From: Escherichia coli | GTDB taxonomy: Bacteria > Pseudomonadota > Gammaproteobacteria > Enterobacterales > Enterobacteriaceae | NCBI RefSeq assembly: GCF_044324785.1 | Contig: NZ_CP172127.1 | Strand: one strand, 5' to 3' | DNA: 64,000 bases | Part shown: one piece after another, positions 1 through 64,000 of the stretch | Layout: each line of letters opens with the position of its first letter | Numbering within the stretch: the stretch's first letter is position 1 | The notes under the pieces: model-generated | Database searches by the model: none | What the model was told of the DNA's origin: nothing | What the model saw: the letters and a program-made list of their open reading frames with translations, nothing else | Program-made: the position numbers and the translations under genes

Positions 1-22174: not shown

Positions 22175-22851
22175 CACCGGACATTATCCTGCAGCGTACC
22201 GGGATCGACGTGAGAGCTGTCGAACAGGGGGATGATGCATGGCACAAATTACGGCTCGGCGTCATCACCGCTTCAGAAGTTCACAACGTGATAGCAAAGC
22301 CCCGCTCAGGAAAGAAGTGGCCTGACATGAAAATGTCCTACTTCCACACCCTGCTGGCTGAGGTTTGCACCGGTGTGGCTCCGGAAGTTAATGCTAAGGC
22401 GCTGGCCTGGGGAAAACAGTACGAGAACGACGCCAGAACCCTGTTTGAATTCACTTCCGGCGTGAATGTTACTGAATCCCCGATCATCTATCGCAACGAA
22501 AGTATGCGCACCGCCTGCTCTCCCGATGGTTTATGCAGTGACGGCAATGGCCTTGAGCTGAAATGCCCGTTTACCTCCCGGGATTTCATGAAGTTCCGGC
22601 TCGGTGGTTTCGAGGCCATAAAGTCGGCTTACATGGCCCAGGTGCAGTACAGCATGTGGGTGACACGAAAAGATGCCTGGTACTTTGCCAACTATGACCC
22701 GCGTATGAAGCGTGAAGGACTGCATTATGTCGTGGTTGAGCGGGATGAAAAGTACATGGCGAGTTTTGACGAGATGGTACCGGAGTTCATCGAAAAAATG
22801 GACGAGGCACTGGCTGAAATTGGTTTTGTATTTGGGGAGCAATGGCGATGA
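22171..22851 (+). CDS. exo: Exo (Red-alpha 5'-3' exonuclease)
   Basis: 226 aa [43 protein letters not shown]... Confidence 0.9.
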
Positions 22852-23030
22852 CGCATCCTCACGATAATATCCGGGTAGGCGCGATCACTTTCGTCTACTC
22901 CATTACAAAGCGAGGCTGGGTATTTCCCGGCCTTTCTGTTATCAGAAATCCACTGAAAGCACAGCGGCTGGCTGAGAAGATAAATAATAAACGGGAGGCG
23001 GTATGCACAAAGCATCTCCTGTTGAGTTAA
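22842..23030 (+). CDS. Hypothetical small protein (ea-region)
   Basis: 62-aa ORF; start overlaps exo stop. Confidence 0.35.
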
Positions 23031-23194
23031 GAACGAGTATTGAGATGGCACATAGCCTTGCTCAAATTGGAGTCAGGTTTGTGCCAATACCAGTAGAAAC
23101 AGACGAAGAATTTCATACGTTAGCCACATCCCTTTCACAAAAGCTGGAAATGATGGTGGCGAAAGCAGAAGCAGATGAGAGAGACCAGGTATGA
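23003..23194 (+). CDS. Hypothetical small protein (ea-region)
   Basis: 63-aa [29 protein letters not shown]... Confidence 0.4.
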   Translation: MHKASPVELRTSIEMAHSLAQIGVRFVPIPVETDEEFHTLATSLSQKLEMMVAKAEADERDQV

Positions 23195-23204
23195 CAACCA
23201 CTGA

Positions 23205-23486
23205 ATGCATTTTTCTGGCAGCGGGCTTCATATTCTGTGTGCTTATGCTTGCCGGCATGGGGCTTGTTCAGTGACACCTCAGCAAGAAAACGCCCTTCGC
23301 AGCATTGCCCGTCAGGCTAATTCTGAAATCAAAAAAGCCAGACAGCAGTTTCCGGATAAAAACGTCGATGACATTTGCCGTAGCGTGCTAAAGAAGCACC
23401 GCGAAACGGTAACGCTGATGGGATTCACACCGACTCATTTAAGCCTGGCGATCGGCATGTTGAACGGCGTCTTTAAGGAACGATGA
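23205..23486 (+). CDS. Hypothetical small protein, start uncertain (possibly GTG near 23272)
   Basis: ORF ending ...HLSLAIGMLNGVFKER; overlapped by a 27-aa hydrophobic ORF in another frame (23191-23274). Confidence 0.3.
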   Translation: MHFSGSGLHILCAYACRHGACSVTPQQENALRSIARQANSEIKKARQQFPDKNVDDICRSVLKKHRETVTLMGFTPTHLSLAIGMLNGVFKER

Positions 23487-23584
23487 ACATGAAAAGCAAA
23501 ATCATCAGGGAGCTACAGGCTCCTTTTTTATTATTCGCATTTACCCTCAAGCGTATTAACCAACAATTCAGGGATTAATGAAAG

Positions 23585-23803
23585 ATGGCAGACATCATTG
23601 ATTCAGCATCAGAAATCGAAGAATTACAGCGCAATACAGCAATAAAAATGCGTCGTCTGAACTACCAGACTGTATCCGCAACTCATTGTTGTGAGTGTGG
23701 CGATCCGATAGATGAGCGAAGACACCTGGCTGTTCAGGGTTGTCGGACTTGTGCAAGTTGCCAGGAGGAGATCGAACTTAAGAACAAACAATGGGGACTG
23801 TGA
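23585..23803 (+). CDS. TraR/DksA-family C4 zinc-finger protein (lambda Orf73-like)
   Basis: 72 aa with CxxC...CxxC (CCECGDPIDERRHLAVQGCRTCASC). Confidence 0.7.
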   Translation: MADIIDSASEIEELQRNTAIKMRRLNYQTVSATHCCECGDPIDERRHLAVQGCRTCASCQEEIELKNKQWGL

Positions 23804-24129
23804 TGGCCTCAAAGCAGCAAATTTCAACATCGTCCAACTGGGGTGTAAAAATGTTCAGAATCATTTTTCCTAACACCTGGTACGTCGACCACCACGGCAC
23901 TCCCTGCAAAATCCTGCGTTCTACCCACAACAAAGTTCACTACATCCGAAAAGGCAGAACATGTATCGCCAGCATGTTCCGCTTTAATCATGACTTTGAA
24001 CCTGTGAATAAAGCTGATGCAGATCGGATAGCAGAAGAGATCGAAACGGCAGAACACATTAAGAAGTTACGTGACATGCGTTCAAAAAGCAGAGGTAACC
24101 ATGGAATCATACAGCCTCACACTCGATGA
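23803..24129 (+). CDS. Hypothetical protein upstream of xis
   Basis: 108-aa ORF; ATG overlaps the TraR-like stop (TGATG). Confidence 0.4.
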   Translation: MASKQQISTSSNWGVKMFRIIFPNTWYVDHHGTPCKILRSTHNKVHYIRKGRTCIASMFRFNHDFEPVNKADADRIAEEIETAEHIKKLRDMRSKSRGNHGIIQPHTR

Positions 24130-24472
24130 GGCCTGTCAGTTTCTTAAGATATCCAGACAAACCGCCACCAACTGGATACGAACAGGCCGCCTACAGGCAA
24201 CACGTAAAGATCCAACCAAGCCAAAATCTCCTTACCTCACAACACGGCAAGCCTGCATTGCGGCGCTTCAGTCTCCGCTGCATACTGTCCAGGTGAGCGC
24301 GGGTGATGGCATAACAGAGGAAAGAAAATGTCACTCTTCCGCAGAAATGAAATATGGTATGCCTCGTATTCGCTCCCGGGCGGGAAACGAATTAAGGAAT
24401 CTCTTGGCACAAAGGACAAGCGGCAAGCTCAGGAGTTGCACGACAAGCGAAAAGCAGAACTCTGGCGAGTAG
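24101..24472 (+). CDS. xis: Excisionase-like HTH protein (xisD-like); overlaps int start by 145 nt, may be degenerate
   Basis: HTH-like [26 protein letters not shown]; immediately upstream of integrase. Confidence 0.45.
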
Positions 24473-25491
24473 AAAAGCTAGGGGATTTACCTGATGTCAC
24501 TTTTGAAGAGGCCTGCCTAAGATGGCTTGAGGAAAAAGCTGATAAAAAATCTCTCGATTCAGATAAAAGCCGGATTGAGTTCTGGCTTGAACATTTTGAG
24601 GGTATAAGGCTTAAAGATATCTCGGAGGCAAAGATTTACTCTGCTGTAAGCAGAATGCATAACAGAAAGACGAAAGAAATATGGAAACAGAAAGTTCAGG
24701 CCGCCATCAGGAAAGGTAAAGAACCGCCTGTTTATGAACCAAAGCCAGTATCAACTCAGACAAAGGCAAAGCATCTTGCCATGATAAAGGCCATTCTCCG
24801 TGCTGCAGAACGCGACTGGAAGTGGCTGGAAAAAGCGCCTGTCATCAAGATACCAGCGGTCAGAAACAAGCGAGTCAGATGGCTGGAAAAGGAGGAAGCA
24901 AAACGCCTTATTGATGAGTGCCCCGAACCACTGAAATCTGTCGTCAAGTTTGCGCTGGCAACTGGTCTGAGAAAGTCGAACATCATAAATCTGGAATGGC
25001 AACAAATCGACATGCAGCGACGAGTTGCCTGGGTGAATCCAGAAGAGAGCAAATCAAACCGCGCCATTGGTGTGGCGCTGAACGATACCGCCTGTAAAGT
25101 GTTGCGTGATCAAATAGGCAAGCATCACAAATGGGTGTTTGTACATACCAAGGCGGCTAAGCGAGCAGATGGAACATCAACGCCTGCGGTCAGGAAGATG
25201 CGCATCGACAGCAAGACATCATGGCTATCAGCTTGTCGTCGTGCAGGAATTGAAGATTTCCGTTTCCATGACCTCAGACACACCTGGGCAAGCTGGCTGA
25301 TCCAGTCAGGCGTCCCATTATCAGTGCTTCAGGAAATGGGCGGATGGGAGTCCATAGAAATGGTTCGTAGGTATGCTCACCTTGCGCCTAATCATTTGAC
25401 AGAGCATGCAAGGAAAATAGACGACATTTTTGGTGATAATGTCCCAAATATGTCCCACTGTGGAATTATGGAGGATATAAAGAAGGCGTAA
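24328..25491 (+). CDS. intD: Tyrosine integrase (DLP12 IntD-type)
   Basis: 387 aa; catalytic region [11 protein letters not shown]...VRRYAHL; ends 15 bp from tRNA-Arg. Confidence 0.9.
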
Positions 25492-25506
25492 CTGATTGAA
25501 TTGTAA

Positions 25507-25583
25507 TGGCGCGCCCTGCAGGATTCGAACCTGCGGCCCACGACTTAGAAGGTCGTTGCTCTATCCAACTGAGCTAAGGGCGC
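25507..25583 (-). tRNA. argU: tRNA-Arg (anticodon UCU), argU; prophage attachment site
   Basis: Reverse complement reads GCGCCCTTAGCTCAGTTGGATAGAGCAACGACCTTCTAAGTCGTGGGCCGCAGGTTCGAATCCTGCAGGGCGCGCCA. Confidence 0.9.
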
Positions 25584-25825
25584 GTTGATACCGCAATGCG
25601 GTGTAATCGCGTGAATTATACGGTCAACCCTTGCTGAGTCAATGGCTTTTGATCTGGTTGCTGAACAAGTGAACGACCGCGTCTGATTTTCTGATTTATT
25701 TCGCTATAGCGGCAAACAAACGTACACCGCTGCGCGTCTGAATCAAGAAAACCCGTATTTTCATGTATCAAAGTACAATTTCCCGACCTAACGGAAAATT
25801 GTCCGATCCAATGAGACTGGTAACT

Positions 25826-26458
25826 ATGAAACCAACGTCGGTGATCATTATGGATACTCATCCTATCATCAGAATGTCTATTGAAGTTCTGTTGCAAAAA
25901 AACAGTGAATTGCAAATTGTCCTGAAAACGGATGATTATCGCATAACCATCGATTATCTCCGAACCCGTCCTGTTGATTTAATCATTATGGATATAGACT
26001 TGCCCGGAACAGACGGTTTTACCTTCCTGAAAAGGATCAAACAAATCCAGAGCACAGTGAAAGTATTATTTTTATCATCGAAATCAGAATGCTTTTATGC
26101 TGGCAGAGCGATACAAGCTGGTGCTAACGGTTTTGTCAGTAAATGCAATGATCAGAATGATATTTTTCACGCCGTTCAGATGATCCTCTCCGGATACACT
26201 TTTTTTCCCAGCGAAACGCTCAACTATATAAAAAGCAATAAATGCAGTACGAATAGTTCAACGGTCACGGTGCTATCTAATCGTGAAGTGACCATATTAC
26301 GTTATCTGGTTAGCGGATTATCCAATAAAGAAATTGCCGATAAGTTATTACTTAGCAATAAAACAGTTAGTGCGCATAAATCTAATATTTATGGCAAGCT
26401 AGGTTTGCATTCAATTGTAGAGCTTATCGACTACGCCAAATTATATGAATTAATATAA
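25826..26458 (+). CDS. fimZ: Fimbrial regulator FimZ (LuxR-family response regulator)
   Basis: 210 aa from MKPTSVIIMDTHPIIRMSIEVLL... Confidence 0.85.
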   Translation: MKPTSVIIMDTHPIIRMSIEVLLQKNSELQIVLKTDDYRITIDYLRTRPVDLIIMDIDLPGTDGFTFLKRIKQIQSTVKVLFLSSKSECFYAGRAIQAGANGFVSKCNDQNDIFHAVQMILSGYTFFPSETLNYIKSNKCSTNSSTVTVLSNREVTILRYLVSGLSNKEIADKLLLSNKTVSAHKSNIYGKLGLHSIVELIDYAKLYELI

Positions 26459-26460
26459 TA

Positions 26461-26976
26461 TTAATTATAATTGATCATAAATATCGCATCCGCTTTCGCC
26501 ACACCTGGCTGAACACCGCTGGCTAACGCTCGATAATTGGCAAAAAAGTTTAGTGTGACATTGCCATTTGCATCTACTTCCTCAGTCGGGCTCGCCTCCC
26601 CCAGTGCGAGCCGGGAGCGATCGCTATTACGTAATTCGATGGCGACGGTTTGTGCCATTGCGGGATCATCCAGAGCCAGCAGATTGGTATCGGATGCCGG
26701 CGTACCCGTAAATAAAATCGCGACTGAACCCGGAGGACATCCCTCCAGCCGCAGGCTAAAAGGGACGAGTGCCGTGGTATCGCCAGCGGTCAGTAGTTGT
26801 GTCGTAGGCCATCTGCCTAAATCTACCGTCTTATCCTTATCCGCTGTGTTTACGGTACAGGAGAAATCAACAACGTTACCGTGCAAATTGATATTAATCG
26901 TTCCTAAAGGGTCAACTGCCCATCCACTGGAACTCCACAGTAACCCGCAGAAACAGCTAAAGAGTACTCTTCTCAT
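26461..26976 (-). CDS. sfmF: Fimbrial minor subunit SfmF
   Basis: 171 aa from MRRVLFSCFCGLLWSSSGWA... Confidence 0.75.
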   Translation of the reverse strand: MRRVLFSCFCGLLWSSSGWAVDPLGTININLHGNVVDFSCTVNTADKDKTVDLGRWPTTQLLTAGDTTALVPFSLRLEGCPPGSVAILFTGTPASDTNLLALDDPAMAQTVAIELRNSDRSRLALGEASPTEEVDANGNVTLNFFANYRALASGVQPGVAKADAIFMINYN

Positions 26977-26986
26977 TCTCCGTACC

Positions 26987-27994
26987 TCATTGATAATCGA
27001 CGCGTAAATACCCCAGCGCGCTAAACGGCCCCTCGGTCGGTTTTTGACCGGTAATACTGATAGGCCAGGCGCGAAGTGTGACATTGGCTGCCGCAGCTGC
27101 ATCCAGACGGAAAGGAATAACGCTATTGAGATCGTTAGGCGTGATCGGCGTATCGTTCTGATCGGCGACAATAAAGCCTAAATCCTGATTGTCCGACACC
27201 ATCGCCTGACCAGAAACGGCACTGGCTTCCAGACGCATTGTTAAATAAGCCTGCGCAGCAACATTCGTACATTTGACCGCAATGCTCTTGGTTTGCGGCA
27301 TGACACCAGCAGGTCGATTACCCGGCCCTGCCGCACTAAATAACGATGCGCCGATATCACCAAAATCAAATTCAACAATCTGCCCGGCATTTAATTCGCA
27401 GTTTTGCGGTACTTCAACCCGGCCACCAAAACTAATGGTATAAACAGGTGTAACCAACGGATCGTAAGGCGTTGATGTCACATACACGGTAAACATCACC
27501 TGTCTGGGGATCTCCACCATGTTAATAAAGGGCCGAATAACCTTTAAACGAAATATCAAACGAGAATCCATCACCCCGAACGGAAGGTTTTGCGAAACGT
27601 TAGGATCTGTTCCCATACGAATATAATTTTGCGGGGGAAATTGAATATCCATCACGCTATCAACCAGACTCATCGCACCTAATAGATAATCATTTAATTG
27701 CATATATTTATAATTATCGATAGTTTCCTGAACAATAAAGTTGGTGACATAACTACGGTATGTATAATTCACCAGCGTGCCGGGTGGACAAATTGCTGAC
27801 ACACCTACCCAGCCGGATTTTTCCGGTAAAACAACAATCTGCCCTGGCTGGTTATTGGTGCTATTAAAGACATTTGAGAGATCATAGTGTTCATCTTCTG
27901 CTACGCCAGTACTATTTGCACAAACAGTAGCCCAGGATATGTTTGCCAGACACAAACATGCCATTGCCAATAATAATCTGCAGATTATCTTCAT
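26987..27994 (-). CDS. sfmH: Fimbrial adhesin-like SfmH
   Basis: 335 aa with signal peptide, operon context. Confidence 0.75.
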   Translation of the reverse strand: MKIICRLLLAMACLCLANISWATVCANSTGVAEDEHYDLSNVFNSTNNQPGQIVVLPEKSGWVGVSAICPPGTLVNYTYRSYVTNFIVQETIDNYKYMQLNDYLLGAMSLVDSVMDIQFPPQNYIRMGTDPNVSQNLPFGVMDSRLIFRLKVIRPFINMVEIPRQVMFTVYVTSTPYDPLVTPVYTISFGGRVEVPQNCELNAGQIVEFDFGDIGASLFSAAGPGNRPAGVMPQTKSIAVKCTNVAAQAYLTMRLEASAVSGQAMVSDNQDLGFIVADQNDTPITPNDLNSVIPFRLDAAAAANVTLRAWPISITGQKPTEGPFSALGYLRVDYQ

Positions 27995-28006
27995 TGATAA
28001 TTTCCT

Positions 28007-30616
28007 TTATGAGCCAGGATGTGTGCAAACTGCCGAAATAACAGTGACGGCTTGCTGTAAGCTTTGCTTCGGCAATACATAGTGCGCAATGCAGCGTGAG
28101 TTCGCGCCGTCTCCCCACTGAACCAGTAATTCACCAGACAATGGCGCACCACTTAAATAAACTTGCCCGTCATCACCCACCATACTGGTTATTCCGGTAC
28201 TGTTTTCCCGTACCAGTGATCCAAACGGCACCGGTTTTCCGCCCTGGGTAACGGTAATGAGCGCCCGCACGCCTATGCGGGTATCAAAATTGGCACGAAC
28301 CAACGCGCCTTGCGTCGGCACAACGCTGCTAATATTTTTTTCAACATCGATGGAATTCCCCATCGTATTGGTATCAAGCGCGATACGGTTATACCGATAA
28401 ACCGTGGCATACGGCATCACCGCATAGCCGCGCCAGTCGGTTAAAATTCCAGTTTGATTTTCAATGCGTACACCGCCTGCGCCTGGCGCTTTAATCAAAA
28501 CATTGGTATCCCCTAAAGGCTGGCTCAGCGTTATGCCATTTTCATGTCCGACCACACCGCCAGACAGCTGCCAGTTAACGTCATGTTGATCGCGGTCGTA
28601 GTTATACCCGACCCCCAGCGTACCGTAAGTGGCCTGCCAGTTTGCCGTAGCGCTGCCCGTATACCCATTATTCGAGGTATCGCCCTGGCTTACGTGATAA
28701 CTCAGGTTGTGGCCTTCCAGTAAGGTCCCACCTACACCTGCCAGCCAGCTATTTTGCCCGTTGCTGTTACGGTTGGCGTTAAAGGAGGCATAAGCGCGGT
28801 CGAGCGCATTTTCCCGGGTGTAGCGACGTTTGGTCAGAACATTGAAAGGCACTGAAACATTAAGTCCGACAATACGTTCGTTATCGGGGATCCCTACAGA
28901 TTCATTCCACGAAAATGAGAGTGAATAACTGATGCCAACCCAGCTGCTGGTATACCCCACCTGATACCAGGTATCTGAATCCGAAGTATTCCAGTATTTT
29001 TGATGGGTACCAGAAATATAAAGCGAGCCAAAGTCATTAAGTGATTGTGAAATATTTAACTGCAAACGGTCTTTACGGCTAAAGCGTAAATTGTGGTAAT
29101 TCACGATTATCGGTTCATCGCGATGCTCACCGTCATAATCGTAATCATATTCGTACCCCTCCATACGACGATACGCAACATCATCAAGGGTATAAAAACC
29201 TTGTGTCGAATAGCGGTAACCCATTAACTGAAAATTGGTGCCGAAAGTGTTCATTGATTTCGCATAGAGGAAGCGAATGGAATCCCCCTCATGACGACTG
29301 TCGTCGGCTAACTGACTGCGCGCATGCGTTACATCCAGCGACACTGCGCCCCAGTTCCCGAGGTTGCGCCCCAGCCCTAACAAAAAGGCGGTGTAATTGG
29401 CAGATAATTGCGTCCCGCCGTAGGCAGTAAATTCCTGTGGTAAACCGCCGAGTGCCGTGCCCTGAAAAAAGAAAGGCGACGATTGCTGACTATTACCGCT
29501 ACGAAAATCGCCCGCCGTCAGGTCAAATTTGAAACGCCCTTCGCGTTGTAAAATTGGCACTGTTGAATACGGAATAGTGTAATTCTGCTGATTACCATCG
29601 CGCTCGTCGATGGTGACGTCCAGATCGCCATTTGAAGATGTCGGGTGCAAATCTGTAATTTCAAAAGCGCCGGGGGAAACATAGCTTTGATAGATAATAA
29701 AACCATTTTGCCGAATCGTTAGCTGGGCCGCCGTACGGGCAATCCCACGTACCGTTGGGGCAAACCCTTGCTGGCTATCAGGATACATATTATCGGAAGA
29801 ATAAAGCCGTACACCTCGAAATCCGACGCCATCGAAAATATCACTCCCTGTATTACCGTCTCCCATTACCAGTTCACTTTTCAGCGGAATAATGGCGCGC
29901 TGTACCCAGGTGCCAATATTATTCCACTGTTCTGAATGATATCCATTTCCGCGAAAATAGTTCCAGGAACCATTGTTGCGTAAACGCCACGGGCCAATAT
30001 TAATCCCGCTGAGTTCACTAAAAAAATAGCTATCGTTACCATTACCTCTGTTACCGGTGAAATTATAATTCAGGAGTAAAGCAGGAATACCTTCATCCCA
30101 CTCTTCAGGCGGAATGTAACCGTGAGCGCTACTCAACAACGCTATCTGAGGAATAGTGATGTTCAGGCGCATCGCTGCAAAATCAAAGTTAATTGTGGCA
30201 TCAGGTACAGCTTTCAGTAAATTGATGCATTTATTATTTTGCTGCAGGGCTAACTCGGGGAATGCACTGCTATTAAGGCCAATTCGTTCAAGGAGTGCCT
30301 GGTTAAAACAAGGCATTAACCCACCTGATTTATCACCTGTATTTACTGTCGTCGATTCAAATACGATATCCTGTGAACCAATGAACTCATCATTACGCCA
30401 GAGATCCACCCGATACACACCCGCAGGTTGATGATTACCTCTCTCAAAGCGCGATAAATCAGCAACGGATGTGCCATTCTCTAATAAAAATGCCGGGTTG
30501 AAATAACTTTCCGCATAGCTTAAAAAGGAGGGTAAAATGGCAAGAGATGAATAACAAATTCCGGCCAGACACCAGCTATACCTCTGCGGAATATCCGTAG
30601 TAGTGGGTATTTTCAT
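28007..30616 (-). CDS. sfmD: Fimbrial outer-membrane usher SfmD
   Basis: 869 aa usher. Confidence 0.85.
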
Positions 30617-30646
30617 AATTAGCTCTGATATTGTCAGATGATTCGG

Positions 30647-31339
30647 TTAGTTTAAGTTCACTTCTCTGACCGGGGTTACTGAACCATAATCATTAACGGT
30701 CTGAAATTTCAGCTTTCCCTGCACTCCTGAGGGTAAGGGAATTTGTGAATTAACTCTGGGTGCAGCCATAGCATTCCCCAGTTTTTGGCTGCCCACTTGC
30801 AGGTTAACCAGGGTGACATAAAAAGGTGATGGATTATGAACATTGATATAGTTACCGGATCGCGAAAACTTGAGTGTGTCCGGCGCTTCTGCGGGTAATT
30901 CTTGTAGTTGAATTGGACGGAGAAATAACTTCATGCGCGATAAAATCGCCAGTTGCAAAACATTCCTGCCGTTCAATGCATTTTTATCTACCGAAGGGAT
31001 CGTCTTAACATTCATCCAGAACAGAGACTCACGATCTGCCGCCAGCGGTGGACCGGTGTAAATAATACGCAAAGTATTTTCGCTTTTGGGTTCACTAACA
31101 AACAGTGGCGGTGTAATGATGAATGACTTTTCTTTTACACCGCTGCTGTTTTCAATCCACGAGTTGACCAGAAAACGCTCATTGGTATGGCTATTTCTAA
31201 TCCATACCGCAGTCTGTTTAGCATCAGCGGGATAAATAATACGCGTGGCACCTAATGCGATCCCTCCGGCAGCATGGGCGCTGGCCGAAATGATTAAATA
31301 AAATATAATGAGCATCAATAACTTTATTTTAGTCATCAT
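30647..31339 (-). CDS. sfmC: Fimbrial periplasmic chaperone SfmC
   Basis: 230 aa PapD-like chaperone. Confidence 0.85.
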
Positions 31340-31558
31340 AGTTAATACGCCTTGTGTATTCCTGACGGCAAAAATAAGAAATATAAAGAAATGATTGCTT
31401 TGGTTTCTTACAACACATCATTCCCTTTTCATTTAATAAAGCGGCATGATACAAAGTGAACATGATTTCGATTTACATTGCCACCATACCGCTTCAGACA
31501 ACCGGTACATTACTTTGTTATAAGACGTGATATATAATTCAAAACAACGTGGTTTTGA

Positions 31559-32101
31559 TTATTCGTATCTCATAATAAAAGTCGCGTCAGCATTTGCTTG
31601 CCCTGCTGATGCACTTGTACCGGTGCCTTTATAACGTGCAGAAAAATGAAGAACGTTGGTCCCGGGGATCAAGTTCTGGTTGGTTGAGAAGCTATTCCCA
31701 TCAGGTTTGAGAATTGCGGATGTATTATCAAGTATTTCAATACCGACACCCGTTGCTGTTGTTGTATTGGTACTGGATGCAATGGCCAATAAATTATCAT
31801 TGATTGCATCCGCCTGACCAGAAAATGCAACGGCAGCATTAGCGGCAACAACAGGATCGCAGTCGTTCAACTGAATGGTGAATGGAATTAATGCAGAGGT
31901 ATTACCAACAGCATTGAAAATATCGGTACGATATTGACCGAGTGTGACAACCTGGTCTGCCGAGTCAGTATTCACTGAACAGGCAGCATTCACCAGTTCG
32001 CCTTCAAAGTGAATTGTACCGCCATCTACAACGGCAGCATAACTACCCGTAGCGGCGAATAGTGCGGCAGCCAGCGCAGACGAAATAAATCTTAATTTCA
32101 T
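31559..32101 (-). CDS. sfmA: Fimbrial major subunit SfmA
   Basis: 180 aa from [28 protein letters not shown]... Confidence 0.8.
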
Positions 32102-32572
32102 ATATATTCCTTCAATCTCATTTATCGACTCCACATCCGTATATAACCGATTACTTTATTTAAGACACTGATAGTAGTAAAATTCCTTTTTATCCTCTAA
32201 GAATGTCTTAATTGAAAATATGCACTCTACTCTAAAAAATAGAGAGCCCCGTTAGATGAATATTTCCGCGCAAAATATATTCAACACAAATATAGACCTG
32301 AAGCGGTAAATTACCAGGCTGAAAATTCTTTTTATATTGTCAGGTATTTCTTAAATTATCTTAATCCTTAGACAAGGAAATAAATCAGTTCCAGATTTAC
32401 AACGCCATCATGGACGAAAAATGAAGCTTTCAATCTCAGCGACGGTGCGCCTCACCTTCGCAAGAGGTCGCTTCACGCGATAAATCTGAAACGAAACCTG
32501 ACAGCGCGCCCCGCTTCTGACAAAATAGGCGCATCCCCTTCGACCTACGTAACAGATGGAATCCTCTCTCTG

Positions 32573-33439
32573 ATGGCAGCAAAGATTATTGACGGTAAAA
32601 CGATTGCGCAGCAGGTGCGCTCTGAAGTTGCTCAAAAAGTTCAGGCGCGTATTGCAGCCGGACTGCGGGCACCAGGACTGGCCGTTGTGCTGGTGGGTAG
32701 TAACCCTGCATCGCAAATTTATGTCGCAAGCAAACGCAAGGCTTGTGAAGAAGTCGGGTTCGTCTCCCGCTCTTATGACCTCCCGGAAACCACCAGCGAA
32801 GCGGAGCTGCTGGAGCTTATCGATGCGCTGAATGCCGACAACACCATTGATGGCATTCTGGTTCAACTGCCGTTACCGGCGGGTATTGATAACGTCAAAG
32901 TGCTGGAACGTATTCACCCGGACAAAGACGTAGACGGTTTCCATCCTTATAACGTCGGTCGCCTGTGCCAGCGCGCGCCGCGTCTGCGCCCCTGCACCCC
33001 TCGCGGTATCGTCACGCTGCTTGAGCGTTACAACATTGATACCTTCGGCCTCAACGCCGTGGTGATTGGCGCATCGAATATCGTCGGTCGTCCAATGAGC
33101 ATGGAACTATTGCTCGCAGGTTGCACCACTACCGTGACTCACCGCTTCACTAAAAATCTGCGTCACCACGTAGAAAATGCCGATCTATTGATCGTTGCCG
33201 TCGGCAAGCCGGGCTTTATTCCTGGTGACTGGATCAAAGAAGGCGCAATTGTGATTGATGTCGGCATCAACCGTCTGGAAAATGGCAAGGTTGTAGGCGA
33301 CGTGGTGTTTGAAGACGCGGCTAAACGCGCCTCATACATTACGCCCGTACCCGGCGGCGTTGGCCCGATGACGGTTGCCACGCTGATTGAAAACACGCTA
33401 CAGGCGTGCGTTGAATATCATGATCCACAGGGTGAGTAA
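32573..33439 (+). CDS. folD: Bifunctional methylene-THF dehydrogenase / methenyl-THF cyclohydrolase FolD
   Basis: 288 aa [23 protein letters not shown]... Confidence 0.9.
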
Positions 33440-33440
33440 C

Positions 33441-33653
33441 ATGGCGACATTTTCTTTAGGTAAACATCCGCACGTTGAGCTGTGCGACTTGCTGAAACTG
33501 GAAGGCTGGAGCGAAAGCGGCGCGCAGGCGAAAATCGCGATTGCCGAAGGCCAGGTGAAAGTCGATGGTGCGGTTGAAATGCGCAAACGCTGCAAAATCG
33601 TCGCCGGTCAGACAGTGAGTTTTGCAGGTCACAGCGTACAGGTTGTTGCCTGA
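33441..33653 (+). CDS. ybcJ: S4-like RNA-binding protein YbcJ
   Basis: 70 aa MATFSLGKHPHVELCDLLKLEGW... Confidence 0.75.
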   Translation: MATFSLGKHPHVELCDLLKLEGWSESGAQAKIAIAEGQVKVDGAVEMRKRCKIVAGQTVSFAGHSVQVVA

Positions 33654-33661
33654 TCCCTTTC

Positions 33662-33694
33662 CCGGCCTGTATCAACAGGCCGGTTCTCTTTTCA
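33662..33694 (+). terminator. Intrinsic terminator after folD-ybcJ
   Basis: CCGGCCTG-loop-CAGGCCGG followed by T-rich run. Confidence 0.55.
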
Positions 33695-33760
33695 GAATTT
33701 TGCCCTCTACGCCCCGTTCATCCATGCTGATAGCATCGACATTTTGCCGAAGCGACCATC

Positions 33761-34282
33761 ATGCCAACCGTTATTACGCACGCCGCCGTTCCCCTTTGCA
33801 TTGGTTTAGGGTTGGGTTCGAAAGTCATCCCTCCGCGCCTGTTATTTGCCGGAATCATCCTGGCGATGCTGCCCGATGCCGACGTGTTGTCGTTTAAATT
33901 TGGCGTTGCTTACGGCAATGTTTTTGGTCATCGCGGGTTTACCCATTCGCTGGCGTTTGCGTTTGTTGTCCCGCTGTTATGTGTGCTGATTGGACGTCGA
34001 TGGTTCAGGGCTGGGCTGATTCGCTGCTGGCTGTTTTTAACCGTCTCGTTGCTATCGCACAGCTTGCTGGATTCGGTAACCACTGGCGGTAAGGGCGTTG
34101 GCTGGCTGTGGCCGTGGTCAGATGAACGCTTTTTCGCTCCCTGGCAGGTGATTAAAGTCGCGCCGTTTGCATTGTCTCGTTACAGCACGCCGTACGGGCA
34201 TCAGGTGTTAATTTCTGAATTGATGTGGGTGTGGTTGCCGGGGATGCTACTGATGGGAATGTTGTGGTGGTGCAGGCGATAA
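33761..34282 (+). CDS. ybcI: Inner-membrane protein YbcI (DUF457)
   Basis: 173 aa multi-TM. Confidence 0.75.
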   Translation: MPTVITHAAVPLCIGLGLGSKVIPPRLLFAGIILAMLPDADVLSFKFGVAYGNVFGHRGFTHSLAFAFVVPLLCVLIGRRWFRAGLIRCWLFLTVSLLSHSLLDSVTTGGKGVGWLWPWSDERFFAPWQVIKVAPFALSRYSTPYGHQVLISELMWVWLPGMLLMGMLWWCRR

Positions 34283-34317
34283 CCGGATGCGAAAACTCGC
34301 ATCCGGCAATAACGCAA

Positions 34318-35703
34318 TTACTTACGACGCCAGGTGGTCCCTTGCGGGCCATCTTCCAGCACGATCCCCATCTCATTCAGACGATCACGCGCCGCATCTG
34401 CCGCCGCCCAGTCTTTCGCTTTACGGGCATCCAGACGCTGTTGAATTAACGCTTCAATCTCAGCCACTTCGCTGTCGTCTGCCTGCGCGCCGCTTTGCAG
34501 GAACGCTTCCGGTTCTTGATCCAGCAGGCCCAATACGGCGGAAAGTTTACGCAGATGAGACGCCATCGCGTTCGCCGCTGCCATATCTTCTGCTTTCAGA
34601 CGGTTTACTTCACGCGCCATATCAAACAGCACGGAATAGGCTTCCGGGGTGTTGAAATCGTCGTCCATCGCTTCAATAAAGCGCGCTTCAAACGCTTCGC
34701 CACCGGCAGGCGCAACGGTTTTATCTGTGCCGCGCAGCGCAGTGTAGAGACGCTCCAGCGCCGCACGCGCCTGCTTCAGGTTCTCTTCGCTGTAGTTCAG
34801 CTGGCTGCGATAGTGGCCCGACATCAGGAAGTAACGCACGGTTTCAGCATCGTAGTATTTCAGCACATCGCGCACGGTAAAGAAGTTACCCAGCGATTTC
34901 GACATCTTCTCGCGGTCAACCATTACCATCCCGGAGTGCATCCAGTAGTTCACATACTGACCATCATGCGCACAGGTGGACTGAGCGATTTCGTTCTCGT
35001 GGTGCGGGAACATCAGGTCTGAACCGCCGCCGTGAATATCAAAGTGGTTACCCAGCTGCTTGCAGTTCATTGCCGAACATTCAATGTGCCAGCCTGGACG
35101 GCCCGCGCCCCACGGCGACGGCCAGCTCGGTTCGCCCTCTTTCGACATCTTCCACAGAACGAAATCCATCGGGTTGCGTTTGTCGTCGACCACGTCAACG
35201 CGCGCGCCTGCCTGCAGCTGGTCGAGATCCTGACGCGACAGCACGCCATATGTCGGATCGGTCGGGACGTCAAACATCACGTCGCCGTTGTCCGCCACAT
35301 AAGCGTGACCTTTGGCGATCAGTTGTTCAGTGAGTTCAATAATTTCTGCGATATGGTGCGTCGCGCGCGGCTCCATATCCGGGCGCAGAATGTTCAAAGC
35401 ATCAAAATCTTTGTGCATTTCGGCGATCATGCGATCCACCAGCGCTACAAAGCTTTCGCCATTTTCATTGGCGCGTTTGATGATTTTGTCGTCGATATCG
35501 GTAATGTTGCGCACATACTTCAGCTTATAGCCGAGGAAACGCAGATAGCGCGCAACCACGTCAAAGGCAACAAAGGTACGCCCGTGACCGATATGACAGA
35601 GATCGTAAACGGTGATTCCACACACGTACATGCCGACTTCCCCGGCGTGAATAGGCTTAAATTCCTCTTTTTGGCGTGTCAGAGTATTGAAGATTTTTAG
35701 CAT
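34318..35703 (-). CDS. cysS: Cysteinyl-tRNA synthetase
   Basis: 461 aa; HIGH (HIGHGRT) and KMSKS motifs. Confidence 0.95.
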
Positions 35704-35876
35704 CGAAGATTCCGTTTAGACATGTGTGGGTAATTGAGTTGCGTATAATACCCATATTTCCCGCGCGAATCAGCATACATTGCGTGATGATCCGATCGTG
35801 CGGTTATGCTATAACACCACCCTATATATGACCCGAACCGGGTTGAAGCACCAATCAAACGGAACAGGATGCAAAA

Positions 35877-36371
35877 ATGGTTACTTTCCACACCAATCAC
35901 GGCGATATTGTCATCAAAACTTTTGACGATAAAGCACCTGAAACAGTTAAAAACTTCCTGGACTACTGCCGCGAAGGTTTTTACAACAACACCATTTTCC
36001 ACCGTGTAATCAACGGCTTTATGATTCAGGGCGGCGGTTTTGAGCCGGGCATGAAGCAAAAAACCACCAAAGACCCGATCAAAAACGAAGCCAACAACGG
36101 TCTGAAAAATACCCGTGGTACGCTGGCAATGGCCCGTACTCAGGCACCGCACTCTGCAACTGCACAGTTCTTCATCAACGTGGTTGATAACGACTTCCTG
36201 AACTTCTCTGGCGAAAGCCTGCAAGGTTGGGGTTACTGCGTGTTTGCTGAAGTGGTTGAAGGCATGGACGTGGTAGACAAAATCAAAGGTGTTGCAACCG
36301 GTCGTAGCGGTATGCACCAGGACGTGCCAAAAGAAGACGTTATCATTGAAAGCGTGACCGTTAGCGAGTAA
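35877..36371 (+). CDS. ppiB: Peptidyl-prolyl cis-trans isomerase B
   Basis: 164 aa cyclophilin. Confidence 0.9.
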
Positions 36372-36373
36372 TC

Positions 36374-37096
36374 GTGGCGACACTCTTTATTGCAGATCTT
36401 CATCTCTGCGTGGAAGAACCGGCGATCACCGCCGGTTTTCTGCGTTTTTTAGCGGGGGAAGCCCGCAAGGCCGACGCGCTGTATATTCTTGGCGATCTGT
36501 TTGAAGCGTGGATTGGCGACGACGATCCCAACCCACTCCATCGCCAGATGGCGGCAGCGATCAAAGCGGTGTCCGATTCCGGCGTTCCCTGTTATTTCAT
36601 TCATGGCAACCGTGATTTTCTGCTCGGCAAACGCTTTGCCCGTGAAAGCGGCATGACGTTATTGCCGGAAGAAAAGGTGCTCGAACTGTATGGTCGTCGG
36701 GTGTTGATTATGCATGGCGACACGCTGTGCACCGATGACGCGGGTTATCAGGCTTTTCGCGCCAAAGTCCACAAGCCGTGGCTGCAGACGCTATTCCTCG
36801 CCCTGCCGTTGTTTGTGCGCAAACGCATTGCCGCGCGAATGCGAGCGAACAGCAAAGAAGCCAACAGCAGTAAATCGCTGGCGATCATGGACGTTAACCA
36901 AAACGCGGTGGTCAGTGCGATGGAAAAACATCAGGTGCAATGGCTGATTCACGGGCATACCCATCGCCCGGCAGTACATGAACTTATCGCCAATCAGCAA
37001 CCTGCTTTCCGCGTGGTGCTGGGTGCCTGGCATACGGAAGGTTCAATGGTGAAAGTCACGGCGGATGACGTTGAGCTGATTCATTTTCCGTTTTAA
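36374..37096 (+). CDS. lpxH: UDP-2,3-diacylglucosamine hydrolase LpxH
   Basis: 240 aa calcineurin-like metallophosphoesterase. Confidence 0.9.
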
Positions 37097-37124
37097 ATAC
37101 CCGCAACTTTGCTGATTTCACAGC

Positions 37125-37139
37125 CACGCAACCGTTTTC
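37125..37139. promoter_or_regulatory. Putative PurR box upstream of purE
   Basis: ACGCAACCGTTTTCC resembles PurR consensus ACGCAAACGTTTTC. Confidence 0.45.
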
Positions 37140-37212
37140 CTTGCTCTCTTTCCGTGCTATTCTCTGTGCCCTCTAAAGCCGAGAGTTGTGCACCACAGGA
37201 GTTTTAAGACGC

Positions 37213-37722
37213 ATGTCTTCCCGCAATAATCCGGCGCGTGTCGCCATCGTGATGGGGTCCAAAAGCGACTGGGCTACCATGCAGTTCGCCGCCGAAATCT
37301 TCGAAATCCTGAATGTCCCGCACCACGTTGAAGTGGTTTCTGCTCACCGCACCCCCGATAAACTGTTCAGCTTCGCCGAAAGTGCCGAAGAGAACGGTTA
37401 CCAGGTGATTATTGCGGGCGCAGGCGGCGCAGCGCACCTGCCTGGCATGATTGCCGCCAAAACGCTGGTGCCAGTGCTGGGCGTGCCAGTACAGAGCGCC
37501 GCACTGAGCGGTGTCGATAGCCTCTACTCTATCGTACAAATGCCGCGCGGCATTCCGGTGGGTACACTGGCGATTGGTAAAGCTGGCGCGGCAAACGCGG
37601 CGTTACTGGCAGCACAAATTCTTGCAACTCATGATAAAGAGCTACACCAGCGTCTGAATGACTGGCGCAAAGCCCAGACTGACGAAGTGCTGGAAAACCC
37701 GGACCCGCGAGGTGCGGCATGA
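37213..37722 (+). CDS. purE: N5-carboxyaminoimidazole ribonucleotide mutase PurE
   Basis: 169 aa from [20 protein letters not shown]... Confidence 0.9.
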
Positions 37723-38786
37723 AACAGGTTTGCGTCCTCGGTAACGGGCAGTTAGGCCGTATGCTGCGCCAGGCTGGCGAACCGTTAGGCATTGCTGTCT
37801 GGCCGGTCGGGCTGGACGCTGAACCGGCGGCGGTGCCTTTTCAACAAAGCGTGATTACCGCTGAGATCGAACGCTGGCCGGAAACCGCATTAACCCGCGA
37901 GCTGGCGCGCCATCCGGCCTTTGTGAACCGCGATGTGTTCCCGATTATTGCCGACCGTCTGACTCAGAAGCAGCTTTTCGATAAGCTCCATCTACCAACC
38001 GCACCGTGGCAGTTACTTGCCGATCGCAGCGAGTGGCCTGCGGTGTTTGATCGTTTAGGTGAGCTGGCGATTGTTAAGCGTCGCACTGGTGGCTATGACG
38101 GTCGCGGTCAATGGCGTTTACGCGCCGACGAAACCGAACAGTTACCGGCAGAGTGTTACGGCGAATGTATTGTCGAGCAGGGCATTAACTTCTCTGGCGA
38201 AGTGTCGCTGGTTGGCGCGCGCGGTTTTGATGGCAGCACCGTGTTTTATCCGCTGACGCATAACCTGCATCAGGAAGGCATTTTGCGCACCAGCGTCGCT
38301 TTTCCGCAGGCCAACGCACAGCAACAAACACAAGCCGAAGAGATGTTGTCGGCGATTATGCAGGAGCTGGGCTATGTAGGCGTGATGGCAATGGAGTGTT
38401 TTGTCACCCCGCAAGGTCTGTTGATCAACGAACTGGCTCCTCGTGTGCATAACAGCGGTCACTGGACACAAAACGGTGCCAGCATCAGCCAGTTTGAGCT
38501 GCATCTGCGGGCGATTACCGATCTGCCGTTACCGCAACCGGTAGTGAATAGTCCGTCGGTGATGATCAACCTGATTGGTAGCGATGTGAATTATGACTGG
38601 CTGAAACTGCCGCTGGTGCATCTGCACTGGTACGACAAAGAAGTCCGTCCGGGCCGTAAAGTGGGGCATCTGAATTTGACCGACAGCGACACATCGCGTC
38701 TGACCGCGACGCTGGAAGCATTAATCCCGCTGCTGCCGCCGGAGTATGCCAGCGGCGTGATGTGGGCGCAGAGTAAGTTCAGTTAA
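37719..38786 (+). CDS. purK: N5-CAIR synthetase PurK
   Basis: 355 aa ATP-grasp. Confidence 0.9.
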
Positions 38787-38804
38787 CCTGGTGCTCATAT
38801 TCCT

Positions 38805-38885
38805 GCCGGATGCGGCGTGAACGCCTTATCCGACCTGTGGAAACAGTGATATTTCCAGGTCGGATAATCAGCATCGCATCAGGCA
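38805..38885. repeat. REP/BIME element (two inverted REP units)
   Basis: GCCGGATGCGGCGTGAACGCCTTATCCGACCTG and inverted partner. Confidence 0.6.
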
Positions 38886-38905
38886 CAAATACCGAATGCC
38901 TACGA

Positions 38906-39799
38906 CTACAGCGAAATACAGGTCCCCGCTTCGCCCGCCAGCGTCTCTTCAATCCGCGATAACGCCCCAATCCACGCAGGTTTGCCACGGCTTCTGACAT
39001 AGCCACTCACCGCCGTTACCTTCGGCCCCATCGAACCATCGGCTTTGGCAAATGGCGCTAACTCATCCGGTGTGGCACGGCGAATGGCGCGTTGCTGCGG
39101 CGTTCCCCAGTTTTCATAAACCGCGTCAGCATCGGTGAGGATCACCAGTCCATCTGCATTAATCTGCTCGGCGAGCAACGCAGCGGCGAGATCTTTATCA
39201 ATCACTGCTTCACTCCCTGCTCCGTCATCCGTCACAGGCACACCGCCGCCGCCACTGCAAATCACCACATGCCCCTCTTTGAGCAACAACTCGATGGCTT
39301 CGCTGTCGAGAATTTTACGCGGTTGCGGAGACGCCACCACCCGGCGCAAATATTTACCATCACGTTTCATCTGCCAGCCGTAAGCCGCTTCCAGTGCCTC
39401 TTGTTCTTCTGGCTGATAAACCGGACCGATAAACTTCTCTGGCTGCAAAAACGCCGGATCATCAGGCGAAACCTCAATGCGCGTCAGCACCGTCGTGACA
39501 GGCGGCATCTGCGGCTGTGCGCTCAAGCTCTGCGCCAGCATATAGCCAATCATCCCCTGGCTTTCCGCCACCAGCACATCCAGCGGATACGGTTCTACCT
39601 CTTTCCACGCCAGATTCTGTAACGCCAGCAGCCCCACCTGCGGCCCGTTGCCGTGAACAATCGCCAGCCGATAAGAACGGGCCAGGCGCGCCAGCGCGGG
39701 TACAGCACTGGCAATATTGCGATATTGATTTTCTGCCGTCAGCGCCTCACCGCGCTGGAGTAAGGCGTTGCCCCCAAGAGCTACAACCAGTGTTTTCAT
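38906..39799 (-). CDS. ybcF: Carbamate kinase-like protein YbcF (AllK)
   Basis: 297 aa carbamate kinase fold. Confidence 0.8.
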
Positions 39800-40611
39800 G
39801 GTTTTCCTTGTAATAATTGTTGACCAAGCCAGAACCCCAGCAGCGTATCTGCCCCTGACGTATGCCCCAGCGCCAGCAGCGAATCAATCGCAACAGCGGT
39901 ACGTTTCGGGCAACTCAGAGCATGGACAAAGTGCAGGAGTGGCGAGGCGAAATATCCTTGCGCGGCATAACGTAAATAACTGACGCTCACCGCTGTGGTA
40001 ACGAGTTGAAGATTGTCGGAACAGGCAAAAAATGGGCGACCGGAGCGCGCATCTAAAGCGCCATAATACCAGGCCGCCAGCAGCATTCCGCTCAGCGTGT
40101 CATCATGACTCGGCGTTAATCCCGGACCTTTTCCCAGCCAGTGCCGCCAGTCGGTCTTCACGCCATTGAGCGCGGCCTGAAAACAGTGGCGAAACTGGCG
40201 TAATTCAGCAGGAAGCGGATCGCCTGCCGCCAACGCCAGTGGCCCGAAAAGCCCGGTTTCCTCCGCGCGTTGCATCCATGCAGCTGCAAGCGGTTGAGGA
40301 TGCGCAGGCGGCGTAATACGCAGCAAACAATAACGCTGTGGCTGTTTAACCGTGAAACGTCCGAGGCGAATCCCTTGAGCCACAACCTTCGGTCGTTCAT
40401 TGCCGCATAATCCACCGCATAACGCATCGAATTGCGCGCGGCGAAGCACCCATCCTCCGGGGCCGAAACCACTACCCTGACGATGCAGCGTTAACAGTTC
40501 GCCGCTTTCCGTCATCAGGTTAATCGCCCGTCGCCACACTCCCGCTAACCGCCAGGACTGGCAATAATTCGGTGCGCTACGGCTGGCAAGCAGAGGATGG
40601 ATGATCGTCAT
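39796..40611 (-). CDS. ylbF: YlbF (DUF2877; oxamate carbamoyltransferase component)
   Basis: 271 aa, operon with ylbE/fdrA. Confidence 0.7.
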
Positions 40612-40621
40612 TGCGCGTTCC

Positions 40622-41881
40622 TCAACCTATCCCCATGCTTTCAGCCAGTGCTTCCAGCGCCTGTTCAAAGCAGGCCAACGGTGCCCGCACAGTGCCTGCG
40701 CCAATCTGCCCGATCCCCGCCTCTTTATGGGCGATACCGGTATTGATGAGTGGCGTAATGCCGGTTTCTACCACGCGACGAATATCCAGCCCCAGGCACG
40801 CGCCCTGAAAATCCCAGCTTGGGATCTGCAACTGCATATTGCGTTCAAGGTAAATTTCCGCCATCTCTTCAGATACCGCTCTGGCCGCTTCCATGCCACC
40901 CGCACCGACAAAGCGCGTTACGCCAGGCGCTGCGATCATTGCCGCACCTCCGATACCAAAGGTTTCGGTAATCGCACTATCGCCCATATCCGGGTTCGCC
41001 AGATCCTGCGAGAAGCCGGTGAAAAACAGACCTTGCGGAGTGTTTACAGGCGCAGTAAACCAGCGTTCGCCCAGCCCGCTGACCCGAATCCCGAACATAT
41101 TGCCGTTGCGGGTCATTGCCGTGACGATGCTGCCTGCGCGGATCATCGCGCCAGCATCCATCGCCACCTTGCAGTAAGCCATCGCGAGGTTGAGGAAGAA
41201 CTGATCGGTCACGCTGAGGAAATCCATCACTTCCGCAATGTGCTGTTTATCATGATCGAGGCGAGCAATTTGTGGGGCCAGCGTACGCATTAACAGTGCT
41301 GAGGAAGCAATATTGCGTTGATGGAACTCATCGCCCATGGTAATGCCCTGCGCCATCATTGCCGTGAGATCGATACCGCGCTCCATGCGCCCCAGCGCCG
41401 CGCTTAATACTGGCATTAACACATCGCGCATCCAGCGATGGCGAGTCAGGACATCTTCGTCGTAAGCGCCAAAACGCATCACTTTGCCGATACCTTCGTT
41501 GAGGTTGCAGTACGCCCGGTTGCCGTCGGTCACGTTCTCGACCACCAGCATCGGCATACTGGCAGAAGTAATACCGCCCATTGGCCCGACGGCATTCACA
41601 TGGTGACAAGGAATGAAGTTCACTTCCCCCTGCTCCAGTATTGCCAGCGCCTGCGCTTCATCTTTCGCCCAGCCTTCGAACAGACATGCGCCCACGCACG
41701 CCCCTTTCATGGGTCCGGTCATCTCCTGCCAGCGCATTGGCGGCCCGGCGTGAAGCAGTGTTTTGCCCTCGTTTAGTTCGCTGATAAGTGAAGAAGCCGG
41801 TTGCACATCCAGCCAGTGTGGACGAGCGCGACGAATTTGTTCGATAACCGCAGCATTGGCTTGCGCCACTGATGTAAACAT
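40622..41881 (-). CDS. ylbE: YlbE (DUF1116; oxamate carbamoyltransferase component), intact
   Basis: 419-aa uninterrupted ORF. Confidence 0.7.
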
Positions 41882-41890
41882 GGGAACCCC

Positions 41891-43558
41891 TTATTGCAAA
41901 CGTTCTAATAAACGAGCCAGTTTTTTATTGCCGCCGGCGACTGGCGACCATTGGTAATGCACAACCGGTTTGCTGGCGCTTTGTAGCTCCAGCGCAAAGC
42001 TGCGTAATCCGATGTTAATCACGGCGACGTTTTCCAGTAATGACGGTGTGTGTTGCTGTGCGGCAGGCGAGAGCGGATGAATTAACGCTGCCGCCAGCAA
42101 GGTGGCTTCCGGTAGCGAACTCACGACAGCAATCCCCGCATCTTCCAGCGTGGTGATTTGCTGCGAGCGGCATTGCGGGTCACGTTCGGTACCTGTCACC
42201 GTGGCAATGGCGTACAGCGGTTGGCTGTCTGAACGCGTGGCACAGGCTTTTTGCCAGGCGCTTACCAGCGAGGCAGCAGGATCGGCGGTCGCGCCGAAGC
42301 CAATCACCACATCAAGCAGCAACACGCGCACTTGTGGTTTAGCGCCGAGATCGGCAATTAACTGGTTGCGTAAGGTTGGGTCGATCATCGGATGGGGACG
42401 CCCGACGGTGTAGAAATCATCGCCAAGGTCAATGATCTGGTGACCATCGGCATCGAGCATCATGCCGTGATGATGGGCATCGTCGGCTACCACGCCAAGG
42501 TGCCCGGCAAGTAATCCCGCCGCTTCGGCGGCCAGCGTACCGCCGGTATACAAACCGCAAATAAGTCCACTGCTGACAGGTGCTATTGCATTACGTCGCG
42601 CCGTAACGCGTGAAAGCAGGCAAGCCAGACGTGCGGCATCATCCAGCGAGGAGGCAAACCAGACATTCTCGTCGCGGGTCACCGCCGGGGTGTAACCTAA
42701 AAACAGCGCCACCGTCGGTTTGCCGGTTGCTTTCATGGCATTAACAATTTTCAGACGCACAGCTTCGGCAGGTGGTTTTGAAACAAATGCCAGCACTTCG
42801 CTTTTCTCGTCTGCGCTGAGCATTTCCAACGCCGTCAGCGCACTGATACCGCCCACTTCACGGCTGAGGTCGCGCCCGCCAAGACCAATCGCGTGAGTAA
42901 TTCCCTCACCTGCCAGCGCAATCTGCGAGCACAGTTCCTGAATCCCGGTACCGGAAGCGCCAATGACACCAATATTTCCTTCCGGCATCACGTTGGCGAA
43001 AGCCAGCGGCGTGGCGGCGATCATCGACGTACCGCAGTCCGGCCCCATCACCAGCAAGCCTTTTTCCCGAGCGCGGGTTTTGAGTTGGATTTCATCTTCC
43101 AGCGTGACGTTATCGGAGAACATCATCACGTTGAGGTTGCGATCCAGCGCCTGATTCGCCAGCTCCGCCGCATACTCGCCAGCCACTGAAATCAGCGCCA
43201 GACTGGCATCGGGTAATTTCTGACAGGCACTGTCCCAGCGACGCACCTGCGTCAACGCCTGGCTGCTGCCTGAACCCTGCGCCAGTTGTTTTAGCGCCTC
43301 TTCAAGCTGTTGCATAATCGCCTGCGCGATCCCCGCATCCGCCGCTTCGCTACGAATTGCCACGCAAATATCGTTCGGCGTGGCGTTATTAAAATCGTCA
43401 TGCCAGAAACCTGTAGTCTCTAATAACGCTTTATTGGCGGGCGTACCCATCATTACAGAAACATCATCAACATTTTCTGATTCGCTTAGTTTTCGTGAAA
43501 TAATCATTAAACTGACCGAATCCTGAAAACACCCTTTTTTAATAAAGGCGTGGATCAT
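41891..43558 (-). CDS. fdrA: FdrA (acyl-CoA synthetase-like; oxamate carbamoyltransferase component)
   Basis: 555 aa. Confidence 0.75.
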   Translation of the reverse strand: MIHAFIKKGCFQDSVSLMIISRKLSESENVDDVSVMMGTPANKALLETTGFWHDDFNNATPNDICVAIRSEAADAGIAQAIMQQLEEALKQLAQGSGSSQALTQVRRWDSACQKLPDASLALISVAGEYAAELANQALDRNLNVMMFSDNVTLEDEIQLKTRAREKGLLVMGPDCGTSMIAATPLAFANVMPEGNIGVIGASGTGIQELCSQIALAGEGITHAIGLGGRDLSREVGGISALTALEMLSADEKSEVLAFVSKPPAEAVRLKIVNAMKATGKPTVALFLGYTPAVTRDENVWFASSLDDAARLACLLSRVTARRNAIAPVSSGLICGLYTGGTLAAEAAGLLAGHLGVVADDAHHHGMMLDADGHQIIDLGDDFYTVGRPHPMIDPTLRNQLIADLGAKPQVRVLLLDVVIGFGATADPAASLVSAWQKACATRSDSQPLYAIATVTGTERDPQCRSQQITTLEDAGIAVVSSLPEATLLAAALIHPLSPAAQQHTPSLLENVAVINIGLRSFALELQSASKPVVHYQWSPVAGGNKKLARLLERLQ

Positions 43559-43874
43559 AACAACTCCTTAAAAATTGCACCCATGGCAATTGCACGAGCA
43601 GTGTTAATGTGGCGATTACGGTATCGATGACAACGGGTAAATAAGGTGATGAATATCACACAGGGATTATTAACAAAAGAATTCAAATAACCGCTATGCT
43701 ATTACGTGTTATTTTTTAATAAGCGTGGTTGTTTTAAAAACCAGGTTAAAAGCGAGCGGATTATCAAATAAATTCTAACTATATTTTTTTGCCTGTCTGG
43801 ATCACATAATCCAGATATTTTCCCTGTATGTTAATTGCAGTCATGCTTCACACCGTCGTTAAAAAGGAAGACAG

Positions 43875-44924
43875 ATGAAAATCAGTCGGGAAACACTCCA
43901 CCAGCTAATCGAGAATAAACTCTGCCAGGCTGGGTTAAAACGTGAGCACGCTGCAACCGTGGCTGAAGTATTGGTTTACGCCGATGCCAGAGGGATCCAC
44001 TCTCATGGCGCGGTGCGCGTTGAATACTACGCAGAACGCATTTCAAAAGGCGGCACCAACCGCGAACCGGAGTTTCGTCTTGAAGAAACCGGGCCATGTT
44101 CAGCAATTTTACATGCTGACAATGCCGCCGGACAGGTCGCGGCGAAAATGGGCATGGAACATGCCATCAAAACCGCCCAGCAAAATGGCGTTGCGGTGGT
44201 CGGTATCAGCCGGATGTGTCACAGCGGCGCAATCTCTTATTTTGTACAGCAGGCAGCTCGCGCCGGGTTAATTGGCATTTCGATGTGCCAGTCCGATCCA
44301 ATGGTGGTGCCGTTTGGCGGCGCGGAAATTTACTACGGTACTAACCCACTGGCCTTTGCCGCGCCGGGAGAAGGCGACGAGATCCTTACCTTTGATATGG
44401 CGACTACCGTACAGGCATGGGGAAAAGTGCTCGACGCCCGCTCGCGTAATATGTCTATCCCGGATACCTGGGCGGTCGATAAAAACGGAGCACCAACAAC
44501 CGATCCATTTGCAGTTAACGCCCTGCTCCCTGCCGCCGGACCGAAAGGGTATGGCCTGATGATGATGATTGACGTCCTCTCAGGCGTCTTACTCGGCTTA
44601 CCGTTCGGGCGACAGGTTAGTTCGATGTATGACGATTTACACGCCGGGCGTAATTTGGGGCAATTACATATCGTTATTAACCCGAACTTTTTCTCCTCCA
44701 GCGAATTATTCCGTCAACATCTTAGCCAGACCATGCGTGAATTAAATGCCATTACCCCCGCGCCCGGTTTTAACCAGGTTTATTATCCCGGACAGGATCA
44801 GGATATTAAACAACGCAAAGCCGCCGTCGAAGGCATCGAAATTGTTGATGATATTTACCAGTATTTAATTTCCGACGCGCTTTATAACACGTCATACGAA
44901 ACGAAAAATCCCTTTGCGCAATAA
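43875..44924 (+). CDS. allD: Ureidoglycolate dehydrogenase AllD
   Basis: 349 aa. Confidence 0.85.
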   Translation: MKISRETLHQLIENKLCQAGLKREHAATVAEVLVYADARGIHSHGAVRVEYYAERISKGGTNREPEFRLEETGPCSAILHADNAAGQVAAKMGMEHAIKTAQQNGVAVVGISRMCHSGAISYFVQQAARAGLIGISMCQSDPMVVPFGGAEIYYGTNPLAFAAPGEGDEILTFDMATTVQAWGKVLDARSRNMSIPDTWAVDKNGAPTTDPFAVNALLPAAGPKGYGLMMMIDVLSGVLLGLPFGRQVSSMYDDLHAGRNLGQLHIVINPNFFSSSELFRQHLSQTMRELNAITPAPGFNQVYYPGQDQDIKQRKAAVEGIEIVDDIYQYLISDALYNTSYETKNPFAQ

Positions 44925-44945
44925 TTATTGAGACAGGACTTTCTT

Positions 44946-46181
44946 ATGATTACACATTTTCGTCAAGCCATAGAAGAAACGCTGCCCTGGCTTTCCTCTT
45001 TTGGCGCTGACCCAACGGGTGGTATGACCCGTTTACTTTATTCGCCGGAATGGCTGGAAACTCAGCAGCAATTTAAAAAAAGAATGGCAGCAAGCGGGCT
45101 GGAAACACGTTTCGATGAAGTGGGCAATTTATACGGTCACCTGAGTGGGACCGAATATCCACAGGAAGTGGTTCTGAGCGGTTCGCATATCGATACCGTG
45201 GTTAACGGCGGTAACCTCGACGGGCAATTCGGCGCGCTGGCGGCGTGGCTGGCAATTGACTGGCTGAAAACGCAATACGGCGCGCCGTTACGTACGGTCG
45301 AAGTGGTGGCGATGGCAGAAGAAGAAGGCAGCCGCTTCCCGTATGTCTTCTGGGGCAGTAAAAATATCTTTGGGCTGGCGAATCCTGACGACGTGCGGAA
45401 TATCTGTGATGCCAAAGGAAATAGTTTTGTCGATGCGATGAAGGCTTGCGGATTTACTCTGCCGAACGCCCCACTAACTCCGCGTCAGGATATTAAAGCC
45501 TTTGTCGAACTGCATATCGAACAGGGCTGTGTGCTGGAAAGTAATGGGCAGTCAATTGGCGTGGTGAATGCAATTGTCGGGCAGCGTCGTTATACGGTGA
45601 CGCTGAATGGCGAATCAAACCATGCAGGCACCACGCCGATGGGTTATCGTCGTGATACGGTTTACGCTTTCAGTCGCATTTGCCATCAGTCTGTCAAAAA
45701 AGCGAAAAAGATGGGTGACCCGCTGGTGCTGACCTTTGGTAAGGTGGAGCCGCGCCCGAATACGGTGAATGTGGTGCCGGGTAAAACCACGTTCACCATT
45801 GATTGTCGTCATACCGATGCTACCGTGCTGCGCGATTTCACCCAACAGTTAGAAAACGACATGCGGGCGATTTGCGATGAAATGGACATTGGTATTGATA
45901 TCGATTTATGGATGGACGAAGAACCCGTGCCGATGAACAAGGAACTGGTCGCCACCCTGACAGAATTGTGTGAAAGCGAAAAACTGAATTACCGGGGGAT
46001 GCACAGTGGTGCCGGGCACGACGCACAAATTTTCGCGCCGCGCGTGCCGACCTGCATGATTTTTATCCCCAGCATCAACGGGATCAGTCATAACCCGGCA
46101 GAACGCACCAATATTACCGACCTTGCCGAAGGGGTCAAAACGTTGGCACTCATGCTTTATCAACTTGCCTGGCAGAAATAA
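44946..46181 (+). CDS. allC: Allantoate amidohydrolase AllC
   Basis: 411 aa from MITHFRQAIEETLPWLSSFG..., M20 peptidase family. Confidence 0.85.
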   Translation: MITHFRQAIEETLPWLSSFGADPTGGMTRLLYSPEWLETQQQFKKRMAASGLETRFDEVGNLYGHLSGTEYPQEVVLSGSHIDTVVNGGNLDGQFGALAAWLAIDWLKTQYGAPLRTVEVVAMAEEEGSRFPYVFWGSKNIFGLANPDDVRNICDAKGNSFVDAMKACGFTLPNAPLTPRQDIKAFVELHIEQGCVLESNGQSIGVVNAIVGQRRYTVTLNGESNHAGTTPMGYRRDTVYAFSRICHQSVKKAKKMGDPLVLTFGKVEPRPNTVNVVPGKTTFTIDCRHTDATVLRDFTQQLENDMRAICDEMDIGIDIDLWMDEEPVPMNKELVATLTELCESEKLNYRGMHSGAGHDAQIFAPRVPTCMIFIPSINGISHNPAERTNITDLAEGVKTLALMLYQLAWQK

Positions 46182-46191
46182 GGAGTTATAA

Positions 46192-46977
46192 ATGGGATAT
46201 TTAAATAACGTCACCGGTTACCGCAATGATTTACTGGCTAACCGTGCGATTGTTAAACACGGTAATTTCGCGCTGCTAACCCCGGACGGTCTGGTAAAAA
46301 ATATTATTCCGGGCTTTGAAAATTGTGACGCGACAATCCTCTCCACGCCAAAGCTGGGGGCCTCTTTTGTTGATTATCTGGTCACACTGCATCAAAACGG
46401 CGGTAACCAACAGGGCTTCGGTGGTGAAGGAATTGAAACGTTCCTGTATGTGATCTCTGGAAATATCACTGCCAAAGCCGAAGGGAAAACATTTACCTTA
46501 AGCGAAGGTGGTTATCTTTATTGCCCGCCAGGCTCCTTAATGACTTTTATTAACGCCCAGGCCGAAGACAGCCAAATCTTTTTATATAAGCGTCGCTATG
46601 TTCCGGTAGAAGGTCATGCGCCGTGGCTGGTTTCTGGCAATGCCAGCGAACTGGAACGCATTCATTATGAAGGCATGGACGATGTTATTCTGCTGGATTT
46701 TCTGCCCAAAGAGTTAGGTTTTGATATGAACATGCATATCCTCTCTTTTGCGCCAGGTGCCAGCCACGGTTATATCGAAACTCACGTCCAGGAACACGGT
46801 GCCTATATTCTTTCCGGTCAGGGGGTTTATAACCTCGACAATAACTGGATCCCGGTGAAAAAAGGCGATTACATCTTTATGGGCGCTTATTCCTTACAGG
46901 CCGGTTATGGCGTAGGGCGTGGTGAAGCGTTTAGTTATATTTACTCAAAAGATTGCAACCGCGACGTAGAGATTTAA
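46192..46977 (+). CDS. allE: (S)-ureidoglycine aminohydrolase AllE (YlbA), cupin
   Basis: 261 aa bicupin. Confidence 0.8.
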   Translation: MGYLNNVTGYRNDLLANRAIVKHGNFALLTPDGLVKNIIPGFENCDATILSTPKLGASFVDYLVTLHQNGGNQQGFGGEGIETFLYVISGNITAKAEGKTFTLSEGGYLYCPPGSLMTFINAQAEDSQIFLYKRRYVPVEGHAPWLVSGNASELERIHYEGMDDVILLDFLPKELGFDMNMHILSFAPGASHGYIETHVQEHGAYILSGQGVYNLDNNWIPVKKGDYIFMGAYSLQAGYGVGRGEAFSYIYSKDCNRDVEI

Positions 46978-47106
46978 GTCATACCACTCGCCTGATTATT
47001 TTTAGCTATGTTGGATTTTGCCACGGTTTATACCGTGGCTTTTTTTGTAGTAAATTCAGGTAAAAAACGGATGCGGGATAAAATGCATCCGCTCTAATGG
47101 CAAGAG

Positions 47107-48252
47107 TCAGTTTTTAATTCCCTGACCTATTTTAATGGCGCAGGCAATATTTCGTGCGCTGTTGAAGAGATTGGTTTCACCGCTGGCGAGCACTTCGGCT
47201 AAAGGTGCCAGACGTGGCAAAATGCTGAACACCGCGTCAATGCCGTACTGGTGCACCACTTCCACGCCATCACCCAATACGCCAGCAATCCCAATCACCG
47301 GGACATTAAACTGCTTCGCCACCGACGCCACGCCCAGCGGCGCTTTACCACCTGCCGTTTGCGAGTCGATGCGCCCTTCCCCGGTGATCACCAGCGCTGC
47401 ACCCTGCACCGCCTGCTCCAGGTTGACCGCCCGCAGTACAATCTCAATACCCGGTTTAATATCCGCATTGAGGAATACCGCCGCCGCAATACCCATCCCG
47501 CCCGCCGCGCCGCCGCCCGCCATCTGGCAGACATTAATTTCAGTTTGCTGTTGTAAAACACGGGCGTAATTTTGCAGCCCCTGTTCCAGCTCTTCGACCA
47601 TTTCCGGTGTTGCCCCTTTTTGCGGGCCAAACACCGCCGCCGCGCCGCGTGCCCCTACCAGCGGGTTATCAACGTCACATGCTACTTCAATATGGCAGTT
47701 CGCCAGACGCGGATCGCATTCCTCCATCTCAATTCTTGCCACGCGCGCTAAATTGCCGCCGTTAGCCGCCAGCACCTGGCCGTCGGCATCGAGAAAACGC
47801 ACACCAAGCGCCTGCGCCATGCCCATACCGCCGTCGACCGTCGCACTGCCGCCAATGCCGAGAATAATATGGCGAATACCGTTATCCAGCGCATGACGAA
47901 TTAACTCCCCCGTACCAAAACTGGAGGCCAGCAACGGATTACGCTTTTCAGGCGCGACCAGCATCAAGCCACTTGCTGCCGCCATCTCAATCACCGCTGT
48001 TTTCCCGTCGCCGGTAAGGCCATAAAAAGCATTCACTTTTTCGCCCATCGGCCCGCAGACTTCAAGCGTCACGATGTTGCCGCCCGTCGCGGCGACCATC
48101 GCATCCACAGTCCCTTCGCCGCCATCCGCTATCGGCAAACAGATATAGTGCGCATCGGGAAAGAGGGTCGAAAACCCGGCTTTAATTGCCTGACAACATT
48201 TTTCTGCACTTAAGCTCTCTTTAAACGAGTCTGGCGCAATGACAATCTTCAT
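47107..48252 (-). CDS. glxK: Glycerate kinase II GlxK
   Basis: 381 aa from [20 protein letters not shown]... Confidence 0.85.
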
Positions 48253-48273
48253 TATCAATCCTTTTTCAACAAA

Positions 48274-49581
48274 TTATTCGATGCGTTCCCACGGAATAAG
48301 ATTATCCATAAGAACAGCCAGTAAAATCCCGACCAGTAAGCCGTTACTGAGCAGAGGACGCAGCGTTAATGGAAGGTCTTGCAGATACACAGGCGGTAAT
48401 GCCATTAAAAATATGCCGACAAATAACGGCAATGCGAGTCGATAAATATTGCGAGCGGTAAACGTTATTTGCTGGCTAAACACCAGCGCCGAAAAGAGTA
48501 AAGGCAGATAAGAAACCAGCATAACCGCGCTACTCACCGGTAAAGGGATACTGCAAAACAGTCGTGTGAGTGCCGGAACCAGTGCCACCAGCAGGCAAAT
48601 AACGCTGCCATAAATAAACGAACGCCGCGTGTAATCGCCAGTCTGGGTTAATAAACCAATGGATGAAACAAACGGTGAAAATGGAATTACCGCCAGCGGT
48701 ACGGTTATCAGCGTCATAAATCCGGTCGCCACAAAGCTACGACGATAACGCGTATTCCCCGCGCCCTGCTGCGGATAAAAAACATCCGTGCCACGAATCG
48801 CACCGTAGGTATTGCTGATATTTACCAGACCTGTAATCACCGCCGTCAGAATAATCCCCGGCGACAAAGCACCGCCACTGCCGAGCGGGAACCACTGCCA
48901 GTGCAACTCACCGGAGAGCGAATGCGAAGAAGGAAAGCAAAAGTACCACAACAACCAGCCGGTTATGGTACCGACCAGCAGGCCATAACGGGCAAAACGT
49001 TGCGGCAGAAAGATAATCATCGCCAGTACCAGGCACATCACCGCGACCGAGAGCGCGAACGGCGGTAACTGAATTTTAAAATTCGGGTCGGCTATGCCAA
49101 ACGGCAGCCCGAGCATACCTTTGAAAAAGATAGTGGTCAGCTGCGCGCCCAGCATCAACATAAACAAGACCATCACCGACGGCGTAAATAACCGCGCCAG
49201 ACGATGACCTAATCCGCTAAAACCAATCAACATCGTCAGCACGCCAGAGAGCGCAATTCCCACCGCCAGGCTGGTAGCGATATCGTTGATCGGTGTCCCG
49301 CGCGATGCTTCGCCAAGGGTGATAGTAAGGATGGTTCCCCACCACAGGCCACCCGGCCCTTCCATAATAGCGCGACGATGACCGCAGAACGCCTGAGCGA
49401 AGCAGGCCAGTGCGGTAGCAAGAAAAGCATATTGCGTGAGCGTAAGCAGGCTACTTTGCGGCAACTGAAAAGCAGAAAGTAGCGTAGGAGGAACCACAAC
49501 AGTGTTGCAAAAAATAAAGAAAAACCACTGAAATCCTGATAACAGGCTTTCGCGGCTGACTGCAAAATTGAACATAAACAC
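48274..49581 (-). CDS. ybbY: Putative purine/xanthine permease YbbY
   Basis: Multi-TM NCS2-like ORF; start may be the internal Met. Confidence 0.7.
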   Translation of the reverse strand: MFMFNFAVSRESLLSGFQWFFFIFCNTVVVPPTLLSAFQLPQSSLLTLTQYAFLATALACFAQAFCGHRRAIMEGPGGLWWGTILTITLGEASRGTPINDIATSLAVGIALSGVLTMLIGFSGLGHRLARLFTPSVMVLFMLMLGAQLTTIFFKGMLGLPFGIADPNFKIQLPPFALSVAVMCLVLAMIIFLPQRFARYGLLVGTITGWLLWYFCFPSSHSLSGELHWQWFPLGSGGALSPGIILTAVITGLVNISNTYGAIRGTDVFYPQQGAGNTRYRRSFVATGFMTLITVPLAVIPFSPFVSSIGLLTQTGDYTRRSFIYGSVICLLVALVPALTRLFCSIPLPVSSAVMLVSYLPLLFSALVFSQQITFTARNIYRLALPLFVGIFLMALPPVYLQDLPLTLRPLLSNGLLVGILLAVLMDNLIPWERIE

Positions 49582-49631
49582 ACCTTAACCGGAGAATGCC
49601 CGCCGCAAGGACGGGCATTGCAGGGGCCAGA

Positions 49632-50993
49632 TTACTGCTGATGTTTAAGGATAAATTGACCTTTCGGCGCAACAGGGAAGCCCTGTTCGATGTCGTAAAT
49701 CACATCACCACGTAAGATGGTTTTCGTGATACGCGCGCCAATGGTACGGCCAACATACGGGCTGACTTTGTGGCGATATTCCAGATCGTCATTGGTAAGA
49801 ACATAGCTGCTATTCGGCTGAATGAAGACGAAGTCGGCATCTTTTCCTGGGGCGATACGGCCTTTTTGCTGCAGACCGAAAATATCTGCTGCGTTAGTCG
49901 CCATTAATTTGCCGAACATCGGCAGAGACATACCGCGTTTCTGTACCGCTTCATCGAACATCACGTCCATGCAGCTTTGCAGACCGGCGATACCGCCCCA
50001 TGCTTTCATGATGTTACCGGCTTTCATTTCCGGCGGGCATGGAGAGTGGTCGGAAACCAGGCAGTCGATTTCACCGTTAAACAGTTTTTCCCACATGCCT
50101 TTCTGGTTTTCCAGATCGCGGATCGGCGGTGAACACTTCGCCAGGGTGCCAATTTCTTCGAACTGATCGGTATCCAGCACAAAGTAATGCGGGCAGGACT
50201 CACAGGTGACATCCTGGCCTTCCTGACGTGCACGAGTCACTTCCTCAACGCCTTCCGGGCTGCTGATATGGCAAACGTGCAGACGGCAACCGGCAACTTT
50301 CGCCAGGTACAGTACGCGGCGAATCGCTTCCACTTCGGTAAATACCGGACGCGAAGCCACATAGTCATGTGCGGTTACGCGGCCTTCACGTTTCGCTTCT
50401 TCGCCCAGTTCGTCACAGATCAGCGCGTTTTCGCAGTGCACCAGCACCGGCTGCCCCAGTTCGCCCAGCTTCTGCGCACCTTTGAAGAACTGCCAGTCAT
50501 TGACGTCACGGAAGTCGTTGTCGATACCGCGATCGCCACAGGTTGCGACGAAGCATTTGAAGCCGACAACGCCCACTTCATCCAGCTCATGCAGACGGTC
50601 GATGTTGTAAGACACCAGGCCACCGAGTTGCGCCGCATCGATAGTCAGCTTGCCTTTGGCGGCATCAAACTTCAGTTCAATCGATGCGCGGTCAACCGTT
50701 GCAGGCAGCTGGTTGAGCGGCATTTCGATCATGGTGGTGATACCGCCTTTTGCCGCTGCGCGAGTGCCAGTTTCATAACCTTCCCAGTGGCTACGACCCG
50801 GTTCAGAAATATGGGTGTGCGCATCAACCATGCCTGGCGAAACCACCAGACCAGACGCATCCATAACTTCTTTTGCATCGCCCAGATCCTGACCGATAGC
50901 AGCAATTTTTCCGCCTTTAACGGCGATATCTACAACGCGAGCTTCGTTTTCTAAAATAACGGTGCCGTTTTTAATGATTAAATCAAAAGACAT
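49632..50993 (-). CDS. allB: Allantoinase AllB
   Basis: 453 aa from [22 protein letters not shown]..., amidohydrolase. Confidence 0.85.
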
Positions 50994-51053
50994 AACAAAC
51001 TCCTTGTAAAATACAGATTGGTTTTTTAACTCAATGTTCAATATCGGGATTAA

Positions 51054-52508
51054 TTAACCTGTGACTTTTTGTTCTCCTGTTTTTTCTGCTGCAGTACGTT
51101 TCTTTAATAAGGCGTAGGCCGCAAAGGCGACAATAACGCCGACAAACCATGAAACGCGTGATAAAGGCTCCATGAACGGAATAAATTTACCACCGAGAGA
51201 TAAAATAACGGCGACCAGAGTTACTGAGAACGCGGTAAGGTTAAAACCGTTATCGTAATATTTGAAATCACCTGCTGCGGTATACAGTTCATCAAGATTA
51301 ATTTGCCCACGCATCACCACAAAATAATGCGCCATCATGACACCAATTACCGGACCAAGCATTCCGCCGATAATATCGAGGAACAGATAAATACTGTCCT
51401 GATTTTCCATTAATTTCCACGGGCAGATCAGCAGGCTGATAATACTGGCAATCAGTACGCCGTTTTTATAGGTCAGTTTCGTCGGTGCAATAGCGGCTAT
51501 CTGATAACCGGCCGGAATAATATTACCGGTGGCGTTAGTGGAGATAGTCGTCATCAGAATAACCAGTACCGCAAAGAACGAGGCAAACAGGCTATCCCAA
51601 CGCTGGACAATATCCAGCACGTTCCAGGTGTCAGCGCCGTAATGAATACTGGCTCCGGCAATAATACATACCCCGGCGACCGCAAACAGAATATAGGCCA
51701 CAACTAAACCGAGCGTTTGCCCCAGCGCCTGCTCACGAAACGAGTGGGCGTTTTGCGTAAAGTCGGATGCGCTCACCGCCGGTGCCGCCCAGACCGCAAC
51801 TACCGCGTTAATCACCACCAGGAACAGGAAGCCACCGTTTTCTGCTTTCTGAATACCGCTCGGAATGTAGTCAAAGATTGGACCGATCCCGACCAGTGAA
51901 ATCGCCCAAATCGCCATACCGCCGAAGACAACATAGATGCACGGGTTAAGAATGGCGGTGAATTTATTTAAAACTTTGCCACCACCGAAACCGATTCCGA
52001 CGTTCACCAGCCAGAAGAGTAAGAAAGTGATTAAGCCCGGTAGAGAAAGCCCTAACAGGGTAAAATCACCACCGAGAGTTAAAAATCCCGGCCAGATTTT
52101 GCCAATCAGGATCAAGCAGGCCAGTGACCCCGCATAACATTGCAGGCCAAACCACATAATGGCAGCAATCCCGCCTCTTAATAATCCGGGAAACAGTGCA
52201 CCACGTACGCCGTAAGAAGCACGCAGGATCATGGCAAAAGGCACACCGTATTTACTGCCCGCAGCACCGTTTAATACCATTACCGCGGCAATGAAAAAGG
52301 CGCTGAGGATAATTGCCAGCATAATACTAAAGGTAGACAAGCCGAGAATAAAAAAGCCGCCGACCATCACATAATTGGGAACGTTATGAACCGAACCCAT
52401 CCATAAGGTAAAATAGTTAAATGTTTTCCAGGTCCGCTGGCTTTGCGTTTTCGGCAATAGATCTTCGCTATAGCCGCGTTGCTGGAATAGTTTTCTCTGA
52501 TGTTCCAT
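51054..52508 (-). CDS. ybbW: Allantoin permease (NCS1 family) YbbW
   Basis: 484 aa multi-TM. Confidence 0.8.
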   Translation of the reverse strand: MEHQRKLFQQRGYSEDLLPKTQSQRTWKTFNYFTLWMGSVHNVPNYVMVGGFFILGLSTFSIMLAIILSAFFIAAVMVLNGAAGSKYGVPFAMILRASYGVRGALFPGLLRGGIAAIMWFGLQCYAGSLACLILIGKIWPGFLTLGGDFTLLGLSLPGLITFLLFWLVNVGIGFGGGKVLNKFTAILNPCIYVVFGGMAIWAISLVGIGPIFDYIPSGIQKAENGGFLFLVVINAVVAVWAAPAVSASDFTQNAHSFREQALGQTLGLVVAYILFAVAGVCIIAGASIHYGADTWNVLDIVQRWDSLFASFFAVLVILMTTISTNATGNIIPAGYQIAAIAPTKLTYKNGVLIASIISLLICPWKLMENQDSIYLFLDIIGGMLGPVIGVMMAHYFVVMRGQINLDELYTAAGDFKYYDNGFNLTAFSVTLVAVILSLGGKFIPFMEPLSRVSWFVGVIVAFAAYALLKKRTAAEKTGEQKVTG

Positions 52509-52677
52509 AAATCCCTCTTAATTTCACGTATCGAATAACGTCTTTTTAATCTAGCTATGAGGAACAAATAAAATAAAAATATTATTTTTAATACTGAAGC
52601 AACATCTTTGGCTGCTTTCTTTTTTTAATATTGCTGGCCGATTCATTTTCTGATATCGGCCATTTTTATTGCGGGTA

Positions 52678-53556
52678 TCAGGCCAGTTTATGGTTAGCCA
52701 TTAATTCCAGCGCCTGCACTAACGCAGAGTGATCCAACTGGCTACCACCGTTTGCCGCACAGGTATTAAACAATTCCTGGCAGGTCGCGGTGTTTGGCAG
52801 ATTCAGCGCCAGTGCTTTCGCACTTTGCAGTGCCAGGTTGAGATCTTTCTGGTGCAGCGCAATTTTAAAACCTGGATTAAAGGTGCGTTTAATCATGCGC
52901 TCACCGTGAACTTCCAGAATACGTGAGGAAGCAAAGCCGCCCATCAGCGCCTGGCGCACACGTACCGGGTCCGCACCGGCTTTTGAAGCAAATAGCAGGG
53001 CTTCAGATACCGCTTCAATATTGAGCGCCACAATAATCTGATTTGCCACTTTGCAGGTTTGACCGTCGCCGTTACCGCCCACGAGGGTGATATTTTTACC
53101 GAGCAGTTCAAACAGCGGTTTAACACGTTCAAATACCGCTTCATCACCGCCAACCATAATCGACAACGTCCCTTCACGCGCACCGATTTCACCGCCGGAG
53201 ACTGGCGCATCGAGATAATCGCCGCCCAGTTCATTCACCTGACGAGCGAAACGCTTAGTTTCAATCGGGGAAATGGAGCTCATATCAACAATGGTTTTGC
53301 CCTTCAGCGAGGCTTTGGTACAACCATTTTCACCAAACAGAACTTCTTCAACCTGTGGTGTGTCCGGCACCATAATAAAAATGATGTCCGCTGCTTCCGT
53401 TACCTGGCGCGCAGTTTCAACACTGACGGCACCCAGTGACAGTAATTCATCAGCAACCGGACCAATGGTTGTGACATGCAGTTGATGACCGGCTCGCGCC
53501 AGATTAATGGCCATCGGTGTACCCATAATGCCTAAGCCAATAAATCCCAGTTTCAT
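52678..53556 (-). CDS. glxR: Tartronate semialdehyde reductase GlxR
   Basis: 292 aa; NAD-binding GLGIMG motif. Confidence 0.85.
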   Translation of the reverse strand: MKLGFIGLGIMGTPMAINLARAGHQLHVTTIGPVADELLSLGAVSVETARQVTEAADIIFIMVPDTPQVEEVLFGENGCTKASLKGKTIVDMSSISPIETKRFARQVNELGGDYLDAPVSGGEIGAREGTLSIMVGGDEAVFERVKPLFELLGKNITLVGGNGDGQTCKVANQIIVALNIEAVSEALLFASKAGADPVRVRQALMGGFASSRILEVHGERMIKRTFNPGFKIALHQKDLNLALQSAKALALNLPNTATCQELFNTCAANGGSQLDHSALVQALELMANHKLA

Positions 53557-53655
53557 AATTAACCTCTTTTAAATTTCGCTTTTCCTGAATTCAGACAACA
53601 CGATCCCCTGCCAACTTAGCGGCCTAAAAAAGCATTGTCTGAATAGCGTTACGTT

Positions 53656-54432
53656 TTAACGGTACGGATCCATCCAGCCTAAACCAGCTTCCGTGGTGGT
53701 TTGGGGTTTATATTCACACCCAACCCAACCGTTGTAGTCAGAATTTTCAATTACCGTAAAGAGATACTCGTAATTAATTTCTCCGGTTCCAGGTTCGCCG
53801 CGATGCGGATTATCGGCAATTTGCAGGTGACCAATTTTATCGGCCCATTGAGTCATAGTGTTGGTTAATTCACCTTCCATCCGCTGCATATGATAAATGT
53901 CATACTGAATTTTCAAATTGCAGCAACCAACATCATCAATCAATTTCAGCGCCTGCCGAGTTCCGGTGAGATGGAAACCAGGAATATCAAAATGGTTGAT
54001 AGGTTCAATCAGTAATAAAATATCTTCTTTCATCAGCATATTCGCGGCATAACGCAGGTTTTCTACAAGCGTTGCGTGAATCTGTTCACTGCTGAAACCA
54101 GCCGGCGTTTTACCGACCAGACAGTTAATTTTTTTATTACCCAGCGCACGAGCATAACGAATCGCTGCTGCTACGCCATCCCGAAACTCTTCTTCACGGC
54201 CAGGAATACAGGCAATACCGCGCTCGCCCGCCGCCCAGTCACCCGCAGGTAAATTATGCAGCGTATGTTCGAGTTTATTACTCGCCAGCACCTGTTTTAA
54301 TTCTTCAATGTCGTAGTCATAAGGAAACATAAATTCAACGCCGCGAAAACCACACTGCGCAGCTTTCTCAAAACGGGCGAGAAAATCATATTCACCAAAT
54401 AACATCGATAAATTAGCAGAGAAACGTAACAT
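53656..54432 (-). CDS. hyi: Hydroxypyruvate isomerase Hyi
   Basis: 258 aa TIM-barrel. Confidence 0.85.
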   Translation of the reverse strand: MLRFSANLSMLFGEYDFLARFEKAAQCGFRGVEFMFPYDYDIEELKQVLASNKLEHTLHNLPAGDWAAGERGIACIPGREEEFRDGVAAAIRYARALGNKKINCLVGKTPAGFSSEQIHATLVENLRYAANMLMKEDILLLIEPINHFDIPGFHLTGTRQALKLIDDVGCCNLKIQYDIYHMQRMEGELTNTMTQWADKIGHLQIADNPHRGEPGTGEINYEYLFTVIENSDYNGWVGCEYKPQTTTEAGLGWMDPYR

Positions 54433-54444
54433 TATTTATCTCCC

Positions 54445-56226
54445 TTATTCATAGTGCATGAAGCAGGTTTCAGTCGGTGCGTCCACTGCGTTATCGGCGA
54501 TATCTTCAAATTCCATGACGTTATCCAGTTCGCTGCCCATCGAAATATTGGTCACACGCTCGAGAATAACTTCCACGACTACCGGTACCCGATATTGCGC
54601 CATTAAGGCTTTCGCCTGTTCAAAGGCTGGTGCAATATCTTCCGGTTTGAAGACCCGAATAGCTTTACAACCTAAACCTTCCGCTACTTTTACGTGGTCG
54701 ACGCCGTAACCGTTCACTTCACTGGAGTTAATATTTTCGAACGCGAGCTGTACGCAGTAATCCATATCAAACGCGCGCTGCGACTGGCGAATCAGCCCCA
54801 GATAGGCGTTATTGACCAGTACATGGATGTACGGAATGTTGAACTGTGCGCCAACGGCTAATTCTTCAATCAGGAACTGGAAGTCGAAGTCACCGGAAAT
54901 CGCCACCACTTTGCGCTCTGGATCAGCGGCACACACGCCCAGCGCCGCCGGAATGGTCCAGCCCAACGGGCCTGCCTGCCCACAGTTGATCCAGTGGCGG
55001 TCTTTAAAGACATGCAGCATTTGTGCCGCAGCGATTTGTGACAGACCAATGGTGGTAACATAACAAACATCGCGACCAAAGGCTTTGTTCATCTCTTCAT
55101 ACACGCGCTGCGGTTTCACCGGCACATTGTCGAAGTGGGTTTTGCGCAGCAAAGTGCGTTTGCGCTGCTGGCAGTCGGCGACCCATTCTTTACGACACGG
55201 CAGACGACCCGCTTTTTGCATCTCCTGCGCCACTTCAACCAGCAGTGTCAGCGCCGCTTTAGCATCAGAGACAATGCCGAGATCCGGACACAGCACGCGG
55301 CCAATTTGCGTCGGCTCAATATCGATATGAACGATTTTGCGCCCTTCGGTGTATTTCTCTACCGAACCGGTATGACGGTTCGCAAAACGGTTACCGATAC
55401 CAAACACCATGTCGGACGCCAGTAGCGTTGCGTTACCGTAACGATGTGCGGTTTGCAGACCCACCATCCCGGCCATCAGTTCATGATCGTCCGGGATACA
55501 GCCCCAGCCCATCAGCGTTGGGATCACCGGAACGCTGGTCAGTTCAGCAAACTGTTGTAACAGTGCAGCTGCGTCAGCATTGATTACCCCGCCCCCGGCA
55601 ACAATCACCGGACGTTCGGCCTGGATTAACATTTCTACAGCTTTTTCGATCTGCATACGGCTGGCAGCAGGTTTGTAGACCGGCAGCGGTTCGTACATGT
55701 CAGGATCAAACTCGATTTCCGCAACCTGAACGTCGAACGGTAAATCCACCAATACCGGACCCGGACGACCAGAACGCATCAGGTGAAATGCCTGTTGCAG
55801 CACGCGAGGCACCAGCGCCGCTTCACGAACTGTAACCGCCATTTTGCTGACCGGTTTAGCAATTGCTTCAATATCTACGGCCTGAAAATCTTCTTTATGC
55901 AGACGGGCGCGCGGTGCCTGACCGGTAATGCACAGAATAGGAATGGAATCAGCAGAAGCGGAATAGAGCGCGGTGATCATGTCCGTGCCCGCCGGACCGG
56001 AAGTCCCCAGACAAACGCCGATATTCCCTGCCGTTGCGCGGGTATAGCCTTCCGCCATGTGCGACGCCCCCTCCACGTGACGCGCCAGGATGTGACGAAT
56101 ACCGCCGTGCTTACGCATCGCTGAATAGAACGGATTGATTGCTGCTCCCGGAACGCCGAAGGCGGTGGTGATACCTTCTTTCTCCAGCACATACATTGCC
56201 GCGTCAACGGCTCTCATTTTTGCCAT
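54445..56226 (-). CDS. gcl: Glyoxylate carboligase Gcl (ThDP enzyme)
   Basis: 593 aa from [34 protein letters not shown]... Confidence 0.9.
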
Positions 56227-56246
56227 TTTATTCCTACCTCTATTAA

Positions 56247-56263
56247 TTGGAAAAATTTTCCAA
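56247..56263. promoter_or_regulatory. AllR operator (perfect palindrome TTGGAAAAATTTTCCAA) upstream of gcl
   Basis: Palindrome read in sequence; matches remembered AllR site consensus. Confidence 0.6.
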
Positions 56264-56315
56264 CTTTCAAATTTTGTCAAAAAAACCCGCTCTGCAGAGC
56301 GGGATGCGACAGACA

Positions 56316-57131
56316 CTATGGATGTGCTTTCAGTCCCAACGCCGTGCTGATATCGCGGGCGGTGTCTCTGACCAGCTCACCCTGACTGACAAAACGATCT
56401 TCTGTCAGTCTTGATGAAGGCCCGGAGATGGAGATAGCGGCAACAACACTACCTACATCATCGTAAATTGCTGAAGCTATGCAATTCAGGCCGACAACAT
56501 GCTCTTCTTTATCTACGGTATAGCCCAGTTCACGCGCTTGTTCCAGGTCCTTTAGCAAGGTGGGCATATCCACAAGCGTAGTTGGCGTAAACTGCTGCAA
56601 ACCGGTTTGCAGAATGATGCTCATCAACTCCTCTTCCGCCAGCGGATAAAGCAGCGCCTTGCCCGCGCCGGAAGCATGCAGCGGCAGACGACTGCCCAGC
56701 GGCGCACACATCCTGACCATCGATTTACACTCTAACTGACCAATTAATACCGCTTCATTGCCGTTACGGATCGCGACATTGACCGTTTCGCCGGAAAGTA
56801 ACATCAGGCGGCGCATAAACGGCCCGGCGACGGAGAGGACATCGCGGTTATGGATGTACGCCGCACCGACGTTAAAGACACCTAATCCTATATGCCACCA
56901 GCCTAACTGACTGTCCTGATAGACAAAATCCGCTGCCTGTAAAACCTTCAGCAAGCGAAAGGTCGTGGAGAGCGGCAAATCCAGATTGAGAGAAATATCG
57001 CTAACCGACGAACTTCCCCCACTTTTTTCCAGATATTGCAGAATCGCAATTCCCCGCTCTAACGCCTGTGCGCCCTTCTGTGCCACAGGCTCCGCCTGTC
57101 CTGGCCTGCCGCGCCGTCTAACTTCCGTCAT
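56316..57131 (-). CDS. allR: IclR-family repressor AllR
   Basis: 271 aa. Confidence 0.85.
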
Positions 57132-57208
57132 ACCTACGTTAACTCCGACCTACAAGTGAGCATAAACAATGAACAATTAGTTTATCTTATGCAAGTCGGT
57201 TGCAGGCG

Positions 57209-57691
57209 TCACGCAAAACAGAGTTCCTGTTCAGGAATACTTTCAACATCACAGTTGTCACTGCCGCCGCGATCGATGGTCAGAAAATCGGTGACGCGCT
57301 GCCAGGCGAAAAGTGGATGATGCCAGACGTTACGATGGTAATTCACTCCCTGTTCGCCGTTGGTAATAAACGCCCGCAGCGTTGACAGGTCTGGTTTGTC
57401 GTCACCTAACGCCACGACCACCACAAACACTTCACCTTTCATCGGGATAAAGGCCTGAGTACCCAGCGGATGACGTTCGAGTTCGTGAATGGTCAGCGGC
57501 AGATTCGCCGGTTGCGCGCGGTTAATGCTGATAAGCGTACGGTCTTGCTCAAGAATCTCAACCAGCGCCAAATCGTGGTAACGCTCCACCAGGCCATTGT
57601 TAATATGGAAAAAATCCCGTTGCTGCGTTTCGATTACGTCGCCATAAGCACTAAAGGCTTCCTGACTTAACGGTAATACCTGAAGTTTCAT
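57209..57691 (-). CDS. allA: Ureidoglycolate lyase AllA
   Basis: 160 aa. Confidence 0.85.
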
Positions 57692-57796
57692 CTTTTTGTC
57701 CTTGTAACATAATTCCGTTCAACCACCGCCGACCGGTCAGCTTGGTTTCAATAACAGGCAATCTAAAACCTTAAGAGAACAACATCAACACAAAAG

Positions 57797-57813
57797 TTGG
57801 AATATTTTTCCAA
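57797..57813. promoter_or_regulatory. AllR operator (TTGGAATATTTTTCCAA) in allA-allS intergenic region
   Basis: Near-perfect palindrome, same half-sites as the gcl site. Confidence 0.55.
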
Positions 57814-57920
57814 AACTAGATTTAGTCCACAAATTGAACAGGGTTATCATGTAAAAATACTGATAAATCAGAGGATAAGAAAATCACGCAACTTGCGGAT
57901 TTAAAAGGGGATACCTGAAG

Positions 57921-58847
57921 ATGTTCGATCCAGAAACCTTGCGGACTTTCATTGCGGTTGCTGAAACAGGAAGTTTTTCAAAAGCGGCAGAACGATTGTG
58001 TAAAACCACGGCGACAATCAGTTATCGCATTAAACTTCTGGAAGAGAATACCGGAGTGGCGCTGTTTTTCCGCACGACTCGCAGCGTGACGTTGACAGCG
58101 GCTGGCGAGCATCTACTTTCTCAGGCCAGAGACTGGCTGAGCTGGCTGGAAAGTATGCCCAGCGAGCTGCAACAGGTGAATGATGGCGTGGAACGCCAGG
58201 TGAATATTGTCATCAACAACCTGCTATACAACCCCCAGGCCGTCGCCCAGCTGCTGGCGTGGCTGAATGAACGTTACCCCTTTACCCAGTTCCACATCTC
58301 CCGGCAAATCTATATGGGCGTCTGGGACTCGCTATTGTACGAAGGTTTTTCACTGGCTATCGGCGTCACGGGAACCGAGGCGCTGGCAAATACCTTTAGT
58401 CTTGATCCCTTAGGATCGGTGCAATGGCGCTTTGTCATGGCGGCGGATCATCCGCTGGCGAACGCTGAAGAGCCGCTAACAGAAGCGCAGTTGCGGCGCT
58501 TTCCGGCGGTCAATATTGAAGACAGCGCCCGCACCTTAACCAAACGCGTCGCCTGGCGATTGCCAGGGCAAAAAGAGATTATTGTTCCCGATATGGAAAC
58601 GAAAATCGCCGCCCATCTGGCGGGCGTTGGCATTGGTTTTTTGCCAAAATCGCTTTGCCAGTCAATGATCGATAATCAACAACTGGTCAGCCGGGTAATC
58701 CCAACGATGCGCCCTCCTTCGCCATTGAGTCTGGCATGGCGCAAATTTGGCAGCGGCAAAGCGGTAGAAGATATTGTGACCTTGTTTACCCAGCGCAGGC
58801 CGGAAATCAGCGGATTTTTAGAAATTTTCGGCAACCCACGCAGTTAA
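57921..58847 (+). CDS. allS: LysR-family activator AllS
   Basis: 308 aa LysR HTH N-terminus. Confidence 0.85.
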
Positions 58848-58900
58848 AAATCAAGTTTCCTTGCGCGTTGGCGCGTAAAATAGCGCGCAAGCTGATTTGA

Positions 58901-60010
<1,110 letters not shown>

Positions 60011-60072
60011 TGGCCGGTATTCTGAAACGGCGATTGTCGTGAGAACAGAATGGTTGCACCAGAATACAGATA

Positions 60073-60108
60073 TAAAAAAACCGACATGACAGTCGGTTTT
60101 TTATTTTT
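60073..60108 (+). terminator. Intrinsic terminator after selU
   Basis: CCGAC-ATGACA-GTCGG hairpin followed by TTTTTTATTTTTT. Confidence 0.7.

Positions 60109-64000: not shown

Follow-up and report, generated by a model that had tools for sequence, protein, structure and literature searches.

Between exo and xis of a lambdoid prophage in Escherichia coli, an open reading frame of 27 codons lies across the beginning of a longer one in a different frame, and the locus raises the question of which of the two frames is read as a gene. The short frame had been pointed out in a preliminary description of this DNA, and it is indeed present at 23191–23274 on the plus strand, between exo and xis/int, as judged from the list of open reading frames and the annotation. 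The leftward early (pL) operon of the prophage occupies positions 21389–25491 on the plus strand of the window, by which we mean the whole 64-kb stretch of DNA that was analysed. The features of the locus are the following:

21389–22174, plus strand: bet, pL operon
22171–22851, plus strand: exo, pL operon
22842–23030, plus strand: orf60a, a DUF1317 protein, pL operon
23003–23194, plus strand: orf63 homologue, DUF1382 (Pfam PF07131, E = 7.7e-31; PGAP coding sequence)
23191–23274, plus strand: 27-codon ORF with ATG start, from the ORF list, encoding the hydrophobic peptide MTTTECIFLAAGFIFCVLMLAGMGLVQ; proposed coupled small gene
23205–23270, plus strand: N-terminal extension of the mechanical 93-aa ORF, annotated in 933W L0070, VT2-Sakai H0081 and phage Turner
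23271–23486, plus strand: 71-aa gene, WP_000188870.1 (PGAP; phrog_303), the full-length, unframeshifted homologue of lambda orf61
23331–23336, plus strand: A6 run inside the 71-aa gene, from the alignment (A7 in lambda and close relatives)
23483–23578, plus strand: 31-codon ORF, with an ATGA overlap with the stop of the 71-aa gene and a terminator-like hairpin inside
23585–23803, plus strand: orf73 homologue, a 72-aa TraR/DksA-type protein (Pfam PF01258; PGAP name)
after orf73, plus strand: DUF4222 protein, pL operon
24071–24472, plus strand: HTH excisionase-like ORF (PGAP: HTH protein)
24328–25491, plus strand: tyrosine integrase (int), pL operon
25510–25583, minus strand: tRNA adjoining the integrase (Rfam gathering-level match)

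The tRNA beside the integrase is likely the attachment site. The HTH excisionase-like ORF extends ca 145 nt into the integrase ORF, and the annotation of this xis/int junction varies, with an HTH protein given by PGAP and a 56-aa ORF in another frame given for phage Turner. Elsewhere in the window, Rfam matches at gathering level are found for the sRNA STnc480 (46984–47050, minus strand) and the antisense RNA AgrB (60072–60159, minus strand).

The 1.27-kb block at 22840–24110 is 96–99% identical to many lambda-like and Stx-converting phages, and it is present in 3678 of the 5426 complete E. coli genomes. The exo-xis block affects the lysis–lysogeny decision and the induction of Shiga-toxin prophages, and its genes, which number seven ORFs in the literature list (PMC3824215), are being dissected singly by deletion and modelling.

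It is important to describe the borders of the 27-codon ORF. The stop codon of orf63 (TGA, 23192–23194) overlaps its start as ATGA (gtATGAca), and its own stop overlaps the GTG at 23271, which is in frame with the 93-aa ORF, as GTGA (caGTGAca; ATGA in 84% of the relatives). PGAP leaves the 76 nt between orf63 and the 71-aa gene blank, and the 27-codon ORF, which is without annotation in PGAP/RefSeq and in the standard lambda record, fills exactly that gap. The calculated Shine–Dalgarno pairing at its ATG is −5.6 kcal mol−1, compared to −4.9 at orf73, −4.7 at GTG 23271 and −3.8 at ATG 23205, the start of the 93-aa ORF, where no pairing lies at a usable spacing. The exact peptide has already been deposited as a "hypothetical protein", with Gly22 in KNY58316.1 and with Asp22 in UniProt A0A0A2SGE8 (ca 980 contigs). 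Some gene callers or submitters have thus already predicted the ORF, and nobody has named or studied the peptide.

Among the 5426 complete genomes, the 27-codon ORF occurs at 4151 places, distributed over 3110 genomes, and the 71-aa gene at 4398 places, distributed over 3207, so that the two are tightly linked. The 84-nt ORF exactly as it stands in the window is matched at an identity of at least 99% by just 14 E. coli records. At two sites the window has the less common allele, with Gly22 in the peptide (position 23255) and GTG as the start of the 71-aa gene (42 of 263 loci). The common peptide with Asp22 is identical in 221 of the 254 loci that span the ORF (87%) and the Gly22 allele is found in six of them, while two loci carry Q27*, which leaves a peptide of 26 residues. 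Some rare 89-aa database proteins (P0118, P0120, P0125, P0127, P0129 and P0137) are in-frame fusions of orf63 and the peptide that arise through a 1-nt change in the ATGA overlap. The majority derive from short or single contigs, and they may therefore be sequencing errors and not natural.

Two further ORFs lie downstream in the same block. The preliminary description took the adjacent 72-aa protein for a TraR/DksA-like factor of the RNA polymerase-binding type, and this assignment holds, the protein being a homologue of lambda Orf73 that matches PF01258 with 36.5 bits against a cut-off of 24.9. Its N-terminus (MADIIDSA...) has the DxxDxA motif (DIIDSA; D3xxD6xA), and four cysteines are arranged as CxxC...CxxC. 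Lambda Orf73, of the TraR family, has been found in experiments to bind RNA polymerase and to inhibit rRNA promoters (PMC9239242). The 31-codon ORF contains a terminator-like hairpin at 23507–23525 with a T run (to 23535), and a terminator t2 has been predicted at this place (PMC4195576). It is annotated as a 29-aa coding sequence in phage Turner, and its variants among the 263 related loci introduced below are 6 synonymous and 13 non-synonymous.

Frame preference of the natural variants

The 27-codon ORF is intact and free of indels in all of the 254 loci that span it. Since the region is highly conserved (95–99%), this is weak evidence when taken alone, and the informative signal is instead which frame the variants respect. 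We have used a sample of 263 related loci with at least 90% identity, collected from IMG/VR, metagenomes, phage records and E. coli genomes, and tabulated each distinct single-base variant with the window as reference.

At 23194–23270 there are 21 distinct variants, a small number from a block that is 92–100% identical and in which variants are not phylogenetically independent. With this limitation, 11 of them are synonymous and 10 non-synonymous in the frame of the 27-codon ORF, corresponding to an omega of ca 0.29 (p = 0.005, with an expected synonymous fraction of 0.24). When only the variants present in at least two loci are counted, the numbers are 10 and 5 (omega ca 0.16, p = 0.0006). 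In the frame of the 93-aa extension, the same variants are 6 synonymous and 15 non-synonymous (omega ca 0.69), and those in at least two loci are 2 and 13 (omega ca 1.8), neither of which is significant. The third sense frame has 4 and 17 (omega ca 1.17, also not significant). Allowing for a 3:1 transition bias gives the same picture.

The neighbouring genes can be used for comparison. The same test yields 22 synonymous and 25 non-synonymous variants for the 71-aa gene (omega ca 0.32, p = 1e-4), 30 and 35 for orf73 (omega ca 0.32, p = 1e-5) and 25 and 30 for orf60a (omega ca 0.39, p = 6e-4), and the synonymous excess in the 27-codon frame thus resembles that of its neighbours (0.32–0.39). On the other hand, orf63 fails the test (9 synonymous and 28 non-synonymous), despite the fact that the NMR structure of its protein has been solved (PMC10869804), which means that the test is noisy and can miss real genes. 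The pattern in orf63 suggests relaxed or diversifying selection, or else this noise. The C-terminal tail of orf63 is polymorphic (T42A, V52A, D58N, Q62P and V63A).

The positions of the variants can also be considered. All of the 11 third-position variants in the peptide frame are silent. Of the variants that leave the product of the extension frame unchanged, all but the G22D polymorphism are singletons or doubletons. At the borders of the 27-codon ORF the three-base periodicity shifts its phase, the third positions falling at a position modulo 3 of 0 inside the ORF and of 2 in the 71-aa gene. A total of 11 variants of the peptide are seen. Besides G22D, the replacements found in more than one locus are T3A (11 loci), F8L (8), E5K (2) and Q27* (2), and the changes to polar or charged residues within the hydrophobic stretch (I7T, G12D and I14K) are each a singleton. 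As far as such sequence comparisons reach, the comparative evidence supports the 27-codon ORF as the likely coding unit of the interval.

Independent of the variants, the borders can be examined where phage modules have been exchanged. In 310 of the 5426 complete genomes, a phage gene for a Dam-type N6-adenine methyltransferase replaces orf63, and in these mosaics the homology restarts exactly at the ATG of the peptide (query position 32, corresponding to 23191 of the window). The methyltransferase stop overlaps this ATG as ATGA, with GGGAGG 7 nt upstream. An example is the gene at 647–1204 of locus L275 (NZ_CP024826.1), which is found at the position equivalent to orf63 and is ATGA-joined to the 27-codon ORF. 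In a metagenomic contig (L086), an unrelated 251-aa gene takes the place of both orf63 and the 27-codon ORF, and the 71-aa gene begins at the Met equivalent to 23271. Both kinds of junction agree with the borders proposed for the genes and pass over ATG 23205.

Orf61 in the Stx phages and in lambda

We now turn our attention to the longer frame. According to the preliminary description, the 27-aa ORF overlaps in a different frame a larger ORF ending in NGVFKER. Such a 93-codon ORF does exist, at 23205–23486, but the evidence does not support two genes with a long overlap. GTG 23271 is the most likely start of the downstream gene, and the overlap with it is then the four bases GTGA, compared to a frame overlap of 66 nt according to the 93-aa reading. 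Position 23271 is an ATG in 221 of the 263 related loci (84%), lambda included, and it is also the start that PGAP assigns to WP_000188870.1 (71 aa). The 93-aa form is the version of the phage submitters (phage Turner, 933W L0070 and VT2-Sakai H0081).

In this light, one has to consider the alternative that the true gene is the 93-aa ORF beginning at ATG 23205, which is the form annotated in 933W, VT2-Sakai and phi24B, and that the 27-codon ORF is open merely by chance. The exo-xis literature uses the 93-aa form (PMC8614690, PMC6213356), phrog_303 spans all 93 residues, the frame is open in all loci, and the AlphaFold model has a helix at residues 8–17. In the PHROGs search (phrog_303 / phrog_26061), the E-values are 4.7e-36 for the 71-aa product and 1.8e-42 for the 93-aa product. 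However, the variants of the extension behave as neutral ones, its ATG is the one that has no usable Shine–Dalgarno pairing, and in the single-sequence AlphaFold model of the 93-aa form the pLDDT is 41–57 for residues 1–20, compared to 77–93 from ca residue 21 to 90. The PDB search with the phi24B model was restricted to residues 24–93, the part that has the three-helix fold (PMC8614690). The frame also varies in how far it is open upstream. The codon at 23202–23204, just upstream of ATG 23205, is TGA in the window and a sense codon in many relatives, and the extension is therefore without a stable upstream boundary; in lambda the frame is open up to an ATG inside orf63. Together with the start at 23271 chosen by PGAP, the ATG found there in most loci and the use of the same Met in the metagenomic mosaic, these results make the 93-aa gene a quite unlikely reading. 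The 22-codon extension (23205–23270) is probably noncoding in this frame, and its long overlap with the 27-codon ORF, as a "93-aa orf61", is best explained as an artefact that arises when annotation picks the longest ORF available.

Some further observations concern the 71-aa protein itself. Many NCBI records call it "cell division protein ZapA". The sole support found for this name is a Pfam ZapA match below threshold (E = 0.014, with 16 bits where 23.8 are required), and the name looks like an over-annotation. A fold search of the PDB with the 93-aa model gave no match with E < 1, and it confirmed neither "ZapA" nor "homeodomain-like". Divergent homologues of the 71-aa gene (<80% identity) were considered as an outgroup and discarded as unfit for a codon analysis, L084 and L085 being error-prone, frameshifted assemblies and L086 and L087 carrying insertions or being mosaic. 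Another option considered was a programmed frameshift that would fuse the peptide to the 71-aa protein. This was rejected by inspection, since no slippery heptamer precedes the stop and the shift needed would be −1.

Lambda carries the 27-codon ORF at 31008–30925 (complement), with ATGA overlaps at both ends, and encodes the common allele with Asp22, MTTTECIFLAAGFIFCVLMLADMGLVQ. The annotated lambda orf61 (61 aa, 31024–30839) contains this ORF in another frame. It consists of three parts: a first one that starts inside orf63 and runs in the alternative frame across the peptide ORF, a second one comprising the first 22 codons of the 71-aa gene, and a third one that is a frameshifted tail caused by an A7 run (A6 at 23331–23336 of the window; the 30860s in lambda). 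Lambda orf61 is in other words a frameshifted chimera. The A7 allele, which truncates the 71-aa gene, is found in 20 of 177 phage records, and A6 in the 157 others as well as in the window. The carriers of A7 are lambda, hybrids of it made in the laboratory and some near relatives, among them DE3, the imm21/imm434 hybrids, HK630, O276, D2, 4W and E26-Berryhill. The record MW057783.1, "Campylobacter phage CJLB-4" (48,361 bp), has the lambda A7 allele at lambda-like coordinates and is probably a lambda contaminant or mislabelled.

The 27-codon ORF thus lies at the same locus as lambda orf61, vb_24B_7c of phi24B and L0070 of 933W. It is read in a different frame from Orf61 and shares no residues with it, and the 93-aa form of the Stx phages contains the last 70 nt of the ORF. 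The lambda Orf61 protein has been noted to be one that "appears truncated" (PMC8614690), and neither the frameshift nor the 27-codon ORF is described in the exo-xis papers found.

This has consequences for how published results on orf61 are to be read. By RT-qPCR, the lambda "orf61" RNA is as abundant as the N mRNA (PMC4195576), and the amplicon used takes in the 3' end of the 27-codon ORF. In PMC8614690, the extra lambda ORFs named from ribosome profiling in this block are orf2311 (7 aa) and orf2313 (31 aa), and the 27-codon ORF is not among the extra ORFs named there. Like the latter, these two are unannotated mini-ORFs of the same conserved block, and orf2313, which is reported to be translated, corresponds in size to the ORF at 23483–23578 of the window, directly after the 71-aa gene. 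Because orf61 covers the 27-codon ORF in the lambda annotation, footprints on the ORF would be credited to orf61, and the ribosome-profiling support for "orf61", in the form in which it is cited, cannot tell the frames apart. For the same reason, namely that orf61 contains the ORF, the published deletions and frameshift mutants of orf61 (PMC6213356, PMC4195576) may also hit the 27-codon ORF.

A putative membrane peptide

The peptide had been characterized beforehand as hydrophobic, and the numbers agree. Its GRAVY value is 1.73, the third highest among 267 ATG-started ORFs of 20–40 aa from all six frames of the window (top 1–1.5%). It has a short polar N-terminus, MTTTE, followed by a hydrophobic stretch of ca 20 residues (residues 6–26), which on hydropathy is long enough for one bilayer span. 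The best 19-residue Kyte–Doolittle mean is 2.49 for the Gly22 allele and 2.33 for the Asp22 allele, and the corresponding unweighted Hessa sums are −2.45 and +0.30 kcal mol−1. There is no Lys or Arg, and the sole charges are Glu5 and Asp22, the latter being placed by the common allele inside the hydrophobic stretch. The positive-inside flanking charges that are usual in small inner-membrane proteins were not found in the peptide. Two cysteines are conserved, and no lipobox was seen by inspection.

The searches for relatives gave little. For the peptide there are no matches in Pfam, in PADLOC or among the PDB sequences, the best NCBIfam match has E = 0.034, below the cut-off, and the best PHROGs matches (E ca 0.6–0.7) are to generic "membrane protein" families, with no match to phrog_303 or phrog_26061. 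A tblastn search of 50,697 phage records returned only matches of at least 92% identity, all of them in lambdoid phages of E. coli, and no homologue was found outside this narrow block of E. coli phages. The peptide sequence was not found in the supplements of the EHEC Sakai Ribo-seq work. We have also considered the peptide as a general companion of DUF1382, a possibility that was dropped, since the divergent orf63 paralogues (75–80% identity) are without the mini-ORF and are followed directly by ea22-like or unrelated genes.

Two known classes of small proteins resemble the peptide in some respects. The small single-pass inner-membrane regulators of E. coli, of the AcrZ, MgtS, MgrB, PmrR, KdpF and YohP types, are likewise proteins of 27–50 aa with one hydrophobic helix and no enzymatic domain, and are easily missed. 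Unlike the AcrZ/MgtS-type regulators, to which it has no sequence relationship, the peptide lacks the basic residues for a positive-inside topology and is encoded by a phage, within an early operon that would be translationally coupled. The type I toxins (Hok, Ldr, TisB, Ibs, ShoB and DinQ) are similarly short and very hydrophobic peptides on mobile elements, and growth inhibition on overexpression, the earlier idea for this ORF, is a trait of that class. In contrast to these toxins, the 27-codon ORF is an internal cistron of an operon and not a stand-alone locus. As to a type I antitoxin, no antisense RNA or sRNA was detected, no Rfam family is found at the locus, and none of the promoter-like sites in the region (2, compared to 1.7 ± 1.5 in shuffles) suits a short antisense RNA over the start.

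We consider it rather probable that the exo-xis block has a genuine small gene in the 27-codon ORF, which is translated in a coupled manner and gives a membrane peptide, the long overlap being an artefact. What is observed in this regard is the anatomy of the ORF, the frame-specific selection signature, the module boundaries and the hydrophobicity. From these we infer the translation of the peptide, its membrane insertion and any host target, and the sequence of events would be as follows. The ORF would be transcribed with the N-antiterminated pL early operon, and since the tL3 hairpin in orf60a (22912–22934) precedes it, its expression should be confined to N-antiterminated transcripts. Ribosomes that end orf63 would restart at the overlapping ATG of the peptide (ATGA), and those that end the peptide at the overlapping GTG or ATG of the 71-aa gene, a coupling to both neighbours that is suggested by the 4-nt overlaps. 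The product would be a single-helix peptide of 27 residues that spans the inner membrane once. Its most likely mode of action would be that of a membrane-inserted micropeptide modulating a host envelope or membrane protein in early phage development, possibly in concert with the 71-aa protein, which is its constant neighbour.

Alternative readings and consequences for the exo-xis block

The four-base start/stop overlaps at both ends are also what one would expect if the 27 codons were translated solely to pass ribosomes from orf63 to the 71-aa gene, with the peptide being functionless and its hydrophobicity incidental. The start of the 71-aa gene in the window is a weak GTG with a modest Shine–Dalgarno pairing, the gene is nearly always accompanied by the 27-codon ORF, and no family or homologue was found for the peptide, all of which would fit such a role. 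However, a mere relay would leave the amino acids unconstrained, yet the omega is ca 0.16–0.3 and the peptide is identical in 87% of the loci. Furthermore, the 71-aa gene of the metagenomic mosaic is expressed from its own ATG in the absence of the 27-codon ORF, and lambda keeps the ORF intact despite the frameshift in its 71-aa gene. Since the amino acids appear to be constrained and lambda retains the ORF next to a broken 71-aa gene, a pure relay is the less likely explanation, and we regard it as unlikely.

The two remaining alternatives place the signal outside this sense frame or outside coding altogether. The interval of 76 nt might be a spacer or an RNA element that is conserved but non-coding, with the ORF never being translated. 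This would agree with RefSeq leaving it blank, and the high nucleotide conservation might have a different origin, for instance a recent spread of the block. However, there is no Rfam match at the locus, the predicted fold is weaker than that of shuffled controls (z = +1.0), and a three-base periodicity of the variants in the phase of the ORF is not expected of an RNA element, which leaves this option very improbable. The coding unit could finally be an antisense ORF of 61 codons (23258 down to 23073, minus strand), which shares its third positions with the 27-codon frame and takes up part of the signal. It is open in lambda and in the window and has a weak synonymous excess (6/12 in the peptide region and 11/13 in the orf63 region, p ca 0.05 each). 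However, its start codon is lost in eight loci (M1I), and three of nine third-position variants are replacements, compared to none of 11 in the sense frame. The periodicity phase changes at the borders of the 27-codon ORF and not at those of the antisense ORF. There is no promoter-like site just upstream, the nearest minus-strand match lying ca 270 nt upstream and ending at 23530, and the two promoter-like matches in the region are no more than in shuffles. The antisense ORF also runs opposite to the sole known transcription (pL) and has no family match. We give it a probability that is close to negligible.

Returning to the reading of the 27-codon ORF as a small coupled gene, the object in itself is an ordinary one, a small ORF that encodes a hydrophobic peptide and has been overlooked, here in a very well-studied place, and the mis-annotation of its neighbour is correctable. 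The relevance is mainly for those working on the early genes of lambda and the Stx phages. If the gene map is wrong here, a 27-aa gene has been missed, the start of orf61 in the Stx phages has been misplaced by 22 codons, and orf61 of lambda is chimeric. The orf61 mutants in the literature would in that case be double mutants, and the lambda version would serve poorly as a model of the protein in Stx phages. Constructs for expression or structure determination would carry a spurious, hydrophobic-looking N-terminus, and insoluble aggregates have been reported (PMC6213356). The peptide is also a simple candidate, and a very widespread one, for a phage-encoded micropeptide with an action at the host membrane.

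A more far-reaching possibility, which we regard as doubtful, is that an early gene for a membrane micropeptide of 27 residues has been overlooked in lambda and in the prophages of more than half of the sequenced E. coli, and that this gene causes part of the effects attributed to "orf61", since any deletion of orf61 takes away the peptide as well. If true, the effects in question would be those on the lysis–lysogeny choice and on the timing of induction, the adsorption defect of phi24B, and possibly also the block of host replication known as "bin" of exo-xis.

Follow-up and report, generated by a model that had tools for sequence, protein, structure and literature searches.

The open reading frame at positions 24101-24472 of the window, the 64,000-nucleotide stretch of Escherichia coli DNA analyzed here, is very probably an intact excisionase gene (xis) of the P22 Xis family. 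Its overlap with the integrase gene int is a normal and conserved trait of that family, already known from the annotation of P22 and its relatives.

Identity and start of the excisionase gene

The features that define the gene are the following.

24101-24472, plus strand: xis, very probable P22-type excisionase (recombination directionality factor), 123 amino acids (aa) plus a TAG stop (PHROG 2907, HTH_17)
24071-24100, plus strand: in-frame extension upstream of xis from a GTG start, probably untranslated (list of open reading frames)
24092-24096, plus strand: Shine-Dalgarno-like GAGGT, 4 nt before the xis ATG (sequence context)
24328-25491, plus strand: int, tyrosine integrase, 387 aa, called intD in RefSeq genomes (Pfam Phage_integrase, E = 5.5e-47; RefSeq annotation of near-identical loci)

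The predicted protein matched the PHROG 2907 family, named "excisionase," with an E value of 7.7e-46, residues 1 to 116 being aligned to profile positions 2 to 117 of 117, and its C-terminal 48 residues alone matched positions 77 to 117 of the same profile (E = 4.5e-8). Pfam HTH_17 (PF12728) was recognized at residues 6 to 36 (E = 1e-8; 35.7 bits against a cut-off of 27), while the NCBIfam model TIGR01764 ("excise") reached 26.4 bits, just under its cut-off of 28.8. The lambda Xis family gave no match, HTH_17 being the only family returned by the Pfam scan at E ≤ 0.01, and the lambda Xis entry was not among the matches of a PDB profile search at E ≤ 1. A tblastn search of Xis against 50,697 phage records matched 162 of them, with at least 80% of the protein covered in 161 of the 162. 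Identity to P22 Xis was 75% over 122 aligned positions, and identity to the PhiR30_1 homologue was 99%.

In the list of open reading frames of the window, the xis-like frame runs from 24071 to 24472 on the plus strand and encodes 133 aa from a GTG start; the length of 123 aa is that of the frame read from ATG 24101. This ATG is almost certainly the true start, as judged from alignment with the homologues. Similarity to every homologue begins there, and the extra 10 codons from GTG 24071 are unsupported by any of them. The annotated xis of P22 starts at the aligned ATG, with a different upstream gene, eaC, ending 3 nt before it, and in every phage examined the frame read from the aligned ATG or GTG yields a full-length Xis. 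We therefore rejected GTG 24071 as the start, since both homology and the Shine-Dalgarno sequence favor ATG 24101.

The frame contains no internal stops, remains colinear with those of its homologues over its entire length, and terminates at TAG 24470-24472, 145 nt inside int. The initial annotation, which had described an HTH excisionase-like frame overlapping int by 145 nt in another reading frame, was thus correct about the overlap (24328-24472), and only the start needed to be moved to ATG 24101. Its remark that the protein is longer than typical Xis proteins is true in relation to lambda Xis, which has 72 aa, but not within the protein's own family, where 115 to 123 aa is the norm.

Geometry of the overlap across phages

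Two further features describe the junction of the two genes.

24328-24472, plus strand: xis/int overlap of 145 nt, putatively dual coding, with Xis residues 77-123 in frame 1 and Int residues 1-48 in frame +2
24317-24321, plus strand: Shine-Dalgarno-like GAGGA for int, located inside xis (sequence context)

The int frame is +2 relative to that of xis, so that the first position of each int codon is the third position of a xis codon. The start of xis precedes that of int by 227 nt in the window, P22, SfI, POCJ13, and ENT47670 and by 224 nt in EPP-1, APSE-1, HK446, and SfX. Among seven diverse phages whose Xis proteins are 40 to 85% identical to that of the window, xis invariably starts 224 to 227 nt before int and ends inside it. 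An overlap of 124 nt, with an Xis of 115 or 116 aa, is found in P22, SfI, and HK446, and one of 145 nt, with an Xis of 122 or 123 aa, in the window, PhiR30_1, POCJ13, and APSE-1. A xis gene overlapping int is in fact annotated in P22 (116 aa, 124 nt), SfI, ENT47670, HK446, SfX, and APSE-1 (145 nt). The alternative of a genuine overlap, which had been proposed beside that of a pseudogene, is therefore the one that was borne out.

Two natural length classes of Xis

The length of Xis is set by one codon of int.

24448-24450, plus strand: Int codon 41, CGA (Arg) (nucleotide alignment)

We took 53 cluster representatives of the family from a search of 5.8 billion proteins. They fall into a short class (29 of 53; 114 to 116 aa) and a long class (24 of 53), 23 members of which have 122 to 125 aa; the remaining one, P0062 (115 aa), was placed in the long class by its aligned tail only. 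Long Xis proteins end in ...G-E at the same stop in Escherichia, Salmonella, Citrobacter, Cronobacter, Serratia, Pantoea, Rahnella, and the Hamiltonella phage APSE-1, and the stop used by the window xis is shared by 23 other family representatives.

With CGA as Int codon 41, xis is read as AGC GAA (Ser-Glu) at this point and continues for seven more codons to a TAG or TAA stop, which is built from the Int Val/Ile47 codon (GTA or ATA) and the base that follows it. With a Leu codon there (CTG or CTA) and A as the next base, xis is read as AGC TGA or AGC TAA instead, and the protein ends at 115 or 116 aa. A single base in Int codon 41 thus decides between 123 and 116 aa, and both alleles are widespread across the Enterobacterales. 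Since this codon sets the length class, the extra length relative to P22 represents a natural, widespread allele rather than a lost stop.

These observations bear directly on the suggestion that xis is a 3'-extended, degenerate gene that has lost its normal stop and reads on into int. The suggestion could draw on the seven codons by which the window Xis exceeds the annotated 116-aa P22 Xis and on the fact that PGAP calls the near-identical gene of MRSN346647 a pseudogene fragment. However, an overlap with int, of 124 nt, exists in the short form as well and is thus not due to a lost stop; the 122/123-aa form with the same stop is found in the seven genera listed above and in APSE-1, whose Xis is only 45% identical; and the long form is present in the deposited complete phage genomes PhiR30_1, PhiR49_1, PhiR29_1, ev243, and POCJ13. 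The MRSN346647 frame is itself intact, which makes the PGAP label an annotation artefact. We consider degeneration of the 3' end highly improbable. Homologues of the same length and with the same overlap in inducible phages had been named as the finding that would speak against it, and the 123-aa form indeed recurs in phages, and across Enterobacterales genera, with an unchanged stop. The inducibility of the phages carrying the identical 123-aa form is deduced from their entries in the database, where they stand as complete phage genomes for which a propagation host is given; a literature search on PhiR30_1, PhiR49_1, ev243, and POCJ13 returned nothing on induction.

Annotation of xis in databases

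In MRSN346647, PGAP reduces xis to its first 22 codons (1822-1887 of locus L004, corresponding to 24101-24166 of the window) and labels them a pseudogene "missing C-terminus," despite an intact frame of 123 codons. The xis frame is left unannotated in several phage records, and the protein database holds many "partial" Xis entries of 86 to 91 aa. PGAP shortens or drops xis in many genomes, apparently as a systematic consequence of its overlap with int, and such artefacts probably explain why the frame had seemed suspicious.

Two records contain actual breaks. In Salmonella phage SEN22 (locus L015, 1501-1638), xis is frameshifted near codon 30, which leaves a frame of 45 aa, and in Enterobacter phage vB_Ecl_MII_001 (locus L007, 1728 onward) the int frame is interrupted after 116 codons, its annotation being split into pieces. 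Either sequencing errors or decay of the modules would account for these breaks.

Probable selection on the overlapped reading frame

We aligned the codons of eight full-length int genes and determined, among codon pairs encoding the same amino acid, the fraction with different codons. In this small and phylogenetically non-independent set, synonymous differences amounted to 0.40 in Int codons 2 to 41, compared with 0.60 in codons 49 to 387. The value for codons 2 to 41 was the lowest of 346 sliding 40-codon windows (median, 0.60); when five lineage representatives were used instead, the overlap ranked 5th of 346. The minimum, 0.25, was reached at codons 22 to 31, which encode Xis residues 97 to 106, and the fraction was 0.6 to 0.7 right after codon 48. 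Invariant third positions made up 17.5% of Int sites in the overlap and 3.8% of those downstream. Translation initiation, RNA structure, or other effects may likewise lower synonymous change at the 5' end of a gene.

The constraint could be assigned to individual residues. All nine sequences compared have T as the last base of the Int I/F/V22 codon, CTT for L26, and GAC for D30. The third bases of these codons determine Xis L98, L102, and T106, found in 52, 52, and 53 of the 53 representatives, respectively. An A or G at the third position of Int codon 22 or 26 would create a stop in xis. Other Xis residues are forced by Int, namely, C77, encoded by the TG of the int ATG together with the T of the Ser2 codon, and G86, encoded within the Trp10-Tyr11 codons.

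When the first 60 Int codons were randomly recoded with synonymous codons, the xis frame stayed open over its observed length in 18 to 53% of the trials, depending on the lineage. An open xis frame therefore proves nothing by itself, and one could argue that only the N-terminal DNA-binding domain matters, with the int-embedded part of Xis being a functionless tail that is tolerated because the Int sequence rarely generates stops. Such a tail would fit the prediction that this part is mostly disordered, its natural variation in length by 7 aa, and the forced nature of several of its conserved residues (C77 and G86). Against this stands the distribution of the synonymous constraint, which is strongest under Xis residues 97 to 106 and fades near the xis stop. 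Moreover, the Int third positions that could turn L98 or L102 into a stop, Ser, or Trp are invariant down to 40% identity, and, leaving out visibly damaged copies such as that of SEN22, every family member extends at least to Int codon 41. The C-terminal tail of lambda Xis also contacts Int. A functionless tail thus appears quite unlikely to us. The support that these comparisons lend to dual coding in the xis/int overlap is good but not conclusive.

Predicted structure and proposed mechanism

An AlphaFold2 model of Xis, built on the 53-sequence alignment, delineated two structured parts.

24116-24208, plus strand: predicted N-terminal winged-helix/HTH DNA-binding part, Xis residues ~6-36 (HTH_17; AlphaFold2; Foldseek)
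24362-24409, plus strand: predicted C-terminal alpha-helix, Xis residues 88-103, containing L98 and L102 (AlphaFold2/DSSP, pLDDT ~50-70)

Residues 1 to 60 were modeled with confidence (pLDDT 82-94) as strand-helix-helix-strand-helix, the linker of residues 64 to 87 had low confidence, and the basic tail was disordered. A Foldseek search with the N-terminal domain retrieved the Xis of mycobacteriophage Pukovnik (4j2n; TM score of 0.73 to 0.74 on the target), BldC, RacA, and P2 Cox, and 4j2n was also matched by the Xis sequence profile (E = 0.003).

On this basis, we propose that the MerR-like winged-helix domain (residues 1 to 60) would bind repeated sites in the P arm and bend the DNA. The disordered linker and the C-terminal helix (residues 88 to 103, with L98, L102, and T106), which are encoded inside int, may contact Int, neighboring Xis protomers, or both, in a cooperative manner. 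Such Xis-Int contacts would push Int toward excision and inhibit re-integration, in the manner reported for the Xis proteins of P22 and lambda. With the ribosome-binding site and the first 48 codons of int lying inside xis, both proteins could be made from one leftward transcript after induction. P22 prophages with a deletion of xis cannot excise (PMC8575938). According to the account of Mattis et al. (2008) given in PMC7498355, the purified P22 protein binds att DNA and bends it; a block of re-integration at high Xis concentration was also proposed.

A private allele in the DNA-binding domain

One substitution distinguishes the window copy from its relatives.

24159, plus strand: A for C, giving Xis P20Q, private to the window copy (comparison with relatives)

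We kept 80 IMG/VR loci, all 98 to 99% identical, and used them for allele counts and not for divergence. Proline occupies position 20 in all 61 near-identical IMG/VR relatives (61/61), in PhiR30_1 and MRSN346647, and in 48 of the 53 family representatives, and an exact match to the 61-nt stretch around 24159 was absent from all 1,248 complete E. coli genomes that carry the segment, these differing from it by a single mismatch, presumably at this site. In the model, residue 20 is the N-cap or start of the predicted recognition helix, and P20Q might affect DNA binding.

The rarity of the allele raises the question of whether P20Q impairs the window copy of Xis, leaving a structurally intact gene in a poorly excisable prophage. 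Distant, functional-looking members of the family carry D, G, S, or V at this position, however, and the exchange is a single, conservative-sized one at a helix N-cap. The window genome is moreover ~1.3% diverged from every genome of the collection, so that private single-nucleotide polymorphisms are to be expected. An impaired copy therefore seems unlikely.

A more speculative scenario concerns both polymorphisms. The two Xis lengths might reflect a co-evolved pairing, in which the 7-residue tail (E-K/R-x-N-x-G-E) and Int residue 41, located in the arm-binding N-terminal domain of Int, tune Xis-Int cooperativity or partner specificity, while P20Q, separately, might render the prophage excision defective. 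We would give this combination little credence.

Prophage context

A boundary of the element and the gene preceding xis are as follows.

25507-25583, minus strand: tRNA-Arg (tct) gene, integration target and prophage boundary (ARAGORN; RefSeq context, fimZ downstream)
23851-24129, plus strand: DUF4222 gene upstream of xis (Pfam DUF4222, E = 3e-19; RefSeq and phage annotations)

Judging from its sequence surroundings, xis belongs to a lambdoid prophage that has the tRNA-Arg (tct) gene beside fimZ as its insertion site. The tRNA gene, known in K-12 as argU and occupied there by DLP12, lies on the opposite strand 15 bases past the int stop and is followed by fimZ. Upstream of xis are lambda-type bet and exo genes, a TraR/DksA zinc-finger gene, and the DUF4222 gene, the last 29 nt of which overlap the xis start. 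The xis gene thereby overlaps both of its neighbors, a layout that is the same in PhiR30_1 and SfI. Large minus-strand frames, presumably phage late genes, reach as far as the left end of the window. We located no second att copy in the window, and the attachment-site P arm, where Xis would be expected to bind, falls outside it.

We observed no TTGC-N6-TTGY match between 24000 and 24400 that would indicate a lambda-style PI promoter/cII site in xis. The sole strong sigma-70-like site between 23500 and 25800 lies on the minus strand at 25642-25615, upstream of the tRNA gene; with TTGACT, a 16-nt spacer, and TATAAT, it has 11 of 12 matches and is probably the tRNA-Arg gene's own promoter. When positions 20000-32000 of the window were compared with 5,426 complete E. 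coli genomes, the top match was 98.7% identical over 12 kb.

Comparison with known systems

The value of these results lies mainly in annotation: the gene should be called xis, with coordinates 24101-24472, and not a pseudogene. Knowing that the overlap is conserved makes it easier to assess the excision capability of prophages at this tRNA-Arg site, and xis/int provides a clean, small case of dual coding in which synonymous sites of int appear to be held by Xis residues. To the understanding of site-specific recombination, the xis/int overlap adds nothing new.

A close annotated parallel is P22 Xis (NP_059585, 116 aa), which shares with the window the 227-nt start spacing, the relation of the two frames, an Int of 387 aa, the N-terminal HTH_17 domain, and a conserved C-terminal L..LL.QRT motif. 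Int codon 41, which is CTG (Leu) in P22, is CGA (Arg) in the window; this lengthens the window Xis by 7 aa and the overlap from 124 to 145 nt. The gene upstream of xis also differs, being the DUF4222 gene in the window and eaC in P22. The window prophage resides at a tRNA-Arg gene, whereas P22 integrates at thrW, and the related attP of HK446 is annotated as similar to thrW.

Much nearer relatives are PhiR30_1, PhiR49_1, PhiR29_1, ev243, and the prophages of ~1,200 complete E. coli genomes, which carry a 98 to 99% identical 123-aa frame with the 145-nt overlap. They have the same DUF4222 and TraR neighbors and the same intD as the window, but, apparently throughout, encode Pro20 where the window encodes Gln20, and the frame is unannotated in most of their records.

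The xisD remnant of DLP12 in K-12 occupies the same integration site next to the same intD. Similarity of MG1655 to the window starts at 24233, and to the left K-12 matches the window up to 22877, just past exo. K-12 has thus suffered a deletion of 1,355 bp (window positions 22878-24232), with TA microhomology at the junction, that removed xis codons 1 to 44 together with the HTH. The same deletion takes the DUF1317, DUF1382, TraR-like, and DUF4222 genes along with the xis HTH and fuses the region following exo to xis codon 45. The 79 codons at the 3' end of xisD are those of the window except for one base, 24420. The initial annotation had invoked the degenerate K-12 xisD in support of a pseudogene; xisD is indeed degenerate, but it fails as an analogy, since the damage is a 5' deletion that leaves the 3' part in place, and its degeneracy therefore says nothing about the 3' overlap. 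A literature search on xisD with DLP12 found no paper.

Lambda Xis presumably resembles the window Xis in being a small winged-helix directionality factor. It is encoded directly upstream of int, which it overlaps by ~20 nt, and has a flexible C-terminal tail. The two proteins nevertheless have no detectable sequence-family relation, the window Xis having Pfam HTH_17 in place of the lambda excisionase family. By sequence profile, the closest solved structure to the N-terminal domain of the window Xis is that of Pukovnik Xis (PDB 4j2n), also one of the best fold matches, a protein of 58 aa without the linker, helix, and tail that the window encodes inside int. Within the family itself, the Hamiltonella phage APSE-1 has, in its P40/P38 pair, a 122-aa homologue annotated as a putative excisionase, which ends in ...NYGE and overlaps the integrase gene by 145 nt just as in the window; it is only 45% identical and comes from a different host lineage, that of an aphid symbiont.

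Follow-up and report, generated by a model that had tools for sequence, protein, structure and literature searches.

The allFGHK operon of a natural Escherichia coli strain and the status of its uninterrupted ylbE gene

The closest described counterpart of the locus considered here is the allFGHK operon of E. coli K-12 MG1655 (b0518, b4572/b0519, b0520 and b0521). AllFGH is experimentally established as oxamic transcarbamylase (OXTCase): the work relied on MG1655 deletions and on purified AllFGH cloned from MG1655, listed AllG as a protein of 419 aa, and found that MG1655 forms oxamate in a manner dependent on allG (Kim & Kim 2024, PMC11326118). YbcF/AllK is the catabolic carbamate kinase, for which carbamate kinase kinetics have been reported together with RT-PCR of the operon (Kim et al. 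2022, PMC9843812). Regulation of the allF operon promoter by AllS and ArcA has also been described, with EMSA: AllS binds a fragment spanning -203/-144, ArcA-P a fragment spanning -142/-83 (PMC12535856).

The way in which these components would work together can be put briefly. A single mRNA would issue from the promoter in the allD-allF intergenic region, with AllS and ArcA-P as activators, during anaerobiosis with allantoin. The allD product would make the oxalurate that AllFGH consumes; AllF, AllG and AllH, jointly constituting oxamic transcarbamylase, would catalyze the reversible reaction oxalurate + Pi <-> oxamate + carbamoyl phosphate; AllK would convert carbamoyl phosphate and ADP to ATP and carbamate, the latter breaking down to NH3 and CO2. 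Each allantoin would thereby supply the urease-negative E. coli with a third ammonia and also with one ATP.

The window is a 64,000-nucleotide stretch of an E. coli chromosome (contig NZ_CP172127.1). Four tightly packed minus-strand ORFs fill its positions 38906-43558, as taken from the ORF list. The relevant features are:

41891..43558, minus strand: fdrA/allF, 555 aa, large subunit of oxamic transcarbamylase (ORF and domains)
40622..41881, minus strand: ylbE/allG, 419 aa, oxamic transcarbamylase subunit (ORF and Pfam)
39796..40611, minus strand: ylbF/allH, 271 aa, oxamic transcarbamylase subunit (ORF and Pfam)
38906..39799, minus strand: ybcF/allK, 297 aa, catabolic carbamate kinase (ORF and NCBIfam)
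41626..41630, minus strand: GGGGG run at ylbE nt 252-256, CCCCC on the plus strand (three-way alignment of window, MG1655 and W3110)
43559..43874, no strand: divergent allD-allF intergenic region, 316 nt, which holds the allF operon promoter
43875..44924, plus strand: allD, ureidoglycolate dehydrogenase, 349 aa, first gene of the divergent allDCE operon

The genes are co-oriented and adjacent in the order fdrA/allF, ylbE/allG, ylbF/allH, ybcF/allK: the first two junctions are gaps of 9 nt and 10 nt, while the ylbF stop and ybcF start overlap by 4 nt (ATGA), and a Shine-Dalgarno-like sequence lies 5' of each of fdrA, ylbE and ylbF. The fdrA product carries Pfam domains CoA_binding (PF02629; succinyl-CoA-synthetase-alpha-like) and Ligase_CoA (PF00549), scores 1035.6 bits against NCBIfam NF004760 FdrA, and matches PDB 3DMY, "Protein fdrA", at E 7e-300. 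The ylbE product matches Pfam PF06545 AllG (E 2.6e-97) and, over residues 2-414, aligns full-length with the 421-aa PDB chain 3CLQ; that of ylbF matches Pfam PF11392 AllH (E 4.6e-29), and that of ybcF has the Pfam AA_kinase domain and hits the NCBIfam NF006926 carbamate kinase equivalog at 619.4 bits. For all four products, family matches far exceed the curated cut-offs. Values of dN/dS for the four genes range from 0.03 to 0.09, and those for fdrA (0.08) and ylbE (0.09) indicate ordinary purifying selection; of 5,426 complete genomes, 5,407 match the operon over 80% or more of the query. The four ORFs are real genes rather than chance. The ORF limits, Pfam and NCBIfam thus bear out the gene identification made in a first-pass annotation of this DNA, the published work (PMC11326118, PMC9843812) bears out the link that it drew to anaerobic allantoin/oxamate catabolism, and its description of ylbE as uninterrupted also stands: the gene (40622-41881) has an ATG start and no internal stop, and reads as a single 419-aa ORF.

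The surroundings are equally regular. AllFGHK adjoins allDCE, divergently oriented, inside an intact allantoin regulon: allS, allA, allR, gcl, hyi, glxR, allW, allB, ybbY, glxK, allE, allC and allD, together with the flanking selU, align without gaps and have their MG1655 lengths. With the four operon genes added to these 14 (selU among them), the allantoin cluster numbers 18 genes, each of them full-length. We put at roughly 95% the probability that this is simply the usual chromosomal allFGHK operon, known earlier as fdrA-ylbE-ylbF-ybcF, in a natural, non-K-12 strain of E. coli.

Comparison with MG1655 makes the point in detail. The same four genes occur there in the same order and with the same lengths (555, 419, 271 and 297 aa); the operon length is also equal in the two, at 4,653 nt, so that the spacing of the junctions must be equal as well. 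Against NC_000913.3 the operon shows 130 differences in 4,653 nt (97.2% identity), all of them substitutions. Protein identity is 97.5% for AllF, 98.8% for AllG, 98.5% for AllH and 99.3% for AllK, which amounts to 25 amino-acid substitutions in total, distributed as 14 in AllF, 5 in AllG (414/419 identical), 4 in AllH and 2 in AllK. The divergent allDCE arrangement and the flanking purK are shared; allD itself aligns gap-free, with 4 substitutions, and the genes flanking the operon are 96.5-98.0% identical to those of MG1655. The REP-containing spacer 3' of ybcF is 119 nt long in the window and 194 nt in MG1655, and no rhsD island lies beside selU in the window. From the protein identities of 97.5-99.3% we infer that the reactions, co-transcription and regulation known in MG1655 carry over to this strain. 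The 2.8% nucleotide divergence of the operon also upholds the first-pass conclusion that the window is not MG1655. The argument by which that conclusion had been reached, that an intact ylbE confirms it, does not hold: the gene is intact in both strains and therefore cannot discriminate between them.

What, then, of the frameshift that the first-pass annotation ascribed to ylbE of K-12 MG1655? The current record, NC_000913.3, annotates there an intact CDS of 1,260 nt (b4572, YP_009029994.1), a single 419-aa ORF. The pairwise alignment that had been proposed as a test places the two YlbE proteins side by side with 414 of 419 residues identical and 0 gaps. Since the alignment is gap-free and the MG1655 gene intact, which is the very result named in advance as contradicting the claim, the claim is refuted. 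The ylbE gene of BW25113 is likewise intact and is identical to that of MG1655.

The frameshift nevertheless has a documentary existence. The ylbE result is reportedly that of Freddolino et al. 2012, on variation among MG1655 stocks, as cited or reproduced by three later papers. The W3110 record of 2006, NC_007779.1, marks ylbE as "frameshifted". Its ylbE sequence differs from that of MG1655 only by an A for G at nt 114 and by GGGG for GGGGG at nt 252-256, and runs into a stop after codon 86; the frame is lost because four G stand in place of five. The window has GGGGG and G114, like current MG1655, where the W3110 record has GGGG and A114; these are otherwise the same gene at the same position, with 98% DNA identity. 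In older papers ylbE appears among the pseudogenes of MG1655, and the discrepancy in the reference is noted in resequencing papers, which give the lesion of the superseded sequence as "547,831 +G" together with "547,694 A->G" (PMC5460176, PMC4404585, PMC4759930).

How widespread is the broken allele? Of 5,417 matching records, 5 contain the exact frameshifted 79-mer (G4), while the exact intact 80-mer (G5) is present in 3,776, counts that cover this single ylbE lesion only; the idea that the species commonly carries the frameshift allele is accordingly rejected. Among the G4 matches listed, four are at 100%: W3110, CIT, LIM and CAR, all at 547795/547796. The CIT record, the one of the latter three that was inspected, likewise marks ylbE as frameshifted. 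Another MG1655 assembly, NZ_CP032667.1, yields no exact match to the G4 query. A genuine difference in ylbE between K-12 and wild-type strains is also rejected, with current MG1655 and BW25113 intact and G4, among the matches listed, limited to the W3110 record and the three same-coordinate records. As far as these records go, what has passed for a "K-12 frameshift" amounts to the loss of a single G from the GGGGG run, found nowhere but in the superseded MG1655 sequence and the few records that agree with it.

One can still ask whether the intact gene is a strain-specific restoration, such that the oxamate branch works here and not in a frameshifted K-12. The W3110 record, the three records with the same coordinates and the pseudogene listing in older papers speak for it. 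Against it stand the intact 419-aa ylbE of NC_000913.3, aligned to that of the window without gaps; the intact BW25113 gene; the MG1655 assembly that lacks an exact G4 match; the occurrence of G4 in so few records; and the biochemistry, in which MG1655 makes oxamate dependent on allG and active AllFGH comes from MG1655 DNA. Since deletions in MG1655 and clones derived from it served to demonstrate OXTCase, MG1655 ylbE is functional, and the restoration of ylbE in this strain is exceedingly improbable. Because ylbE is unbroken in current MG1655 and in almost all E. coli genomes, an unbroken copy in the window is nothing special: across the genomes compared, E. coli normally has the 419-aa ylbE uninterrupted, the current MG1655 reference included.

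Variation in the locus is found elsewhere. The nearest complete genome is that of E. coli N3 (NZ_CP031609.1), with 99.1% identity to the window over 24 kb. Its ylbF and ybcF are identical to those of the window in DNA sequence and its ylbE is 4 nt apart, whereas fdrA differs at 55 nt. A divergent block extends over roughly 41100-49500, as would be seen in a recombination mosaic. The fdrA allele of the window is at most 97.4% identical to that of any complete E. coli genome. Import of this allele from outside E. coli is unsupported: its differences are spread along the gene, and the fdrA alleles of other E. coli strains are themselves 36-57 nt apart from each other, so that high diversity is normal at this locus. 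At the protein level, AllF has A294T, two residues from D296, and AllG has G141D and A239V, which are absent even from N3.

The promoter region also varies. The AllS fragment (-203/-144) maps to 43702-43761 of the window and the ArcA-P fragment (-142/-83) to 43641-43700. The allD-allF intergenic region has its MG1655 length; all but one of its 11 substitutions lie in the EMSA fragments (6 in the AllS fragment, 4 in the ArcA-P fragment). The top-listed records differ from this allele by no more than 1 nt, and it has matches of at least 99% identity in 1,783 complete-genome records; promoter divergence as a sign of lost regulation is rejected as a special feature of this strain, the allele being common. 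A consensus promoter/terminator scan of 38700-44000 returned fewer sites than shuffled sequence, and so was no guide to the signals of the operon.

Could the operon be intact and yet changed in function, the allF allele (for example A294T), AllG G141D/A239V or the promoter polymorphisms shifting the split between oxamate and glyoxylate? The idea draws on an fdrA allele that stands 2.6% or more apart from those of all complete genomes, on the concentration of 10 of the 11 intergenic differences in the AllS and ArcA fragments, and on the precedent of FdrA D296Y, which alone raised the oxamate yield in MG1655 (PMC8550087). The window, however, retains D296, the dN/dS of 0.08-0.09 is that of ordinary purifying selection, fdrA alleles elsewhere are as diverse, and the promoter allele is widespread; a shifted split in this strain is, on balance, very improbable. 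In the narrower form, with the divergent allF allele (A294T) and AllG G141D and A239V acting together, the proteins might alter the kinetics of OXTCase or the way in which ureidoglycolate is divided between oxamate and glyoxylate, which is a long shot; were it true, natural allFGH alleles would be a source of variation in the nitrogen and ATP yield from allantoin.

The 18 full-length genes, dN/dS values of 0.03-0.09 and a common promoter allele together argue that the pathway is probably functional in this strain. What the window carries is the normal, intact E. coli operon for the final two steps by which allantoin is broken down anaerobically. Work of 2021-2025 characterized this operon along with the enzymes and regulators that belong to it, and intact ylbE is the rule in the species, so the biological import is small. 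The belief that ylbE of MG1655 carries a frameshift goes back to a superseded reference, and the practical value of the comparison lies in correcting it: the state of ylbE should serve neither as a strain marker nor as evidence against the oxamate branch in K-12.

The four operon genes lie where the first-pass annotation placed them, between 38906 and 43558 of the window, and ylbE is one undivided frame; both points are borne out by an ORF list (window 36000-46000) and by Pfam and NCBIfam:

fdrA (allF), 41891-43558, minus strand: ORF of 555 aa
ylbE (allG), 40622-41881, minus strand: ORF of 419 aa, ATG start, without internal stop
ylbF (allH), 39796-40611, minus strand: ORF of 271 aa
ybcF (allK), 38906-39799, minus strand: ORF of 297 aa

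The genes are separated by a 9-nt and a 10-nt gap and then joined by a 4-nt ATGA overlap, with a Shine-Dalgarno-like sequence upstream of fdrA, ylbE and ylbF each. Pfam identifies the fdrA product (a succinyl-CoA-synthetase-alpha-like fold) as CoA_binding plus Ligase_CoA, the ylbE product as AllG (PF06545, E 2.6e-97), the ylbF product as AllH (PF11392, E 4.6e-29) and the ybcF product as AA_kinase; NCBIfam scores are 1035.6 bits for FdrA and 619.4 bits for the carbamate kinase equivalog. An undivided AllG is the normal architecture of its family, since 3CLQ, a full-length 421-aa homologue of solved structure, aligns to YlbE residues 2-414.

What does not hold is the premise that ylbE is frameshifted in E. 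coli K-12 MG1655. In the current reference (NC_000913.3, 538000-556000) ylbE (b4572, YP_009029994.1) is an ordinary 1,260-nt CDS without a pseudogene flag, and an ORF scan of that locus finds a single 419-aa ORF there. The pairwise alignment that the first-pass annotation had proposed gave the very result it had named as contrary to its claim: MG1655 ylbE is intact too, and over 1,260 alignment columns it differs from the window by 21 substitutions and not a single gap (BLASTP of the proteins: 414/419 identities, 0 gaps). BW25113 ylbE is identical to that of current MG1655. The use of ylbE as a distinguishing mark thus rests on an outdated reference sequence.

The source of the frameshift can be followed in the W3110 record, NC_007779.1, in which ylbE (2582-3840 of the excerpt used here) is annotated as a 1,259-nt "frameshifted" pseudogene. 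In a three-way alignment it differs from current MG1655 ylbE only twice: G is replaced by A at nt 114, and the GGGGG run at nt 252-256 is one G short (GGGG), the lesion bringing in a stop after codon 86. These are exactly the differences from the older MG1655 reference that resequencing papers list ("547,694 A->G" and "547,831 +G ... Two mutations make ORF"; PMC5460176). The frameshift is retained in the public W3110 record though removed from the MG1655 reference. The window has five G, at 41626-41630. Both alleles were counted with queries spanning the G run, hits in the at-least-99% band being taken as exact: the 80-nt five-G query has such hits in 3,776 records, whereas of the 5,417 records that match the 79-nt four-G query only 5 do so exactly. 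Four of these 5, listed at 100%, are W3110, CIT, LIM and CAR, all at record position 547795 or 547796; NZ_CP032667.1, another MG1655 assembly, has no exact match to the four-G query. CIT, the one of the last three records that was inspected, is 4,639,673 bp long, with ylbE annotated as "frameshifted" and gene coordinates the same as in W3110. Because of this agreement, and of the match positions, CIT, LIM and CAR are read as K-12-type records.

That the window is not MG1655 remains correct, on grounds other than ylbE, which is intact in both. Of the operon's 4,653 positions, 130 are not the same as in MG1655 (97.2% identity; adjacent housekeeping genes, 96.5-98.0%). The ybcF-purK spacer (window 38787-38905) is 119 nt long here and 194 nt in MG1655, which carries additional REP-type palindromic units (GCCTGATGCG...CTTATCAGGCCTAC), so that the copy number of repetitive extragenic palindromes differs. 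The rhsD-ybbC-ylbH-ybbD-ylbI-ylbG island, which adjoins selU in MG1655, is missing: the selU-ybbP spacer (window 60011-60651) is just 641 nt, with no similarity to the MG1655 rhsD island. It has REP-like sequence, and AAACCGACATGACAGT[CT]GGTTT occurs in it twice. At the other end, window 1-25000 adjoins the conserved sfm-folD-cysS region and is a variable prophage: it contains lambdoid genes (terminase large subunit, portal, ybcK recombinase, replication protein), and of 5,426 genomes only 192 have it at a coverage of 80% or more.

The closest complete genome is that of E. coli strain N3 (NZ_CP031609.1; 99.1% over 24 kb). Its ylbF and ybcF are identical to the window's, while ylbE differs by 4 nt and fdrA by 55 nt. 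Across most of 26000-41000 there are 0-1 differences per 500 nt; divergent stretches lie at 34000-35500, 36000-36500 and about 41100-49500, with dense differences in cysS, ppiB and the fdrA-allD-allC-allE-glxK-ybbY block. Such a distribution is that of a homologous-recombination mosaic. Among 5,426 complete E. coli genomes, none has an fdrA allele more than 97.4% identical to the window's (typically about 96%); the locus is generally diverse, since alleles of other strains lie 36-57 nt apart from one another. Among the AllF substitutions is A294T, two residues away from D296. FdrA D296Y raised oxamate yield in evolved MG1655 (PMC8550087); D296 is kept in the window. By analogy, the unusual allF and allG alleles might shift oxamate-branch flux in this strain, which is unlikely.

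Assignment of the genes to anaerobic allantoin/oxamate catabolism is upheld by the family matches and by published work: the operon's function is already known, worked out in MG1655 itself, and its reaction-level mechanism is established. Purified AllF-AllG-AllH cloned from MG1655 DNA (AllG given as 1,260 bp, 419 aa) interconverts oxamate plus carbamoyl phosphate and oxalurate plus Pi (Kim & Kim 2024, PMC11326118). RT-PCR shows fdrA-ylbE-ylbF-ybcF to be a single transcript, whose ybcF gene encodes a catabolic carbamate kinase (Kim et al. 2022, PMC9843812). The operon's activators are AllS and ArcA (Kim & Kim 2025, PMC12535856); upstream of allF, AllS binds a -203/-144 fragment and ArcA-P a -142/-83 fragment (PMC12535856). 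The allD-allF intergenic region has the MG1655 length (316 nt) and 11 substitutions, ten of them in the two EMSA fragments (120 nt, window 43641-43761) and one in the flanking 196 nt. As a natural variant this allele is common: its identity to the top-listed records is 99.7%, and 1,783 complete-genome records, ATCC 8739 among them, match it at 99% or more.

AllF is 97.5% identical to its MG1655 counterpart (14 substitutions, dN/dS 0.082), AllG 98.8% (5, 0.093), AllH 98.5% (4, 0.066) and AllK 99.3% (2, 0.033); by these ratios, all four genes are under ordinary purifying selection. Thirteen further allantoin-cluster genes (allS, allA, allR, gcl, hyi, glxR, allW, allB, ybbY, glxK, allE, allC, allD) align with MG1655 gap-free and at MG1655 lengths, as does selU. 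At 80% or more query coverage the operon is found in 5,407 of 5,426 complete genomes: it is a normal, near-universal and previously characterised E. coli operon. Given the near-identity, the low dN/dS, the intact allantoin cluster and the common promoter-region allele, the pathway is probably functional in this strain.
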